Below, in pieces: positions 1-64,000 of a stretch of 64,000 nucleotides of DNA (the first letter of the stretch is position 1; the number at the start of each line of letters is the position of its first letter). The position numbers were made by a program, and so were the translations under genes. Source of the stretch: a virus (Duplodnaviria > Caudoviricetes); IMG/VR virus record IMGVR_UViG_3300002835_000006; one strand, 5' to 3'. Under the pieces are notes generated by a model. The model ran no database searches. It saw only the letters and a program-made list of their open reading frames with translations, and had not been told where the DNA came from.

Positions 1-145
1 GTCCAATAAAAGAACGGAATGGGGTTGTAATAGATTTCCAGCATATTCAGAAGAAAGAGATTTCTGTCAACTTGCATCAAAAAAAATAAAATTCAAAGTC
101 AAGAGTGTAAAAAAACTTTTAGACGATATTGCCTTTATTGTAATA

Positions 146-874
146 ATGGATGTAAATGATGAAATTTCGAAAAAAATCAAGTATGTCAAAGAAGATGATG
201 AATATTTCACAGAAAATTTTAATAATTTTAGAATTTTAGAAGAGAAACTATCGGAGCAATGCGAATTGAATAAAGAAACGTTTGATGATTTCAGACTCAA
301 AATATCATCAAAATTTGTTATTCTAAAAGAATTGAATGAAAAATTTGTTTGGGATGAAATGAGTATGTTGGAAACAAATTATTCAGCCTTGGCTTATGTT
401 TTGACAAAATTTAGAGAAAAAGATAAATCAAAAAATAGTTTTGACTCTTGTTTTCAAAAATACTTTTTGGGGTCTTACATGCAAGACTTACCTGAATCCA
501 AACAGGATTTAACCATTTTTCAAAAACTTGTATTGAGTTATTTAGCAGATTCTTTGGATGAGTTTGACAACGAAATAATTGAAGGTGTTGTTGATACAAT
601 CAAAGGTACATATGGAATGGGAAAACGTTCAGAAATAGAAGCCTATGAAGAATTAAAAAATTCTTTTTCAAAAGTAATCAAATTCAGTGGTGACTTTTCT
701 TTTGCAGATTCTTTAGGAGTTGACTTTTTGATTTTTGATGATGGACTTGGTTGGATACCTGTACAGGTAAAAACTTCATTTATGAATTGTTATAGAAATA
801 CAAAATTTTGTAATAGTGTGTGTATGGGTAAGGAAAACGGTAGATGGAAAACCCAAACATACGAACAAGAATAA
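146..874 (+). CDS. Hypothetical protein, possible C-terminal PD-(D/E)xK nuclease-like fold
   Basis: 242-aa ORF; GVDFLIFDD...IPVQVK resembles the D...(Q/E)xK restriction-endonuclease-like motif. Confidence 0.5.
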   Translation: MDVNDEISKKIKYVKEDDEYFTENFNNFRILEEKLSEQCELNKETFDDFRLKISSKFVILKELNEKFVWDEMSMLETNYSALAYVLTKFREKDKSKNSFDSCFQKYFLGSYMQDLPESKQDLTIFQKLVLSYLADSLDEFDNEIIEGVVDTIKGTYGMGKRSEIEAYEELKNSFSKVIKFSGDFSFADSLGVDFLIFDDGLGWIPVQVKTSFMNCYRNTKFCNSVCMGKENGRWKTQTYEQE

Positions 875-881
875 TTTTCCT

Positions 882-889
882 TATATTTG
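882..889 (+). promoter_or_regulatory. Bacteroidota-type -7 promoter element TAnnTTTG
   Basis: TATATTTG 4 nt before ATG 894; same motif at 16557, 39718, 43820, 56799 (+) and 33732, 49497, 53448 (-). Confidence 0.6.
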
Positions 890-893
890 CCAT

Positions 894-1106
894 ATGCCAT
901 TCGAAAAAAAACCTGAACCTAAACCCATCAAATGGGAAGTTGTCTATGAAGACGAAGATACAATCTCTATATGGAGATACAACTCAAATAAAAACCCAAA
1001 TGGTCCTGTAGAGGTGGAATACAAGTATAAAAGGGGTTATCAACATCCATCCAACAAAAAGAAAAAAACCCTTGGAGATTTGGTCAAAGACTCAAAATCA
1101 AAGTGA
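894..1106 (+). CDS. Hypothetical protein
   Basis: ORF 816..1106; start moved to ATG 894 (MPFEKKPEPK) just after the TATATTTG motif. Confidence 0.65.
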   Translation: MPFEKKPEPKPIKWEVVYEDEDTISIWRYNSNKNPNGPVEVEYKYKRGYQHPSNKKKKTLGDLVKDSKSK

Positions 1107-1730
1107 TTTTAATTTAGTATCGATAATTTTTTTAATGTTTAATAGGGTTTTTTTATCGAAATTTTCGATAACCTTTTCTGTGTTTTCAGACAATAATTTA
1201 AGAATATTATTTTCAACGGACTCAGTATTCAAATCTTTCATAGATTTAACAGATTCAATTTTGAAATTAGTATTATCAGAATCGATAACTTCTCTTTCGA
1301 TTGGGGATTCACTAAAATAATCCCATGAGCCCTCGTTTAAAGAATCGGTGATTGAATCTTCAACCCATTCTTTTTTAAAACATTTCCAATCAGTTTTGTA
1401 ATATTCAACTACATATTCTCTAATACTTACTTGATAGAGAATTTCAAATTCTTCTATTTGAGGTAGTTTGAGACGGCTTGAAATATTTGAATATGACAGG
1501 TTACCATCAATCCAAGATTGTAAAATATGATAGTTGTCAACAATAAATGCACAAATGACTTCCACGTCATATATGTCAATATTAGAGTATCCAAAAAGCT
1601 TCGATACCGATTTAACGATATCATAGTTTGAATCTCTATAGGGCTCATTAAATTTCAAGCCCTTTTCTAAACAGATTTTCGCAATTGTTGCAAGTTCTTT
1701 ACGGTCGGCTATTTCGAATTGAGATTCCAT
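1098..1730 (-). CDS. Hypothetical protein
   Basis: 210-aa ORF, TATTTATA upstream. Confidence 0.75.
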   Translation of the reverse strand: MESQFEIADRKELATIAKICLEKGLKFNEPYRDSNYDIVKSVSKLFGYSNIDIYDVEVICAFIVDNYHILQSWIDGNLSYSNISSRLKLPQIEEFEILYQVSIREYVVEYYKTDWKCFKKEWVEDSITDSLNEGSWDYFSESPIEREVIDSDNTNFKIESVKSMKDLNTESVENNILKLLSENTEKVIENFDKKTLLNIKKIIDTKLKSL

Positions 1731-1747
1731 AACTTATAAATACAAAA

Positions 1748-1771
1748 AAAGGTGAGATTTCTCTCACCTTT
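1748..1771 (-). terminator. Rho-independent terminator
   Basis: AAAGGTGAGA-TTTC-TCTCACCTTT hairpin with U-tract on the minus strand. Confidence 0.75.
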
Positions 1772-2138
1772 AATAATTCAATTTTTTTTGGAAGTTCTCG
1801 ATGAGTTGAACAATATTATCACGACCAACAGGATTTGCGGAATGAACATTCCAAGTGGGGACAGGGAGTCCATTAGTCCAACAATATTCGCATAACCATT
1901 TAGCACAATCATATCCGGTTTTTTCGTGATATACAAACCCTTGTTTGAACGTTTCAGGGTCATAATGAACATCAGCTAAATCATGGTCAAAGGAAACTTC
2001 TTCAGGTAAACCGTTTTCTTCGATATGTTTTACAAATTCATCGTAGTTTCTGACGACGGTCCAGCCTGTTGTCTTCGGATTTCTCACGTCGTCCAGAAAC
2101 AACTTCACTAATTGACGGTCTTTCAAATTCTTTTTCAT
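1770..2138 (-). CDS. Cyclic-phosphate-processing receiver-like domain protein (RNA-repair associated)
   Basis: LFLDDVRNP...VVRNYDEF...SFDHDL...TGYDCAKWL...HSANPVG motif series of the stand-alone REC-like family. Confidence 0.7.
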   Translation of the reverse strand: MKKNLKDRQLVKLFLDDVRNPKTTGWTVVRNYDEFVKHIEENGLPEEVSFDHDLADVHYDPETFKQGFVYHEKTGYDCAKWLCEYCWTNGLPVPTWNVHSANPVGRDNIVQLIENFQKKLNY

Positions 2139-2328
2139 AAGTGTTATTACCCACCCTTTGATAGGCTTCTAAAAGATTGATGATACTAAATTTAATCAAT
2201 TTTTTTATTTCTTTATCCTTTTTTATTACAGGGTGTGACATAAGATACCTGTCCATAATATCTGTAACAAAAAATAATCTGTCGAGAGCTTCGACAAAAT
2301 GTCCATCGTTTATTTTATTCTTTTTCAT
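2038..2328 (-). CDS. Hypothetical protein
   Basis: ORF; probable ATG at 2328; 3' end overlaps the next gene by about 100 nt. Confidence 0.55.
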   Translation of the reverse strand: MKKNKINDGHFVEALDRLFFVTDIMDRYLMSHPVIKKDKEIKKLIKFSIINLLEAYQRVGNNTYEKEFERPSISEVVSGRREKSEDNRLDRRQKLR

Positions 2329-2794
2329 CGGAAATTTTTGCAATTAAATTATCATCAGATTCAATAACCATGCTAAAAATACTACCTGTACTAAAATTCA
2401 ACTCTGAGTCAGTAATTTCTGAATCCCAATATAGGTCATTAGAGACGAATCCTGACTCTTCTTCTTCGGTCAAGGGTTCTTCCCACTCAATGTTGGTAAT
2501 GTCAACCTCGCCATCTGTAGTTGTTTCTATTGAAAGGTCAGGAAAATCTACATCTTGCATCTCAGTCAATTCCTTGGTTTCGAGTAATTCTATTAGTTCT
2601 GAAACAGTAAATTGTTCACAGACAAGACTAGCACCTCTCCAAGTAGTTTCTGAATCACAGGTGAATTTTTTATCAAATTTCGAACCTGTATGATAACAGA
2701 CCTCTAATAAAGATTTTCGATAAAGGTCGATTGTCACCTTTACGGTCGATTCAGGGCCAAGTTTTTTTAATTCGATTACAGCATTTTCATTCAT
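2315..2794 (-). CDS. Acidic hypothetical protein
   Basis: 159-aa ORF coupled to its neighbours. Confidence 0.7.
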   Translation of the reverse strand: MNENAVIELKKLGPESTVKVTIDLYRKSLLEVCYHTGSKFDKKFTCDSETTWRGASLVCEQFTVSELIELLETKELTEMQDVDFPDLSIETTTDGEVDITNIEWEEPLTEEEESGFVSNDLYWDSEITDSELNFSTGSIFSMVIESDDNLIAKISDEKE

Positions 2795-3461
2795 AGTCTA
2801 TTTGTTTAGTTTCCGTATCAAAAATAATTTTTATTGGTTCATTTTCATATTGATACCTCTCATTCAAAACTGAGGCGTTTAAAAATTCAACACCAAAAAA
2901 ATTTTTTTGACCATACGCCCAATGGATATGACCACAAACGTGAATTTTTGGTTGTACTTCCATAACCCTATTGAATAGGTCTTTACAACCCACGAGTTCT
3001 CCTTGAGGAGTATGGTCGAGCATTCCATGTGCGGGTCCATGAGTAATAAGAACATCAGTGTTACCAGGTATCTTCTTCCATTTTTCTGCCAACTTTTCTC
3101 CTCTTGGAAGATTGAAAGCCCAATTATAAAATTCAGGTTGCCAAGGACTACCATAAAATTTGACACCATCGATTACTACTTCACTATCGAATAGATAATG
3201 AACACCCTTTTCTTTGTATTCAGGAGCAATATCCTGAACAACCTCAAAACCAAAATCATGATTACCTGCGATAAAGATTTTGTGAGTGTAATCTGTATTT
3301 GAGAACCAATCAAGAAAATCCTTGATTTCACCAACTTTTCCAAGATTAGAAATATCCCCAGCGTGAATTATACAGTCCCCGCTTCCGAGTATGTTATTAT
3401 ACGCCTTGGAGGTTAGGTATTTATGTTTACCATGAGTGTCACTTATAAAGGTCATTCTCAT
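2787..3461 (-). CDS. Calcineurin-like metallophosphoesterase
   Basis: SDTHG, AGDIS, AGNHD, ITHGP, CGHIH metal-binding motifs. Confidence 0.92.
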   Translation of the reverse strand: MRMTFISDTHGKHKYLTSKAYNNILGSGDCIIHAGDISNLGKVGEIKDFLDWFSNTDYTHKIFIAGNHDFGFEVVQDIAPEYKEKGVHYLFDSEVVIDGVKFYGSPWQPEFYNWAFNLPRGEKLAEKWKKIPGNTDVLITHGPAHGMLDHTPQGELVGCKDLFNRVMEVQPKIHVCGHIHWAYGQKNFFGVEFLNASVLNERYQYENEPIKIIFDTETKQIDYE

Positions 3462-3600
3462 ATTTCTTCATTTTGTCCCAATTCAGAAAGTCTTCACCTT
3501 TGTAATCAGGATGATTTTTTTTCATATTATCAATCCCTCGAACCCAAACGATTGAAATTGTCAAAACGAAGATAAACATAAAAAACCAGAATGCAATCAT
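3439..3600 (-). CDS. Small membrane protein
   Basis: ORF 3439..3702; start moved to ATG 3600 (MIAFWFFMFIFVLTISIVWV, one TM helix). Confidence 0.55.
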   Translation of the reverse strand: MIAFWFFMFIFVLTISIVWVRGIDNMKKNHPDYKGEDFLNWDKMKKYENDLYK

Positions 3601-3602
3601 TT

Positions 3603-3791
3603 TTATAAAATTTTGTTTTGAGGGATAACAATACAGGCTAAAAGATAAAATAGTACGGTAGGGAAGGGTGCAAAAATTAAAGCCAAAAAAAGTATTCTCC
3701 AAATTGTCGGGTCACTATTTGTATACTCTGCAAGACCGCCACAAACACCACCTATTCTTTTATCGATAGTACTTCTATATAATTTTTTCAT
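3603..3791 (-). CDS. pspC: PspC domain protein
   Basis: KKLYRSTIDKRIGGVCGGLAEY...D.TIWRI...YLLA.IVIP is the PspC signature. Confidence 0.9.
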   Translation of the reverse strand: MKKLYRSTIDKRIGGVCGGLAEYTNSDPTIWRILFLALIFAPFPTVLFYLLACIVIPQNKIL

Positions 3792-3812
3792 ATCTCTTTT
3801 CTAATAAATTTT

Positions 3813-4439
3813 TTAATCCCACCAATTTTTTATACCTGAACCATCGAACCAATTTTCCCAATGGTCGTGTTTCATTTTTTCTTCTTCAGAAAGTTGTTTG
3901 AATGTTTCATGGAACTCATCGTAGTTTTGACCCTTGAGTATTATCCAAAGTTCTTCGAACTCATCTTTCTCGATTTCTCTGGCTCTTTCAAACACCTTAC
4001 GATTATGTTCTTTTTCTTCAGGAGTTTCTTTGTCTAACATTTGATAGCCACCACTTTCAACTTCTTGAAAATCCCAATCGTGTAAAATAAGTTCTCCTAG
4101 TTCGGTTTCCGCTCTGTTTATGTAGGTTGACTCTCTCATGTCATTTATTATTTTAATAACTCTTTGAATTTTTTCAACTTTTTTCAAACGAGTTATTTCT
4201 ACCTCATGACCGTTTCTTAAAACATCAGAGGTCTTTTCTAAGGATTTTGCCAATAGAGATAGGTTGAAAGAATAATCCCAACCACGAAACTCCCACAGAT
4301 TTTTTCTGAAAAACCAAATATTTTTCAGAAACACAGGAATTTTAAATCGGACTGTTTCATATGTTTTGTACCACCAAGTCTCATGGCGTGATATAGTTTT
4401 TAATGATTCAAAAAAACTATTTTTTAACAAAATTTTCAT
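3813..4439 (-). CDS. Hypothetical protein
   Basis: 208-aa ORF. Confidence 0.75.
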   Translation of the reverse strand: MKILLKNSFFESLKTISRHETWWYKTYETVRFKIPVFLKNIWFFRKNLWEFRGWDYSFNLSLLAKSLEKTSDVLRNGHEVEITRLKKVEKIQRVIKIINDMRESTYINRAETELGELILHDWDFQEVESGGYQMLDKETPEEKEHNRKVFERAREIEKDEFEELWIILKGQNYDEFHETFKQLSEEEKMKHDHWENWFDGSGIKNWWD

Positions 4440-4674
4440 CGTTCAATCTTTTAATGTCTATACAATCGTTCTTTCCTACATCGTCAAATGATTTCCAGAG
4501 GTTTAAACTTTTACCAATTCTTGGTAGAGGATGATGTTCCCTATGTCCACAACAAGTACATTCTCTAACAATTACCCTGACAAATTCTCTACCATTAGGG
4601 TGACCAGTACATTGATGTTTTTCTTTTCTGTATTCCCAAAAATGTATACCGAGGAAACAAAGAGGACTTTTCAT
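4417..4674 (-). CDS. Small Cys/His-rich hypothetical protein
   Basis: LCFLGIHFW...RECTCCGH, possible Zn binding. Confidence 0.65.
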   Translation of the reverse strand: MKSPLCFLGIHFWEYRKEKHQCTGHPNGREFVRVIVRECTCCGHREHHPLPRIGKSLNLWKSFDDVGKNDCIDIKRLNDENFVKK

Positions 4675-4955
4675 TTCTTTTGATATTTGAATTTTAAATA
4701 TTCATCTCGAAGAGCCCAAGACAAAGTGATTAAATCTTCGTTTTTGTAAAGCCTCTCGAAGTTCAATAATAATCTTTCTGCGGCATCTTCTTGTTCCTTT
4801 GTTTGACATGAAAAATAGACTTTTCTTACCCATGCGAGTGAGTCTAACCAATGAGAGCTTCTTTTATCCATAAAAATTATTTTTACAAAGATAATAAAAA
4901 AAATAAGACCCACAAAAAAATTTGCGGGTCTTTTGGAAAGGATATATGAGAACAC
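4671..4955 (-). CDS. Hypothetical protein
   Basis: ORF coupled to the downstream gene; start uncertain. Confidence 0.55.
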   Translation of the reverse strand: MFSYILSKRPANFFVGLIFFIIFVKIIFMDKRSSHWLDSLAWVRKVYFSCQTKEQEDAAERLLLNFERLYKNEDLITLSWALRDEYLKFKYQKK

Positions 4956-5025
4956 CTTACGGTGATAACACTCATAAATATATCAAAAATTGAAAAAAAT
5001 ACAAGTTTTGATAGCATTGAGACCA

Positions 5026-5865
5026 TTATTTTAACAAATTATAGTATTCTTTAAAGTGTTTCAATCTGTCTGGTAATCCGATAGTTCCACCGTTCACACA
5101 CTTTGTAACAGACGTAACTGTTGCATTTGAGTCATCCACACATTTCTTTAGACAGTTTTTACTGAAAAACCACGCAGCTGACAACAGAGGATACTTCGAT
5201 GAGACCAAATCAGGATTACCTGTAATATCTTCGTTTATAGCTTTCCCGAAAGCCGTGTAATTGTCTTTTCCTGTGAGCTGAATGTAACCTCTTCCTCTGA
5301 ATTTGAATCCCTCACCTGTTGATTCAGGTCCATTACCCATTCTACCACCATAAACTTTGGATGCAATCTTCTGAGGGTTACGTGCATATGACTCTGAAAG
5401 ATTTCCTGGAAAATATTTTGGAAAAATGTTTTTTAGACCTTGTGCTGAGTAGTTCAAATTTTCCTGAGTAAGTCTGAATCCACCCGACTCATGACCACAT
5501 TGAGCCAAGAAGTGAGCAAGTTTCAATGGGGTGTCAATACCAAAAGTTTTTGCTGTATCAGGTATTTGAGCAATTACATTATCAGGAATATGACCTTTCA
5601 ATTTTTCTAATTTCAAACCACCCACGTTAGCAACAGGTTGAGCCACTTGAGCGACAGGTGCGGGTTCTGTAATAAGAACGCCTTGACCCATAATTTTTTG
5701 CCAAGTTTGTTCACCCACAATTCCGTCAGGAGTCAATCCTGATTTTGTTTGAAAGTTTTTAACTGATTCTTCGGTTCCTTTTCCGAAAACACCATCAGCA
5801 CCCAAACCAAGTTTTTGTTGGAGTTTTTTTACGTCTTCTCCCTTAGACCCCACTTTTAGTAGCAT
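5026..5865 (-). CDS. Endolysin: peptidoglycan-binding domain + GH19 lysozyme/chitinase-like domain
   Basis: N-terminal LKVGSKGEDVKKLQ...DGIVGEQTW (PG-binding); AHFLAQCGHESGG, FRGRGYIQLTGKDNY, VNGGTIGL.DR (GH19). Confidence 0.9.
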   Translation of the reverse strand: MLLKVGSKGEDVKKLQQKLGLGADGVFGKGTEESVKNFQTKSGLTPDGIVGEQTWQKIMGQGVLITEPAPVAQVAQPVANVGGLKLEKLKGHIPDNVIAQIPDTAKTFGIDTPLKLAHFLAQCGHESGGFRLTQENLNYSAQGLKNIFPKYFPGNLSESYARNPQKIASKVYGGRMGNGPESTGEGFKFRGRGYIQLTGKDNYTAFGKAINEDITGNPDLVSSKYPLLSAAWFFSKNCLKKCVDDSNATVTSVTKCVNGGTIGLPDRLKHFKEYYNLLK

Positions 5866-5891
5866 AGTAATTTACTTTTTCTATAAATATA

Positions 5892-7331
5892 TTACTGAGA
5901 CGAGTGAGATAAATTTACGTCCCCCAAAACACAATATTTTATGTTTTGAGTCACGTTTGATGTTGTCACGGAAATTGTAAAAAAGGTGACAGGTTGTATT
6001 GTTCCAAAATTATTTTTGGTTATTGAATCATAATTGGTTGGTGAGAACCACAAAACTTGTGTTGAGGGTCTAAATCCAGTAACGTGAGACAAGATTAAAT
6101 AAGAATCACCCAAATCCAAAATTCCATTCTGATTGAAATCTGCTGCTTTCCATTGTTTTGTTCCCGTCATCACTAATCCAGGCGCAGTATTATTTGGGGT
6201 ATTTACATTTTGTACCTCTTGAAATGCTAAATTGAAATCTGCCGTTGTAATTCCTTGAACACTTAAATTAGGTACCAATTTATAAGTTGAGTTCTGTGCG
6301 GGAAGAGTGAAAGAATAAGAACCTGATGATGAAACTGTTTTGGTCTCCACTAATACATCAGAGCCATTTACAATTCTGTATAAAGTTACCGTCGGTAGTG
6401 TGGATAACGTCGGAATAGATATTGTTCCGCTGAGAGTATTTGTAACCGCAACCATGTTAATTGTATTGGCTGCATAATATTCTGTGAATGTAGCATCAGA
6501 GGGATTTGACCAAGTACCAAACTCCACAACATACCCACTCGTCCAACCAGCTCCATCCGGTAAATCATTCCAACAATTTCCACCACCCCATTTTGTGACT
6601 GCATAATCCTCACCGCCAGCATCATTAGGTTCCCCACCACACCAATTTTGATAAGTCCCTGCTTGCGGATTACCGTTGTAGTTTCCTATATTGATTAAAG
6701 TACCATTTTCAGGTCCTGCATCTACTCTCCAATAACCTTCTTGAAGTCTATCGGAAAGGGCTATCCAAATGTTGTTTCCAGGTACGTTCGCACCTATGAA
6801 ATTCTGTTCATCCTGTGATGTTATTGTAACCAGATAACCTGTTTGACCTTTGAATGTTTGCGTTGCAGAAGCGTTTTTCGCTGCAGTATATGTTGAGGTA
6901 CCTGAAATGGGACGATAAAAGTGTCCGTTTGTCGCGTTATAGTAATACCCTGATGGATTTACAGTAGTTGAGACGGATATCTGTACATTACCTGTAGATG
7001 AACCTGTGTTTATCTTTAGAGAAGCCAATGCATTGTTGATATTCGATTGGGTACCTGTAAAACTGATTCTCGTAATATTGGACCAACTGTTATACCCTGT
7101 TGCGAAGGATAATCCTGCTGTTGTTGTTATTGAAAATGTTACACCTGCGGGAGGATTTACGAGCCCTACTGAAGTAAGTAGTGTTTCAGAGGTAAAACCA
7201 TTTACAATAAATCCGCTAGCATCCTGACCCGAAGTGTTGATTTGATAAGTTCTACCAACAGGAGCGGAAATAGATTGTGAAAATCCAAAACAAAAAATGA
7301 AAGAAAATAATATGGTAAAAATTATTCTCAT
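5892..7331 (-). CDS. Secreted protein: C-type lectin-like domain + dockerin-like C-terminus
   Basis: Signal peptide; GHFY...YLVTITSQDEQNF...WIAL...W..GEPN...EDYA...WND (CTL); ADFNQNGILDLGDS Ca-loop. Confidence 0.75.
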   Translation of the reverse strand: MRIIFTILFSFIFCFGFSQSISAPVGRTYQINTSGQDASGFIVNGFTSETLLTSVGLVNPPAGVTFSITTTAGLSFATGYNSWSNITRISFTGTQSNINNALASLKINTGSSTGNVQISVSTTVNPSGYYYNATNGHFYRPISGTSTYTAAKNASATQTFKGQTGYLVTITSQDEQNFIGANVPGNNIWIALSDRLQEGYWRVDAGPENGTLINIGNYNGNPQAGTYQNWCGGEPNDAGGEDYAVTKWGGGNCWNDLPDGAGWTSGYVVEFGTWSNPSDATFTEYYAANTINMVAVTNTLSGTISIPTLSTLPTVTLYRIVNGSDVLVETKTVSSSGSYSFTLPAQNSTYKLVPNLSVQGITTADFNLAFQEVQNVNTPNNTAPGLVMTGTKQWKAADFNQNGILDLGDSYLILSHVTGFRPSTQVLWFSPTNYDSITKNNFGTIQPVTFFTISVTTSNVTQNIKYCVLGDVNLSHSSQ

Positions 7332-8782
7332 AGATTTACTTTACTACCAATTAGAAAAAAGGAAAGGATTGGAAAGTCAGGATTTGTTGAAAGATTGGCT
7401 TTGTAATTTACGTTGAACTTGAACCTCCTTGAAATTTGATAATCAAATCCACTTCCCAAAAAAGCACTAAATGTTCTATCTGTCACGGTGATTTTATCTA
7501 CAGAAGAATAAACAACGGGAGTTGATATTAAATAAATTTCAGGAGATATTGTAAGTTTTTTATTGGGTGAAAATGGTCTCGTATAAAATGCGGTAAATGA
7601 CGGACTGATAAACAAATTACTATCCGATGGTAGTTTTGCAATTGCTCCACTGACGTTAAATCCTGTAATACCCCATTTCTTTGCGTTTATTATCATACTA
7701 TAACCCAAGAATGAAAATACGTTACCGTAGGAATATGCCCCCGTTAAATTGACGTTATGAACGAATTTGAGGGTTCCTGATTGATTCATTTTTATCTTGG
7801 TGTATCTTGAGTTGATTGCAAATTGTTTGAAGTTAAACCAAACCATTCCTGTTACACCCCAAGAACTTGTTCCCATAAGAGAGGTTCTTGACATTCCGAT
7901 GTTTGCAATACCAGTAAAAGATTTATCTAAATTTTGTGCTGAGGTCAAATCAGAAGAAACGATAAGAGGATTTTGGTTTCCTGATTTTCCATTACCCTTT
8001 TTTCCTCCACCACTCGAACCACCACTTTCAGAACCTTTGTCGTTTCTGACCTCTACGTTCATTAGGGTTGTTGCAACTACCTCCGAACCTTTTTCCTTAT
8101 CTTTCTCACTACCTCCCGAATTAGAATTTGAAGATACGCCACCACCGCCACCATTCCCACCAGTGTTATTATTACCGCTCCCCCCACTATTATTACCGCC
8201 AGTTTGAGAACCTTGGCCACCAGTTTGAGAACCTCCCACAGGAACAGACCCGTTGCCTTGACCGCTTGAGTTATTTGATGAACTTGTAGAACCATTCCCA
8301 TTAGAATTAGTAACAGAAGTGGAATTGCTAGAATTACTACTTTCATTTTTATTTTTTTTCTTTTCTGAACTGCTGTTACTTCCTTTGGATGCTGCGTCGT
8401 TTCCACCCATAGATGAACCCTGCATCACAGAGGAATTTATTTGACCCACAACACTACTAACAACATTACCGATAACTTGTGCTGTAATTTGATTTCTTGT
8501 AACTGTAACCGATTGAACTGAGCATGGGGTCAATTTTCTGTAATCGGCATATGCTTGATTGACCCAAGCGGCAAAGGCACCACTTGCCACATCTTGTGCG
8601 GTAAATGATGCCGAACGACCATAAAAATATACTACCGTACCCCCTTGAATTGGAATTGAAAAGTTTGTTACTTCTTTTGTGCAGGGGTCGATGAATGTAT
8701 AGACAACATTTTGTGCCTCAGCTTTGAAGCTGAGAAACAAGATAAAGGAAATACTTAAAAATGTTTTTAATCTTTTCCACAT
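7328..8782 (-). CDS. Secreted protein with Gly/Ser/Asn-rich linker and beta-barrel-like C-terminus
   Basis: Signal peptide; low-complexity centre; alternating amphipathic strands ending FFLIGSKVNL. Confidence 0.65.
   Translation of the reverse strand: MWKRLKTFLSISFILFLSFKAEAQNVVYTFIDPCTKEVTNFSIPIQGGTVVYFYGRSASFTAQDVASGAFAAWVNQAYADYRKLTPCSVQSVTVTRNQITAQVIGNVVSSVVGQINSSVMQGSSMGGNDAASKGSNSSSEKKKNKNESSNSSNSTSVTNSNGNGSTSSSNNSSGQGNGSVPVGGSQTGGQGSQTGGNNSGGSGNNNTGGNGGGGGVSSNSNSGGSEKDKEKGSEVVATTLMNVEVRNDKGSESGGSSGGGKKGNGKSGNQNPLIVSSDLTSAQNLDKSFTGIANIGMSRTSLMGTSSWGVTGMVWFNFKQFAINSRYTKIKMNQSGTLKFVHNVNLTGAYSYGNVFSFLGYSMIINAKKWGITGFNVSGAIAKLPSDSNLFISPSFTAFYTRPFSPNKKLTISPEIYLISTPVVYSSVDKITVTDRTFSAFLGSGFDYQISRRFKFNVNYKANLSTNPDFPILSFFLIGSKVNL
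8050..8420 (-). repeat. Low-complexity Gly/Ser/Asn coding tract
   Basis: SNSSNSTSVTNSNGNGSTSSSNNSSGQGNG...GGNGGGGG in the translated ORF; boundaries approximate. Confidence 0.7.
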
Positions 8783-9499
8783 TTATCTCGGAAACTTACC
8801 CTTTTTGATAAGTCTTACAAGAATTCTTGAACATGCAATGTCCAAAGCCTTCTTTGTTGTTATACCAATTGTAGATTGGTTGAATTTTACTTCACTCAAA
8901 TTATCATCATTGAGAAGTGTAAGTTCTCTAACAGTCTTAGCTTCACCGAGACCACTTGCCGCAACAATTTCACCTGTCTCAGCATCTGTAAATCTTACCT
9001 GAAGACCAAGTCTTGTATTGACAGTATTCTTTACCCCATCCTTTAGATTTACAGTCTCATCTTCTGATACAGAAAAGTCATAAACCTCCACAGTCACAAA
9101 ATAATGTGCAAGTCTAATCTTTCCTCTACCGTCCAACTTGTCCTGACTAATACCTGCCTGAGACGCTTGGAACTGCTTTACCATTCTGTTTTTTATCTCC
9201 GTCTTATCCTCAGTGAATGTAAATCTGTTGAGGTCAGAGAGATACTCCAAAACAATGTTTGCAACACCGAGTCCAACCTTTTTCTCCTTTAGTTCAGGAT
9301 ACTGCTCATAAACCTCATCACTTATACCGATAGTAAGGATTTGAATTGGTACTTGAGGACCATCATAATCCATAAGTGAGTCGATATTGATTTTTGTTTC
9401 GAAGCTAGCCTTATACTGCTCAGTCTTCGTAGTCCCTAACGTCTGAGAATAAACCGCAGACGTTAGAAACAAAGAAGTTAGAAATAAAATTTTTTTCAT
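8783..9499 (-). CDS. CsgG/HfaB-like outer-membrane channel/assembly protein
   Basis: Signal peptide; GLGVANIVLEYL...RF...E; V.LQVRFTDAETGEIVAASG is typical of the CsgG family. Confidence 0.7.
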   Translation of the reverse strand: MKKILFLTSLFLTSAVYSQTLGTTKTEQYKASFETKINIDSLMDYDGPQVPIQILTIGISDEVYEQYPELKEKKVGLGVANIVLEYLSDLNRFTFTEDKTEIKNRMVKQFQASQAGISQDKLDGRGKIRLAHYFVTVEVYDFSVSEDETVNLKDGVKNTVNTRLGLQVRFTDAETGEIVAASGLGEAKTVRELTLLNDDNLSEVKFNQSTIGITTKKALDIACSRILVRLIKKGKFPR

Positions 9500-9500
9500 T

Positions 9501-10040
9501 TTAATCTTGTTTAATCAAACCACATTTAAGACACTCTTCATCACCATCTCCATCAGCGTCACCCCATACGTGCTCACACTGACGATGTTCAAAATACATG
9601 TCTATAACTCCATCACCATCCTCGTCAATACCATCCATGATACCATCACCATCTTCATCGATTTCTACACCGACTTGAGGGGTAACTTGAGGGGTGACTT
9701 GGGGGGTAATAGATTGTTGTTGTGGAGGTGCTTGAACACTACCATCTTGGGTGTTGGAAAATGATACACCATCTTCTTCATCCATCTTTTGGACTAACAT
9801 TTTGTCTTTGTCGGTATCACTGAACCAATAGTCAATGATTTTACCATAAGACCCGATGAAAGCACCAAGTAAAAGGAGAAGTAATTCTTTCCATTCACCA
9901 CTGATAGCACTTTGTTCGAAAATTGCCATGAATATGGCACCCATAATTACGACAAATCCACCTAACACTAAGGCGGTAATCCACCATCTTCTTTTCATCA
10001 TGGAGTTTAATAACTCCTTAAATCCTGTGTTTGGTTGCAT
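9501..10040 (-). CDS. Two-TM membrane protein with DxDGDG Ca-binding-like repeats
   Basis: Two hydrophobic helices, TPQV x3, DEDGDG x2 and DADGDG, C-terminal CEH/CLKC. Confidence 0.7.
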   Translation of the reverse strand: MQPNTGFKELLNSMMKRRWWITALVLGGFVVIMGAIFMAIFEQSAISGEWKELLLLLLGAFIGSYGKIIDYWFSDTDKDKMLVQKMDEEDGVSFSNTQDGSVQAPPQQQSITPQVTPQVTPQVGVEIDEDGDGIMDGIDEDGDGVIDMYFEHRQCEHVWGDADGDGDEECLKCGLIKQD

Positions 10041-10043
10041 ACA

Positions 10044-10367
10044 TTACCATTTTGGTTCCTCTTGGAAAGGTTTTGGTTTAGGAGCTGGTTCAGCAGGTTT
10101 TGCTGCAGGTTTTTCCACAACACGCTCGATAACTTTAGTAGTTCCACCCGCAGGTGTTGCTTGTTGTTGAGAGTTGTTGATTACGATTGTTGGTTGTGCT
10201 TGGACGGGTGCATCAGGTTGTTTTTCCTCATGATTTCCACCATAAAGTAATGTTCCTAACCATACACCTCCACCTGTTACAACAGTTCCGAGGGTACCTA
10301 CGATTGTTTTTTTAAGACCCGACCATGTTCCGTCGTTTTGGTCTTGTACTTGTGTTTCTTCTGACAT
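10044..10367 (-). CDS. Small membrane-anchored protein
   Basis: One TM segment and a Pro/Gln-rich tail. Confidence 0.7.
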   Translation of the reverse strand: MSEETQVQDQNDGTWSGLKKTIVGTLGTVVTGGGVWLGTLLYGGNHEEKQPDAPVQAQPTIVINNSQQQATPAGGTTKVIERVVEKPAAKPAEPAPKPKPFQEEPKW

Positions 10368-10372
10368 TTTTT

Positions 10373-12274
10373 TTAAATTTTTACAAATGGTTTAGTTATT
10401 CTTTGTTCATTATTAGCCATAACTAGCAAATATTTTCCTTGAGCTAGATTTTTGGCGTTAATGGCTCTTGTGATTACGTTTGTAAAATCATCTGTTTTGA
10501 AATCTCCTAAGTCCATAACTTTTCTTCCTTGATAATCATAAACGTAACCCTTCATCCAATAATTATTCGGAAATGTTACAGTCAACTCAAATTGTCCTGT
10601 GTTCGGATTGGGTCTAATTTCTGCAATCGGTTTTGAAAATGTAGGTATTGGTCCTGCGGCTCTATAAGTCAAAACTATTCTTTCAGATGCTAATTCAATA
10701 TTGAAGTGCTCTCCTTCAGAGTTAGAAGCATCCATTAGTTGTCTAACAAAAACAAACGATGAGATATCTTCGCTTGGGTCTATTGGCGTAAATTTTAAAT
10801 TAAAGGGGGTGGATAAACCACTTATCCCCCCCTTTTTTTGATTATTCATTCCCCCGAATCTTATTATTCCAGTACGTTCATCATGTGTTACATATTGTAA
10901 CCATTCGTTTGGAACTTTCGAGATAATTTCTGAAAATTTGACTTTGGTTGGTTCGTATTTCATTTCAAATTGTAATCCATAATTTACTAAACCATTTGTT
11001 GAAACGTTGAAGGGTACAAACATCGGTTGACCCACAGAGTAAGAATTTGGAATTTCAACAGTAAATCTTCCGGTGTAAATTGCTGCTCTTACGAGGTTAC
11101 CGTTCGCATCGTAAACAGGAGAAGAGTGACTTCTATCCACATCACCTTGGATATAATACTTTAAATCAACAGTAATGTTTGAAGTTATTACAGTATCAAG
11201 AACAAAATTTAATCTTGAAGAGTAAGTAGTCCAATTTGTCCATTGATTTGCACCCAAAGCCAAACTATCAAATTCGTTTTTTGTAAAAACTTTAATTAAA
11301 CTATTTGTTGCTATTGGTCTTAGTCCTGAAACTGAAGCGTAAATACCATATGGGTCACCACCATCAAATTTTTGATTCCAATTTATATCTCCAATCAAAT
11401 AAGCTAAACCGTTTTGTAAATGTGTCCTCGGATAAGTTTGATTTAAATCAGCGTTTATAAATTCGTTAAAAGATTTTACCGCATCGGTAATTGTGACTGA
11501 GTTATCTCTTATTGAAACCAAACTATCAGGATTGAATCTCAATTCAATTTTATATCTTGTATATTCGTCGATATTATCAAGAGTATATAGACCTGTGTTT
11601 ATGTTCGGTATTGTGGTTGAAACCAAGTTTCCTGTTGCGTTCTCATAACAATAAAGAGTTGGGACCCATCCTCTTGATACTGCCGATGGAGGTAACCAAA
11701 CTTTTCCAGAAATTGTTAGATTTCCGAGAAGTTTCACTCTCATAGTTCTGTTATTCAAAACAGCCACGTTGTCTCCGATTGTTATGCCATTTACATCAAA
11801 CATTCTAGCCCAGTTAACATAAACTGAATCAGATTCGAAATTTGGTATGACTGCGTTTATTTTGTATTTGTTATGTATGATATAACCGTTTGATAAAGCT
11901 GAAGCACCTGCGGGAACCACCAAGTAATTTCTTCCAACAGTCCAATTGGTGTCGGAAATATAGGTATAGTTCCCATTTGCGTAAGAGCTATATTTTTGAT
12001 TTTCCCATGACCTATAGGAAATTTCTGCAGACCTACCATTCAGAGAAGCATCCACCGTTGTTTCAATATGAGTAAACAACCTTTTTTTATATTGCCAATC
12101 CACTTGGAAACTTCTTATATTATTTCCCGATGGTCTGAAATACCAAGCCACATCTAAAGTGTCTCCACGTCTCACAGTAGATAGTTGTTGGAAATGACCA
12201 ATTTCGGGAGATTGTGCAAGTCCCAAAAACGGAATCGACAATAATGAAATAATTGATAAAATTTTTTTCATCAT
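10373..12274 (-). CDS. T9SS cargo protein (type A CTD) with dockerin-like and cohesin-like modules
   Basis: Signal peptide; C-terminal IRPNPNTG...VYDYQGRKV...LAQGKYLLV...ITKPFVKI; GDINWNQKFDGGD; VPFNV...GLQFEMKYEP.KVKF. Confidence 0.8.
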   Translation of the reverse strand: MMKKILSIISLLSIPFLGLAQSPEIGHFQQLSTVRRGDTLDVAWYFRPSGNNIRSFQVDWQYKKRLFTHIETTVDASLNGRSAEISYRSWENQKYSSYANGNYTYISDTNWTVGRNYLVVPAGASALSNGYIIHNKYKINAVIPNFESDSVYVNWARMFDVNGITIGDNVAVLNNRTMRVKLLGNLTISGKVWLPPSAVSRGWVPTLYCYENATGNLVSTTIPNINTGLYTLDNIDEYTRYKIELRFNPDSLVSIRDNSVTITDAVKSFNEFINADLNQTYPRTHLQNGLAYLIGDINWNQKFDGGDPYGIYASVSGLRPIATNSLIKVFTKNEFDSLALGANQWTNWTTYSSRLNFVLDTVITSNITVDLKYYIQGDVDRSHSSPVYDANGNLVRAAIYTGRFTVEIPNSYSVGQPMFVPFNVSTNGLVNYGLQFEMKYEPTKVKFSEIISKVPNEWLQYVTHDERTGIIRFGGMNNQKKGGISGLSTPFNLKFTPIDPSEDISSFVFVRQLMDASNSEGEHFNIELASERIVLTYRAAGPIPTFSKPIAEIRPNPNTGQFELTVTFPNNYWMKGYVYDYQGRKVMDLGDFKTDDFTNVITRAINAKNLAQGKYLLVMANNEQRITKPFVKI

Positions 12275-12762
12275 TCGAATAAATTTTTGATTAATGTCTC
12301 GCAGGATTTTTTAATCACATTTGAGACGGATTGTTGATTTATTTTACCTCCTTCTGAAATTATCAACGTTGACATTGAAATTTCAGAAGATTTTTCAGTT
12401 ACGACAGTTTCTTTAATTTTCTTTCCTGATTCATTTAATAATTTAGCTCTCACTCTCAATACTGTTTCATCATTTTCCTTGTGAATTACAGAGAAGCCCG
12501 TTTTGGTGTTCAAGACATCAAAAAAAATAAGTTCAATTTGTAATCTGTTATTAGCAAGATTACAACTATCAACCAATTCAAAATCTTTATCCTGAAGATA
12601 TTCCAATAAAACATTTTTGAAGCCAAATGTTAGATTTCGATTACCCAACATTTGTCCAATTTGTATTTTATTTTCTATGGAAGAAAGACATACTTTTCTA
12701 TCTTGTGTAAAAGAAAAAATGGGTAATGAAAGCAATACAAATGCAATAAGAAACTTTTTCAT
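12271..12762 (-). CDS. Secreted hypothetical protein (first gene of the surface operon)
   Basis: Signal peptide; coupled to 10373..12274. Confidence 0.7.
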   Translation of the reverse strand: MKKFLIAFVLLSLPIFSFTQDRKVCLSSIENKIQIGQMLGNRNLTFGFKNVLLEYLQDKDFELVDSCNLANNRLQIELIFFDVLNTKTGFSVIHKENDETVLRVRAKLLNESGKKIKETVVTEKSSEISMSTLIISEGGKINQQSVSNVIKKSCETLIKNLFE

Positions 12763-12813
12763 TTTCTGTCAATAACTTGGTAATCATAAATATTCCATAT
12801 CTAACTTATGGGA

Positions 12814-12821
12814 TATTTATA
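12814..12821 (+). promoter_or_regulatory. Recurrent TATTTAT(A) upstream motif, putative phage promoter
   Basis: Also at 20616, 38906, 41907, 45187, 63757 (+) and upstream of many minus-strand starts (1730, 5865, 12762, 26188, 49016, 53282, 54101, 55261, 58292). Confidence 0.6.
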
Positions 12822-12832
12822 AAGAAAATTTT

Positions 12833-13936
12833 GTGCTAATTCACGAGGAAATTGAAAAAATAAAAATTGTAATGGGGATTTCTGAAGCAAAAAAAACTTC
12901 AAACGATGCCCCTTTTATGAACGTCAATCTAAGAAAAGTTGTTGATACTCTAACCTTTCTGAAACTCTACAACAAAAAAATAGAAAATTTACTTTGGAAA
13001 ATATCTAAATTGTCGGAGGACCGAATTATCGATTTTGAGATGGTGGATAGAGGTTTAAGAAAAATTCTTCTCAAAAAAGGGGATAAAAAAAAGAATATTG
13101 AAGAATATTTCAGAAACATCCTTATCTCTTTGAAATTCAGAGAAAGAGGTGGTTATGGGGTCGAACCTGAAAGTGAAGATTATGAATTTGAACCCGAGGA
13201 ACCGTCAATTTTACCTAAAAAGGTTTATAAGAAGGAATTATATTTTCTACAAATTGAACTAGTGAAGATGCAGGAATGGTTGAGAAAAACGGGAAAAACT
13301 GTGATTATAGTTTTCGAGGGTAGAGATTCTGCGGGTAAGGGTTCCACAATCAAAAAATTTACAGAAAATTTAAATCCAAGATACTATAATGTAATTGCTT
13401 TAGGTATACCCAACCCCGAAGAAAGGAAAAATTGGTGGAATAGATACCGAGACAAAATCAAACCAGGAATGATAAATTTCCTCGACAGAAGTTGGTATAA
13501 TAGAGGTTTAGTCGAGCCTGTTATGGGATATGGTACCCCTGAAGAATATGAAGATTTCATGGAGAACGTTGAGGATTTCGAGAACGATTTGGTAAAAGAA
13601 GGAGATTATCTCTTTAAACTATGGTTTTCAATTGATAAAGAAACTCAAAAAAGAAGATTTCAGATGAGACAACAGTCTCCATTAAAATATTGGAAGTATT
13701 CCCCTAATGACGCTCAAATGCAAGATTTATGGGACAGATTCACAGAATTCAAAGAAAAATTGTTTGATAAAACTTCAACAGTAAATCACCCGTGGGTAAT
13801 TATTGATTCACAAGATAAAAGAATCTCAGGGTTGAATTCAATAAGATATGTTTTACAGAACATACCATATGAAGGTAAAAACGAAAAAGTTTTAGAGGGA
13901 GTTTATCCTGAAGTTTTAGCCGTTTTGAGGCCTTAA
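12833..13936 (+). CDS. ppk2: Polyphosphate kinase 2 with N-terminal extension
   Basis: VFEGRDSAGKGSTIK (Walker A), LDRSWYNRGLVEPVMG, KLWFSIDKETQKRRF, WKYSPND. Confidence 0.92.
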   Translation: MLIHEEIEKIKIVMGISEAKKTSNDAPFMNVNLRKVVDTLTFLKLYNKKIENLLWKISKLSEDRIIDFEMVDRGLRKILLKKGDKKKNIEEYFRNILISLKFRERGGYGVEPESEDYEFEPEEPSILPKKVYKKELYFLQIELVKMQEWLRKTGKTVIIVFEGRDSAGKGSTIKKFTENLNPRYYNVIALGIPNPEERKNWWNRYRDKIKPGMINFLDRSWYNRGLVEPVMGYGTPEEYEDFMENVEDFENDLVKEGDYLFKLWFSIDKETQKRRFQMRQQSPLKYWKYSPNDAQMQDLWDRFTEFKEKLFDKTSTVNHPWVIIDSQDKRISGLNSIRYVLQNIPYEGKNEKVLEGVYPEVLAVLRP

Positions 13937-14124
13937 AAATCTTTGTTTATATCTCGTATGGACATCATCATCCATATGTCAAAAATTATGAACACTAATA
14001 TGTGTTCAATTTCTGATATGGGTAAACTATTCTTATAATAACTCCGTTGGAATAACCACATGAATATTTTGTAACCACAATAAATTCTACAGAAAAGGAA
14101 TAAAAATCCCACTAAATTTTTCAT
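13933..14124 (-). CDS. Small membrane protein
   Basis: 63 aa, two hydrophobic segments. Confidence 0.55.
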   Translation of the reverse strand: MKNLVGFLFLFCRIYCGYKIFMWLFQRSYYKNSLPISEIEHILVFIIFDIWMMMSIRDINKDF

Positions 14125-14164
14125 AACTAAAAATAAAACTATTTATATAAAAAAACAATTTTTT

Positions 14165-14791
14165 ATGGATAAACTGAAAACCCTAATAAAAGAGAGTTTA
14201 GAAGAATACTTGGACAGGTCTTTAGTGATGAAAGAAAATGTTGAAATTTCTGATTCATTAAAATATCACATTGAAAACGGATTATCACTTACAAATAACA
14301 TTTTTAGAGTTTATTCAGAGGGATATTTTAAATTGGTAAATGAGGTGAGAACTCTTTGGGAAAACGGTTCTATTGAATTAAATGAAGAAGATACATTGAT
14401 GGTTGAATCAGACTTAGGAAAGAAGGTAAAAATAGACGGAGAGATAGTTTATTTGGATGCACCCTATATTTTAGAGGAATGGACAGAGGAAGAAATCATC
14501 GAAGAAGCCAAACACAGAGGTAAAAATGTAAAATTAAATAAACCTTTCAGAACACCGGGTGGTCCTAAGAAATTTGCGGTTTATGTTAAATCAAAAGGGG
14601 GTGGTGTTAAAAAAGTAACCTTTGGTGACCCTAAATTGAAAGTTAGGAATAGAAATAAAGGTGCTGCCAAATCTTTCAGAGCACGACATAGATGTGACCA
14701 AAAAAAGGATAGAACTACCGCTGGTTATTGGTCATGTAATGTTGGAAGATATGCAAAACAATTAGGTTTGGCTTCTAAAAATGCTTGGTGA
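14165..14791 (+). CDS. Phage protein with a basic C-terminal domain
   Basis: KKFAVYV...KVTFGD...SFRARHRC...AGYWSC; TATTTATA upstream. Confidence 0.75.
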   Translation: MDKLKTLIKESLEEYLDRSLVMKENVEISDSLKYHIENGLSLTNNIFRVYSEGYFKLVNEVRTLWENGSIELNEEDTLMVESDLGKKVKIDGEIVYLDAPYILEEWTEEEIIEEAKHRGKNVKLNKPFRTPGGPKKFAVYVKSKGGGVKKVTFGDPKLKVRNRNKGAAKSFRARHRCDQKKDRTTAGYWSCNVGRYAKQLGLASKNAW

Positions 14792-15132
14792 TGGATGTCG
14801 AAAGAATAAAAAAATATTTACAAAATTATTTGGATTCAGTTGTAACCTCTAGAATCAAACAAGATTTACCAGAAGGTGAAGATGTCAAGTTTATTGTTCA
14901 CGATATCCTAAAGGGAAGTTATAATCCTCCAATAATTCATGTTTTTATTGATACTGAGCCTGAGTCTTTTGTGTCTAAAGGTTGGGATGTCCCACATAGA
15001 AAACATAAATCTGTAGAAAAAGATGTAGAAGATTTTTTCAAACTATTATCTTTAGATAATAAGATAAAGGTACATTGGAACAAAAGACCCTTTTTCAGAA
15101 AAGGAAAACAGAGAAATGACTTTTCCATTTGA
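14791..15132 (+). CDS. Hypothetical protein
   Basis: ATG overlaps the upstream TGA. Confidence 0.65.
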   Translation: MDVERIKKYLQNYLDSVVTSRIKQDLPEGEDVKFIVHDILKGSYNPPIIHVFIDTEPESFVSKGWDVPHRKHKSVEKDVEDFFKLLSLDNKIKVHWNKRPFFRKGKQRNDFSI

Positions 15133-15382
15133 ACAAAATAAAACGGAATCTGGGAAAATTATTAGAACTTTCTATCCTGATGTTGATACAGAGGAGTTGA
15201 AATGGCATCAAGATTTGAAAGACCGAAAAGTCACAATTGTTGAAGACGGAGGGTGGTCTTTTCAAATTGATGATGGATTGCCGAACAAATTGTCCGTTGC
15301 CGAGCAAATCTTTATCCCAAAACTTGTTTGGCATAGAGTTATCAAAGGTACAGGAAAACTTATAGTTGAAATTGAAGAATAA
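15116..15382 (+). CDS. Small cupin-like protein
   Basis: WHQD.KDR.V...IFIPKLVWHRVIKG (cupin His motifs). Confidence 0.65.
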   Translation: MTFPFEQNKTESGKIIRTFYPDVDTEELKWHQDLKDRKVTIVEDGGWSFQIDDGLPNKLSVAEQIFIPKLVWHRVIKGTGKLIVEIEE

Positions 15383-15409
15383 AACCCACCATCAGGTTGG
15401 TTTTATTTT
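15381..15409. terminator. Probable bidirectional terminator between convergent genes
   Basis: AAAACCCACC-ATCA-GGTTGGTTTT. Confidence 0.55.
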
Positions 15410-16382
15410 ACGCAATATCCGGTTGTTCGTAAATTGGAGGTGCAGTTTCAGTTACGAATAGATTTTGAATTTGGTTTTGATATGTCCTGTAATTTTGGGT
15501 TTCTTCGACAAATTCAATAGGAATGACTCTTGATTCAGTAGTCTCTTCAGTATAGTTTATACATTCTTGATGAACTTGTTCCTGTATTTCGGCGGAACAT
15601 AAATTTTTGTTAGTTTCTTTAGATGAGAAAATTTTTCTCACTGTGGAAAACAAATAATCATCTACATCTAATAAAAGATAATCAACCCTGCTATCTTCAG
15701 CATTCCAAAAACTAAGTTCTTTTTCTCCATCCAAAGATTTATATCCTGCGAATTTATAACCTGAAATTTTATTGATGAAATAAACCAAAATACCCCGCCT
15801 CCAATACTTCTCGAAATATTGTTTTTCTCTACTGTAAGTTGTACACCATCTTGTTGTTGCACCATATTTTGCGGAAGCGGCAAAGGTCAAAGGTCTGATA
15901 ATAACCCACTTGTCGTCCTCATATTCTTTTATAATTTCACCCTCTAAATCTTTAGTCCATTCTTTCATTGAAGCGAGTGCGATGGCTCCTCTGATTGAAT
16001 CTAAATCATCGTATTTTAGGACATCTTTGTTTTCAATCAAACCCCTTTCCATATATTCCATAAATTGAGTGATTGAGTTTAGGTTGTCGTTGGTAAAATA
16101 ATCAATCATATGGGTTATTACATAAATCTCGTTTGCATCTAAATCTTCCACGTCAAGTCCTGAAGAGGTCAATCTTGATTTGTATTCTTCGATTCGGGAT
16201 TTTACTTCATTTTCATATTGATGATTTACGTCAAATCTTTTTGAAAAAATCTTACAAATTAGAGGTAAATATTTGTTTGATTTTGAAATGTCCAACCTTG
16301 TCATAATATCAAAAAAAGACAAGTTTAGATGAGGATACTTTTCTTTGAGTTCTTTTATACGAGACATGATATTTTTTTTCAA
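15408..16382 (-). CDS. Protein with KYG.xT.WCTT motif (paralog of 47538..49016)
   Basis: YEDDKWVIIRPLTFAASAKYGATTRWCTT aligns with YEDDKFLVMKPKTHQASCKYGANTKWCTT. Confidence 0.7.
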   Translation of the reverse strand: MKKNIMSRIKELKEKYPHLNLSFFDIMTRLDISKSNKYLPLICKIFSKRFDVNHQYENEVKSRIEEYKSRLTSSGLDVEDLDANEIYVITHMIDYFTNDNLNSITQFMEYMERGLIENKDVLKYDDLDSIRGAIALASMKEWTKDLEGEIIKEYEDDKWVIIRPLTFAASAKYGATTRWCTTYSREKQYFEKYWRRGILVYFINKISGYKFAGYKSLDGEKELSFWNAEDSRVDYLLLDVDDYLFSTVRKIFSSKETNKNLCSAEIQEQVHQECINYTEETTESRVIPIEFVEETQNYRTYQNQIQNLFVTETAPPIYEQPDIA

Positions 16383-16415
16383 ATGATAATCGAAAATTGA
16401 ATTACAGTCAAAAAA

Positions 16416-16442
16416 AAAGAAGGTGAGTTATTCACCTTCTTT
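16416..16442 (-). terminator. Terminator after tRNA-Ser
   Basis: AAAGAAGGTGA-GTTAT-TCACCTTCTTT followed by a U-run on the minus strand. Confidence 0.75.
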
Positions 16443-16445
16443 TAG

Positions 16446-16532
16446 CGGAGGCTCAGGGATTCGAACCCCAGTTACCCTCACGAGTAATTCAGTTTTCAAG
16501 ACTGACGCATTCGACCGCTCTGCCAAACCTCC
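16446..16532 (-). tRNA. trnS: tRNA-Ser(UGA)
   Basis: GGAGGTTTGGCAGAGCGG...TCAGT-CTTGAAA-ACTGA, long variable arm, GGTTCGAATCC. Confidence 0.93.
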
Positions 16533-16568
16533 GTTGGTTTTACAAAACAATAATACTATATTTGTGAT

Positions 16569-16994
16569 ATGAAAACAATATTTTTTATAATTTTTATTCT
16601 AACATTTCAGATTTCTTATTCACAAACATCTGACCTTCTTTATGTACCTGAGGATAAATCTCTTATTGTTACCTACAACAATAATTCAGGAGTTGGTTTT
16701 TACGTAGGAGGTAGTTTTATCACATATTTTAGTCAACAGTTCGTCTATACAAGACCAGTTGCTATTATAAACAGACTAGGTTTAAATTTAACTTATAAAA
16801 ATAAAACCTCCGTTTTATTAGGAGCCTCGATAAATAAAAATTTTAATTTATTAGATTTACAACCCGAGATGTGGTTAAAAATAAATCCTCTAAGAATTAT
16901 TCTTAAAACACCTAAAGGGTTCGATTTATCGTTTGCTGTTGGATATTCACAGGACATCAAATATGGTCTCGGAATGTCAATAAACTATTGGTAA
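16569..16994 (+). CDS. Secreted/outer-membrane hypothetical protein
   Basis: Signal peptide, amphipathic strands, terminal aromatic residue. Confidence 0.65.
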   Translation: MKTIFFIIFILTFQISYSQTSDLLYVPEDKSLIVTYNNNSGVGFYVGGSFITYFSQQFVYTRPVAIINRLGLNLTYKNKTSVLLGASINKNFNLLDLQPEMWLKINPLRIILKTPKGFDLSFAVGYSQDIKYGLGMSINYW

Positions 16995-17005
16995 TATTTA
17001 TCAGT

Positions 17006-17749
17006 ATGTATGTAAATTTTTTTAAAAAGATAATTGTTGGAAAACCTATAATTGTTGGTACTTACCAATATAATTTTTTGGATGTAGTACCATATGAAGA
17101 AGGTCTTGAAGATACTCCTGCTTTTATTGTAAATGTTACAACAAAGAATCCATTTCAATCTTATTGTAAACAAAAAATGTTGGACGATATCCAACAAATA
17201 ATATACGATAAAATTAGATTGATTGGTTTAGATAATAAATTATCGTTTGGTTTGGATTTAGAATTTAACGGCATGGAGCCTTTGAGCGTTTTTGTAAGTC
17301 AGGAGGACAGAGAAAAACTCATTTTCCAATTAAACAAAAAACTAAAATTTTTCAAATATAAGAATCAAAAAAAACAAGAAGTTGTTTTTGAGGTTGAATT
17401 TTCAGCATCGGAAAACTTTGTAAACGTCGAACGGAGTGATGAAATATATTTCAGTTTCGATTTGAATCTTAGACGTTTTGAAGTTGATGGTCAACCAATT
17501 CCTGTAATACAAAAATATGGGAATAGATTTAATGATTTTGCAACGATGATTCAGCAAGAAATATGTTCAAATGATGATACATTTCGTGTTGAAATTGAAA
17601 ATATAATTTATGATGTGATAGAACCATCTATGCAATTGACCTCAACAGAAATGTACTATGTTGCTAATTTTTTTGTTAGAAAAATAAATGGTGTTGAAGT
17701 AGAACAAAAATTCGGTGTTGACCCGGCAGACTATCCAGAATTTATTTAG
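17006..17749 (+). CDS. Hypothetical protein
   Basis: ORF 16988..17749; ATG 17006 follows TATTTATC. Confidence 0.7.
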   Translation: MYVNFFKKIIVGKPIIVGTYQYNFLDVVPYEEGLEDTPAFIVNVTTKNPFQSYCKQKMLDDIQQIIYDKIRLIGLDNKLSFGLDLEFNGMEPLSVFVSQEDREKLIFQLNKKLKFFKYKNQKKQEVVFEVEFSASENFVNVERSDEIYFSFDLNLRRFEVDGQPIPVIQKYGNRFNDFATMIQQEICSNDDTFRVEIENIIYDVIEPSMQLTSTEMYYVANFFVRKINGVEVEQKFGVDPADYPEFI

Positions 17750-18362
17750 AAATTCTGTTTTTTATTTGTAATAATAATTCTCTCAAAATTTCGGAAACGG
17801 CGAGAACTAATCCTGAACCTATAATTCTTGAAACAATCAAATCCAAATTTTTTTCCAAATCTCCTGTTTTCAAAAAATCAACAATATCCATAACTATTGG
17901 GACTAGAAATCCGTAGGATACTATTTCTGAAATCGAACTCAAGCTGATTCTCAACGACTGAATAAAATTCATGAAAGATTTTTTTAACTGCAATCCTACT
18001 GATAGAACTTTCTCAAAAGGTTCTTCCAAATTTTGATTTTTGATTTCTTCATGAATTCTTTTGAAATACTTTTTGTTATCGTAGAAGATTGCCGCCGCAC
18101 AACCAATCAATATCAAAGCGGCTTGATTTTCATCTAATTGAAAATTTCCTGTTTTTATCAGTTGGTCCAATGGTAGGACCATTCCACCTAATGCCGCGCC
18201 CCATGTAAGTAATAATTTTGTGTTGATGGAATATTTTTTCTTTACACGGTGTACAATATTTTTTGCAAAGGAATACATTTCCTTCATGTATTCGGAAAAT
18301 TTCTCACTGTTGGTTTCCAACACTAATCTTCTAAATTGATTTTCAGTAATTACAAAATCCAT
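17742..18362 (-). CDS. Hypothetical protein with hydrophobic segments
   Basis: 206 aa; N-terminus MDFVITENQFRRLVLET. Confidence 0.7.
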   Translation of the reverse strand: MDFVITENQFRRLVLETNSEKFSEYMKEMYSFAKNIVHRVKKKYSINTKLLLTWGAALGGMVLPLDQLIKTGNFQLDENQAALILIGCAAAIFYDNKKYFKRIHEEIKNQNLEEPFEKVLSVGLQLKKSFMNFIQSLRISLSSISEIVSYGFLVPIVMDIVDFLKTGDLEKNLDLIVSRIIGSGLVLAVSEILRELLLQIKNRISK

Positions 18363-18395
18363 AACAATAAATATACTCGTAGTATTTATTATAGT

Positions 18396-18995
18396 ATGAA
18401 AAGTATAACAAATGCTCCTTTGTCTGTTGGAGATAGAATAATGTGTTTATACATGGAAGGTGAAACTTCTGTAACTCCTGGTACTTTGGGGAAAGTTACG
18501 GCAATAACAAAAGACCCTTTCGAAAAGGATTCGGAAATAATTTCAGTAAAATGGGATAATGGCTCTTCACTTTCCTTACTTACTGTCACCGACGCATGGA
18601 AAAAAATTGTAGACGACAAAATCAATGAGTCCAGGGATTCGGCTTTGGAGTCTTTTAAAAGAAATAAAGAAATTTTCAAACATTTTGATTGGAGATTTTT
18701 TAGAGATTTCCTATACAAGTTGAGGGACACAGGAATTGTAAATATGTTCGGTGCAGCACCTTTGATTTATGCAGGTAAGGACCATATTGACCGGTATTAC
18801 GGAGAAGGTAAAGAAGATGATGAGGATTTTCAAGAATTCTTGAACGATGCCGAAAAGGCTAGAAATCTTTTTATTTCAAACTTGATAGAATATATGGCGG
18901 CCAAAAATATGGATGTTGATAATATGGATTTGGTAAATTCAAAGGCCAGAGAAATCAGTAAGAAATTTTTAGATATATATATTTCCTTTAGTTAG
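18396..18995 (+). CDS. DUF4314-like + DUF5049-like protein
   Basis: GDRI...PGTLGKV...VKWDNGSSLSL...D; LRDTGIVNMF. Confidence 0.55.
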   Translation: MKSITNAPLSVGDRIMCLYMEGETSVTPGTLGKVTAITKDPFEKDSEIISVKWDNGSSLSLLTVTDAWKKIVDDKINESRDSALESFKRNKEIFKHFDWRFFRDFLYKLRDTGIVNMFGAAPLIYAGKDHIDRYYGEGKEDDEDFQEFLNDAEKARNLFISNLIEYMAAKNMDVDNMDLVNSKAREISKKFLDIYISFS

Positions 18996-20052
18996 ATAAA
19001 GGTGCCTTGATTGATGGATGAAATTTATAATTTTTCAATTTCAAATCCTCAAATTTAATTTCATCCCAATCTACCAAATATCCATCTTTGAATTTGAAAT
19101 CAAAATCTAAATCTAAGGTAGGTAAATTGAACGGTTCACGTTCAATTTGTTCTTTGGCTTGTTCGATGTGGTCAAGGTATAAATGTGTGTCACCCAAATT
19201 ACCAATAAGTTGGTCAGGTATCATGTTTGTTAATTTGCCGAGCAACATAAGTAAAAGTCCATATGATGCGATATTGAAGGGCAACCCAAGAAATGTATCC
19301 ACAGAACGTTGGTTCCACATAAGAGAAATTGCTCTTTTTGGAGTTTTGTCGTAATAATCATTCTCGAAATCAGGAACTACGTTTTCATCATACTCCATAC
19401 CGGTTTCGTAGTTTTTATTGAACCAAAGTCTATACCTTTCAGAGTAAGAAAGTTCTCTTGTATAAACTTGAAACCCATAGTGACAAGGGGGTAAAACCAT
19501 TTCATCAAGTTCAGCAACATTCCATGCATTTACCATGAGTCTTCGGCTATCAGGTTCATTCCTAAGTTGGTAAATCAATCTCGAGATTTGGTCATACCAA
19601 ATTGAACCTCTTCTATCTCCATCATTCAAATCCATCCAACCTTGCCAACATCTCCATTGTTTACCATAAATTGGACCTAACTCACCAAACTTTTTGGCAA
19701 AATCAGAATTTTTTTTGATTTCATCAATGAACCATTCTTTTGATGGAATATCCTCATGACCCATGAATACTTTTTGATAATTTTTGTAAGCATCACCATC
19801 CCAAATATGACATCCATTATCAACTAAGAATTTTATATTAGTATCACCTCTTAAAAACCACAATAGTTCAGTGACCATAGTCTTCCAAGCCATCTTTTTC
19901 GTCGTCAGTAAAGGAAATCCTTCACTCATATTGTGACGGATTTGTCGTCCAAAAACTGATAACGTGCCTGTTCCTGTTCTATCTTTTTTTTCCACACCCC
20001 AATGAAGAATGTCTTCAAGTAGTGCTTGATATCTTGCATCTAAATTATTCAT
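18988..20052 (-). CDS. thyA: Thymidylate synthase ThyA
   Basis: DRTGTGT, PLLTTKK, ELLWFLRGDTN, LPPCH, QRSVDTFLGLPFNIASY, GDTHLY. Confidence 0.97.
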   Translation of the reverse strand: MNNLDARYQALLEDILHWGVEKKDRTGTGTLSVFGRQIRHNMSEGFPLLTTKKMAWKTMVTELLWFLRGDTNIKFLVDNGCHIWDGDAYKNYQKVFMGHEDIPSKEWFIDEIKKNSDFAKKFGELGPIYGKQWRCWQGWMDLNDGDRRGSIWYDQISRLIYQLRNEPDSRRLMVNAWNVAELDEMVLPPCHYGFQVYTRELSYSERYRLWFNKNYETGMEYDENVVPDFENDYYDKTPKRAISLMWNQRSVDTFLGLPFNIASYGLLLMLLGKLTNMIPDQLIGNLGDTHLYLDHIEQAKEQIEREPFNLPTLDLDFDFKFKDGYLVDWDEIKFEDLKLKNYKFHPSIKAPLSN

Positions 20053-20260
20053 AGTTTCTCTTAGTAAAAAATCCTGAATGTAGTTTTGCGTTATTTAAAG
20101 CGAGTTGAACAGCATTCAATTTATCCATCTGAGGATTTAATCTCATGAGATTTTCAACGGAATGTAGAACGTGGTCTTTAACCTTTAGTTTTTCGGCTTC
20201 TTTGAGTAAGCTTTCAATTAGTTCATCATTTTTCATAAAAAAAACAAATTCATTTTTCAA
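20045..20260 (-). CDS. Hypothetical protein
   Basis: Short ORF coupled to thyA. Confidence 0.6.
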   Translation of the reverse strand: MKNEFVFFMKNDELIESLLKEAEKLKVKDHVLHSVENLMRLNPQMDKLNAVQLALNNAKLHSGFFTKRNYE

Positions 20261-20459
20261 TCAACATGATTGTATTTTGGATAGGAAATCTTGCAACAGG
20301 TAGTCTACTTGATTCTTCATTTGTGGTTTCTTTCATTACCTCGTAGAACCCCTCTTCTTTCACTTTGACAGTTGGAACATTAGAACAGGAAAAAATGATT
20401 TTTGTGTTTTCGGTAACCTGTACGGTTTTGGTTGTTGTGTTAAATAATAATGTAAGCAT
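20250..20459 (-). CDS. Hypothetical protein
   Basis: Start moved to ATG 20459 (MLTLLFNTTTKTV). Confidence 0.6.
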   Translation of the reverse strand: MLTLLFNTTTKTVQVTENTKIIFSCSNVPTVKVKEEGFYEVMKETTNEESSRLPVARFPIQNTIMLIEK

Positions 20460-20634
20460 TTGATTATGTTTTAAAAATGGAAACAAGCGGATTTAAATAA
20501 GGCTACAAGCAAATTACCAAGTTACTAACAGAAATTTGAATCACACTTGTTTCCAAAAACAAAATTACAACAATTTTTATTTCTAGTCAAATATAAAAAA
20601 AGATATTTTCAAAGATATTTATAAAGAAAAAATT

Positions 20635-22362
20635 ATGAATCCTTGGTTTTTACAACAAGTTTCTAACGAAGAAAAAGAAAATATTTTATCAAAACATAAA
20701 GAGCTCTATAATGGTTATCAAACGATGCAACCCAAAGTATCGAATGAACAACCACTTTATGTTCAAGATTTTGCAAAAGATAAGTTGGGTGCTACTTTGA
20801 CAAATGATGGTAAACTTGTTGGATACACTAATAAGATTTATGAGCAGTTTGACCAACATATGACTGAAGAAAAGACTATGTGTTCCGAATGTGGTTCAGA
20901 AATGAGAGAAGGAGAATGTTCAGAGTGTGGTTACAGAATGGAAGAAATCGATGAAAATCAAATAGTTGTTAAAGGGATTTGTGACAATTGTGGAGGATTT
21001 TTAGAAGGGGGTGAATGTCCTGAATGTGGACATAAATTGGAAGGTGAAATGGAAGAGGAAACTGATACAAAGGAAAGAAAAAAATCTAGATTTGAAAAAT
21101 GGATGGAGAGTGATGAAGATACAAAGTTGGAAAGGGCTTTGAAAAAATTCGGAGACTTTTTAATGGATTTGGAAGATGAAATAGACGGTAGAAAAAAAGA
21201 AAAAGAAGAAACTAATGAAGGAATTTTTGATATACCAGACATTAAAAAGGTTTTCAAAAAAAGAGAGGTTAAAGATAGGAGACCTTACGAACCTGAAGCA
21301 ATTGAAAAAATAATCAGGCTAATACAAGACGCAAGAAATGAACAACATTTGGATTCTGCGATGAGAATGTTTAGAACCTTGGAGGACATGAACCCCGAAA
21401 TGCACGAAATTTATAAAATGAGGGTCCTAAATGCATTCAAGAGAAGGGCTGATGAATTGGATTATTATTTGAAGAAGAAAAATATTGGTGAAGGTAAGGG
21501 TAAACTCAGTGACATCTATAGTGTAAAAGATTTAGACTTAAAAGGGGAGTTTGATTATGTGGAAGGTGGTGATAACTACGACAATTCATTTGAGAAAGAC
21601 CATCACATGAAAAAAATCATGAGTAAGGAAAATGCAACCTCTAATGCTCCTATGGGAAAACACTACGATGAAATAGAAGAACCTTATAATTTTAAATCAG
21701 GCGGACCTGTTGGTGACGGAGGGACTTTGAGACAAAAACCAATATCTAGTATAAAATCGGCTGCAATTGGACTTAAAGAAGGTGGTTTCACGGGAGGTGG
21801 AAATGCTCCCGATATGGATTTGAGTAACGTGGACCCAGCTTTCAATTTCGATTCAGAAGGACCCGTTGATGATACATTCACAATTCCGGCTGATGATATG
21901 GATTTAGATGAGAAAGACGTAAAAAAACCATATAAATTTGTATCAGGTGGAGGTAACGAAAATGGTGGGGATGTTTACCCTGTGTATGAGGATATGTCCT
22001 CTGCTTGGGATGAAGAACTTGAAGAAGTTGATATTTCAGGGGCTCAAGCATCACAAACTTCAGCAAAAAAACCATATGCGTTTGTTAGCACAGGTCCAGG
22101 TAAAGCGGGTCCATATCAAACTCATAGTTGGGGTGGTGAACTGCTCGGTGGGTATGAAGGAGAGAATGAAGATGCTTATTGGGATTTAGAACCAAATGAG
22201 TTAGACCCTGATAAAATAGACAGAGAAGCCTCTTGGGAAGATATAACATCTATGACAGGTGAGGATGAATTTTCAAATCTGAGTGAAGATATCGTTGAAA
22301 ACATTGTGGTTCAGAAGAACAAAATCAACGAGATGATGGAACGAATGAAAAAATTTAATTGA
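20635..22362 (+). CDS. Acidic protein with CxxC zinc ribbons and internal PY/F-x-F-x-S-x-G repeats (putative virion protein)
   Basis: CSECG x2, CDNCG, CPECG; EPYNFKSGGP, PAFNFDSEGP, KPYKFVSGG, KPYAFVSTGP. Confidence 0.75.
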   Translation: MNPWFLQQVSNEEKENILSKHKELYNGYQTMQPKVSNEQPLYVQDFAKDKLGATLTNDGKLVGYTNKIYEQFDQHMTEEKTMCSECGSEMREGECSECGYRMEEIDENQIVVKGICDNCGGFLEGGECPECGHKLEGEMEEETDTKERKKSRFEKWMESDEDTKLERALKKFGDFLMDLEDEIDGRKKEKEETNEGIFDIPDIKKVFKKREVKDRRPYEPEAIEKIIRLIQDARNEQHLDSAMRMFRTLEDMNPEMHEIYKMRVLNAFKRRADELDYYLKKKNIGEGKGKLSDIYSVKDLDLKGEFDYVEGGDNYDNSFEKDHHMKKIMSKENATSNAPMGKHYDEIEEPYNFKSGGPVGDGGTLRQKPISSIKSAAIGLKEGGFTGGGNAPDMDLSNVDPAFNFDSEGPVDDTFTIPADDMDLDEKDVKKPYKFVSGGGNENGGDVYPVYEDMSSAWDEELEEVDISGAQASQTSAKKPYAFVSTGPGKAGPYQTHSWGGELLGGYEGENEDAYWDLEPNELDPDKIDREASWEDITSMTGEDEFSNLSEDIVENIVVQKNKINEMMERMKKFN

Positions 22363-22367
22363 TAAAT

Positions 22368-22392
22368 AAACCCCTCTTATGAGGGGTTTTTT
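22368..22392 (+). terminator. Rho-independent terminator
   Basis: AAACCCCTC-TTAT-GAGGGGTTTTTT. Confidence 0.8.
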
Positions 22393-23531
22393 AATAAGTC
22401 ATAAATTCGATTATTTTTTATATCAAACCAAGTGAGTTTGGTTGATGTATCTTTGTGAAGAATTTCATCAAAAATACAAAATTCGAAAATATCTTGATTT
22501 AGGCAATTTAATTTCGTTAGAATATTTTTTATTTCATTCAGTCCGAATTCTAATTCAAATTTCAATGACTCGTAAAATTTCTTTTCAGGTATATAAATGT
22601 TAAAATTAGTTAGGTTATTTGGTAAAATAACTTTATGAGGGTAATCATAAGATTTGGTAAAATTAAAGTTCAGAACCAAGTCATATTCCGAAAAATTCGA
22701 CACATCTAAAAAATTCTGATTGTAATTTAATATGACTAAATTTTTTTTTGATTCAATTGGTTCAAAAAAATTATTTTGAATCATCATTATGTTCTTAGGT
22801 AATGTGCCCTCGTAGTTTTTAAAAAAGGGATGAGTATCATCCCAATACCTCAAAGTTTTTCTGAAATTATTTATATCCTCCAAGGTTATTTCCTTTTTTT
22901 CAATCAACTTAGTTTTTTTAATAATTGATTTTTCGTCACCGAATTTTGAAAAATGAAATCCCCCTTCAATTATTCTATAATGTATAGAGTAAACTACGTT
23001 TTTGTTGAAATAAAGATTTTCTATAATCTTATCGTCTCTAAGTAATTGTGAAAAGGTGAAACAAAATGTTCCCAAATGGTTTTCATTGTTTACATACTCA
23101 GTAGAACAAATGAAGTTTTTCTGTAAAAATGCAATTGGTTCAAAAGTTAAAATTTTATCAAAATCGTTCAAATTAAACTTAGGAGGTAATTCATCCACTT
23201 CAGAGAAAAGGATATAATCCTCATAGTCTAAATTCATACTTTTCAATTGATTGGAAATTACTGATTGAATTTTCGGAATTTGAAATTCAATATCAGTATT
23301 TTTGTGATGAGATTCAATGTCACACTTCAAATAAATAATTTTGTCTGACCAATTTTGAAAAAAAATTTGTTTCGTCTGATAGTTGAAATCTTTTTTTTCT
23401 CCTTCAAAATCACGGTTAGATTCAACTACTATGAAATAGTCTACAAAATCGTATAACTCCGAAAATCTGAATCTAAGCATGTCAATTTCATCGTATATGA
23501 AACAACAGTCAATAATTGATTTTTTTTTCAA
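22377..23531 (-). CDS. Glycosyltransferase family 17-like protein
   Basis: IIDCCFIYDEIDML.FRF.EL...VDYFIVVES...F.G.KK; SEVDELP; GGFHFS. Confidence 0.7.
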   Translation of the reverse strand: MKKKSIIDCCFIYDEIDMLRFRFSELYDFVDYFIVVESNRDFEGEKKDFNYQTKQIFFQNWSDKIIYLKCDIESHHKNTDIEFQIPKIQSVISNQLKSMNLDYEDYILFSEVDELPPKFNLNDFDKILTFEPIAFLQKNFICSTEYVNNENHLGTFCFTFSQLLRDDKIIENLYFNKNVVYSIHYRIIEGGFHFSKFGDEKSIIKKTKLIEKKEITLEDINNFRKTLRYWDDTHPFFKNYEGTLPKNIMMIQNNFFEPIESKKNLVILNYNQNFLDVSNFSEYDLVLNFNFTKSYDYPHKVILPNNLTNFNIYIPEKKFYESLKFELEFGLNEIKNILTKLNCLNQDIFEFCIFDEILHKDTSTKLTWFDIKNNRIYDLLKNPS

Positions 23532-23599
23532 TATAAAAAAATATTAGATTGAGTTTATTGATAAAAGTATCTATTTTTAATATACAAAAATTTATAAAA

Positions 23600-24193
23600 A
23601 TGTCATCAAACTATTTTTTAGCCGACCAAAGAAATAATACCAATCATTTGAATTACTATTATTTCACAGACGGATTTACTCCTGAAGAAATAATTGAAAT
23701 AAGAAAAATTGGAGATAACGCTCCCAAAGAAAAAGGTACAACCGTATCTGACGATAAGAATATAGTAAACGAATATAGAATTAGCGATATATCTTGGCTC
23801 GGAGATAATTCAGAAACAAGTTGGATTTATAAAAAAATCTCTGATTTAGCTAAAATTGCAAACAGAGAAATGTGGAATTTCGATATTTGGGGTTATCATG
23901 ATAGTTTACAGTATACAATTTATTATGGTGATGGTGGACATTATGATTGGCATGCAGACTTAGGCCCAGGTATTTCTAACAGAAAACTTTCTGTGGTGCT
24001 TCAACTATCAGACCCAAGCGAATATGAAGGTGGTGAATTGGAAATGAACCCGGGCGGAAATTTATTGACAGTACCGAAAAAATTAGGTTTGATTTGTTTC
24101 TTTCCTTCATTTCTTTTACACAGGGTAAAACCTTTAACCTCTGGTACCAGACGTTCCTTGGTTACATGGTTGTGTGGTGCAAATTTCAGATAG
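23600..24193 (+). CDS. 2OG-Fe(II) oxygenase (prolyl-4-hydroxylase/PKHD type)
   Basis: LQYT.Y..GGHYDWHAD, RKLSVVLQLSDP.EYEGGEL, FPSFLLHRVKPLTSGTRRSLVTW. Confidence 0.9.
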   Translation: MSSNYFLADQRNNTNHLNYYYFTDGFTPEEIIEIRKIGDNAPKEKGTTVSDDKNIVNEYRISDISWLGDNSETSWIYKKISDLAKIANREMWNFDIWGYHDSLQYTIYYGDGGHYDWHADLGPGISNRKLSVVLQLSDPSEYEGGELEMNPGGNLLTVPKKLGLICFFPSFLLHRVKPLTSGTRRSLVTWLCGANFR

Positions 24194-24194
24194 A

Positions 24195-24644
24195 ATGATA
24201 AGAGAAAAAGTAACCGTAAAGGATTTTTCCACAATAGCTAAAGAGCACAAACATTATTTGTGGCATTTTGTCCAAAAAAAACAGAACAAAACAAGACTAG
24301 CGTATTATTCTTATTTTGACGAAACAAATCATTCAGGACATCCAAACCCTATGATTCCATTCGTCGATAAGTTAGATTTACCCTACTTTGAATCGTACAC
24401 TGAAGAGAGTATTGATTTTTTAATGGATACAAATATACACGGGGACAAACTTTATCGACCTATTTTTGACCCCGTTGAGTATGTTTATCGTAGACAATTT
24501 TATTCACCCATTTTTTCTTCGTTTAACCATTACAATCGAGTGAGTTGTACTTTAAACTATTGTTATTGCCCTGAGGGTTTCATTCAAGTTATTGCAGATT
24601 TAGATTTGAAGTATGTCTTGGACTTGGAGTTGAAATTAGACTAA
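24195..24644 (+). CDS. Hypothetical protein
   Basis: ORF directly after the oxygenase. Confidence 0.6.
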   Translation: MIREKVTVKDFSTIAKEHKHYLWHFVQKKQNKTRLAYYSYFDETNHSGHPNPMIPFVDKLDLPYFESYTEESIDFLMDTNIHGDKLYRPIFDPVEYVYRRQFYSPIFSSFNHYNRVSCTLNYCYCPEGFIQVIADLDLKYVLDLELKLD

Positions 24645-25222
24645 CGTTCGGTGTTAAAGAAAAACACTTGGAATAATCTACCATCATACATGTCTTTACC
24701 GAAATAATCCAAAGAGACGTGGTAATTGTCGGCTCTGTACATTACACATCTATTGAAAACATTACCTATTCTGTCAACCATTTCCCATTTTGTATAATCT
24801 TGACAATCTGAGCCCGGAGGAGCGGTCTCTTTATAACCAGGTTCATTCTCTCTTTTATAGTCGAAATGTTGCCAACCTGTGGCTTTGTGTCTGAAAATAC
24901 CTGTTCCTGAACTAAGAGGAGCGTCAGGTGTCAAATATATAAGTGCTGCCCAATCTGTTGTTGAATCAGCATGAATCCATGAACGGTCAGCAGCAACTGT
25001 ATATTGGAATGAACCGGTATATTCACCTCCCCACCATACAATATCACCTGCAAAAGGAGAAAGAATCTCTCTGAACTTATTTTTTAAAGGTTCATTCAGA
25101 AAAGAAATTGTTCTTTGACCGGGATAATTTCCTCTAACCTTGAATTCTTGTTTTAGTGCGAAGTCACGAACTTCTTGAGGATTTTCATAGAAGTTATCTA
25201 TTGTTAGTGAATTAAATCTCAT
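24641..25222 (-). CDS. DUF6445-like 2OG-Fe(II)-fold protein
   Basis: IDNFYENP.EVR.FAL...YPG.R; WIHAD...WAALIYL.P; FNR...Y....H; RLFQVFF. Confidence 0.65.
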   Translation of the reverse strand: MRFNSLTIDNFYENPQEVRDFALKQEFKVRGNYPGQRTISFLNEPLKNKFREILSPFAGDIVWWGGEYTGSFQYTVAADRSWIHADSTTDWAALIYLTPDAPLSSGTGIFRHKATGWQHFDYKRENEPGYKETAPPGSDCQDYTKWEMVDRIGNVFNRCVMYRADNYHVSLDYFGKDMYDGRLFQVFFFNTER

Positions 25223-25340
25223 TTGATAAAATTTGTTAAATAAAATATAGGTAGAAACTCGAGAAAAAAAAATATTATTTTTTTTGTGGGATATGATTTT
25301 TACTATCTTTTTAAATATTTGTATATAAATTAGTTGGTAT

Positions 25341-25643
25341 ATGGAAATCAAAGAGATAGTATCATATTTTTTGAATACAGATGCAAATATTTTAGAAGTA
25401 TCTTTCAGAACAATTGAGGATAATGAGGATGTTCTAAGAACCGATAATATTGACTACACTTTCGTGCAAGATTATGGATTTGATTTAGTTACTGAGTCTT
25501 TTGATTTTTTCGATGATGAATTTGAAGACTTGGAAGAAGGAGAATCCGAAAAAATTGAACTAGATGAGGACCAACTTGTTATATTTTTGAACGAATACTA
25601 TACAATAAATCCACAAGATTTACCTAAGGCAGATTTCTACTAA
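25341..25643 (+). CDS. Acidic hypothetical protein
   Basis: 100-aa ORF. Confidence 0.65.
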   Translation: MEIKEIVSYFLNTDANILEVSFRTIEDNEDVLRTDNIDYTFVQDYGFDLVTESFDFFDDEFEDLEEGESEKIELDEDQLVIFLNEYYTINPQDLPKADFY

Positions 25644-26188
25644 GGTCCTACTCTGTTTAAAGAAATTATAAGTCTATAATGCGGACCATCTTTCCCATTT
25701 GGGGCAAAATCTAAACCTGATAACTGTAAGGTTTCAAACAAATCACTATCCACTTGGAATAAAATTCTGTGGTAAGTACCTCTATCTTTTGGTTTATAAT
25801 CAAATTGGATTTTTCCAAGTGTGTAGGCATCGTAACTCCAAGGCACCCTTGAATAAAAAATTTCTTCGGGTTGTTCCCCATATTCCCATCTGTCTCTTTG
25901 TCCATTTTGTATTCTATTATGCCATACCATTTTAATACTTGCGTAATCAAAATGTAAATAAAAATTATCTATTATAATTGAATCAAATGGGTCTGGTAAA
26001 CTTGTATTGTGGAAAAGTTGGCCGGAAAGATAGGTGGTGTCTTTGGTGTTTGGTTGGGAGGTTTGAATTACGGTAAGTTTTGACACAACGTATTTACCAC
26101 TTAGAGTAAGTGTACTAATATTTGTTACATACTTCTCACAGGAAGTGAAACTTACTAAAAAAAATAGTATTAGTATTCTCAAAATCAT
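25640..26188 (-). CDS. Putative lipoprotein
   Basis: Lipoprotein-type signal MILRILILFFLVSFTS-C. Confidence 0.7.
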   Translation of the reverse strand: MILRILILFFLVSFTSCEKYVTNISTLTLSGKYVVSKLTVIQTSQPNTKDTTYLSGQLFHNTSLPDPFDSIIIDNFYLHFDYASIKMVWHNRIQNGQRDRWEYGEQPEEIFYSRVPWSYDAYTLGKIQFDYKPKDRGTYHRILFQVDSDLFETLQLSGLDFAPNGKDGPHYRLIISLNRVGP

Positions 26189-26236
26189 CCTATAAATATA
26201 GAAATCAAATTTGATGAAATCAAAGTATTTATTTTA

Positions 26237-26500
26237 ATGAATTTAGACGTAGAAAACCTGATAAAATTTTTCGAAAAACACACAGTAAATTCCTCAAAAC
26301 GAGAGATGGGTGAACAAGAAGCTGGTGGTGGAGCGGGAGGTGCTGGTGGTGGAAAAGGTAATAATCCTTCCAAATGGGCAGACACTGTTGGTGGTCCAAA
26401 AAGGGGGGTTGCAAATAGTTTACCTAAGAAAGGTCAGTTTTGGGCTCAAATTCATGGAGGACCTGCCAGGGGGGTTGCAAATAAATTGGGAACCGCATGA
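26237..26500 (+). CDS. Gly-rich small protein with a duplicated GGP.RGVAN.L motif
   Basis: VGGPKRGVANSL / HGGPARGVANKL. Confidence 0.7.
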   Translation: MNLDVENLIKFFEKHTVNSSKREMGEQEAGGGAGGAGGGKGNNPSKWADTVGGPKRGVANSLPKKGQFWAQIHGGPARGVANKLGTA

Positions 26501-28239
26501 AAAACAAAAATATTTCTCCTAAAGATAGTTTGAAATCAATTCTTCTGAGGATGAATTATGATTCAAAAAAAACCTTGGCAGAAAATTTGAAATTTTTGAG
26601 TGAGCAAGCTGGAGGTGCTTGGGCGGGTACCCCTGGTGCACCTACCCCATTTATGACAAATGATGTGAATGATGTAAAAAAAGTTTATCCTCAGGATTGT
26701 GCCTTCCCTGATAAGGCTGTTCTACCGGGTACTAATAAGTACGGTTTGAAAGGTCTTGATGCCATACCTAAAAATTTCTGTGCTTATCAGAGACCGTCTA
26801 TAAATTGTGATATAGACAAGGACGTAGATAATCAAGCTACTTGGATTTTACTACCCGATTCGAGTAAAAACATTTCTTTTTTTACCACTTATGAAGATTA
26901 TGCGAGTTCTGTTGATTTGTATTTAGATGAATTATCACCTGAATCAAAAAACAAAATAAATAGGGACACCCTGATAGAAAAGTTCCAAAAAATCATACCT
27001 CCCAATTCGGTTAAACAATTCAAACTTAAAAGTGTAACCAAAGATGGGGATATAGTTGAAAAAACTTATTTACCTTACGTTTGTTATAGTGTACTTCTTG
27101 AGAAAGACCTGCCGAGTTTTATCGGTTTCAAAGGGTTTTTCGACGAACAGAATCAGCCCTTTGTTTATGCTGAAAAAAGAGATACAAGAACTGAAACAGA
27201 AAAAATTTTAGATGAATGGGAGGGAGCAATTTATTTTGCACAATTCTTGGTTGCCGTAGTGGCCACCGCTGCGTGTAATGGTTGTGCAGCTTCTATTTGG
27301 ATTGATTTGATTGTTTCCCTCGGTGTAGGTGCTGCTTATACCACGAGAAATTTTGAGAAAGGAGAAGAAGTTGATGCCGTATTGGCCGCGTTTTTCGCTG
27401 TTTTGCCTGGATTATATTTTTTCAAGGGATTAAAAGGGGTCACACCAAAAATTGCAAAGGAGTTAGAGACAAAATTTGCTAGGTCTGGTTTAACCGCTCA
27501 ATCTTCAGTCGCTCAATATAAAAATTTTACGAAAAGTTTATCCCCCGAAGCTCAAAAAGTTTTAAATAATCTTTTTAGAAATGACCAAGTTTTATTCAAA
27601 GAACTTATAAAAAAAGGAAGTGGTGGAGGTAAAGATATTGTCAAAGCAATAAACGCCAAGTTTGCCGACATGTTTGTTAGATATCCAAAATTGATAAAGG
27701 AAATCCCTGTAAGGGACAGAATTTGGTATAAAACTATGTTTTTACCTGCAGCGACCGCTTTTATTGCCGCTGCGGGGGTGAATTATAAATGGGGGTCTCA
27801 GTTGAACACAGTAGATAGTGAAAAACTTACTGATGAAGAAAAAGATAAATTAGATGGAATTTGGGAATTCATTCCTGAGGAATTGAAACAAGAAATGGTG
27901 GTGAATTTCTTTAACAAACCTGAAAATATATCACAAGTAATCAACGACCCGCAATGGAAAGGAACCGAACAAGAAATTAACGCAAACGCAAAGAAAAATT
28001 TACCTGAAGCTCTCAACTTACTTTTTGTCAAAAACAAAGTCAGAGAAATTTTTGAAAAAAACGGGTATAAGTATGAAGATTTCATGACATTAGACCAAGA
28101 AATCAAATTGTCGAAGTCTGAACTAGAGGTTTTGAAAAAAGAAGGTTGGGTTATGGCGGACGAATGGGACGATGAATCACAGGTGGACATGACACTATTT
28201 ATAAATGGTGACTTATATTATAAAATAAAGAAAAAATGA
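26497..28239 (+). CDS. Large putative virion/ejection protein with hydrophobic segments
   Basis: 580 aa; FLVAVVATAAC...LIVSLGVGAAY and AVLAAFFAVLPGLYFF. Confidence 0.65.
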   Translation: MKNKNISPKDSLKSILLRMNYDSKKTLAENLKFLSEQAGGAWAGTPGAPTPFMTNDVNDVKKVYPQDCAFPDKAVLPGTNKYGLKGLDAIPKNFCAYQRPSINCDIDKDVDNQATWILLPDSSKNISFFTTYEDYASSVDLYLDELSPESKNKINRDTLIEKFQKIIPPNSVKQFKLKSVTKDGDIVEKTYLPYVCYSVLLEKDLPSFIGFKGFFDEQNQPFVYAEKRDTRTETEKILDEWEGAIYFAQFLVAVVATAACNGCAASIWIDLIVSLGVGAAYTTRNFEKGEEVDAVLAAFFAVLPGLYFFKGLKGVTPKIAKELETKFARSGLTAQSSVAQYKNFTKSLSPEAQKVLNNLFRNDQVLFKELIKKGSGGGKDIVKAINAKFADMFVRYPKLIKEIPVRDRIWYKTMFLPAATAFIAAAGVNYKWGSQLNTVDSEKLTDEEKDKLDGIWEFIPEELKQEMVVNFFNKPENISQVINDPQWKGTEQEINANAKKNLPEALNLLFVKNKVREIFEKNGYKYEDFMTLDQEIKLSKSELEVLKKEGWVMADEWDDESQVDMTLFINGDLYYKIKKK

Positions 28240-30338
28240 CACGTAAAGATAAATTAGTAATAACTGAGCTCAAAAGAATCCAAGAAATAATGGGGGTAGA
28301 AAATAATTTACCTATACTTTTAGAACAGCCCAAACCGTTACTTACCGCTTTAAAAAGTATTTTTACCAACGCGGAGCCTTTGGAAAAGGGTGCAATATAT
28401 CAGCTTACACATAATGGTAAACCGTTAAAAAAATTGGCGAATGCTGAATTTCAAGAATTGAAAAGTTTGGTTTCCAAACCAAATTTCAGATTTGCCGACA
28501 TTACAGATGATGGTTTAAGATTGACTCTGAAACAAATAGTACAAAGTAATGAAGAATTACAAGCGTTAGCAGAAAAAACGATTCAAGATATAGCAAAAAG
28601 TCAGGGGAAGACTGTTTCACAATTGATGAAAGAATTCGCACAAGACTATATCGACACTAACGCAGAAAATTACACTCCCGAAGAATGGATTAAAAATAAA
28701 TTATCTACTCTTACAGTTCCTGATGGTACTGCTAGTGGTGGTCGTCGTCCTTTGAATATAGATGACGGCTCTATTGAGTTGATTGAAAATTATTTAGTAC
28801 AACAGTTGAAAAAGTATGTACCTGAAATAGAAGTGGCTGGTAGAAAAATTAGTGCCGCTTCAAACTCATGGTGGACAACAGGAACGGGTGCACAACTCAA
28901 ATCGCTTGGTAATGCCCTGTTACCATATTATTTCAAAAACCTTTGGTATAAATTTGTACCATGGGCAACAGAAATATTACCAAATAAATTGTTAAAAAAA
29001 TGGAAAATAGAAGTTCCTAGTATTGTAGACGACCTTGAAGGTCAAGTTGCTGAAATTATGAGGAAGCAACAAACCTTAGACCCACAAGGAGAGGAAATGA
29101 GTTTTGATGTATTGGAAAATTTGGACAATATGTGGGCAATAATATCACGAGGACGAAAGAGCATGATGGAACAACAATATAAACAAATGATTCAAGATTG
29201 GTTTGTAACGAATTCAGCAATTCCAAAGAAAGAATTGGAGGTATTTTTAAACAACCCGGGAGTTAAAAAGGTCTTGGAGACACCGCCAGAATATTTGACA
29301 AAAAAAATGGATTATATTTTCATGACTTATCTCAAGGCTCATGTGAAAAAAATTCCAGCTGTTGGTGCAACCCTACAAGCGATTAAAAATGCTAAAGCTC
29401 GAGGTGGAATTATGAAATCTTTTAAAGAACAAGATTTCTTTGAATTCATTCCTAGATTAAAAAATGAAATTCTCTATAAAACTCCCCTCACCAAAGCCGA
29501 AATGATGGAATTAGGTATGAGGACTACAAAAGCTGGTACAATAATAGAATTTGCCTTCATTTATTTGATTTGGGTCCCTGTAGTAGAAAATTTGATAAAA
29601 AACTATTTTGCAACAATTTATCAAAACTATTTTGTTATAGATGATTTTAACAAAGAATTAGAAAGATACAGGCAATTGTGTAAGGTCGGTCTCATAGAAG
29701 AGAATGGTAAACCTATCCCACCCTCAGAATGTAACAAAAGATTTGCGGAAATAAAAAGAACAACATGGGATGGTATGATTGAAAATGTAAAAGCTAATTA
29801 TCCTTTTAGAGCTTACATTAGGGACGTAAAAGAAGGTTTTGGAGAGGGTATACCAGAAGGGTTGTGGAACCTTTTATTAAATCCGGCCACAAGGATTGAT
29901 GAGTTATACAGTGCACTTAAAAAGTCTGTAAGTGAAGGGGAAAGTGTTATTCCATTTGAGCGTTGGAAAGATGAGGCATTGGAACCTTTCGAGCCCATAA
30001 GAGAGGATATGGAAAAACAACTTAGAAGTCTAGGTTTACCGGTGGACAATGAAAAAGAATTAGATGCTGCAACGGCCGAACTAATTAGAAAACAGGAAAA
30101 AGAAAATCCTGAGCTCAGATATATGTCAGGAAACCTTAAAGAAAATTTAGTAGATTTTAAAAAGTTTCTAACAACTCCACCTAATACTATGACAATGTCT
30201 TCTTTGACTAATGCTGCGGAAATGACAGATAATGTTGGAAAATATTATTTAATCGATAAAACAAAACCGGTCGATATTTACGACAACCCTAAATTCAGAT
30301 TTTTTGAAGGAACGTTTACACAAGATTATGCAAACTAA
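28236..30338 (+). CDS. Large putative virion/ejection protein
   Basis: 700 aa; N-terminus ELKRIQEIMGVE...LLEQ; one TM-like segment. Confidence 0.65.
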   Translation: MTRKDKLVITELKRIQEIMGVENNLPILLEQPKPLLTALKSIFTNAEPLEKGAIYQLTHNGKPLKKLANAEFQELKSLVSKPNFRFADITDDGLRLTLKQIVQSNEELQALAEKTIQDIAKSQGKTVSQLMKEFAQDYIDTNAENYTPEEWIKNKLSTLTVPDGTASGGRRPLNIDDGSIELIENYLVQQLKKYVPEIEVAGRKISAASNSWWTTGTGAQLKSLGNALLPYYFKNLWYKFVPWATEILPNKLLKKWKIEVPSIVDDLEGQVAEIMRKQQTLDPQGEEMSFDVLENLDNMWAIISRGRKSMMEQQYKQMIQDWFVTNSAIPKKELEVFLNNPGVKKVLETPPEYLTKKMDYIFMTYLKAHVKKIPAVGATLQAIKNAKARGGIMKSFKEQDFFEFIPRLKNEILYKTPLTKAEMMELGMRTTKAGTIIEFAFIYLIWVPVVENLIKNYFATIYQNYFVIDDFNKELERYRQLCKVGLIEENGKPIPPSECNKRFAEIKRTTWDGMIENVKANYPFRAYIRDVKEGFGEGIPEGLWNLLLNPATRIDELYSALKKSVSEGESVIPFERWKDEALEPFEPIREDMEKQLRSLGLPVDNEKELDAATAELIRKQEKENPELRYMSGNLKENLVDFKKFLTTPPNTMTMSSLTNAAEMTDNVGKYYLIDKTKPVDIYDNPKFRFFEGTFTQDYAN

Positions 30339-31659
30339 TATAAAAAAACTAATAGTCGAACAAATAGTTTATCCTCCGTGTGACCCCGTTGACCCTCCTA
30401 CCGATTTCACCGATGAAGAATGGGCAGGGTCAGGAAGACCGCCTGTAAGAAGTGGTTGTGCTCCGTGTAAAAAAGGAACTAAAATCTTCATAAGATGTAA
30501 GGCTTCTGTACAACCACCAATCGACGACAAATATGTAGGTGTGTATGTTAAAAAAGGATTTGGAATTATTCAGGATTTCAAAGTCAAATTCAAACAATTT
30601 AGAAATCAGTTGAAAATGACAATGGGTGGTGGTCAATACGTACTTACCAAATCAACCAACACTGAAGATGTTTTTTGGAATCAAACTTTTGGAATCGATG
30701 TTACTTTTGATTTTACTGAGGACCCACCTCAAGCTATTATAAATTTATCTACACCGAACGCTAGTGTTCTTACAACTTTGGAAGGTGCAAACGTAGTTCG
30801 TCTTATGGCACCACCTCCAGTCGGTCAAGGTAGTGAAATAACTGTTACAAAAACTGATGAATCCGTCAACCCTGCAGCAGAGGACTCCGCAGTTTGGAAT
30901 TGTGTGAAAACCGCTCTTGATAATTCGGGTGCAATAATGATGGGAACAAGTCTAAAAGGTGATTATAAATATTTTCCTGTAGATACCATTTATGAGGGTG
31001 AAGAAACTGATTTTTATTTGTACAAGAACTATAAAGCTGAATGGAAGACTTCAGATTCCATGAAAACAATAAAAACAGGTAAATGGGAATGTACTGAAAA
31101 TAATAAAGGATTTAAAATTACATGGGATGATGGTAAAGTTGAAAAATTTCCTGTTAGGGCTCGAATATCTGGTGATGAAAATGAAGATAATAATCAAGAT
31201 GATGGTTCAGACGGAGGAGAAAATCAATCAAAGATAAAAAATTGTCGTTCGTTTGTAACTGAACCAAATGAGAAAGATATTTTGAGTGGAAGAAAACAAA
31301 TAAAAAAATGTATGAAAGGTCCGATTATTGCAAGTATACAAAAAATGCCTGTATTTCAATCATACCTTTTTGATGTGCTAAGAGGAAATAAACAACCTGA
31401 AGTTACCGATGAATTTTTCGGACCTTATATGGAAAAGGCAATCAAAATTTATCAAAGTACAAACGGATTATATTCGTTAAACAGAACTTTAAGTGGTACC
31501 ATAGATAAAAAAACATATGAACTTCTTTTATCACAAAATAAAAATAGACCAGGACCTGAACCTGAACCACCGAAGCCCGCACCTAAACCTGAACCTAAAC
31601 CTGCTCCAGCGCCAGAACCTCCAAAACCAAAATTTGCTGACGAAAAAACAAAATTTTAA
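30328..31659 (+). CDS. Putative virion protein with PG-binding-like motif and Pro-rich tail
   Basis: YMEKAIKIYQSTNGL...SGTIDKKT; PEPEPPKPAPKPEPKPAPAPEPPKP. Confidence 0.6.
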   Translation: MQTNIKKLIVEQIVYPPCDPVDPPTDFTDEEWAGSGRPPVRSGCAPCKKGTKIFIRCKASVQPPIDDKYVGVYVKKGFGIIQDFKVKFKQFRNQLKMTMGGGQYVLTKSTNTEDVFWNQTFGIDVTFDFTEDPPQAIINLSTPNASVLTTLEGANVVRLMAPPPVGQGSEITVTKTDESVNPAAEDSAVWNCVKTALDNSGAIMMGTSLKGDYKYFPVDTIYEGEETDFYLYKNYKAEWKTSDSMKTIKTGKWECTENNKGFKITWDDGKVEKFPVRARISGDENEDNNQDDGSDGGENQSKIKNCRSFVTEPNEKDILSGRKQIKKCMKGPIIASIQKMPVFQSYLFDVLRGNKQPEVTDEFFGPYMEKAIKIYQSTNGLYSLNRTLSGTIDKKTYELLLSQNKNRPGPEPEPPKPAPKPEPKPAPAPEPPKPKFADEKTKF

Positions 31660-31661
31660 TT

Positions 31662-32975
31662 ATGAAACGTAGAATTATACAAGAACAAGACGAGAAACAA
31701 ACCAAAAAAACAAATTTAACAAGAGCGATTGAGTTAGGTTGTTTTGATAGATTGGGTATAACAATAAATCCAGAAACACCACAAGAAAAAGACGGTAACG
31801 TTATTTTATTTGCTAAAGGGAATGAGTCTCAAGCGGATTTTCAAGTGACTTTTGAACCTGACGTGAACCAAAAAGATGCTAAAGGATTACAACAATTAGG
31901 AAAAATAGTTAAAACTTTAGACCCCAAAGAATTTAACATTTGGACTTGTAGACCTTTACAAACTGAGTTATCGAAAAAACCCGAAGAAAAAAAAGAACCC
32001 CCTAAGGAAGAGGAAAATAACAATGACCCTGAACTAACGACTTTGAAAGATGCTTTGAAAGCCGCAAAGGCTAACCCTTTGAAAGAAATTGAAGTGAAAG
32101 ATTGTGTTTCAGCAATAAAATTATTTTTTAAATATTCCAAAAATGCTCCACAAGCTGATTTAGGTCAATTCCATGAAGTCGTGAAAAATAGTGTGTCCAA
32201 GTGTGCTAGACAGGAGAACATGAAAAAATTAAATAGGAAAAACAAACAAGAGATAAATACGATGTTACAAACGATAGCTAACTATGCTCAAAGAGATAAG
32301 GATAAAGGAAAATACAAGATTGTGAATTTACCACTCATTGAAAATAGAAATTTGAATTCGTTGGTGAAGGAGGTTTTGAATGAAACTAAAGTATTAAAAG
32401 AAAATAGACTTATCCTTGAAAAGATATGTGAAAGTAGATTGAAAATTGTCTCGGAAAACATGGATGATTTTGAAAATATGAGTAGAGTTAGAAAAATTAA
32501 ATTTGGTTTTAGATTCTTGAAAGAATCCTCTGAGTTATTAGAGATTGGTCTTATAAAAGAAAATCTAACCGATATATTTCAAAATTTATACGGTAAGAGT
32601 ATGGAAGATATGATTGGTGCAATATCTGAACCCCTTCTAATTTCATTATTGACAAAAATTGGTTTAGACGAAGATTTGAAGGGCAAAGTTCTGACGAATA
32701 TTCAATCGAAAGGAACAGAAATTATACCATCTATGGGAGATTGTAAATCTCTGACAAATTTTATATCGGCAGCAATTTCAGAAGAACTTACCAAAAAAAT
32801 GAACACTGAAAATATAATCCAAAGTGATGTGGTCAATACAAGTCTTATGGACACACTAAAAAATTCAAGTTTTTTAGAAAATCTGAATTCTAAATTAGAA
32901 AGTTCGGTTTGTGAGTTATACGATAAATTCACAGAAAATGCAAAAAATTTGGTTGTCAGAATGTCAGCACTCTGA
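31662..32975 (+). CDS. Putative virion protein
   Basis: 437 aa, Glu/Lys-rich; last gene of the cluster. Confidence 0.6.
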   Translation: MKRRIIQEQDEKQTKKTNLTRAIELGCFDRLGITINPETPQEKDGNVILFAKGNESQADFQVTFEPDVNQKDAKGLQQLGKIVKTLDPKEFNIWTCRPLQTELSKKPEEKKEPPKEEENNNDPELTTLKDALKAAKANPLKEIEVKDCVSAIKLFFKYSKNAPQADLGQFHEVVKNSVSKCARQENMKKLNRKNKQEINTMLQTIANYAQRDKDKGKYKIVNLPLIENRNLNSLVKEVLNETKVLKENRLILEKICESRLKIVSENMDDFENMSRVRKIKFGFRFLKESSELLEIGLIKENLTDIFQNLYGKSMEDMIGAISEPLLISLLTKIGLDEDLKGKVLTNIQSKGTEIIPSMGDCKSLTNFISAAISEELTKKMNTENIIQSDVVNTSLMDTLKNSSFLENLNSKLESSVCELYDKFTENAKNLVVRMSAL

Positions 32976-33023
32976 TGACCAGTATAAATGGTAGGAAAAC
33001 AAAAAGGGGGTGTTCCAAATCAA

Positions 33024-33052
33024 AAAAAAGAAGGGTTTAACCCTTCTTTTTT
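33024..33052. terminator. Bidirectional terminator
   Basis: AAAAAAGAAGGG-TTTAA-CCCTTCTTTTTT between convergent genes. Confidence 0.8.
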
Positions 33053-33714
33053 GTTTTCACTACTTCATCGATGATACCATATTCAACAGCTTCATCGGCC
33101 GACAGCCAAAAGTCACGTTGAGAGTCTTCAGTAACTTGCTCGGAAGTTTTTCCACAAAATTCTCCAAGTAGTTGGAATAAAATTTTGTTGGTTTTTTCCC
33201 ATTCTATAAAATTGATTCTTGCATCTTGAATATTACCACCAGCACCACCAGATGTTTGATGTAACATAGTTTTAGAAAAACGTAAAGATGCTCTTTTTCC
33301 TTTGGTTCCAGCACCTAAGAGGACTGAACCCATGGAAGCTGCCATTCCTGTGTTTACAGTTCTAATATCACAGGTAATGTACTGCATAACGTCAACCATA
33401 GATAAACCACTCTTTACTGAACCACCAGGCGAATCGATATGCATGGTAATATCAGTCTTATCTGAGTTATCCAAAAACATAAGTTGAGCTTGAACTATGG
33501 TGGACATTCGGTCATCTACGGGACCTGCAACCCAAATGATTCTATCTCTCATCAACCTCGAAAAAATATCAATTTGAGTTGCCCTCATTTCTCTTTCTTC
33601 AAGAATGTAAGGGGTCATAGAGGATTCAATTTGTTGACCAAAATAATGTAAATCCAAGGAACCCTTTCCTAAATGTTTTGTGTAATAATTTGTAAAATCG
33701 TTCGTCAAATTCAT
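33037..33714 (-). CDS. clpP: ATP-dependent Clp protease proteolytic subunit
   Basis: DIFSRLMRDRII, IDSPGGSV, MAASMGSVLL (Ser), MLHQ (His), RDFWLSA.EAVEYGIID (Asp). Confidence 0.95.
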   Translation of the reverse strand: MNLTNDFTNYYTKHLGKGSLDLHYFGQQIESSMTPYILEEREMRATQIDIFSRLMRDRIIWVAGPVDDRMSTIVQAQLMFLDNSDKTDITMHIDSPGGSVKSGLSMVDVMQYITCDIRTVNTGMAASMGSVLLGAGTKGKRASLRFSKTMLHQTSGGAGGNIQDARINFIEWEKTNKILFQLLGEFCGKTSEQVTEDSQRDFWLSADEAVEYGIIDEVVKTKKKG

Positions 33715-33750
33715 ATGTATTAAATTTGAAACAAAAATAACAAAAAAAAG

Positions 33751-34395
33751 TTACAACCCCAAAATGTCATCGACAATTTCTTGACTTGACAAAGTTTTCC
33801 AAGGTCTTGGGTGTTGATATGACCAAAAGGTTTTCCAATTTCCATACCAAATTACTCCCTCCATTCTATGGTCCAAAGTTCTAAAATCGGTTGAGGTTTT
33901 GGGAAACCTTCCTATGTTATAAGTTTTGTAAAAATCTATTCCGAAAGTGGAATAATAATCTCCGAACATTTTATTTATCTCGTCGAATTTAGAATTTAGG
34001 ACTATTTTACACCCATGTATTTTTTGATATACTTTTACTCTTTCCGTCCACAAAAATGCCTCTTCCTTATCTTCAGTGACTAAATTAAATAACACATGTT
34101 TACCATAGTCATTAAATCTGTGTACAAAAATTTTGGACATTCCATAATTTGGGACATACTTGGAAATTTGTATCTCAAAATCGTAATAGAATTCTATTGG
34201 ACAAGTGAAATCTACTCTCCATCTTGGGTATGAACCTGAAGATATTTTGTATCCCTCGATATAAAGAGATTGGTCCTCGTTCTTCTTATATTCTCTCAAT
34301 TCAACATAATATAATTTGTCAGGACCCGCGACTCTAACATGTACGCTAGGGTTTGTATTAAAAACAATTTGTTCACTATTCAGAGTAATATACAT
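33751..34395 (-). CDS. Hypothetical protein
   Basis: 214-aa ORF in the operon with the carbamoyltransferases and clpP. Confidence 0.7.
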   Translation of the reverse strand: MYITLNSEQIVFNTNPSVHVRVAGPDKLYYVELREYKKNEDQSLYIEGYKISSGSYPRWRVDFTCPIEFYYDFEIQISKYVPNYGMSKIFVHRFNDYGKHVLFNLVTEDKEEAFLWTERVKVYQKIHGCKIVLNSKFDEINKMFGDYYSTFGIDFYKTYNIGRFPKTSTDFRTLDHRMEGVIWYGNWKTFWSYQHPRPWKTLSSQEIVDDILGL

Positions 34396-35971
34396 AATCT
34401 TCTAATATGAGTTCATCAATTATTTTTTTATATAAAGTTTCAAATGCTTGGCGAGGATGTTCAATAATTGGTTCATTGTGGGAGTTAAATGAAGTGTTCA
34501 GAAGTACAGGAATACCTGTTATCAAGTAATACTCGTTTAAAATCTCCCAAAATTTAGGATTTGATTCTTTTACAACAACTTGAGGTCTTGCGGTTTTATC
34601 TGACTTTTGAATTACTGCAGGAATTTTATCTATCCACTCCTCTTTTGTGGAATAACACATAGTCATAAATTGTGCAGTATATTTTGACTTAGAACAAGTG
34701 AAAATTTCATCAAAGTGTTCGGACATGACGATAGGTGCAAATGGCATAGTATCATATCTTTTAAGTCTCCCGTTCAAAATTTTATGTGTTTCTTTATCTG
34801 TGGGTTTTACTAAAATACTTCGAGCACCCAAAGCCCTTGGACCCAATTCAGACCCACCCTGAAACCATCCAACTATATTACCATCAGCAATTTTTCTTGC
34901 CATTTCTTTTACATCATACTCTCTTCTCTTAAAATTGAATGAAGTTGAAGCCCTTTGAATTTTTTCTTCAGAATACTTCGAACCGAGAAAAACATTTTTT
35001 AAACGTTTTGGTTTAGTCCATTCACCTAATTCTACAGATTTAAAAATTGCGGCACCGAGAGCTAATCCCTCGTCACCCATCGGAGGTAAAATGTAAACTT
35101 CCTCAACCCAAGGTAGTTCGTTTATGTGTTGATTTAGTTTAACGTTTGCAAAAAGACCTCCGGCGAAACATAGTTTTGTATATTCTGGATATAACTTGTG
35201 TAAATCATTTATAAATCTCAACATCAAATCATTTGTCAATTTTTGTAAATTGAAACAAAACATTTCTTTGTTTATTTGACTTTCGAAAAAACCATCTTCA
35301 AACATCATATCACAAATAAACTGTGTTTTTGGTGCGGTACCCGAGGGGAAAAATCTCAAATTTTCATAATTTACTAATGAATTCAAGATTTTATATATTT
35401 TTTCATCATAAAATCCATCGGGCGCCATTCCCATAAGTTTTCCCTCATCTTTACACATTTTCCATTTTCCCTCATTATGTTCATCATAACCTCTCATACT
35501 AGACGTACTAAAACCCCACAAATGGGATAAGCTGGCAAAACCAGCATATGGCATATTTTTCACTAAGGTCATTTTTCCATTTTCACAAAGGAAAATTTTC
35601 ATTACTGATTCTTGACCACCGCCATCATATGTTATGGTTATCGTTTTACCTTCAAATCCACTTGTAAAATATGCACCGTAAGCGTGGGCGGTGTGATGAC
35701 TTACCCTTTCATAAGGTTTACCTTTGGAAATTCTTCTCAAAAATTCGTCGGGTACAGGCTGAGCAATAACCCTATAATCCGCTTCATGAAATTTCACGTT
35801 GGTTTCAAGCTCTGCCCTGTTCAAACACATTTCGGCCTGAATGTCGTAATTATCACCCGCCTTTATTCTAGTCAAACGTTCTTCTTCTATAGAAAAAATT
35901 ATTTCTCCATCTTCCAAGTAAGCTATACACGGGCTGTGTGAGCCTGTGAACATACCATAAATTCTACTCAT
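34376..35971 (-). CDS. Carbamoyltransferase (NodU/CmcH/TobZ family)
   Basis: EEERLTRIK, HHTAHAYGAY, YDGGG, EGKLMGMA, GGLFANV, GDEGLALGAA, GPRALGARS, RPQ, LNTSFN. Confidence 0.92.
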   Translation of the reverse strand: MSRIYGMFTGSHSPCIAYLEDGEIIFSIEEERLTRIKAGDNYDIQAEMCLNRAELETNVKFHEADYRVIAQPVPDEFLRRISKGKPYERVSHHTAHAYGAYFTSGFEGKTITITYDGGGQESVMKIFLCENGKMTLVKNMPYAGFASLSHLWGFSTSSMRGYDEHNEGKWKMCKDEGKLMGMAPDGFYDEKIYKILNSLVNYENLRFFPSGTAPKTQFICDMMFEDGFFESQINKEMFCFNLQKLTNDLMLRFINDLHKLYPEYTKLCFAGGLFANVKLNQHINELPWVEEVYILPPMGDEGLALGAAIFKSVELGEWTKPKRLKNVFLGSKYSEEKIQRASTSFNFKRREYDVKEMARKIADGNIVGWFQGGSELGPRALGARSILVKPTDKETHKILNGRLKRYDTMPFAPIVMSEHFDEIFTCSKSKYTAQFMTMCYSTKEEWIDKIPAVIQKSDKTARPQVVVKESNPKFWEILNEYYLITGIPVLLNTSFNSHNEPIIEHPRQAFETLYKKIIDELILEDYVYYSE

Positions 35972-35972
35972 T

Positions 35973-37640
35973 TTAGTTTTTCCAAATTAAAAAATTATTG
36001 AGAACCAAATAATTTAAATTTCGGGTAATAAAAGTTTTGATTGCGTCTGTTGGGGTTTCGACAATTGGCTCACTCGGCCCGTTGAAACTTGTATTCAAAA
36101 GAACAGGAACCTGAGTTTTCTCATAAAAACTTTTAATAAGCGTATAAAATTTATAATTATTTTTTTCTGTTACAGATTGAATTCTAGCAGAATTATCAAT
36201 ATGAACTACAGATGGTATTCTTTCTCTCCAGGATTCTTTCACAGTTGTAGTCACTAACATGTGAGGAGAAAAATAATCCATATCGAATATTTCATTCTGA
36301 TATTCGTAAAGGACTGCGGGTGCGAAAGGGCGGTACCACTCTCTACCTTTAATATCTGCATTTATGTGACCACACATCCATTTGGTCATTGGGGATGCGA
36401 CAATTGACCTATTACCAAGCGCTCTAGGTCCGATTTCAGAACCGTCCTGAAACCACCCAATAACTCTGTTTTGTGTCAACCAATAGGTTACTTGCTCAAC
36501 TAATTCGTTGAAATCTTTATATTCTATGAAATCTAATTCAGGGTGTTCGTTCAGTGCTGATATAATCTCATTTTTATGGTATGGTCTCCCAAAATAAGGA
36601 GAAATTTTTGAAGTATTTTTGATTTCTGTAACTTTCTGAAGTGCATACCATGCGCACCCCAATGGGATACCACTGTCATCAGCAGGAGGTAAGAAAAAAC
36701 AATTTTCATACAAACCTGATTTCAGAATTAGTTCATTAGAATTACAATTCAAGAAAGAACCTCCAGCAACACAAATGTTTTTTGAATTGGTCATATTTTT
36801 TGCCATTTTCGCTAAAATTAGTGAAGCTCTTTCTTGTTCCCTTTGATATATTCCTGCAGCAACCGACCTTGAAAAGAAATCTGACGCCCAAGTAACTTTT
36901 GGGTAGATGCTGTTATTTAAAAGAGATATTTCCCCGTCAATTTCTTTCACAAACTCAGGTGCTTCAGAAACCAATTTTGGGTCACCGTATGATGCCAACC
37001 CCATCAGTTTTCCGGCGCTCCAAGTATGATTGGCGGGTTCGTATACCAATTGTAGAGTTCCCTCAGAATACATTGTTCCCAAGGAAGTTTCTTCATTAGT
37101 ATTCCAAGGAACCGGAAACTTTACCCATCTTTTATAGTGTTCTTCATAAGTGTCCTTTTTTAAATGAAGAATTGAAATTCCTTCAGCCCAATCAAAATCT
37201 GGATTCAAGTCCCACTTTTTGGGGTCATACCATTCGTGGGTTTTATTTTTATAAGTTATGATACTACCTGAAGCATCCGCAACAACAACAGCCGCTTCGT
37301 CAAATCCCGAACTGAAAAATGTTGAGTAAGCGTGTGCTAAATGATGTGGAATGAATTGTATCTTTTCTCGACTTATATGTGAAAATTTAGAAAAGAATTG
37401 GTCTTCTACATCATCAATATTTTCCGTAGTACTATATACAAAATAATCAATCTCCCTAATCGAACAACCTATCGCATTCAGACAATAGTTTATTGACTCA
37501 AAAGGGATTTTACCACCTTGATAAGCTCCATCGTGTTTGATTCTCGATAGTCTTTCTTGTGTTATACCCACAAGTATCCTTCCGTCTTCAATTATGACCG
37601 CTCCTTTGTCGTGGCCATTCGAAAAACCTAAAACTTTCAT
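35973..37640 (-). CDS. Carbamoyltransferase (NodU/CmcH/TobZ family), second copy
   Basis: TQERLSRIKH, HHLAHAYS, ADASG, AGKLMGLASYG, GGSFLNC, GPRALGNRS, REWYRPFAP, HIDNSARIQ, LNTSFN. Confidence 0.93.
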   Translation of the reverse strand: MKVLGFSNGHDKGAVIIEDGRILVGITQERLSRIKHDGAYQGGKIPFESINYCLNAIGCSIREIDYFVYSTTENIDDVEDQFFSKFSHISREKIQFIPHHLAHAYSTFFSSGFDEAAVVVADASGSIITYKNKTHEWYDPKKWDLNPDFDWAEGISILHLKKDTYEEHYKRWVKFPVPWNTNEETSLGTMYSEGTLQLVYEPANHTWSAGKLMGLASYGDPKLVSEAPEFVKEIDGEISLLNNSIYPKVTWASDFFSRSVAAGIYQREQERASLILAKMAKNMTNSKNICVAGGSFLNCNSNELILKSGLYENCFFLPPADDSGIPLGCAWYALQKVTEIKNTSKISPYFGRPYHKNEIISALNEHPELDFIEYKDFNELVEQVTYWLTQNRVIGWFQDGSEIGPRALGNRSIVASPMTKWMCGHINADIKGREWYRPFAPAVLYEYQNEIFDMDYFSPHMLVTTTVKESWRERIPSVVHIDNSARIQSVTEKNNYKFYTLIKSFYEKTQVPVLLNTSFNGPSEPIVETPTDAIKTFITRNLNYLVLNNFLIWKN

Positions 37641-37642
37641 AT

Positions 37643-37909
37643 TTAATTTTCCTCCTCTTGTTGTAAATGAACTGCGGTGCCTTCAGCAATGTCTTCGTCA
37701 CATTTGTAAATGTGAATTTTATCTGAAAACTTGAAAACAATTACTTTTTTCACTTCTTCGGAAAAGTTTACTTCATTATTAGTATCAACCACTATACCCT
37801 CACCATTTTTTAAAATAAAAGATAATGCTTTAGCAAATAAAAGTGATGGGTCTGTTGTCGGTTCTGAAGTTTGTTCTTCAGGAGTCTCATTTTTTAATTC
37901 TTGTTCCAT
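37643..37909 (-). CDS. Hypothetical protein
   Basis: 88-aa ORF in the operon. Confidence 0.65.
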   Translation of the reverse strand: MEQELKNETPEEQTSEPTTDPSLLFAKALSFILKNGEGIVVDTNNEVNFSEEVKKVIVFKFSDKIHIYKCDEDIAEGTAVHLQQEEEN

Positions 37910-37910
37910 T

Positions 37911-38186
37911 TTATTCTGTTTCGTCTGAGATTATGTCATTTAATTGTGACGTGGCATTCGGGTTTCTTTCTTCAAAAATTTCAACCGCTCTTTCGTATCT
38001 GAACAATTGTAGTTCTTTGACAAAAATTTCATTTTCTAAACTATCTATGTTTTTTTCCATAGAACTGATTTTGATTTTCAAGTTTTCGTTTTTTTTCGTA
38101 AGAGTTTGAACCCTCAGAAGAGAGAGTAGAAACCCTACACTTAAAACAAGAAACGCAATTGATAATTGTTTGAAGCTTAAATCCAT
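37911..38186 (-). CDS. Membrane-anchored coiled-coil protein
   Basis: N-terminal TM helix followed by a heptad-like stretch. Confidence 0.65.
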   Translation of the reverse strand: MDLSFKQLSIAFLVLSVGFLLSLLRVQTLTKKNENLKIKISSMEKNIDSLENEIFVKELQLFRYERAVEIFEERNPNATSQLNDIISDETE

Positions 38187-38208
38187 AGTATAAATCTATT
38201 ATAAAATT

Positions 38209-38697
38209 TTAATAAACAAATGATTTTTGGAAATCATTCCAAATTTTGGATAAAGTATGATTTTCATTTACAAGGGTTGGCGCAAATGGTTTTTGTCTCA
38301 TAACCATTCTTGCTTCTTCAGGGGTCTTATCTGCTTTCTTTAGATTACATTTTTGACATGAGGTAACCAAATTGGTCCATTCATTCTTTCCACCTCTTGA
38401 TTTAGGTATCACGTGGTCTAATGTCAAATTTCTCGAAGAACCACAATAAACACATTGATGGTTATCTCTTTTATAAATTCTGTTTCTATTTGCACGTAAA
38501 ACTCTAGTGAAATGTCTTATGTATTTTAATAAACGTATGATTACGGGTCTGACATAAGTTTTGTAGCCTGTCACAATAGGATTATCATCAGATTTTACAA
38601 TCTCAGCTTTACCCTTGTCAACTAAAACAAACCCCCGTTTGACGCTTGTTACATTCAAGGGAGTATAGTCATAATTCAAAACCAAGACGTGGCTCAT
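38209..38697 (-). CDS. HNH endonuclease
   Basis: VLVLNYDYTPL; RDNHQCVYCG...LTLDHVIPKSRGG...W.NLVTSCQKCNLKK. Confidence 0.92.
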   Translation of the reverse strand: MSHVLVLNYDYTPLNVTSVKRGFVLVDKGKAEIVKSDDNPIVTGYKTYVRPVIIRLLKYIRHFTRVLRANRNRIYKRDNHQCVYCGSSRNLTLDHVIPKSRGGKNEWTNLVTSCQKCNLKKADKTPEEARMVMRQKPFAPTLVNENHTLSKIWNDFQKSFVY

Positions 38698-38740
38698 AAT
38701 AAAAATTTTAAACAAAAATAGTTTATTTTATTAAAAAAAC

Positions 38741-38766
38741 AAAGGGGTCATTTATGTTGACCCCTT
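38741..38766 (-). terminator. Terminator between leader ORF and HNH gene
   Basis: Minus strand AAGGGGTCA-ACATAAA-TGACCCCTTTGTTTTTTT. Confidence 0.75.
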
Positions 38767-38781
38767 CAGATATAGAATGAT

Positions 38782-38865
38782 TTAATACTTGTTTATGGTT
38801 CGGAATTTAATTCGATTTCCAATCACCATGTTCTCATAAATGTTGTCGTTTTCCAAAAGACACAT
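38782..38865 (-). CDS. Putative 27-aa leader peptide MCLLENDNIYENMVIGNRIKFRTINKY
   Basis: Hand-translated; TATTTATA upstream, terminator 15 nt downstream. Confidence 0.4.
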   Translation of the reverse strand: MCLLENDNIYENMVIGNRIKFRTINKY

Positions 38866-38925
38866 CGTTTAATTCATTTATATAAATAAATATCAAATTT
38901 TGTTATATTTATAAATAAATTTTTT

Positions 38926-39675
38926 ATGAGATTTCTAAATTATTTCCAAGATTATATCACAGAGGCAAGATACTATTCCGATGAGAAATTTAATTGGGTT
39001 GCATCTAATATGGGTAGTTGGATTTTGGATAGTACAATAGATAATCCTGTAAAAATTCAGTCATTACCAATGCTTCAGGAATTTCAAAGTTGGTTGTCGA
39101 CAAATACTACAAAGGCCACAAAATCAAGTGATGATTTAGTTTTAGCCACAGACTATATTGATAGTTTCTTGAATAGTTTGAGTCCAAGAGATGCTCAAAA
39201 TTTTATCAAAACTGCAATGGAAAGATTTCCTATTGTAAAAACCAAAATTGCAAATTATCTAAAAGATGAAATACAAGATAATATTGGTAAAAAAAGAGGT
39301 AGGCCACTAGGTTCAAAGAACAAGCCAAAAATTGACTTAAACGACCCGAGTATAAAGGTTATAAGAAGACTTAAACCCGCACCTCAGGAACCTGTACAAG
39401 ACATTAGTAAAGATTTACCACCCGTAACTCCTCCATCAGTGATTGACCAACCTGAAGTTGAAATCTCAACTCCAAGAAGAGGAAGACCTAAAGTTTTCTC
39501 AGATGAAACAAGCGCAATTGATAGAGCTCGTTTCAAACAAGAAGGTAAAGATTATTGGGAATATCTCGAAGCAAAGAAAAAAATTGTTGATAATAAAATC
39601 AAAGTATTCAACCAACAATTAGTAAAACTTCAATCAAATATTGACAAAAGAAAGAAGTTTTGGGAGATAGAGTAA
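38926..39675 (+). CDS. AT-hook-containing putative DNA-binding protein
   Basis: KKRGRPLGSKNKPK and PRRGRPK motifs. Confidence 0.7.
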   Translation: MRFLNYFQDYITEARYYSDEKFNWVASNMGSWILDSTIDNPVKIQSLPMLQEFQSWLSTNTTKATKSSDDLVLATDYIDSFLNSLSPRDAQNFIKTAMERFPIVKTKIANYLKDEIQDNIGKKRGRPLGSKNKPKIDLNDPSIKVIRRLKPAPQEPVQDISKDLPPVTPPSVIDQPEVEISTPRRGRPKVFSDETSAIDRARFKQEGKDYWEYLEAKKKIVDNKIKVFNQQLVKLQSNIDKRKKFWEIE

Positions 39676-39733
39676 TCAAATTTTTCTGATAATTTTAATT
39701 TTTAATTTTTTTTATTATAATTTTGTGAGACTT

Positions 39734-39810
<77 letters not shown>

Positions 39811-39811
39811 C

Positions 39812-39883
39812 GTCTTCTTAGCTCAGTGGTAGAGCATCTCGCTGTTAACGAGAGGGTCCATGGTTCGAGACCATGAGAGGACG
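39812..39883 (+). tRNA. trnN: tRNA-Asn(GUU)
   Basis: TCTCG-CTGTTAA-CGAGA; complete cloverleaf. Confidence 0.92.
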
Positions 39884-39898
39884 CAAAGGGGATAAAAC

Positions 39899-39938
39899 GT
39901 GCAGTGGCCTCAGGGGTTCTAGACCCCACTGCACTCCA
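39899..39938 (+). ncRNA. tRNA-like minihelix (acceptor stem + T-arm + CCA) or deletion relic
   Basis: GTGCAGT/ACTGCAC 7 bp, GGGG-TTCTAGA-CCCC, T, CCA; abuts tRNA-Gly. Confidence 0.55.
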
Positions 39939-40011
39939 GCGGAAGTAGCTCATTCGGTAGAGCACGACCTTGCCAAGGTCGGGGTGGCCAGTTCGAGCCT
40001 GGTCTTCCGCT
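39939..40011 (+). tRNA. trnG: tRNA-Gly(GCC)
   Basis: CGACC-TTGCCAA-GGTCG; GCGGAAG/CTTCCGC, U73. Confidence 0.94.
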
Positions 40012-40017
40012 CAACAA

Positions 40018-40090
40018 GCCCGAGTAGCTCAGCAGGTAGAGCAACTGATTTGTAATCAGTAGGTCGCAGGTTCGATTCCTGTCTCTGGCT
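40018..40090 (+). tRNA. trnT: tRNA-Thr(UGU)
   Basis: ACTGA-TTTGTAA-TCAGT; one C.U mismatch in the acceptor stem. Confidence 0.92.
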
Positions 40091-40104
40091 CAAAATTTCT
40101 TGAA

Positions 40105-40458
40105 ATGGCACATCCCAACTTACATGCCAAATCTTCCGCAAAAAAATTTGGTGGTAAACCCGAAGATTACATACATCTACACGAGTGGTTAGATGAAACA
40201 AAAGGTTGGTTTGGTGATTCTCTCCACAGAATGTTCAGACATCATTCTGAAGGAATTTTTGAGATGGAACAACGTTTCGGAACTGAATTCAAGAACAGTG
40301 ATGGTAAAACTGTGTATACAAGGTATGTCGGTGAACAACATGTGAAAGAAGATTGTAATAACTACATACCTTCAGCTAAAGAATGGGTGAATAATCTGAG
40401 TGAAAATAAAAGACCGATTTGGATGATGAAAACTGTAAAACTTGAATTTGAAGATTGA
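40105..40458 (+). CDS. DUF6915-like protein
   Basis: MAHP..HA.SS.KKFGG..EDY..LHEWLDETK......HR..RHHSEGIF..E..FG...R.VGEQHV.ED. Confidence 0.65.
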   Translation: MAHPNLHAKSSAKKFGGKPEDYIHLHEWLDETKGWFGDSLHRMFRHHSEGIFEMEQRFGTEFKNSDGKTVYTRYVGEQHVKEDCNNYIPSAKEWVNNLSENKRPIWMMKTVKLEFED

Positions 40459-41033
40459 ATTATTCTCACAAAAATAAAATCTTATGGTTCACACCGATTC
40501 GTACTGCTTCACGAGCTTGTGTCCCAATTATGGAATATTTTAATTTTGATAGTACAAAATATCACGATGAAAATTTTCCAAAAGACTCGGATGACTATGT
40601 TTTAATAACCAACGTTCACAACCCATATAAAAGATTGGTGTCCATTTTTAAAATGTTTGAGGAACAAAAAAATTTATCAAACGTTTCCTTTCATGATTGG
40701 ATTCATACAAATTTGAAAAATTTAAATAAACACAATCAAAACCCACATCAATTATGGATTTCTAAATTTATCTTATCATTCAAAAAAAAACCTGATTATA
40801 TTGTAAGAGTAGAAAATATTGAAGAAGATTTATTGAAAATAAAATTTATTCAGGAAAATATGAGTAAGGAATTAAAAAAAATATTTTCTGAGAATATAAA
40901 AACAAATCAATACAGAGAAGATAATTTTGATTATTGGAAAAAAGAATACGATGAAAGTCTATCAAATTACATTTTTGATAATTTTAGAAATGATTTTGAA
41001 TTATTTGGATATGATAAGAATTCTTGGAAATAA
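40455..41033 (+). CDS. Sulfotransferase-family-like protein
   Basis: WFTPIRTASRA (PAPS-loop-like), VHNPYKRLVS, DYIVRVENIEEDL, F..DFELFGY. Confidence 0.65.
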   Translation: MNYSHKNKILWFTPIRTASRACVPIMEYFNFDSTKYHDENFPKDSDDYVLITNVHNPYKRLVSIFKMFEEQKNLSNVSFHDWIHTNLKNLNKHNQNPHQLWISKFILSFKKKPDYIVRVENIEEDLLKIKFIQENMSKELKKIFSENIKTNQYREDNFDYWKKEYDESLSNYIFDNFRNDFELFGYDKNSWK

Positions 41034-41051
41034 TCCAACATATTTATTTTT

Positions 41052-41768
41052 ATGAAAATAGAACAATCTTTACCCACAGTACTATCTCCCGAAGAAAAAA
41101 AATATCTTCGAAGTTATACAAGATACTTGAAAGCCTCAGGTATGAGTGAAGGACTTCTTGAGATTGAATTTGATGATTATGTAATTGATGATATTCATTG
41201 GGAGGAGTTCACCTCTTTTTCTAATAACTACAGAGTAGATATTACTGAAGAGTTACAACAAATCTTTGAAAAAATTTTTGATTTTATACAATCCAAAAAT
41301 CTTATTGAAGAACCTTATGAGGAATTAAATTATAGAAGACTTGAGATTGAAATAGATTGTAGAAATTCAACGATTACTATATCTGATTTTTATACCTACT
41401 ATGAAACTTCAGAAACCGAAGGTGTTTCTTACGAAGATGATGAACAACTAGACGAACTCTTTGATTCTATTTCAAAGGTTTTTGATGATAATGGCGTCAA
41501 AGATAAAGAATTCACTCTTGATTACAATGGTAGTGGTGACAGTGGTTATATAGAGGATAATTTCAGTAATAATATTCGTGTTCCAGACAAGGTCGAAGAT
41601 TGGTGTTATCGTCAGTTAGAAAATCATTTTGGAGGTTGGGAAATAAATGAAGGTTCTCAGGGTCAGTTTATCTTTGATTCCGATACAAAAACTATAGAGT
41701 TACTTCACACCGCAAATGTTGAAGAGCAAATCAATAAAACAATTTTCGAAGAAAAATTTTCTGAATAA
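41052..41768 (+). CDS. DUF6878-like protein
   Basis: LDYNGSGDSGYI...GGWEINEGSQG.F.F motif. Confidence 0.55.
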   Translation: MKIEQSLPTVLSPEEKKYLRSYTRYLKASGMSEGLLEIEFDDYVIDDIHWEEFTSFSNNYRVDITEELQQIFEKIFDFIQSKNLIEEPYEELNYRRLEIEIDCRNSTITISDFYTYYETSETEGVSYEDDEQLDELFDSISKVFDDNGVKDKEFTLDYNGSGDSGYIEDNFSNNIRVPDKVEDWCYRQLENHFGGWEINEGSQGQFIFDSDTKTIELLHTANVEEQINKTIFEEKFSE

Positions 41769-41793
41769 AATTTTTTTATTATTTTTGTCTAAT

Positions 41794-41879
41794 ACCTCGG
41801 TGTTGAAATAGGTAGACAAGAGAGACTTAAAATCTCTTGGACAGTAATGTCCGTGCCGGTTCGACTCCGGCCCGAGGTA
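41794..41879 (+). tRNA. trnL: tRNA-Leu(UAA)
   Basis: AGAGA-CTTAAAA-TCTCT; long variable arm. Confidence 0.92.
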
Positions 41880-41882
41880 CAC

Positions 41883-41914
41883 TTGACACTTTCAATATTT
41901 TGAATATATTTATA
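41883..41914 (+). promoter_or_regulatory. Promoter TTGACA-N16-TATATTTATA
   Basis: Same architecture at 45162-45194 (N17). Confidence 0.6.
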
Positions 41915-41919
41915 ACTGA

Positions 41920-42006
41920 ATGAAAACAATGAACTTCCATATAGAGTTTAGTAGTCAACAAGAGATTTGTTGGAAAACTCCTATGCGTAGTTCGGTAAAC
42001 ATGTAA
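41920..42006 (+). CDS. Putative 28-aa leader peptide MKTMNFHIEFSSQQEICWKTPMRSSVNM
   Basis: Hand-translated; lies between the promoter and a terminator. Confidence 0.45.
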   Translation: MKTMNFHIEFSSQQEICWKTPMRSSVNM

Positions 42007-42028
42007 ACTCCTGAAGAGTTATATATAC

Positions 42029-42068
42029 AACCTCGGACTACGTAAGTGGTTCGGGGTTTTTTGTTTTT
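42029..42068 (+). terminator. Terminator/attenuator hairpin with GUAA tetraloop
   Basis: AACCTCGGACTAC-GTAA-GTGGTTCGGGGTT, 13 bp including G.U pairs, then TTTTGTTTTT. Confidence 0.75.
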
Positions 42069-42118
42069 AGGAAGTTTATTTGGTTCTTTGAAATATTGGT
42101 TGTAAATTTGTAGTTCTT

Positions 42119-42190
42119 GGCCCCGTCGTCTAATGGTTAGGACGCCACCCTTTCACGGTGGAGATTTCGGTTCGACTCCGTGCGGGGCTA
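42119..42190 (+). tRNA. trnE: tRNA-Glu(UUC)
   Basis: CCACC-CTTTCAC-GGTGG. Confidence 0.9.
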
Positions 42191-42217
42191 CAAAATCTTA
42201 AATTTTAGCAATAATTC

Positions 42218-42290
42218 GGTAATCAAGCTAACTTAGTAGAAGCGTAGGACTGAAAATCCTGAGGAGTTGGAGCGTAACCAACGATTACCA
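42218..42290 (+). tRNA. trnF: tRNA-Phe(GAA), non-canonical T-loop
   Basis: GGTAATC/GATTACC; TAGGA-CTGAAAA-TCCTG; T-arm GTTGG-AGCGTAA-CCAAC. Confidence 0.75.
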
Positions 42291-42306
42291 CAAAAAAACA
42301 AATATT

Positions 42307-43116
42307 ATGAAAAAAACATGTTTAGTGATTTATGTCGGAAATGGATATTCCGAATTTGAACTTTCTCATGATGGTGCATACACCTATTCCACGGATATGA
42401 AAGAAAACTATGAAAATCATCAGGAGAATATTTTCAATCCACTAAGAGAACAAGGTTATGATGTGGAGTTTGCATTATTGACTAACAAACACGATAAGTA
42501 TGCCGAATATTTTCGTTTCTACAATGCCATTTTCTTGGATTACGATGAGGTTAGTCTACATGATGAGGAGGTAATGAAGAATTATTATTTTTGGAGATAC
42601 AATGTTCCTCCAGGTAACTTTCGTAGTGGAGGGAGATTTAAGAAATTGAAAAATAAAATTCCCGAATATGATATCTATGCAATCATCAGAACTGACACCT
42701 TTTTCCTCAAGAGTCTCAATGACCTGACTGTAGACTATGATAAAATGAATTGGTTATGGCCTGAGACAGATTGGCAAATGTTTACTGAATTTAAGGAAGC
42801 ATACCTAAGTGATGGTAAGACAGAATTTTGGCCTTGGCAAAAACATAATCGTGTAAACGGTAATGTTTTCAACATCGTACCAAAAAAGTTTTTCCGTATG
42901 TTTACAAATTATATCTGGATGGAACATGCAGCACTCTACGCGATGTTGAATGAGTTATCACCATTGGTGACCTTAGATGATGTCAACATGATGTTAGGAA
43001 TGGACAAATGTTATTGCACAGATATCAGATATTGTCAAAACCCTGTATATACGTTCAACAAAAAAATCATCAAGAATAGGTCTGATGCAAAACTCGAACA
43101 TTTTGGTAAAAAATAA
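42307..43116 (+). CDS. Hypothetical protein, possibly glycosyltransferase-like
   Basis: 269 aa; YDIYAIIRTDTFF resembles motifs of GT-like phage proteins. Confidence 0.55.
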   Translation: MKKTCLVIYVGNGYSEFELSHDGAYTYSTDMKENYENHQENIFNPLREQGYDVEFALLTNKHDKYAEYFRFYNAIFLDYDEVSLHDEEVMKNYYFWRYNVPPGNFRSGGRFKKLKNKIPEYDIYAIIRTDTFFLKSLNDLTVDYDKMNWLWPETDWQMFTEFKEAYLSDGKTEFWPWQKHNRVNGNVFNIVPKKFFRMFTNYIWMEHAALYAMLNELSPLVTLDDVNMMLGMDKCYCTDIRYCQNPVYTFNKKIIKNRSDAKLEHFGKK

Positions 43117-43121
43117 AATAT

Positions 43122-43193
43122 GGTCGGTTGGCCGAGTGGCTTAGGTGGAAGTCTGCAAAACTTTCTACACAGGTTCGAATCCTGTACCGACCT
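43122..43193 (+). tRNA. trnC: tRNA-Cys(GCA)
   Basis: GAAGT-CTGCAAA-ACTTT; U73. Confidence 0.92.
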
Positions 43194-43199
43194 CGAAAT

Positions 43200-43272
43200 T
43201 GGAATATAGCTCAGTTGGTAGAGTACTACTCTGATACGGTAGTTGTCGGCGGTTCGAGCCCGCCTATTCCAA
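43200..43272 (+). tRNA. trnI: tRNA-Ile(GAU)
   Basis: CTACT-CTGATAC-GGTAG; TGGAATA/TATTCCA. Confidence 0.9.
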
Positions 43273-43285
43273 CAACAATTTTGTT

Positions 43286-43816
43286 ATGAGACGAAAAATC
43301 ATTTTTATTGATGTTGATGGACCCTTGGCTTGGGGAACGTGGGATTTAGGACCTCAAAATTTCAATATCGAATGTGCTAATTCTCGCAAATTCCAAATTC
43401 CTTATCCTTGGGTACGGGAAGATTGTGAGGCATTACAGGAAATTTGTGAGCGAACAAATGCCGATTTAGTCGTCAGTTCAGATTGGAAACAATTCTATTC
43501 TATACGACAACTTAAAGACATTTTTGTCTCATACGGTGTATATGCACCTGTAATCGACCTAACAACTCATCTAAATTTGACTAACAAAATGAGTCCTCAA
43601 CCAGAGAAAGAAAGAGCACTTCAAATTGCTCAATGGGTCAAAGTCAATAAAGTTTCAAATTGGATTGCAATTGACGATATGAATTTATCCAAAGAGTTCA
43701 AATACCTGAAACCAAGAATACCTATGTGGAGACACGTACAGGTCGATGGGGATTGGGGTCACGGTGGCAGACTAAGAGATAAAGTTGAAGAATGTATCAA
43801 AAAGTTGGAAAAATAA
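43286..43816 (+). CDS. HAD-superfamily hydrolase (Swiss-Army-Knife RNA-repair-type HAD)
   Basis: IIFIDVDGPL, LVVSSDWK, NWIAIDD. Confidence 0.8.
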   Translation: MRRKIIFIDVDGPLAWGTWDLGPQNFNIECANSRKFQIPYPWVREDCEALQEICERTNADLVVSSDWKQFYSIRQLKDIFVSYGVYAPVIDLTTHLNLTNKMSPQPEKERALQIAQWVKVNKVSNWIAIDDMNLSKEFKYLKPRIPMWRHVQVDGDWGHGGRLRDKVEECIKKLEK

Positions 43817-43831
43817 TCATATCTTTGTTTT

Positions 43832-44380
43832 ATGAAAATCAATAGAGCGGATTTGTTATGGTTCTTGAGTAACATCCGTAGAAGACATGAAGGAAAAGAA
43901 TTGACTGATGAGAAGTTGGTTGATGAATTTGCCCACTACATGGAGGCGAACCCCCGTTGTATTGATGTGAATGGTGTTAGTAAAAGAGGGAGGTTCAGTT
44001 ATTCAACTGTTGGATACGGTGTATTCAGTTTGATGGGTGAAAAGTATAGAATGGGTAGAATTGAGGTTTTCGATAGAGAAGATGAAAGTGGGTATCAAGT
44101 TCATGAGGGAATCTACACTATGCCATTCGAAGTTGTAACTCAATTTGAGGATTTTATCGAATCGATTGAAACTGATTTACCAATCAACATTGAGATTGGT
44201 TCTCATAAATGGTGTGAAGAGGAGTGTGCAAAATCTTTAGGTTTTGAAAACTCCGAAGCAATGAGAGACCCTGAGAACGTGAAAAAGTATCAAAGGATGA
44301 AAAACGATGAATATGCACGTGAACAGGGTTATGAAGATTGGGAAGATTTGTTGAACAAAAGTAAATGGACTAAAAAATAG
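43832..44380 (+). CDS. Hypothetical protein
   Basis: 182 aa; TATCTTTG upstream. Confidence 0.7.
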   Translation: MKINRADLLWFLSNIRRRHEGKELTDEKLVDEFAHYMEANPRCIDVNGVSKRGRFSYSTVGYGVFSLMGEKYRMGRIEVFDREDESGYQVHEGIYTMPFEVVTQFEDFIESIETDLPINIEIGSHKWCEEECAKSLGFENSEAMRDPENVKKYQRMKNDEYAREQGYEDWEDLLNKSKWTKK

Positions 44381-44384
44381 TCAC

Positions 44385-44457
44385 GCGTGCGTAGCTCAAT
44401 TGGTAGAGTACTAGTCTCCAAAACTAGGTGTTTCAGGTTCGAGTCCTGACGTGCGTG
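44385..44457 (+). tRNA. trnW: tRNA-Trp(CCA)
   Basis: CTAGT-CTCCAAA-ACTAG; acceptor stem with three G.U pairs. Confidence 0.9.
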
Positions 44458-44462
44458 CACAA

Positions 44463-44588
44463 ATAGGTTGATTGGGGAAGGAATATACGTTAACCTGATG
44501 ATGGAGGTGGTATATTCGGAGTTGGAATCATCATAGTAATGCCAATCGTAAAAGGAGTTGTCCACGCGACCATCTTCTCCTTTCCTAT
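44463..44588 (+). ncRNA. Structured, pseudoknotted ncRNA candidate of unknown class
   Basis: Five Watson-Crick helices of 5-8 bp fill the tRNA-Trp/tRNA-CAT spacer; two of them cross. Confidence 0.65.
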
Positions 44589-44590
44589 AC

Positions 44591-44665
44591 GGACCCTTAG
44601 CTCAGTTGGTTAGCAGCGGCGCGCTCATAACGCGAAGGTCGTAGGTTCAAGTCCTACAGGGTCCA
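44591..44665 (+). tRNA. tRNA(CAU), probably Ile2 (lysidine) or elongator Met
   Basis: CGCG-CTCATAA-CGCG; G1-C72 rules out an initiator; overall similar to bacterial Ile2. Confidence 0.85.
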
Positions 44666-44670
44666 CAAAC

Positions 44671-44741
44671 TGTCGTATGGTGTAACGGTAACACAACAGA
44701 TTTTGATTCTGTTTTTCAAGGTTCGAATCCTTGTGCGACAT
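44671..44741 (+). tRNA. trnQ: tRNA-Gln(UUG)
   Basis: ACAGA-TTTTGAT-TCTGT; U1-A72. Confidence 0.88.
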
Positions 44742-44746
44742 CACAC

Positions 44747-44820
44747 GGTGGACGTAGCTCAGTTGGAAGAGCCCTAGCTTGTGGCGCTAGTTGTCGTGGG
44801 TTCGAACCCCACCGTTCACA
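44747..44820 (+). tRNA. trnH: tRNA-His(GUG) with genomic G-1 and A73
   Basis: CTAGC-TTGTGGC-GCTAG; GTGGACG/CGTTCAC. Confidence 0.88.
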
Positions 44821-44835
44821 CAAATATTTAATGTT

Positions 44836-45126
44836 ATGAATGAAATTGGATTGATAGGTAGTTTGTTATTAACATTCTGTGGTTTACCAGAACTCCTTAG
44901 AACCCTCAAGAATCGAAGATGTGACATTGGTTGGGGTTTTCTCCTTATGTGGTTTTTCGGGGAAATATTCTGTCTATTTTACGGTTTAGATTTGAATGAG
45001 GTTCCATTGTTGATAAATTATTCTTTCAATCTGATAATTGTAGGTACAATGTTATATTTCAAAGTCAGAGGAGAGTTGCCTGAGTGGTTAAAGGAGCAGT
45101 TTGCTAAACTGTGGTCGAGTAATTGA
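44836..45126 (+). CDS. PQ-loop/SemiSWEET-like membrane protein
   Basis: GLIGSLLLTFCGLPEL.RT.K...DI.WGFL.MW..G...LFYG...PLLINY; three TM helices. Confidence 0.75.
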   Translation: MNEIGLIGSLLLTFCGLPELLRTLKNRRCDIGWGFLLMWFFGEIFCLFYGLDLNEVPLLINYSFNLIIVGTMLYFKVRGELPEWLKEQFAKLWSSN

Positions 45127-45154
45127 CCCATTGGTTCGAATCCAATACTCTCCG
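45070..45154 (+). tRNA. trnS: tRNA-Ser(GCU)
   Basis: GCAGT-TTGCTAA-ACTGT; long variable arm; G73. Confidence 0.92.
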
Positions 45155-45236
45155 CAATAACTTGACAGTTTCTAAAGACTTTCATATATTTATAATCTCA
45201 AACGTTATAATAAACATTAACTAAAAAAAAACAAAA

Positions 45237-45425
45237 ATGAAAAAAATTTTTGCAATTGTATCACTTGTGGTTTTGTCTGCATGTGGTGGAAACGGAGCAT
45301 CAACTGAAGTAACAACAACTGATTCTTCAACTGTTGTAGTAGATTCAACTAAAGTAGATTCTACAGCCGTTCCTGTGGAACCAACAAAAGTTGATGAAGC
45401 TCCAAAAGTAGAAGAAGTTAAATAA
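45237..45425 (+). CDS. Small lipoprotein
   Basis: MKKIFAIVSLVVLSA-CGG lipobox; Thr/Ser/Asp-rich linker. Confidence 0.8.
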   Translation: MKKIFAIVSLVVLSACGGNGASTEVTTTDSSTVVVDSTKVDSTAVPVEPTKVDEAPKVEEVK

Positions 45426-45442
45426 TAAAATTTCTTCCAAAT

Positions 45443-45470
45443 AAAAAAACCCACGTTTGTGGGTTTTTTT
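45443..45470. terminator. Bidirectional terminator
   Basis: AAAAAAACCCAC-GTTT-GTGGGTTTTTTT. Confidence 0.8.
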
Positions 45471-46146
45471 ATATCTTGTCCTTATATCCAAAGAAATCTT
45501 TAATCCAATTTCCTCCTTTAAAAAAATCTTTTAAGTCCTCAGGTATTCCTGAGTTGACATCAGGTGAATTAGTATTATTCTCTGCTTTTTTTGAAACATC
45601 AGATGACGCCATTACACCACTTGATGTTCCAGCTTCTACATCCCCATCATATGCTTCATCAGTCATATTAGACACGTGAACATGGTCATCATGACCCTCG
45701 AAACCAAATGTCAAAAAAGCTTTCGGGTTACTTTTACCCTCCGAGTTCTTTTTGTAACCCATGTTCAAAAGAGTATTTGTAAATTTCTCAACGACTTCTC
45801 TATTTTTCGGAGCAACAACTACTTTTTTACCATCAGGTAGAATTATAAAATCGATATCCACTGCACCTTGTCTCCAATGTCTACTGACATGACCACTTGC
45901 ACTGAGTTTACGATGTCCTGTTTTCGCCCAATCAATTGTGATTTTGAAATTATTTACTTCAGCTGCTTTTTGTAAATCATCTAAAAGGGCTTTAGGTAAC
46001 TTATCCTTTTTTGTTCTTCCGTGGAAAATTAAATTTGGGTATTTTGATTCACTAGATTCTACATCAATCAAAACCTCATTGATAAAATTTTTGTTGGATA
46101 AAATCTTATCGAAAGTTTGCGATATTTTATGTTCTACTATATTCAC
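45469..46146 (-). CDS. Putative M15/LAS-type zinc peptidase
   Basis: SRHWRQGAVDID (H-x6-D) and GHDDHVHVS (HxH). Confidence 0.6.
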   Translation of the reverse strand: MNIVEHKISQTFDKILSNKNFINEVLIDVESSESKYPNLIFHGRTKKDKLPKALLDDLQKAAEVNNFKITIDWAKTGHRKLSASGHVSRHWRQGAVDIDFIILPDGKKVVVAPKNREVVEKFTNTLLNMGYKKNSEGKSNPKAFLTFGFEGHDDHVHVSNMTDEAYDGDVEAGTSSGVMASSDVSKKAENNTNSPDVNSGIPEDLKDFFKGGNWIKDFFGYKDKI

Positions 46147-46170
46147 AAATCATAAATATTTGAGAAATAA

Positions 46171-46195
46171 AAAAAACCTGTTAGACAGGTTTTTT
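46171..46195 (-). terminator. Terminator
   Basis: AAAAAACCTG-TTAGA-CAGGTTTTTT. Confidence 0.65.
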
Positions 46196-46483
46196 ATAAC
46201 TTAGAACTTTCTTCCCTTTAGTATCTGAAGGAGGTGGGACAATAGGTTTTTTTTCCTTTTTAGTAGGTGGATTCAATCCGAATTTAATCCATTTGTACCA
46301 AATTCTTTCATGAATATAATATTGGATTGGTTTATATATAAGCTCAACAACACCAAAAGCTGCACCAATTTTTATATCTCCCGAAACCCACCACATACCG
46401 AGAAAACCTATTGTTGTACTTAAAATTCTATAAGTAATTGTTTTAGCTAAATGCCTTTTGTAAGATACTTTAGTCTGACTCAT
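46181..46483 (-). CDS. DUF2061-like membrane protein
   Basis: KRHLAKTITYRIL...ELIYKPIQYYIHERIW. Confidence 0.75.
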   Translation of the reverse strand: MSQTKVSYKRHLAKTITYRILSTTIGFLGMWWVSGDIKIGAAFGVVELIYKPIQYYIHERIWYKWIKFGLNPPTKKEKKPIVPPPSDTKGKKVLSYKKPV

Positions 46484-46865
46484 ATTTTTCTATTGTTGGC
46501 GGACCACCAATACTGGCAAAACCACCGTCTCTGATAAAATTTATCCCAATCGCCCTTTCAATTTGAGGTGCTTCTGGGTCTTTATCATTAAATATAACGC
46601 GAGTGCCTCTTCCGCAATCCATAACTAACTGATGGTATTTCAATCCGACTTTTTCAAGTTCTTGTTTTGTGAATAATTCATATGTGGACGGTCTCGCCGT
46701 TGTAACAATTATGACCGAACCTTTTTCATATTGGTTGTTCAAATAATCGATTACGTCCTGTATAGGCTCTAAAATTGATTCAGAAAGTTTACTGAATTTT
46801 CTATATTTGACAATTGTACCATCAATGTCAACAAAAAAGGTCGGATTTTTAATTATTTTATTCAT
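46470..46865 (-). CDS. HAD-superfamily phosphatase (PNKP phosphatase-like)
   Basis: FFVDIDGTIV, TTARP, T...L...GL.Y..L.M, RVIFNDK. Confidence 0.75.
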   Translation of the reverse strand: MNKIIKNPTFFVDIDGTIVKYRKFSKLSESILEPIQDVIDYLNNQYEKGSVIIVTTARPSTYELFTKQELEKVGLKYHQLVMDCGRGTRVIFNDKDPEAPQIERAIGINFIRDGGFASIGGPPTIEKYESD

Positions 46866-46876
46866 ATGTAAAAATA

Positions 46877-46955
46877 AGTGGCCAGAGGTTGATGGGATTT
46901 TACCTCGGGGCTAGCACCCTTTCATTGCTGCAGCAATTACATCAACATAGCCACC
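46877..46955 (-). ncRNA. Structured multi-helix element upstream of the HAD/DUF2061 operon
   Basis: GGTGGC/GCCACT, GTTGATG/CATCAAC, ATTGC-TGCA-GCAAT, GGG...CCC. Confidence 0.45.
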
Positions 46956-46960
46956 ATTAG

Positions 46961-47086
46961 TTAGAATGTAATGTTATCGTTGTACTGTTCCCATTCGGAA
47001 CCTCCAACAAAAATATTTTCACTACTAACCGTTTTCTTTTTTTTCTTCAATTTCAGAAGATTTGAAATTTTTTTTATTAAGTTCAT
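46961..47086 (-). CDS. Possible 41-aa small ORF (not in the ORF track)
   Basis: MNLIKKISNLLKLKKKKKTVSSENIFVGGSEWEQYNDNITF; overlaps the upstream gene. Confidence 0.3.
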   Translation of the reverse strand: MNLIKKISNLLKLKKKKKTVSSENIFVGGSEWEQYNDNITF

Positions 47087-47243
47087 CAATCGATATTTCA
47101 TCATTTTTCCAGTTTTTCCAAATGTCAAAATCTTTCAAATCTTCAATTGTTTTTTCATGGATTAAAATGAAACCTTCAGGTGCACAACCTTGAAATTTCG
47201 TCTTTAATCCTTTTTCTTCAATAAGTTTTTTTAAATCAATCAT
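47025..47243 (-). CDS. Hypothetical protein
   Basis: 72-aa ORF. Confidence 0.6.
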   Translation of the reverse strand: MIDLKKLIEEKGLKTKFQGCAPEGFILIHEKTIEDLKDFDIWKNWKNDEISIDELNKKNFKSSEIEEKKENG

Positions 47244-47326
47244 TGTTCGAAGATAATCAAAATTAAACTATTTATTTCAGAAAACAAAGTCTTAGGACAT
47301 AAACTTTAAATAGTAATACATGGAAG

Positions 47327-47551
47327 ATGGTGAAAAAAATATCCACTTGGAGAAACACTCTCCAAGACAATTTATCTCAAGTGTTTCTAATGTTAGCACT
47401 TTTCTTCAATCCTTTTGGATTCGATGCCGTTCAGTATTCCCTGTTGTTACTGACAGGAAGTTTATGGAAAGCGAACTTCGTTTTGTATTGTATTGCGGCT
47501 TTCTTTTTTGGATTATATATCTATTTTCGAAAGTTATCTAAAGAGCTTTGA
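47327..47551 (+). CDS. Small two-TM membrane protein
   Basis: VFLMLALFFNPFGFD and FVLYCIAAFFFGLYIYF. Confidence 0.6.
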   Translation: MVKKISTWRNTLQDNLSQVFLMLALFFNPFGFDAVQYSLLLLTGSLWKANFVLYCIAAFFFGLYIYFRKLSKEL

Positions 47552-49016
47552 GTTCTCCTGATTTGAATGCATCAAAGTTTGGTCCTTTTGTTAAAAAGAA
47601 TTCTCTACCGACTTTTCTATATCCCAATATACCTGCGTTTTTTGCTGCGGCAAAGAATGAAGCGTGTTGACCTCTCAAATCACGTGGCGTGTACAAATGT
47701 TGACCATTGTGTCTTCTAAACATAATTTTCCCATAGTTATTTATTTTGACAATATACCCGATGTCTGTCAAAAAATCTAGTTTCGTTCCTATTTTCCCTG
47801 AATCTAAATAATCGACAAGTTTCTTCACCCAACCTTTATTTTTACTAAATGTATACCCATAAGTTGATGTAAACACCTTTGCAGAACCAACAACTTTTTG
47901 TTGTAATTCTGCGTTAGCTTTGACATAATCTAAAACTTTACTTGCGATATGATTTCTGACTGAATCGGCAGTGGTTTGTGGAAATCCTTGAATCATATAT
48001 TTGGAATCAAAACCCCAACCTTCCAAACCTAAATCGATAAAATCTTCTGTATCAATAAAATCATCAGTTCCCATAAACCCGATACTGGCAGAAAATGTTT
48101 TCCTATCCTCCGATTTATATGTTATAAAAATTACATAGGAATCAATCAGTTTTTTATTGTGAGAAATTGAAATTTGTCCGTTTGCATGACCAGGACCTAA
48201 GTCATTTATAGTTTCGAATCCTTCAGCTGATACAGTCAGATTACCATCTTTTCTCAAATACTTTTCTATTGTTCTGAGAGAAGCTCCTGATGAGTTGAAA
48301 ACTTCGTTCAAAAATGTTTCTTGTGCGGAGCTCGCAATTTTTTTATAATCCTTTTCTATAACTTCAATCATTTCGGGAAATGCGTATTTGAAAACTTCAA
48401 CTTCTCTTTCATTCATGCCGTCATCCTGAGAGTCCCAATATCTTGGATTACCCATTCCGTCATAATGAATTGCAACTTTTGAGTAGTTTTTATTTGTGGA
48501 ATTTGTTTTATTGATTACATAATACAAAGCTTGGCCTCCCGATGTATATCTTTTGAAGTGGTCATCAGATTGAGATGTTGTACACCATTTAGTATTTGCA
48601 CCATATTTACAAGACGCTTGGTGTGTTTTTGGTTTCATCACAAGAAATTTATCGTCCTCGTAAATTTTTTCTACTTGTTTTTCTAAAATTTTTTCTTTCT
48701 CTCTGACTCTGACAGGGTAAAGGGCTTTTTCAAGCTCAAGATAGCTTCCATATTGATTTATATCTTTTTTTTCTAACTGAGATTGATATTTGTCAAAATC
48801 TTTGATTGCCCAGATTGTACTCTCAATATCATCTTCTAATGTCTCACTATCCTTAGGTAAAGTTCTCAATACAAAGTCAGTGTATTTGTGATTGAAATCT
48901 TTTAAATCAGAAATATTCAAAATAAATTCTAAATCTTGTTCATTAAATTTAGTAGAATATTTTTTCTTCAAATCTTCCTTTCGACCTTCTTTAATTAAAA
49001 TGGAAACCAACTTCAT
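47538..49016 (-). CDS. Protein with KYG.xT.WCTT motif (paralog of 15408..16382)
   Basis: Start moved to ATG 49016 (MKLVSILIKEG) after TATTTATA; the longer ORF runs into the tRNA. Confidence 0.75.
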   Translation of the reverse strand: MKLVSILIKEGRKEDLKKKYSTKFNEQDLEFILNISDLKDFNHKYTDFVLRTLPKDSETLEDDIESTIWAIKDFDKYQSQLEKKDINQYGSYLELEKALYPVRVREKEKILEKQVEKIYEDDKFLVMKPKTHQASCKYGANTKWCTTSQSDDHFKRYTSGGQALYYVINKTNSTNKNYSKVAIHYDGMGNPRYWDSQDDGMNEREVEVFKYAFPEMIEVIEKDYKKIASSAQETFLNEVFNSSGASLRTIEKYLRKDGNLTVSAEGFETINDLGPGHANGQISISHNKKLIDSYVIFITYKSEDRKTFSASIGFMGTDDFIDTEDFIDLGLEGWGFDSKYMIQGFPQTTADSVRNHIASKVLDYVKANAELQQKVVGSAKVFTSTYGYTFSKNKGWVKKLVDYLDSGKIGTKLDFLTDIGYIVKINNYGKIMFRRHNGQHLYTPRDLRGQHASFFAAAKNAGILGYRKVGREFFLTKGPNFDAFKSGELKAL

Positions 49017-49030
49017 ATGGTATAAATATA

Positions 49031-49058
49031 AAGAAAGGGAGATTAAAATCTCCCTTTC
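49031..49058 (-). terminator. Terminator after tRNA-Arg
   Basis: GAAAGGGAGAT-TAAA-ATCTCCCTTTC. Confidence 0.75.
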
Positions 49059-49061
49059 AAA

Positions 49062-49136
49062 TGGTAGTCCCGCGTGGAATCGAACCACGAATAACTGCTT
49101 AGAAGGCAGTGGTTATATCCGTTTAACTACAGGACC
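49062..49136 (-). tRNA. trnR: tRNA-Arg(UCU), CCA encoded
   Basis: ACTGC-CTTCTAA-GCAGT; GGTCCTG/CGGGACT, A73, CCA. Confidence 0.93.
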
Positions 49137-49140
49137 ATTG

Positions 49141-49491
49141 TCATTTCCAAAATAGTTGTATCAAAAGTATAACAAAACTCAGACATAAACAAATTAAAGT
49201 TTTTGTTGTCATAGGTTCTTTTAATATCCACCAAGCCATAACGCTAAAAACTATAACTCCAATTGAAAAACCAATTATTCTGTTGGGCCAAGTTTCTCCA
49301 TTATACAAACTAACCATTTCTCTACTTGCTAAGATAACTAAATAACTAATCGGAATTCCAATTATTGTCATTAAAAATGGATTACGTTTAATCCAATTAT
49401 TCCACAGATGACCTTGCAATTGATAAAAAGTGAAAGCCTGAGAAAACAAATAAACTGAAAGAATAAATACTATTGATAAAACCTTGTTCAT
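49141..49491 (-). CDS. Four-TM membrane protein (SMR/EamA-like)
   Basis: Four helices; W.ILKEPMT.KT.I.L resembles DMT-superfamily termini. Confidence 0.6.
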   Translation of the reverse strand: MNKVLSIVFILSVYLFSQAFTFYQLQGHLWNNWIKRNPFLMTIIGIPISYLVILASREMVSLYNGETWPNRIIGFSIGVIVFSVMAWWILKEPMTTKTLICLCLSFVILLIQLFWK

Positions 49492-49524
49492 TGTAACAAA
49501 TATATTAAAAGTTTGTTACAAAAA

Positions 49525-49550
49525 AAACCCCTCGTTTAAGGGAGGGGTTT
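49525..49550 (-). terminator. Terminator
   Basis: AAACCCCTC...GAGGGGTTT with flanking A/T runs. Confidence 0.7.
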
Positions 49551-49553
49551 CTT

Positions 49554-49892
49554 TTAGAGTGTTCTGAGAACATAACCGATTACGGATAATAGTCCGAGAA
49601 TTAGTGGTACTTGTGTTTTTGCTCCACCCATAAGTGATAGGTGAAGAACAACAGCTGCACTCATAAATGAGGTAATCAACACCATTCCGTAGAGTGATGT
49701 CATTGGGATTGCAAGTAAGATTACTCCGAGAAGTTCTCCAACTCCTGTGAGCATTCTGTACTTTTCCAACTTCATGAATGCGAAGTTTCCGACCATTTCT
49801 TGTGTTCCGATGATTTTCTCAATTGCGCCTTTGCCGAGCATTGCTCCAACAACAGCGGTGAGAGCCCATCCAATCATTGCTAAAATTGTCAT
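49554..49892 (-). CDS. DoxX-like membrane protein
   Basis: GAIEKIIG..EMV.NF...GVGELLGVILL.IP.T...G. Confidence 0.75.
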   Translation of the reverse strand: MTILAMIGWALTAVVGAMLGKGAIEKIIGTQEMVGNFAFMKLEKYRMLTGVGELLGVILLAIPMTSLYGMVLITSFMSAAVVLHLSLMGGAKTQVPLILGLLSVIGYVLRTL

Positions 49893-49994
49893 AAGTTTAA
49901 TTTTAAGATAAAAAAATAGATGAATAATTTGACAATGTCAAATAAAAAACCCCCACCACGAGGGTGAGGGTTAGTTACTGCGAATAATGAAATA

Positions 49995-52900
49995 TTATCT
50001 TCCGAAGATATATCTTAAACCGAGTTGACCTTGCCAAACGTCAAATACAGATGTATTCCACTGATAAGTGTCTCTGATGAGACCTACAGTAGTTGTACCA
50101 TTTGCGTTGAGGATTGGTTGAGTTGACAATCTGTAGACAGGTTCACCAGCTGTGTTAGTTGATGAATAGCTAAGGATTGCAGGGTTTGTAGCTCTTTGAG
50201 ATACACCCCAATCGTTGTTTAACATGTTACCAAAGTTCAAGATATCCAATCTGATTTGGAATGTGTTTCTGTGACCTTTGATATCGATGAAGAAATCTTG
50301 TTGAACAGACAAATCAAATCTGTGTAACATTGGAATAGCGAGAGCGTTTCTCTCAGCGTATTGACCTCTTCTTGTAGAAAGATATTTGTCTTGGTCGATG
50401 TAAGCGTCAAAAGCTGCTTGTTGTTGAGCTTCAGTGAAAGTTACACCGCCTGAAGTGAATTGAGCAAATTTGATGTCCGAACCTTTGTTTGGAACAAAGA
50501 TAAGTTCATTGTTATTCACTCTGTCACCGTTTAGGTCACCCGCTACGAAGTAGCTGAATGGGTTACCTTGTTGTCCTACATAACCTAAAGTTACAGTAGT
50601 TGCACCAGCACCTTTCTTAGCACCGTTCTCTAATCTATAACCAAGAAGACCAACAAATCTGTTAGGAATCCAGTTATCAGAGAAAGCTAAAGGAAGGTCG
50701 TTGTTTCCGTTGATTGCTCTTGCTGACTGCCAAGAACCAGAAGCAATTGAACCAGCACTCATGAAGTCTTTAGAAAGTGATGTAGTCCAAGCTGCAGAAC
50801 CCCAAAGACCTTTTTGGATTGGATATTTTAACTCGATAGTTGCTGATGTATTGTAAGCGCCATTTCTGTTTGTTAAAACCGCACCCATAGATACGTTGTC
50901 ATTTACTCTTACGCCAGCATCGTTTCTTGCGAAAACAGGTCTTTTGTCAGGACCTGCGAATACTCCTACAGGAACATCCAAGTTAGCGTTGTAGTAATGA
51001 ACAGCGTTCAAAAATCTATTGTACATAAGTTCCACAGTACCTACAAATCCGAATGGTAACTTCTTGTCTGCAGCAAGGTTAGTTTTCCATACTTGTGGGA
51101 ATTTGTAGTTGGGGTCAGTGAAAGCTAAATCAAAAGTAGAAGGAAGTGTTGGTGTAGAAGGAATGAAGTATTGGTTAGGGTTAGCTGTGAAACCGTAGTT
51201 AGCAGCTGCCGCACCTGATACATCGATAAATCCTGTAAGAACACCATTGTTTCCTACTTGGTTTGAAACGAATACATAAGGAGGTCTACCTGTGAATACA
51301 CCGGAACCACCTCTTACTTGTAAATCATTTTTACCTTTGTGATTATAGTTGAAACCAATTCTTGGTTCGAAGAGAACTTGTGTTTTTGGTAAAACACCTG
51401 TGTTGAATTTCTCACCACCAGCGAAAGTCATTGCAGTTACTGCAGGATTTTCTAATGCCGTGTTTTCGAAACCAATTACAGCCGCTCTCAAACCACCTGT
51501 GATTTTCAAATTAGCGTTGTACTGATACTCATCCTGAACATAGAGGTCAAGACGAGATGTTTTCAAAACTTGCATTGGTTCGATTCCACCAGGTAACGCT
51601 GAGTAACGAAGTTGGAATCTTGCAGGAGCAAGAGTTGAAGGTCTTCCACCGTTTGCTAATGATTGATTAGCTGCGGTGTAGAAATCAGTCAAAGAATTGA
51701 AGATATATACACCGTTTGAAGCGGGGAAGAATAAGTTGTTAGAACGATATTTCTCGAAGTTAACACCAGCCACAATTGTGTGCTTGTCCATAAATTTGGT
51801 CAAGTTGTTAGTGATGTGGAAAGTGTTATAGTCCAACTTGTTACCAGGAGTGAATGGGTCAAATCCTACAGAAGCGTAGGTTGCGGTACCATTCATGATA
51901 TCAATAGTTGGAAACATCTGTGAAAGATATCCTCTATTTTCAATCTGCTTGTCATAACCAACAATTAGGTTGTTGTGTAAGGTATTAGAAAATTTGCTGT
52001 TGAGTTCTAATACTGAAGAACGTGTGTTATCTTGAATGATGTATCCACTGTTCTTAAAACTCATTGCGTTGAACTGAGTAGTTCTGTTTCCTGCACCTGC
52101 AGATTGAGAGTTTGAAATGTTTATCTCAGCTTCTGAATTGTGCCAAACATAACGAGCAGTCAATTTGTGCTTGTCGTTGATGTTCCAGTCCATTCTCACC
52201 AAGAATTTCTCAGAAGTGTTTGAGTTGTTGTACCCTTCCCAAGGACCCGTCTCATAATTGAAATTTGTTCTCATGAAATCAGAAAGAGTTTTCATATCTG
52301 AATACAGAACTCTTGAGATTTGAGAACCAGCTAAAGGTGAACCTTGTGAAATCCAAGTCGTACCAGGTTCAGTTTTTGTAAGGTTTTCGTAGTTACCAAA
52401 AATGAATAATTTGTTTTTGATAATTGGAGCACCTAATCTGAAACCTCTTGTAGTTTCTTCGAATTTCGAAGCGGTTACAGTAGTTCCTTTAGCGTTGTTA
52501 CCAACATAACGTTGGTTGTCTCTGTTAAACTGATAATAAGAACCCTCTACTTTGTTGGAACCACTTCTTGTAACAGCGTTGATTCCAGCACCAACGAAAC
52601 CACTTTGACGAATGTCAAATGGAGCTACGTTGATTTGTAGTTGGTCAATCGCATCCAAAGAGATTGCAGTTGAACCAGTTCTACCACCAGCCTGAGCTGA
52701 AGAACCAAGACCGAAACCGTTGTTAAACTGAGAACCGTCAATTGTGAAGTTGTTCAATCTGCTATCAGCAGCTCCGAAAGAACGACCGTCACCCATTGGG
52801 TTGTACTTGGTGATTCCGTCAATAGTTCTTGCACCAGTAATGGGAACAGAAGTTAGTTCTCTCCTTCCAAATTGCTGAGACGCACCGGTTCTACCTGAGC

Positions 52901-53282
52901 TGAAAATGTTGTTTTTGTTTGAATTTACAACTACTTCAGTAAGGGTTTTAACTTCATTGACCAACACAATTTCCAAGGTAGTTGAAATACCAAGATTTGT
53001 ATTGATGTCTGTAAGCTCCTTCATTTTGTAACCCACATTAGAAACGTGAATTACATAAGGACCACCAGGACGCACAGCAGGAATGTTGAAAATACCAACT
53101 TTGTTTGTGATTGCACGATACTCAGAACCCGTAGGTTGGTGAACAGCATGAACCGACGCTCCCGCTAAAGCATCTCCTTTTTCATTTTTCACTACACCAG
53201 ACAGGGCAGAAGTTGTAATTTGCCCGAAAGATGCGAGAGTCACGAACAAGGATAAAAGTGACATCATGATTTGCTTTTTCAT
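49995..53282 (-). CDS. TonB-dependent outer-membrane receptor (Oar-like, N-terminal carboxypeptidase-regulatory-like domain)
   Basis: Signal peptide; GQITTSALSGVV...L.GASV.A.H.PTG; NNFTIDG, SLDAIDQLQINVAPFD.RQSGFVGAGINAVTRSG plug; C-terminal QLGLRYIF. Confidence 0.9.
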   Translation of the reverse strand: MKKQIMMSLLSLFVTLASFGQITTSALSGVVKNEKGDALAGASVHAVHQPTGSEYRAITNKVGIFNIPAVRPGGPYVIHVSNVGYKMKELTDINTNLGISTTLEIVLVNEVKTLTEVVVNSNKNNIFSSGRTGASQQFGRRELTSVPITGARTIDGITKYNPMGDGRSFGAADSRLNNFTIDGSQFNNGFGLGSSAQAGGRTGSTAISLDAIDQLQINVAPFDIRQSGFVGAGINAVTRSGSNKVEGSYYQFNRDNQRYVGNNAKGTTVTASKFEETTRGFRLGAPIIKNKLFIFGNYENLTKTEPGTTWISQGSPLAGSQISRVLYSDMKTLSDFMRTNFNYETGPWEGYNNSNTSEKFLVRMDWNINDKHKLTARYVWHNSEAEINISNSQSAGAGNRTTQFNAMSFKNSGYIIQDNTRSSVLELNSKFSNTLHNNLIVGYDKQIENRGYLSQMFPTIDIMNGTATYASVGFDPFTPGNKLDYNTFHITNNLTKFMDKHTIVAGVNFEKYRSNNLFFPASNGVYIFNSLTDFYTAANQSLANGGRPSTLAPARFQLRYSALPGGIEPMQVLKTSRLDLYVQDEYQYNANLKITGGLRAAVIGFENTALENPAVTAMTFAGGEKFNTGVLPKTQVLFEPRIGFNYNHKGKNDLQVRGGSGVFTGRPPYVFVSNQVGNNGVLTGFIDVSGAAAANYGFTANPNQYFIPSTPTLPSTFDLAFTDPNYKFPQVWKTNLAADKKLPFGFVGTVELMYNRFLNAVHYYNANLDVPVGVFAGPDKRPVFARNDAGVRVNDNVSMGAVLTNRNGAYNTSATIELKYPIQKGLWGSAAWTTSLSKDFMSAGSIASGSWQSARAINGNNDLPLAFSDNWIPNRFVGLLGYRLENGAKKGAGATTVTLGYVGQQGNPFSYFVAGDLNGDRVNNNELIFVPNKGSDIKFAQFTSGGVTFTEAQQQAAFDAYIDQDKYLSTRRGQYAERNALAIPMLHRFDLSVQQDFFIDIKGHRNTFQIRLDILNFGNMLNNDWGVSQRATNPAILSYSSTNTAGEPVYRLSTQPILNANGTTTVGLIRDTYQWNTSVFDVWQGQLGLRYIFGR

Positions 53283-53301
53283 GTTTGTTTTGTTTATTGG
53301 T

Positions 53302-53409
53302 TTATAAATAAAAAATCCCGAAGACATGCGCCAACGGGATTATTGTATTTTCAAAATTGTTAAAATAGTTCAGTCGATAAAAACTCATAAAATTTCTCCA
53401 CCCTTTCAT
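53302..53409 (-). CDS. Possible 35-aa uORF running through the upstream hairpin
   Basis: MKGWRNFMSFYRLNYFNNFENTIIPLAHVFGIFYL; downstream of TAACTTTG at 53448. Confidence 0.3.
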   Translation of the reverse strand: MKGWRNFMSFYRLNYFNNFENTIIPLAHVFGIFYL

Positions 53410-53519
53410 AACTACCCTGTCGAAAACAAAAATCCCAATCGACAACACAAAGTTAATAATTTTTTAATTGAGAATCAATAGGCGAAAAAAAACCCCCGAT
53501 TTCTCGGGGGGTCTCTTGG

Positions 53520-53633
53520 TTACTTTTTAAGCTTACCAATAAGTTTTGTGATATGTGGTCCCACCACAACTCCGACAACGACACCTACTAAAAAGTGCCA
53601 ATGCCATAAAAATTCAAAATTTTCCATACTCAT
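53520..53633 (-). CDS. 37-aa single-TM protein (not in the ORF track)
   Basis: MSMENFEFLWHWHFLVGVVVGVVVGPHITKLIGKLKK, followed by a terminator-like hairpin. Confidence 0.55.
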   Translation of the reverse strand: MSMENFEFLWHWHFLVGVVVGVVVGPHITKLIGKLKK

Positions 53634-53654
53634 TTTGGTTTAATTTTTAGACTT

Positions 53655-54101
53655 TTAAAGGTGATATTTTAATCCAAATCCTGTAAGACTTGAATGTTTA
53701 CCATCTTTAACAGTTCTTAGAATTGATTGTTCTAAGCACCATCTTTTGTTTATCCTATAACCAATGGAAGGAGCATAAGTAAATTGTCCTTTTTGTCCAT
53801 TGAAGAAGGTAACACCGCCATCAAGACCGATATGGAGTCCTTTTTTGAGGTGCTTACGGTATCCAACTAAAGCCGGCATTCTAACGAAACCTGCTTTATT
53901 CTGCATGAAACCAAAAGAGACGTTCCAATTTTTTTTGGAAAAATCTACTTTTTGACCCCAAGCTTTGGAATCCCAATCAACATTTTTTGCAATCGGTGCC
54001 ATAGCTGTTGCTCCAACGGAAATGTCCCATCCCCCTTTTTTCTGAGCAAATGTTGCTAATGAGAATACCATAGCAAAAAATAACAAAATGTGTTTTTTCA
54101 T
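53655..54101 (-). CDS. Small outer-membrane beta-barrel-like protein
   Basis: Signal peptide; amphipathic strands; C-terminal GFGLKYHL. Confidence 0.7.
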   Translation of the reverse strand: MKKHILLFFAMVFSLATFAQKKGGWDISVGATAMAPIAKNVDWDSKAWGQKVDFSKKNWNVSFGFMQNKAGFVRMPALVGYRKHLKKGLHIGLDGGVTFFNGQKGQFTYAPSIGYRINKRWCLEQSILRTVKDGKHSSLTGFGLKYHL

Positions 54102-54132
54102 TTGTTTTTTGTTTATTGATTTATAAATAAAA

Positions 54133-54170
54133 ATCCCATTCACAGACTCTTTCGAGTTGCGGATGGGACT
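54133..54170 (-). terminator. Terminator-like hairpin with GAAA loop
   Basis: Minus strand GTCCCATCCGCAACTC-GAAA-GAGTCTGTGAATGGGAT then TTTT. Confidence 0.6.
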
Positions 54171-54193
54171 GATATTTCTGTATTATAAATATT

Positions 54194-54601
54194 TCAATTT
54201 TCCGAAATATTCATTTTTTCAGTTTGTTCTCTGAGATAGTTACATTCAAATTCGGAGCAAGTTTGGGGTCTGATTTCATAAACCATACATGATTTGACCT
54301 GTGGATTGTAGAAAATACAAGGTAGTTTGGGATTAAAAAAATCTAATCTAAGAGCGGGAAAATTTTTGGGGTCTTGCCATGTTGATTTGTTAGGAAAAAG
54401 AGATTTACCTTCTTCATAGGTGATAAAAACTTCTTTGAACATGATTTCTCTGCCTAATTTGTTCGATAACCTATCAACGAAATCATATGCATCAAGGTGA
54501 GGACCTATGATGAAATCCCTTTCAGCTACTGTACAACATCCTCCGTGATTACCAGGAAAACCCATACATCTGTTACTACATATATTACAATCTGTACCCA
54601 T
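54194..54601 (-). CDS. YkgJ-family Cys-cluster (Zn/Fe-chelating) protein
   Basis: CNICSNRC...GGCC, PCIFY...C.VYEIRPQTC.EFEC. Confidence 0.8.
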   Translation of the reverse strand: MGTDCNICSNRCMGFPGNHGGCCTVAERDFIIGPHLDAYDFVDRLSNKLGREIMFKEVFITYEEGKSLFPNKSTWQDPKNFPALRLDFFNPKLPCIFYNPQVKSCMVYEIRPQTCSEFECNYLREQTEKMNISEN

Positions 54602-54604
54602 AAA

Positions 54605-55261
54605 CTATTTTAATTTTGTTATTCCATATACCCAATTTAGGGGTAGAGGTTCTGTTTTTTTGATTTTTTTATTTTCATAACCATTTGTAATCCATTTTGT
54701 ACCAAATTGTGAATTTTTATTCCCTTTTTGGCTTATTGAATTTTTTTCACCTATTTTTTTCTTTGTTTCTTCGTTATGTTTTTTTCCGAGCCAGGAGTAA
54801 GAGTCTTGTATTGATTTTAATTTTCCATTTTTATGATTTTTTTCATTTGACGCAATACGGGATAGTGAAATTTTTTTTCTATAATTTGGGTCGGATTTCA
54901 ACATTTCTCTATGTTTTATACCCGCGGCTTTAGAACACTTGTATTGGTGAGTTGGATTATTAAACCCGCCAGTACCACCAGGTTTCAAATTATAACAATT
55001 CGGGTCATTTAGAAAATTCTCGTTTATAATTTCCTTTTCTCTTTTTATCAACTCTTCTCTATTGATACACCATTCGAGAATTTCGAATTTGAAATTATTC
55101 GGACCGTATTTTCTTATTGCAAATCTTAAATTAGTTCCACTCCCTATGTAACCATCGTTCAGGTTTGTTGTTGAATGCATTCCAACGTAAAATTTATTAT
55201 TGAGGAGGTTTGTTGTCTTGTATATAAAATGATATTTTTTTGACTTATTTGAGTTCGACAT
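54605..55261 (-). mobile_element. Free-standing GIY-YIG homing endonuclease (Seg-like) with NUMOD3-like motif
   Basis: HFIYKTTNLLNNKFYVGMH...DGYIGSG; CYNL..GG; GKKHNEETKKKI. Confidence 0.85.
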
Positions 55262-55298
55262 ACTAATAAATATGTCAAGAACTCAAAAAAGTCTGCGG

Positions 55299-55688
55299 TG
55301 GAGAAGACGGGAGTCGAACCCGTGTCTTGTTCGCGATAACTATAAGTGACTACACGTTTATTACAACATTGTTTCTCAATGTTCCGAAATATTAGGTTTG
55401 ATATATGTGAGAAACCTACCTACAAACAACTTGGTCTCAGAATTATTTTAAACGAGCTCTGACCTGTGACCCGTATAATGGACTTCTGTTCCTAGGTTAT
55501 ATGTCCTAACCGACCCGACGTTGTCAAAACTATCAAGCTTTAACAACAGCTTCCTCAGCGATAAGACCGAGAGCAGCCATTTTAGCAAAAGTATTGCCAG
55601 TTGTGTTTTAAATCAGTTTTTAAGGAGGTAATTTAGCTCCTACGTGCCACCTATACCTATACACGCCAATCGATGCCATTTCTTCCCC
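55299..55688 (-). ncRNA. ssrA: tmRNA
   Basis: 5' GGGGAAG pairs with 3' CTTCTCC-A giving G3.U70; T-arm GGTTCGACTCC; resume context ACAACT-GGC; tag frame ends TGA TAG. Confidence 0.92.
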
Positions 55689-55754
55689 GTAATTTCAAAT
55701 AACTTTTACAAATATAAGAATAAATATTTTAATTCCAAACCTGTATTTATCAAT

Positions 55755-56798
55755 ATGGGAAAATTTGATTCTTTTGTTGCTTTAAAAAATTTTATTCAAG
55801 GTAAAATTGATTCTTCAGATTTGAAAAATCTCATACCACAAATTTATAAAGTGGATGTGAATTATGATGATTTGAGTAAAAGTTTGGTAACATATGAGTT
55901 TGAAAATGAATCAGATTTATTGAAAATGATTGATATTTCTGATGATGATATTTGGTTTTATAATAGTATCTCAAATCCATATACAGGTTATTACATATAC
56001 GGTCCTGATAACTCTGAAACCGATTTTGAAGAAGGTTATGGTTTATGGGATGAGTTGGATGGTGATAATTGGGAAAAATTTGAAACTATTTCAAGATTTG
56101 TTATGAAACAACCCTTTTCACAAGACATTGATTTTCTTAGTGTCTTCGCTCACACTTTGCAAAGACTTTTCCCAAAAAATGTTCGAGCGATGATAAATGA
56201 TTATTCACAAGAAAGGGATAATCAAATGAAAGATGCTGCACAAAATGTAATTCAAAGAGATTTGGATGATTATTTTTCGCAACTTGGTATGGAGTATAAA
56301 AACGGTTTTTTAAAATTTGAAATAGGTAAAGTATTTGAACAATATGTTTATAGTGGTCAATTGACACTGTCATTCGAAAAAATTTTGAAAAAATATCTAA
56401 AATCAGAATATACGCCTGAAGGTGGGTGGAGTGATAGTACTTGGGAATATCAATCGTCAGATGGTTTTGACAGTGAATACTTCAATAGGGAGGTCGAAAA
56501 AGAATTAGATTCCATAATTGAAAAAATTATGGAAAATGAAGAGGAGTCAAAAAACTTTATTTCCATGGTTGAAAGAATTGAAAGTAAATTCAAACAAGGT
56601 GTACTGTATGATTTGCCAAAGGATAGGTCTAATAAAGTTAAATTCTCCATCCAAGCCTACGATTATCCAAAACAGGAAGTTATTGTTAAATTGAGAAAAG
56701 ATTTGAAGGAAAAGACATTTTCCATGAAAGAACAGAATTTTTATAATTTATTATATCAACCTGAATTATTTAAAATTGGAGAATTGCACGATTTGTAG
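55755..56798 (+). CDS. Hypothetical acidic protein
   Basis: Start moved to ATG 55755 after TATTTATC; the longer ORF overlaps the tmRNA. Confidence 0.7.
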   Translation: MGKFDSFVALKNFIQGKIDSSDLKNLIPQIYKVDVNYDDLSKSLVTYEFENESDLLKMIDISDDDIWFYNSISNPYTGYYIYGPDNSETDFEEGYGLWDELDGDNWEKFETISRFVMKQPFSQDIDFLSVFAHTLQRLFPKNVRAMINDYSQERDNQMKDAAQNVIQRDLDDYFSQLGMEYKNGFLKFEIGKVFEQYVYSGQLTLSFEKILKKYLKSEYTPEGGWSDSTWEYQSSDGFDSEYFNREVEKELDSIIEKIMENEEESKNFISMVERIESKFKQGVLYDLPKDRSNKVKFSIQAYDYPKQEVIVKLRKDLKEKTFSMKEQNFYNLLYQPELFKIGELHDL

Positions 56799-56810
56799 TA
56801 CATTTGTGTA

Positions 56811-57641
56811 ATGCAAAACGATTTATTATTCCTGAAAGAAGTATTATCAGTTCCTACTGTAACTTATCAAGAAGAATTTATGATAAGATTCATACTCGAT
56901 TGGCTAGAAGAAAATAAAATTGAAAATTATGTTGATGAGCGTGGTAACATTTATGCGACCAAAAAAATTTCCGAAGTGGATAATGATTTTTATTATCCTT
57001 GTGTTGTATCTCATACTGATACTGTTCACTCCATTAGACATTTGATAATTCGAGAAGAGCAGTTACCAAATGCTCAAGGAGAGTTAAAACTATCCTTAAA
57101 GGCTTACGACGTAAACGGTTCTCCTACAGGTATCGGTGGAGATGATAAAGCCGGAGTTTTTGCATGTCTGAAATTATTATCAGAGTTACCCTATTTGAAA
57201 GCTGCTTTCTTCGTGTCAGAAGAAACTGGCTGTCACGGGTCAAGAAATTGTGATATTAAATTTTTCGACAACGTAGGATATGCAATTCAATTTGACGCAC
57301 CCGAGAATTGGATGGTTACTGAAACATGTTCTGGTCAAGTTATGTTTGACCGAAACTCAGAATTTTTCAAAAGTTGTGATGAAGTGTTGACAGAGAACAT
57401 GCATAAGGATTACATAGATTATATGGTTCACCCCTATACTGATGTTTATGCATTGAGAAGTAAATTTGATTTTTCTTGTATAAATTTTTCGATTGGATAT
57501 TACGACTATCATTCACCTGATGAATATGTCGTTGTTGAAGATGTTTTCAACGGAATAAAGATGGGAAAACTTATGATTGAGAAATTGGGATATAAATTAC
57601 ACTTCAAAAAAGCGAAAGACCACGGAAAATTCTATTTATAA
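56811..57641 (+). CDS. M28/M20-family metallopeptidase
   Basis: GNIY.TK, VSHTDTVH, GGDDKAG, SEETGCHGS, QFDAP, GYYDYHSPDE. Confidence 0.85.
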   Translation: MQNDLLFLKEVLSVPTVTYQEEFMIRFILDWLEENKIENYVDERGNIYATKKISEVDNDFYYPCVVSHTDTVHSIRHLIIREEQLPNAQGELKLSLKAYDVNGSPTGIGGDDKAGVFACLKLLSELPYLKAAFFVSEETGCHGSRNCDIKFFDNVGYAIQFDAPENWMVTETCSGQVMFDRNSEFFKSCDEVLTENMHKDYIDYMVHPYTDVYALRSKFDFSCINFSIGYYDYHSPDEYVVVEDVFNGIKMGKLMIEKLGYKLHFKKAKDHGKFYL

Positions 57642-58292
57642 AAATTTTTCTAATTTTTCTATAAAGGGTTTCACCATAGGGTGGTCTTGTATATCTGAAT
57701 ATTCCATACCCTTTGATTTCATATGTTTTATGGTGTCAATAATTCTTTGTAAACTTGAACCCACAAATTTTGATGCTTGAGGATATTGTTGTATAAATTC
57801 CGACAATTTGAATATTTTTTTTGATTCTTCAATTGGCATTTTCAAACTGAAAACTAATCTTCCTAACATATTTTTCGCATATTGGTCCGCATCTAACTCC
57901 ATCTCCCAATATTGTTGATAAATTTTCTCGAAATCTTCCAAATCGTAATCTGTTAGAGGATTGGGCATTTTTATTTCTGAAATTTGTTGTTCGTGTCTTA
58001 TTTCATGAAATAAAGTATAAAGAAAATCCCCCAAGGTAGCCATTTGACTTGGAGCACAAATTATAACTTGGTCTCTTGTTCTCACTCCTGCATATGATGG
58101 ACAAGCATTTAAAAACTTCACATTGTAATTTGATTTTTCTATAAAATTTTTAACAAAACTTCTAATCATCGGTATCCTGTCTAAATAATTTTTTGGAAAA
58201 ATAGATTTGAAATTTTCCAAAACTTTGTCAAGATTTGAAGTGGGGTTTTCTGAGTCAGACTCTCTTAAAATTTTTCTTATCAATTCACGCAT
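57636..58292 (-). CDS. Hypothetical protein with HExxH motif
   Basis: LFHEIRHEQQ...WEMELDAD. Confidence 0.65.
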   Translation of the reverse strand: MRELIRKILRESDSENPTSNLDKVLENFKSIFPKNYLDRIPMIRSFVKNFIEKSNYNVKFLNACPSYAGVRTRDQVIICAPSQMATLGDFLYTLFHEIRHEQQISEIKMPNPLTDYDLEDFEKIYQQYWEMELDADQYAKNMLGRLVFSLKMPIEESKKIFKLSEFIQQYPQASKFVGSSLQRIIDTIKHMKSKGMEYSDIQDHPMVKPFIEKLEKFL

Positions 58293-58305
58293 TTCATATA
58301 AATAC

Positions 58306-58333
58306 AAAAAAAGGGACTTATCGTCCCTTTTTT
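58306..58333 (-). terminator. Terminator after the Clp ATPase gene
   Basis: AAAAAAAGGGAC-TTATC-GTCCCTTTTTTT. Confidence 0.8.
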
Positions 58334-60327
58334 GTTATTTTTATTTCTTCTTTCTCAACTTTCAAATGATAGGTTTTCCCTTCGATGAATTTTCCTGTGA
58401 GAACTTCCTCAGAAATTAAATCTTCAACTTTGTCTTGAATTGCTCTTTTCAAGGGTCTTGCTCCATACAATTCGTCATATCCTATTTTTGAAAGGTATTC
58501 AATAAGACTATCATCGTATGTGACAGTATATTTTAATTCAGAAAGCCTGTTAGAAAGTTTTTTCAATTCAATCTCCGTGATTTTTTTAATATCGTCTTTT
58601 GATAAAGAATTGAAAACAATCGTATCATCAATCCTATTCAAGAACTCAGGAGAAAAGAAATTTTTCATTTCTTTCATGAGAACCTGTTTTCTGGCTTCCT
58701 CATTTGAATAGGAATTAGAGAAACCAATCCCTGTACCGAAATCTTGTAATTTTTTGACTCCTAAGTTTGTTGTCAAAATAATCAAAGTATTTTTAAAATT
58801 GATTTTTCTACCGAGAGAATCTGTCACGTGTCCTTCATCAAGAATTTGTAACAAGATTGTGAAAACGTCTTTATGTGCTTTTTCTACCTCGTCGAAAAGG
58901 ATAACTGAGTAAGGTTTGTTTTTAACCTTTTCAGTTAGTTGTCCCCCTTCATCGTATCCGACATAACCAGGAGGGGCACCTACTAATTTGGATACAGTGT
59001 GTTTTTCTTGGTATTCACTCATGTCAACTCTGATAAGAGCTTCTTCTGAACCAAACATCTCTTTCGCAAGTTGTTTTGCCAAGTGTGTTTTACCGACGCC
59101 AGTAGAACCGAGAAAAATAAATGAACCGATTGGCCTGTTGGGGTCTTTGATACCCAAGCGGTTTCTTTTAATTGATTTAACCACTTTGATTACGGCCGAA
59201 TCTTGTCCAATAACCTTACCTGTTAGCTCCTTATCCAAGTTTATCAGAGATTTTGTATCATCAACACTCATTTTGTTTACAGGAATTTTGGTCATATTTG
59301 AAACAACATCATAAACCATGTTCAACGTGATTTCTTGTTTTTGTTTCTCCATTTCCTCATCAAATTTCTTTTTCTCCGAATCTAATTTATCCAACAACTT
59401 TTTTTCTCTATCTCGTAATTGCGCCGCTTGTTCGTAATTCTGTTTTTTTACAACATCGATTTTTTGTTGTTTGATTTCCGCAGCCTTTTTTTTGAGTTCC
59501 TCAATAACCTCGGGAATTTTCACTTCTGTTTGCATACGTGCACCAACCTCATCTAAAATGTCAAATGCTTTGTCAGGAAATTCTCGGTCTGTAATATAAC
59601 GTTCAGCAAGTTTGACACAAACCTCAATGACCTCATCAGAGTACCTGACCTTGTGATAAGATTCATATTTGGGACGAATGTTCTTCAGAATTTCTATAGT
59701 TTCAGCAACAGATGAAGCCTCAACAATAATTTTTTGGAATCGTCTTTCAAGAGCACCATCCTTTTCAATGTTTTTTCTGAACTCATCTAAAGTTGTGGCC
59801 CCAATAATTTGAATCTCACCACGTGATAAAGCGGGTTTGAAAATATTGGAACCATCCATAGAACCGGCAGAATTACCCGAACCAACCAAAGTGTGCACCT
59901 CGTCAATAAAAACTATAATGTTTGGGTTTGTCTGTAATTCTTCAATAATAACTTTCATCCTCTCTTCAAATTGTCCTCTATATTTTGTTCCCGCCACAAC
60001 AGAGGTCAGGTCTAAGTTTACAATTCTTTTATCAATAAGATTTTTGGGACATTCACCGCTTACAATTTTCATTGCTAAACCCTCTACAATTGCGGTTTTA
60101 CCACATCCCGGTTCTCCTAAGATAATTGGATTGTTTTTCTTGCGTCTTGATAGGATTTGTGCAATCCTCAAAATTTCTCGGTCTCTACCAATTACAGGGT
60201 CTAATTTACCTTCGGACGCAAGTTTATTTAAATCTCTACTGAAGTTGTCCAAAACAGGAGTAGAACTGTCGGAAGTCTTTTGCTTCCTACTTGTTTTCAT
60301 GTCGTCATCATCCATTAGTTCATTCAT
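58318..60327 (-). CDS. clpC: ClpC-type AAA+ ATPase lacking the N-terminal domain
   Basis: Two NBDs (GEPGCGKT, GSTGVGKT), UVR-like M-domain (YEQAAQLRDRE), IGF loop (GTGIGFS), GARPLKR. Confidence 0.88.
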   Translation of the reverse strand: MNELMDDDDMKTSRKQKTSDSSTPVLDNFSRDLNKLASEGKLDPVIGRDREILRIAQILSRRKKNNPIILGEPGCGKTAIVEGLAMKIVSGECPKNLIDKRIVNLDLTSVVAGTKYRGQFEERMKVIIEELQTNPNIIVFIDEVHTLVGSGNSAGSMDGSNIFKPALSRGEIQIIGATTLDEFRKNIEKDGALERRFQKIIVEASSVAETIEILKNIRPKYESYHKVRYSDEVIEVCVKLAERYITDREFPDKAFDILDEVGARMQTEVKIPEVIEELKKKAAEIKQQKIDVVKKQNYEQAAQLRDREKKLLDKLDSEKKKFDEEMEKQKQEITLNMVYDVVSNMTKIPVNKMSVDDTKSLINLDKELTGKVIGQDSAVIKVVKSIKRNRLGIKDPNRPIGSFIFLGSTGVGKTHLAKQLAKEMFGSEEALIRVDMSEYQEKHTVSKLVGAPPGYVGYDEGGQLTEKVKNKPYSVILFDEVEKAHKDVFTILLQILDEGHVTDSLGRKINFKNTLIILTTNLGVKKLQDFGTGIGFSNSYSNEEARKQVLMKEMKNFFSPEFLNRIDDTIVFNSLSKDDIKKITEIELKKLSNRLSELKYTVTYDDSLIEYLSKIGYDELYGARPLKRAIQDKVEDLISEEVLTGKFIEGKTYHLKVEKEEIKITKKGR

Positions 60328-60492
60328 GGTATATAATTTTTACAAAGATGTATCAAAAAATGTACACAAACAAATAATTTGTAATATTGTCATAATAAAT
60401 TTTTTTTTCATGACAATCTGTCATTTATTTAGTTTCGGCACACAACTTGACTCTAATTATATAAATAATAAACCTCAAAAACAAAAAAAACT

Positions 60493-60888
60493 ATGATTTT
60501 ATCTAACAACGAATTGAACAGAATTTTCGACGACATTTTCAATGGGACGTCCAAACCTTATTTCAAAACCTCAGTAATTTCAAAAAATCCTGATGAGGAG
60601 AATTATGAAATAAATCAAACAAAAGATGGTGCATATCTTTTCTTTGAGGTTCCTGGTTTTAATAAATCAAATCTCAAAGTAGAAATGGAAGACGGAATTC
60701 TAATCATTCAAGGAAAAAGAATTTATAAATTGAATGGTGAAGAAAAAACAAAATCTGTATCAAAAGAATTCAAAATTGGAAAGGAATATAATTCATCTGA
60801 GATTGAGGCAACAATAGAAGATGGTCTACTAACGGTATTCGTACCTAATTACAAAAAACAAGAAAAAAAGAGAATCAATCTCCTGTGA
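60493..60888 (+). CDS. Hsp20/alpha-crystallin small heat-shock protein
   Basis: EVPGFNKSNLKVEMEDGIL.I.G...IEATIEDGLLTV.VP. Confidence 0.88.
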   Translation: MILSNNELNRIFDDIFNGTSKPYFKTSVISKNPDEENYEINQTKDGAYLFFEVPGFNKSNLKVEMEDGILIIQGKRIYKLNGEEKTKSVSKEFKIGKEYNSSEIEATIEDGLLTVFVPNYKKQEKKRINLL

Positions 60889-60889
60889 T

Positions 60890-60921
60890 AAAAAAACCCT
60901 CAACTTAGTTGGGGGTTTTTT
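60890..60921. terminator. Bidirectional terminator
   Basis: AAAAAACCCTCAAC-TTA-GTTGGGGGTTTTTT. Confidence 0.75.
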
Positions 60922-61456
60922 CACACCAATCTATTATAAGATGAACTCTATCTTCATCACCATCATTCACCACAGAATGTGATAATTTATCATTATTCAT
61001 TTCCCAAATTTCACCGACTTTCATATTGATGGATTCTTCACCTACATTGAAAATACATTTTTCATTTGTAATTATTGGTATGTGTATCCTTTTAGAAAAT
61101 TTAAAAGTATTGTTTGCACTGTCAACGTGGGTTGGTATAATACTTTTTTTGTATAGTTTGACTAAAATAGCTCTGAGTAAATAACCTGAACCGCCGGTTT
61201 GTTTTTTTATAATTTCACAAATATTATTTAAATCCTCTTCGAAGAAGGTATAGTTTTTAGTAAACACTGGATTAAAGTTGGTAGAAAAAAAATCATTGTC
61301 ATAAACTATTTTAATTGTTTGTGTATTGACCATATCAGTACACGCTTTTTGTCTCAAGGTAAATTCGTTCCAATCTACTTTTTCACTATTTAATATCGTC
61401 AGAATATTCGATATGTCATAATGTCCATAATATTTGAAAGATTCATTTACATTCAT
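60905..61456 (-). CDS. Aspartyl/asparaginyl beta-hydroxylase-like 2OG oxygenase
   Basis: IPTHVD...RIHIPIITN...GEIWE.NN...HSVVN.GDEDRVHLIID. Confidence 0.85.
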   Translation of the reverse strand: MNVNESFKYYGHYDISNILTILNSEKVDWNEFTLRQKACTDMVNTQTIKIVYDNDFFSTNFNPVFTKNYTFFEEDLNNICEIIKKQTGGSGYLLRAILVKLYKKSIIPTHVDSANNTFKFSKRIHIPIITNEKCIFNVGEESINMKVGEIWEMNNDKLSHSVVNDGDEDRVHLIIDWCEKTPN

Positions 61457-61494
61457 ACTTATAATTATAATTCTTTAGTTAAAATAAATTTATT

Positions 61495-61737
61495 ATGTCA
61501 GTGATTAGAGAAACTATAGAAGGTTCAAAAATTATAAATGAAATTAAATCATCGAATCTCAAGAGGACAGAATATGATGTTGAAACAAAAATGATGATTG
61601 TTGAATTCAACAATGGTTCTAAATACCAATATGAGGACGTACCCCATCAAATTTATACAAGATTCAGAATGTCGGAGTCACAAGGAAAATTTTTTTCAAC
61701 TGATATTTCAAAAAAATACAAATTCAAAAAACTATAA
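61495..61737 (+). CDS. KTSC domain protein
   Basis: SSNL....YD.....L/M.VEF.NG..YQY.DVP...Y..F..SES.GKFF. Confidence 0.85.
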   Translation: MSVIRETIEGSKIINEIKSSNLKRTEYDVETKMMIVEFNNGSKYQYEDVPHQIYTRFRMSESQGKFFSTDISKKYKFKKL

Positions 61738-61758
61738 TTTTCGTGGTATTTATTGTGA

Positions 61759-63732
61759 ATGAAGAAGTTTCAAAAAATTTTAGATAGTTTTTCTTTGCAA
61801 GAAAATTTGAATCCCAAGGTTTGGGATAACTACGAGGATATTGATAAGGCAACTCTAAAATCTGAAGTAAGAAAAAAATTACTTGAGATTGCTGAGGAAT
61901 TTTCTGATGATTTAGGGGACGATGTCTTTATCGAAGATATTGTCTTGATGGGTTCTTTAGCAAATTACAACTGGTCAGAATTTTCGGACTTCGATTTACA
62001 CTTGCTTGTTGATTTCGGAAAATATGGTGAAGATGAGGAATTGTATAGAGAAATTTTCGAGTTAAAAAAGAAAGAGTTTAATAATAAATATGATATCACC
62101 ATTTATGGTTACGATGTTGAGGTTTATGCACAAGGTGCGGATGATGAACATTCCAGCAGTGCTGTTTATTCCATAATGAATGATGAATGGATTCAAAAAC
62201 CAGTCAAGGAAAATGCGGAAATAGATTTTGATTTTTTAAAAAAGAAAGTGAAATCTTGGATTTCAAAAATTGATGATACAATAGAAACCGAGGATATCGA
62301 TAAGATGAAATCTCTCAAAGAAAAAATAAAAAAATATCGTAAATCGGGATTAGAAAAAGAAGGAGAGTTTTCCTATGAAAATTTAGTTTTCAAATTTTTG
62401 AGAAGGTCGGAAATGATTGGAAAACTTTTTGAGGCAATAACAAAGGCTAAAGATAAAAAACTTTCAATCGAATCAAAAATCACTGAACAAAGTGATAGAT
62501 TATTTGGTTCCGCAAGTGTTAAAATACCCGCAGATGGTGCTCATGCGGGTCAAAGTGGATGGGCTAGTGGTAACGCTTGGGATATTAAAGCACCTATCGG
62601 AGAACCGGTTTATGCAATTGCGGATGGAACTGTTAAAACCTTCAAAGACTACGGACCTAAGGTAAGGAAAACTCAAGGGAAAAAACTTTTTGGTATAGGA
62701 TTCACTGTGAAGAGTGATAATTCATTACCCGATGTATATTATACTCATCTACAGAATGCTCAAGTACAAAAGGGTTCCAAAGTAAAATGTGGACAATTGT
62801 TAGGATATGTGATGGATTTTCCTGGAAGTTCCTATGACCACCTGCACATTGGAGTTGAGTATGGACACAATATAAGAGAATTTTTGAATGACGATGGTAC
62901 TCTAAAATGTGCCAAAGGGGAAATTGAAGTTACCCCTAAATCAAAACAAAAAAAACAATCTAATAAAGACCAACAGATGGTTTGGAATACTTTATCAGAT
63001 TCTGTTTTCTTGAAAAAGATTATGTCCTACGTGAAGGACGGTTTGTATTTTGAATATACTCCAGGACAAAAGATACCATATGAACAACCCGTAGAAGTGA
63101 TACAATCAGGTTTACAATTTTTTGGGTTTTCTTTACCAAGATATGGTGTTGATGGTAAATTCGGACCTGAAACCCAAGGAGCTGTTAAAGATTTTCAATC
63201 AAGTGTTGGGTTACCACAAACAGGAATTTTTGGAGTAGAAGATTCCAAATACCTTTTGGCTATGTTGATACAGAAAGGTTTTACTGATTCTGATTTGAGA
63301 GGTCTTCAATATGATAGGGATTTCGGATTAGAGTCAAAAAATGACCAAGATTTTTATCAAACTTTACTTACCAAACTAGGTGCACCTGTAACAAATGAAA
63401 ATATGAAGTTTTTATTGGCTTGGAGACAAGCTGAGGGTAAGGCAGGTAATTTTAATCCATTCAATACAACTCACAAACTCGAAAACTCAACCGATTTTAA
63501 CTCTGCGGGGGTCCAAAATTATCAGACATTAGATGATGGTATGTACGCAACACTAAGAACCCTAACCAATGGGAGATATAATTGTATCGTAAACGGTTTA
63601 ATAAATGATATAGGTGCTGCTGAAATAGCTAAATGTGCTTCTCTAGAAACTTGGGGAACGGGAGACTTAGTTGGTAAAGTAATCAGTGGTTATGAGAATG
63701 GAGCATCAATTAAAAGCCCAAGTCTCAGATAA
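61759..63732 (+). CDS. Multidomain: nucleotidyltransferase-like + M23 peptidase + PG-binding
   Basis: MGSLANYNWSEFSDFDLH (GS...DxD); DIKAPIGEPVYAIADG...YTHL...GQLLG...HLHIG; VDGKFGPETQGAVKDFQ. Confidence 0.75.
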   Translation: MKKFQKILDSFSLQENLNPKVWDNYEDIDKATLKSEVRKKLLEIAEEFSDDLGDDVFIEDIVLMGSLANYNWSEFSDFDLHLLVDFGKYGEDEELYREIFELKKKEFNNKYDITIYGYDVEVYAQGADDEHSSSAVYSIMNDEWIQKPVKENAEIDFDFLKKKVKSWISKIDDTIETEDIDKMKSLKEKIKKYRKSGLEKEGEFSYENLVFKFLRRSEMIGKLFEAITKAKDKKLSIESKITEQSDRLFGSASVKIPADGAHAGQSGWASGNAWDIKAPIGEPVYAIADGTVKTFKDYGPKVRKTQGKKLFGIGFTVKSDNSLPDVYYTHLQNAQVQKGSKVKCGQLLGYVMDFPGSSYDHLHIGVEYGHNIREFLNDDGTLKCAKGEIEVTPKSKQKKQSNKDQQMVWNTLSDSVFLKKIMSYVKDGLYFEYTPGQKIPYEQPVEVIQSGLQFFGFSLPRYGVDGKFGPETQGAVKDFQSSVGLPQTGIFGVEDSKYLLAMLIQKGFTDSDLRGLQYDRDFGLESKNDQDFYQTLLTKLGAPVTNENMKFLLAWRQAEGKAGNFNPFNTTHKLENSTDFNSAGVQNYQTLDDGMYATLRTLTNGRYNCIVNGLINDIGAAEIAKCASLETWGTGDLVGKVISGYENGASIKSPSLR

Positions 63733-63776
63733 TTAGATTATTTCTCAAAACTACTATATTTATAAAGAAAAATTAG

Positions 63777-64000
63777 ATGGCTTTATTAACATACCAAATA
63801 GCACCTTGTTTTGGCGGAACAACAATATTAGTTGATTTTGATAGTAGTAATTTACCTGCTGTAAATGGTTGTTATTTTTTGAGGTTCACGGGTGCAACTC
63901 AAGAGGGATGTTATGAGATAATTGATTATGCAGAACCAGCCACAGGAACTGATACTGTAAACTTCATGTCTATCAATCATGTTGATTGTGGGACTTGTTT
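63777..64000 (+). CDS. Partial CDS, Cys-containing (possible structural protein), runs off the window
   Basis: MALLTYQIAPCFGG...GCYEIIDY...HVDCGTC, open to the window end; TATTTATA upstream. Confidence 0.65.
   Translation, partial: MALLTYQIAPCFGGTTILVDFDSSNLPAVNGCYFLRFTGATQEGCYEIIDYAEPATGTDTVNFMSINHVDCGTC

Follow-up and report, generated by a model that had tools for sequence, protein, structure and literature searches.

Why would a bacteriophage carry a complete gene for an outer-membrane transporter? The question is raised by a locus in IMG/VR record IMGVR_UViG_3300002835_000006, of which a window of 64,000 nucleotides, the whole stretch of DNA analysed, comes from a giant, T4-like, lake-water phage with Flavobacterium-type bacteria as hosts. 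The initial annotation described a full-length TonB-dependent receptor of about 1095 aa, a 37-aa transmembrane peptide and a small barrel, noted near-identical regions upstream of the two outer-membrane genes, and read the two as co-regulated, highly expressed phage proteins for nutrient uptake or for receptor replacement and superinfection exclusion. We lean, with modest confidence, towards a working TonB-dependent importer that was acquired from a Flavobacteriales-type host, is abundantly made and has a leader cassette that was used again.

An intact TonB-dependent transporter gene

All three proteins are encoded much as first described (Table 1). The open frame of the transporter spans 49995-53327, and relatives support the ATG at 53282 as the start, which gives 1095 aa. 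The protein begins with a Sec signal peptide (MKKQIMMSLLSLFVTLASFG-Q), conserved among relatives and helical at aa 2-15 in the AlphaFold2 model (pLDDT 92.9). Two Pfam families match the protein, PF25183 and PF13620, the latter at aa 27-107 (E 5e-16), and the model has beta-sandwich strands at aa 25-107. The Pfam Plug model PF07715 gave no match, and the plug was assigned from the predicted structure. Full-length TonB-dependent transporters, plugs included, align with the model over some 1000 columns (Foldseek, E 1e-36 to 1e-21), with FusA (4zgv) and YddB (6ofr) followed by siderophore receptors. The TonB box, for which phage and bacterial members share the motif (L/M)x(E/D)V(V/T)V, sits in the only low-confidence internal segment of the model, a disordered linker at aa 113-122. 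The DSSP strands are assignable as 22, with turns of 2-8 residues alternating with long loops, and the C-terminus, LRYIFGR, is a beta-signal whose RYxF is conserved in phage and bacterial members.

A SusC/RagA-type protein with a SusD partner was rejected, as no NCBIfam model matched and no susD-like lipoprotein gene is adjacent; the neighbours are the 37-aa peptide, a DoxX_2 protein and genes without assignment. TonB_C and ExbB genes are absent from three near-complete relatives.

Table 1. Features of the transporter locus (nucleotide positions in the window, or residues of the transporter)
Feature	Position	Strand	Remarks
Intrinsic terminator 3' of transporter gene	49948..49972	-	10-pair stem, then T-run
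TonB-dependent transporter gene	49995..53282	-	1095 aa, intact
Signal peptide	aa 1-20		
CarboxypepD_reg N-terminal extension	aa 25-107		
TonB box	aa 114-119		LTEVVV
Plug	about aa 125-245 (predicted)		
22-strand barrel	aa 246-1095		
Transporter leader	53283..53319	-	hairpin 3' arm (GGGA), U-run, TATTTATAAA box (53301-53310), CA-rich 18 nt, ATG
Mini-ORF upstream of transporter	53302..53388	-	28 codons (MSFYRLNYF...); GGAG at 53396-53399
Transporter hairpin	53314..53341	-	outer stem AATCCCG/CGGGATT, 2x2 internal loop, inner 3-bp stem, six U
Host-type promoter-like site	53448..53478	-	TTG, 20 nt, TAACTTTG; read from sequence
Strong intrinsic terminator ending small-barrel/peptide unit	53493..53510	-	7 pairs (6 G-C), then 8 T
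Single-pass membrane peptide	53520..53633	-	37 aa; hydrophobic core, KLIGKLKK tail
Predicted secreted eight-stranded outer-membrane barrel	53655..54101	-	148 aa
Small-barrel leader	54102..54137	-	copy of transporter leader; TATTTATAAA at 54120-54129
Small-barrel hairpin	54132..54170	-	outer stem TCCCAT/ATGGGA, inner stem with GAAA loop, U-run
Second box	54182..54191	-	TATTTATAAT, directly upstream of small-barrel hairpin

Phage origin and selection

Dozens of viral contigs (57-328 kb), assembled independently and from many samples, show the same gene order around transporter homologues, and the relatives that keep it include near-complete T4-like genomes of 245-324 kb (97-100% completeness, T4 Gp23 capsid gene present). 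The transporter gene is found in at least three phage lineages. In the tree, the 30 phage copies group as a single clade with support 100, nested inside Flavobacteriales-type transporters; their sisters, at 56-62% identity, come from Flavobacterium psychroterrae and a Bacteroidota MAG. Among GenBank phage records the only match was a gut fragment at 31% identity, and that comparison found the gene in no cultured phage.

The conserved gene order across many independent assemblies and the monophyly of the phage copies support the conclusion that the transporter and the small barrel are genuine phage genes. The initial annotation had allowed for a chimera, a host contig fused to phage DNA during assembly, and this would fit both the GC content, 0.38-0.40 at the locus against ~0.33 around it, and the difference in codon usage between the transporter and its neighbours. 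Yet the same junctions recur in the independent assemblies and near-complete phage genomes, the phage copies are monophyletic and just 56-62% identical to any bacterial gene, and the codon bias fits phage capsid genes, not bacterial homologues. We rejected a chimera on these grounds and give it next to no credence.

The transporter gene is under strong purifying selection: dN/dS is about 0.1 (range 0.06-0.14), with 0.09 in the loops and 0.04 at aa 125-245, the most conserved part (identity 0.88). The phage copies are thus nested in a cellular family and retained under selection, as for a host-derived auxiliary gene.

Codon usage and expression

The excess of C-ending codons noted at the outset is the highest in the window. 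Third-position C in the transporter is 0.227, compared to a window mean of 0.139 (sd 0.038), and tops the values among real genes; in two-fold Y-ending codons, NNC/(NNC+NNT) is 0.631 (rank 1), compared to 0.278 ± 0.069 for 60 other window genes. The NNC share is 0.59-0.67 in the major capsid genes of relatives, but 0.20-0.37 in AT-rich bacterial homologues; therefore, the bias was acquired in the phage. The scarcity of A-runs that had also been pointed out holds against the larger neighbours (6.4 versus 12-32 runs of at least 4 A per kb), but some small neighbours are equally low.

In two samples, RNA-library contigs (identity at least 99%) span 50084-53323 and 53739-54017; those of two further studies cover the same genes partly, for three lake studies overall. 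In the two samples with the best coverage, more than 9 kb of flanking genes lack any contig; in the remaining two, coverage there is only thin. Because its codon usage is at capsid level and it is present in RNA libraries, the transporter looks very highly expressed, as had been proposed for both genes; the small barrel gene has no such codon bias (C3 0.155).

A leader shared by the two barrel genes

The two leaders are identical at 32/37 positions with one gap, and an exact 23-mer, TATTTATAAAYCAATAAACAAAA, is found at just these two sites, against a chance expectation of 0.01 matches. The transporter leader is almost invariant in 19 distinct relatives despite coding dS of 0.4-1.0; an exact 26-mer from it is present in 26 IMG/VR contigs, and the full 26-mer is common to the transporter and small-barrel genes only. 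The small-barrel leader is kept wherever the barrel adjoins the transporter, and an unrelated phage (L127) has no copy of it at its barrel gene. The near-identity of the upstream regions is thus confirmed, and is consistent with one expression cassette used by both barrel genes and with the co-regulation first suggested.

Both hairpins end in GGGA and a U-run (transporter, -14.8 kcal/mol, z -2.9; small barrel, -19.8 kcal/mol, z -5.2), and the CA-rich stretch before the transporter ATG is predicted to be unpaired. The RNAalifold consensus of the transporter hairpin has 9 pairs, with little covariation because the sequence itself is conserved, and more distant phage lineages have unrelated hairpins in the equivalent position. 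In the small-barrel hairpin, the outer stem is kept among relatives and the inner stem varies; conservation starts exactly at the TATTTATAAT box.

The TATTTAT box of the leader is probably a phage-specific promoter: TATTTATA occurs 22 times in the window, and 11-12 of these occurrences lie 2-20 nt ahead of ORF starts. One RNA contig reaches 13 nt upstream of the box, and therefore some transcripts start elsewhere than at the box, although contigs cannot define RNA ends. In T4-type phages, mobile regulatory cassettes are units of promoter and stem-loop that flank variable genes; the locus resembles them in that a stem-loop and a short putative promoter box recur before different accessory genes where a T4-like genome is variable. 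The T4 late promoter motif is TATAAATA, whereas the putative promoter here reads TATTTAT(A). If the box were a late promoter, synthesis would peak late, which would be odd for nutrient uptake.

The small barrel and the 37-aa peptide

The AlphaFold2 model of the small barrel (pLDDT 86.7) has a signal helix and 8 strands, and Foldseek matches it to the OprF N-domain, Ail, OmpX and OmpA transmembrane domains (TM 0.55-0.69). The protein has no match in Pfam (E 0.01 or better; PF06316, PF01389 and PF13505 included), NCBIfam or PHROG; one relative has a precomputed PF10895 match, and language-model neighbours, taken as a lead only, are small Bacteroidota barrels (DUF2715/OMP_b-brl). Related clusters number 87; every context examined is of phage type, and the family occupies differing places in different phage genomes. 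Relatives with the barrel beside the transporter also have the 37-aa peptide (81-93% identity), which matched nothing in Pfam, NCBIfam or PHROG. The small barrel does not go with the transporter as a fixed partner but is an accessory cassette that only some relatives possess. It resembles lambda Lom and the Ail, OmpX and OmpA-transmembrane barrels as a phage-encoded barrel predicted to be secreted and eight-stranded, but differs from Lom in that its sequence resembles neither PF06316 nor another Pfam family.

Possible functions of the transporter

If the transporter is an importer, an ancestor of the T4-like jumbo phages would have acquired it from a Flavobacteriales-type host and its descendants would have retained it. 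The signal peptide would export the protein for insertion in the outer membrane of the infected cell, host TonB-ExbBD could energise it via the conserved TonB box, and, produced in very large amounts, it would most likely bring in a scarce nutrient that limits production of the 250-320 kb genomes. The leader would act as a cassette in which a terminator-like hairpin with U-run and the TATTTAT box are followed by a translation start region that is U/A/C-rich and unstructured; one sub-lineage may have gained a mobile cassette, with a phage-type eight-stranded barrel and the 37-aa peptide, that came to lie under a copy of this leader. The only hints to a substrate point to compounds that contain phosphorus or nucleotides, and they are anecdotal: one bacterial orthologue adjoins PhoD, and a gene for a secreted Endonuclease_NS adjoins the transporter gene in members of other phage lineages (L023, L026 and L037). 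The shared TATTTATAAA box is a third weak point for the phosphate idea, which the initial annotation drew from ppk2. The neighbours of bacterial homologues are heterogeneous, and no substrate can be read from them.

TonB-dependent transporters and eight-stranded barrels commonly serve as phage receptors, and a transporter version that is not recognised, or a small barrel that masks the receptor, might instead stop further phage uptake. Such exclusion, which would act at infected cells and their debris, presumes that the phage or its competitors adsorb to the host's orthologous transporter. If the transporter were a passive decoy or blocker, it would need no TonB box or plug, yet both are its most strongly conserved parts, and the extracellular loops diverge no faster than the strands (loop/strand ratio 1.04 in phage copies versus 1.0-1.29 in bacterial clades). 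The leader box, too, resembles a late promoter type, whereas exclusion functions of phages are usually made early. The merely 56-62% identity of the phage transporter to the nearest bacterial ones, the predicted OmpX/Ail-type fold of the small barrel and the occurrence of its family in phage-type contexts at differing genome places are all compatible with exclusion, and there is a precedent in the eight-stranded Lom of lambda, which blocks LamB according to work cited in the preprint 10.64898/2026.10.24.761521. We consider exclusion unlikely; conservation of the TonB box, plug and extracellular loops favours a functioning importer over a passive decoy or blocker.

Transport could also run outwards, with the protein exporting or displaying phage envelope proteins (lectin, type-IX-secretion cargo) across the outer membrane. 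FusA and YddB, its closest matches in structure, move proteins, and in two other phages (L022 and L026) the gene sits among homologues of the window's envelope operon (7328-12762). In the window itself that operon is 40 kb distant, no cargo candidate co-varies with the transporter and no dedicated Ton cluster was identified. Strong purifying selection on plug, TonB box and loops is unexpected if the protein were a mere bulk barrel, inserted late and in mass to load the BAM pathway or weaken the outer membrane and so aid lysis, for which we know of no precedent; capsid-level codon adaptation, the putative late-type promoter box and an endolysin homologue near the transporter gene in L022 would suit such remodelling, which we regard as very doubtful. 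The outward route would draw further on the architecture of Oar, with PF13620 N-terminal extension, plug and barrel, but this is the commonest among Bacteroidetes TonB-dependent transporters and hence unspecific (PMC6434023), and we give such a conduit little chance.

Comparison with known systems

FusA and YddB resemble the transporter in size and in their long extracellular loops (TM-score 0.69-0.71 on target), but share 10-11% sequence identity with it and have no N-terminal extension; their partner M16 proteases are of the FusC/PqqL type. Oar of Myxococcus xanthus has a documented role in protein secretion and passes the protease PopC (PMC6434023). The likeness extends to signal peptide, CarboxypepD_reg extension, TonB box, predicted plug, 22-strand barrel, a length of about 1100 aa and the lack of a SusD partner, but Oar has a dedicated Ton system and the phage encodes no Ton genes (three near-complete relatives).

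Phage-encoded TonB-dependent transporters were published in 2021 and 2026: 'SusC' of Mar_Mega_1 (PMC9723777), and those of Lak phages and a catalogue of 1,603 huge-phage beta-barrel proteins (bioRxiv 10.64898/2026.10.24.761521). Both uptake and receptor masking have been proposed for them (PMC9723777; 10.64898/2026.10.24.761521). Like the transporter described here, they are complete 22-strand receptors in phages >200 kb with Bacteroidota hosts, sometimes with eight-stranded barrels, and have transcripts in metatranscriptomes; ours make up a freshwater clade of their own, in T4-like phages with Flavobacterium-type hosts. New here are the single origin with long vertical retention, regional dN/dS, the leader cassette common to two genes and a codon adaptation on a par with capsid genes. 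The transporter would be a conserved phage import channel with capsid-grade codons, of a kind already catalogued.

Further possible control sites upstream of the transporter

The mini-ORF upstream of the transporter reads through the hairpin and stops within the TATTTATAAA box. All 21 distinct leaders have a start codon at -99 to -111, from which a frame of 16-38 codons runs to an end in or past the hairpin 5' arm, and a Shine-Dalgarno-like motif precedes about 17 of the 21 starts, compared to only 4/80 ordinary window ORFs; the +2 frame is open as far as the mini-ORF in only 8/21. In attenuators of the pyrBI type, translation of a leader ORF proceeds into a terminator hairpin just upstream of the regulated gene, and the mini-ORF is similar in entering a terminator-like hairpin directly before the transporter. 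It differs in that five relatives have it as an in-frame fusion with the transporter, and in that the leader (141 nt, z -0.9) showed neither a pause signal nor an alternative structure. Farther upstream, the host-type site is a candidate promoter, kept as TTGAYT...TAAYAT at the equivalent position in relatives, and the terminator that ends the small-barrel/peptide unit is conserved in four of them (L001, L010, L028 and L041).

The transporter is a phage gene of single origin

The open reading frames of the initial annotation were borne out: an intact full-length receptor of 1095 aa, a 37-aa peptide and a small barrel are all encoded on the (-) strand. The window, part of a viral record of 80.6 kb, also carries 16 tRNA genes and a tmRNA gene, a GIY-YIG homing endonuclease, PPK2 and carbamoyltransferases.

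Features of the window and of related loci; coordinates refer to the window unless a locus is named
Feature	Position	Strand	Remarks
Transporter gene	open frame 49995-53327; ATG at 53282	-	1095 aa; start supported by every relative
Transporter terminator	49972-49948	-	own terminator
DoxX_2-family membrane protein	49554-49892	-	just downstream of transporter
Leader of transporter	53283-53319	-
Mini-ORF with motif	53302-53399	-	28-codon frame, 53302-53388
Upstream element 1			promoter-like TTGAYT...TAAYAT; window form TTG-N20-TAACTTTG, host -33/-7 type
Upstream elements 2-4	start codon at -99 to -111		TACTTAT word; purine-rich Shine-Dalgarno-like motif; start codon
Terminator after peptide gene	53510-53493	-	strong
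37-aa peptide gene	53520-53633	-	upstream of transporter; from translation
Small barrel	53655-54101	-	upstream of transporter; ORF, 148 aa
Leader of small barrel	54102-54137	-
GIY-YIG/NUMOD3 homing endonuclease	54605-55261	-	TIGR01453-like; between tmRNA and CxxC-motif gene
tmRNA	55297-55688	-	tag peptide GNTFAKMAALGLIAEEAVVKA
TATTTATA copies, examples	12814, 20616, 38906, 63757	+
TATTTATA copies, examples	1742, 26198, 49028, 58304	-
Envelope-operon genes (operon 7328-12762)	12271-12762, 10373-12274, 7328-8782, 9501-10040		homologues near transporter in other loci
Envelope-operon homologues	L022:12538-14837, L026:10194-12812		within a few kb of transporter
Secreted DNA/RNA non-specific endonucleases	L023:9891-10490, L026:8904-9539, L037:9860-10498
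Own-phage homologue of secreted endonuclease	G000:C1:71204-71839		outside window
Fasciclin-domain protein and PhoD phosphatase	L043:11320-13780		bacterial context

A chimera with a host contig was considered, and the evidence speaks against it. Transporter homologues sharing 69-98% identity were found at 36 IMG/VR loci and on additional metagenome contigs reaching 328 kb. In the window's lineage the genes on either side are conserved too, namely a ClpB-like ATPase, an M20-like peptidase and ORFs of 116 aa and ~500 aa. Relatives of 245-324 kb are rated 97-100% complete, and a T4-type major capsid gene is present in all three near-complete relatives searched. The phylogeny proposed as a check, a maximum-likelihood tree built from 108 sequences, groups the 30 distinct phage copies in a single clade (support 100) that lies within Bacteroidota, with a Bacteroidota MAG and then Flavobacterium psychroterrae and its relatives as sisters (56-62% identity); the sister contig is bacterial, judged from its neighbour genes. 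Thus, the transporter is a phage gene and not a chimera. A ClpB search divides its carriers into three lineages or more (one at 86% identity, one at 59% and one lacking any ClpB homologue). A GroEL gene follows the transporter in L020, L021, L030 and L036.

Phage-encoded TonB-dependent receptors have been described in Mar_Mega_1 and a related megaphage (PMC9723777), and in Lak phages, where receptors with 8-strand barrels have metatranscript support; the same study catalogued 1,603 huge-phage barrels, 678 of them from freshwater (bioRxiv 10.64898/2026.10.24.761521). The kind is therefore already on record; the new elements here are a single origin followed by long retention, the profile of selection, codon adaptation at capsid level, the second barrel gene that reuses the leader, and the arrangement of mini-ORF and hairpin. 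DNA and protein searches of GenBank phages turned up a 31%-identical gut fragment as the only relative of the transporter and nothing related to the small barrel, and PHROGs holds no family for the transporter, the small barrel or the 37-aa peptide.

Predicted structure and selection point to a probable working importer

The large protein is predicted to be a complete TonB-dependent transporter. It matches the Pfam models CarboxypepD_reg (aa 27-107) and OMP_b-brl_4 (the barrel) and none of the SusC/RagA models of NCBIfam. The AlphaFold2 model (pLDDT 92.9, 105-sequence alignment) begins with a signal helix and a beta-sandwich N-terminal extension. Its one disordered internal segment (113-122) is followed by a compact domain that reaches ~aa 245, and the strands after it are assignable as 22, with alternating short turns and long loops. 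In Foldseek, ~1000 columns could be aligned with full-length transporters; the ferredoxin receptor FusA and YddB ranked at the top, ahead of siderophore receptors. The TonB-box motif LTEVVV, which sits in the disordered segment, and the C-terminal RYxF signal are both kept by every phage and bacterial member. The protein has the architecture of the subclass of Oar, a Myxococcus xanthus transporter; because this architecture is the dominant one in Bacteroidetes (PMC6434023), it is no sign of secretion.

Pairwise dN/dS of the transporter is 0.06-0.14. Broken down by region, the plug has a value of 0.04, strands and outer loops have 0.09, and the N-terminal extension has 0.20. The outer loops evolve no faster than the strands, with a loop-to-strand divergence ratio of 1.04 in the phage copies and 1.0-1.29 in four bacterial clades. 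If the protein were a decoy or an arms-race receptor, such conservation of the TonB box, plug and loops would be unexpected. Three near-complete relatives lack TonB_C and ExbB genes, and therefore the transporter would have to use the host Ton system. The evidence is consistent with a functional importer that is made in abundance and draws on the host TonB.

The transporter is coded like a capsid gene and is found in RNA libraries

The transporter had been noted to use more C-ending codons than its neighbours, and this is both correct and strong: the C share at two-fold Y-ending codons is 0.631, compared to 0.278 ± 0.069 for 60 other window genes. The bias is also seen in relatives (rank 1-2 within the window's lineage). 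Since AT-rich bacterial homologues lack it (0.20-0.37), it was gained in the phage. The major capsid genes of three relatives have C shares of 0.59-0.67, and thus the transporter is coded like the most abundantly made phage protein. The adjacent DoxX_2 gene, found in some relatives only, is likewise rich in C-ending codons (C3 0.223).

Parts of the stretch are contained in 13 runs recorded as RNA. In one study, RNA-library contigs (≥99% identity) of two samples span 50084-53323, a portion of the small barrel gene (53739-54017) and the tmRNA, and contigs from two other studies cover parts of the stretch. The two samples with the best coverage leave more than 9 kb of flanking genes uncovered, which argues that the covered parts are not DNA carry-over; the uncovered flanks serve for this argument only. 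In the lake run X1 the uncovered stretches are 46000-49870, 54228-55195 and 55680-60500. Such gaps, the contig end at 53323 and the contig depths cannot rank genes, give expression levels or define RNA ends. The tmRNA is the deepest RNA-contig feature (word depth 5-75; four runs, three studies), and appears to be expressed in lakes.

Phages are usually pictured as landing on transporters of the host outer membrane. In this case an entire clade of abundant lake phages produces such a transporter of its own, apparently in capsid-like amounts, and has preserved it intact over a long divergence.

A shared leader precedes both barrel genes

The leaders of the transporter and the small barrel are near-identical, as initially annotated, with 32 of 37 positions shared. 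An exact 26-mer of the leader occurs in 26 IMG/VR contigs, all of this clade, with one copy per transporter and, if the small barrel is present, two copies ~820 nt apart. The segment from hairpin to ATG of the transporter is near invariant in 19 distinct relatives despite a coding dS of 0.4-1.0. Because a double change is found in only one pair of the hairpin (-14.8 kcal/mol), the hairpin is supported within the close group by conservation, not covariation. More distant phage lineages have unrelated, stronger hairpins at the equivalent site, followed by a U-run and an A/C-rich stretch. An Rfam scan of 53200-54300 gave only sub-threshold chance matches.

The window contains 22 copies of TATTTATA, and 11-12 of these sit 2-20 nt before ORF starts, PPK2 among them, as would be expected of a phage promoter box. 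The 10-mer box TATTTATAAA is common to PPK2 and both barrel genes. Several copies lie only 2-4 nt before an ATG, implying leaderless or near-leaderless mRNAs. We read the shared leader as an insulating terminator-like hairpin, a putative phage promoter box and an unstructured region where translation starts. One RNA contig reaches 13 nt upstream of the TATTTAT box, a weak hint that there are probably read-through transcripts too. The reused leader illustrates how a T4-like phage can connect envelope genes that it has newly acquired to a high-expression signal it already has.

Weak hints link the transporter to phosphorus

The gene neighbourhoods of the 18 closest bacterial loci do not point to a substrate, because the neighbours are heterogeneous and unrelated (AraC regulator, PGI, acyltransferase, second transporter, fasciclin and PhoD, LTD/T9SS protein). 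There are weak hints of a link to phosphorus or nucleic acids. Genes for a fasciclin-domain protein and a PhoD phosphatase follow the closest protein-cluster representative (L043, 57% identity), a single case that is not conserved in its relatives, and a secreted LTD protein adjoins another close bacterial homologue. In two other phage lineages, Endonuclease_NS genes with a signal peptide are adjacent to, or one gene from, the transporter, and the phage's own genome has a homologue. The TATTTATAAA box of PPK2 is counted as a further hint. Homologues of the window's envelope operon are also found near the transporter in L022 and L026, and flank it in L026. If a limiting nutrient is imported, giant phages would have a direct route to alter uptake from lake water by infected Flavobacteria, and the gene would offer a handle on the substrate of a very common, uncharacterised Bacteroidota transporter family.

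A conserved mini-ORF runs into the hairpin

All relatives in the window's lineage share four elements further upstream of the transporter leader (table). The mini-ORF is Shine-Dalgarno-led in most relatives and conserved in position in 21 of 21 distinct ones; only 4 of 80 ordinary window ORFs are preceded by a Shine-Dalgarno-like motif. Its frame is open for 16-38 codons, ending in or after the 5' arm of the hairpin, in all 21 distinct leaders, while the +2 frame is open that far in only 8. We considered the Tyr/Phe/Asn richness of the mini-ORF as a signal and rejected it, since AT-rich sequence yields such codons by chance.

We hypothesize that this arrangement, by its looks, is translation-coupled control of the hairpin. 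Several observations weigh against such control: no alternative structure stands out, the 141-nt leader folding no better than shuffles in an antiterminator search (z -0.9); the hairpin is crossed in all three frames among relatives; and in five of them mini-ORF and transporter form one in-frame fusion. In Bacteroidota, ribosomal protein bS21 normally helps to mask the anti-Shine-Dalgarno, and we know of no translation-sensing attenuator of this kind in that phylum. In a fuller scheme, the rare Shine-Dalgarno-led ORF would run into the terminator-like hairpin, with read-through into the transporter only when ribosomes can use the Shine-Dalgarno and trail the polymerase closely; the phage's own TATTTAT promoter would be a second input. 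Transporter and secreted non-specific nuclease would then form a scavenging route for nucleic-acid-derived phosphorus and nucleotides, used to build ~300 kb genomes. We consider it quite unlikely that this scheme, attenuator, promoter and scavenging together, is correct.

The small barrel and peptide form an accessory cassette

The small barrel is modelled by AlphaFold2 as a signal helix and eight strands (pLDDT 86.7), and its Foldseek matches are the OprF-N, Ail, OmpX and OmpA transmembrane barrels; no Pfam, NCBIfam or PHROG family matches it. Related sequences form 87 clusters (37-96% identity), and the two cases examined lie in other phage-type contexts, one amid queuosine-type genes, bS21 and DNA polymerase. 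Its language-model neighbours, a lead only, are small Bacteroidota barrels. The small barrel and the 37-aa peptide are an accessory cassette, found beside the transporter only in the window, L001-4, L010/11, L028 and L041.

The interval between tmRNA and transporter varies, being empty in L007, L012 and L015 and holding a CxxC-motif gene in others; in several relatives the transporter control region begins right after the tmRNA 3' end. The homing endonuclease is present in the window only and looks like a recent mobile insertion into this variable region, because none of the 42 related loci compared contains an equivalent gene. An unrelated phage with the small-barrel family (L127, 6487-6666 and neighbours) also encodes bS21, GroES/GroEL, HSP20 and a 7-deazaguanine QueC/QueF/FolE set.
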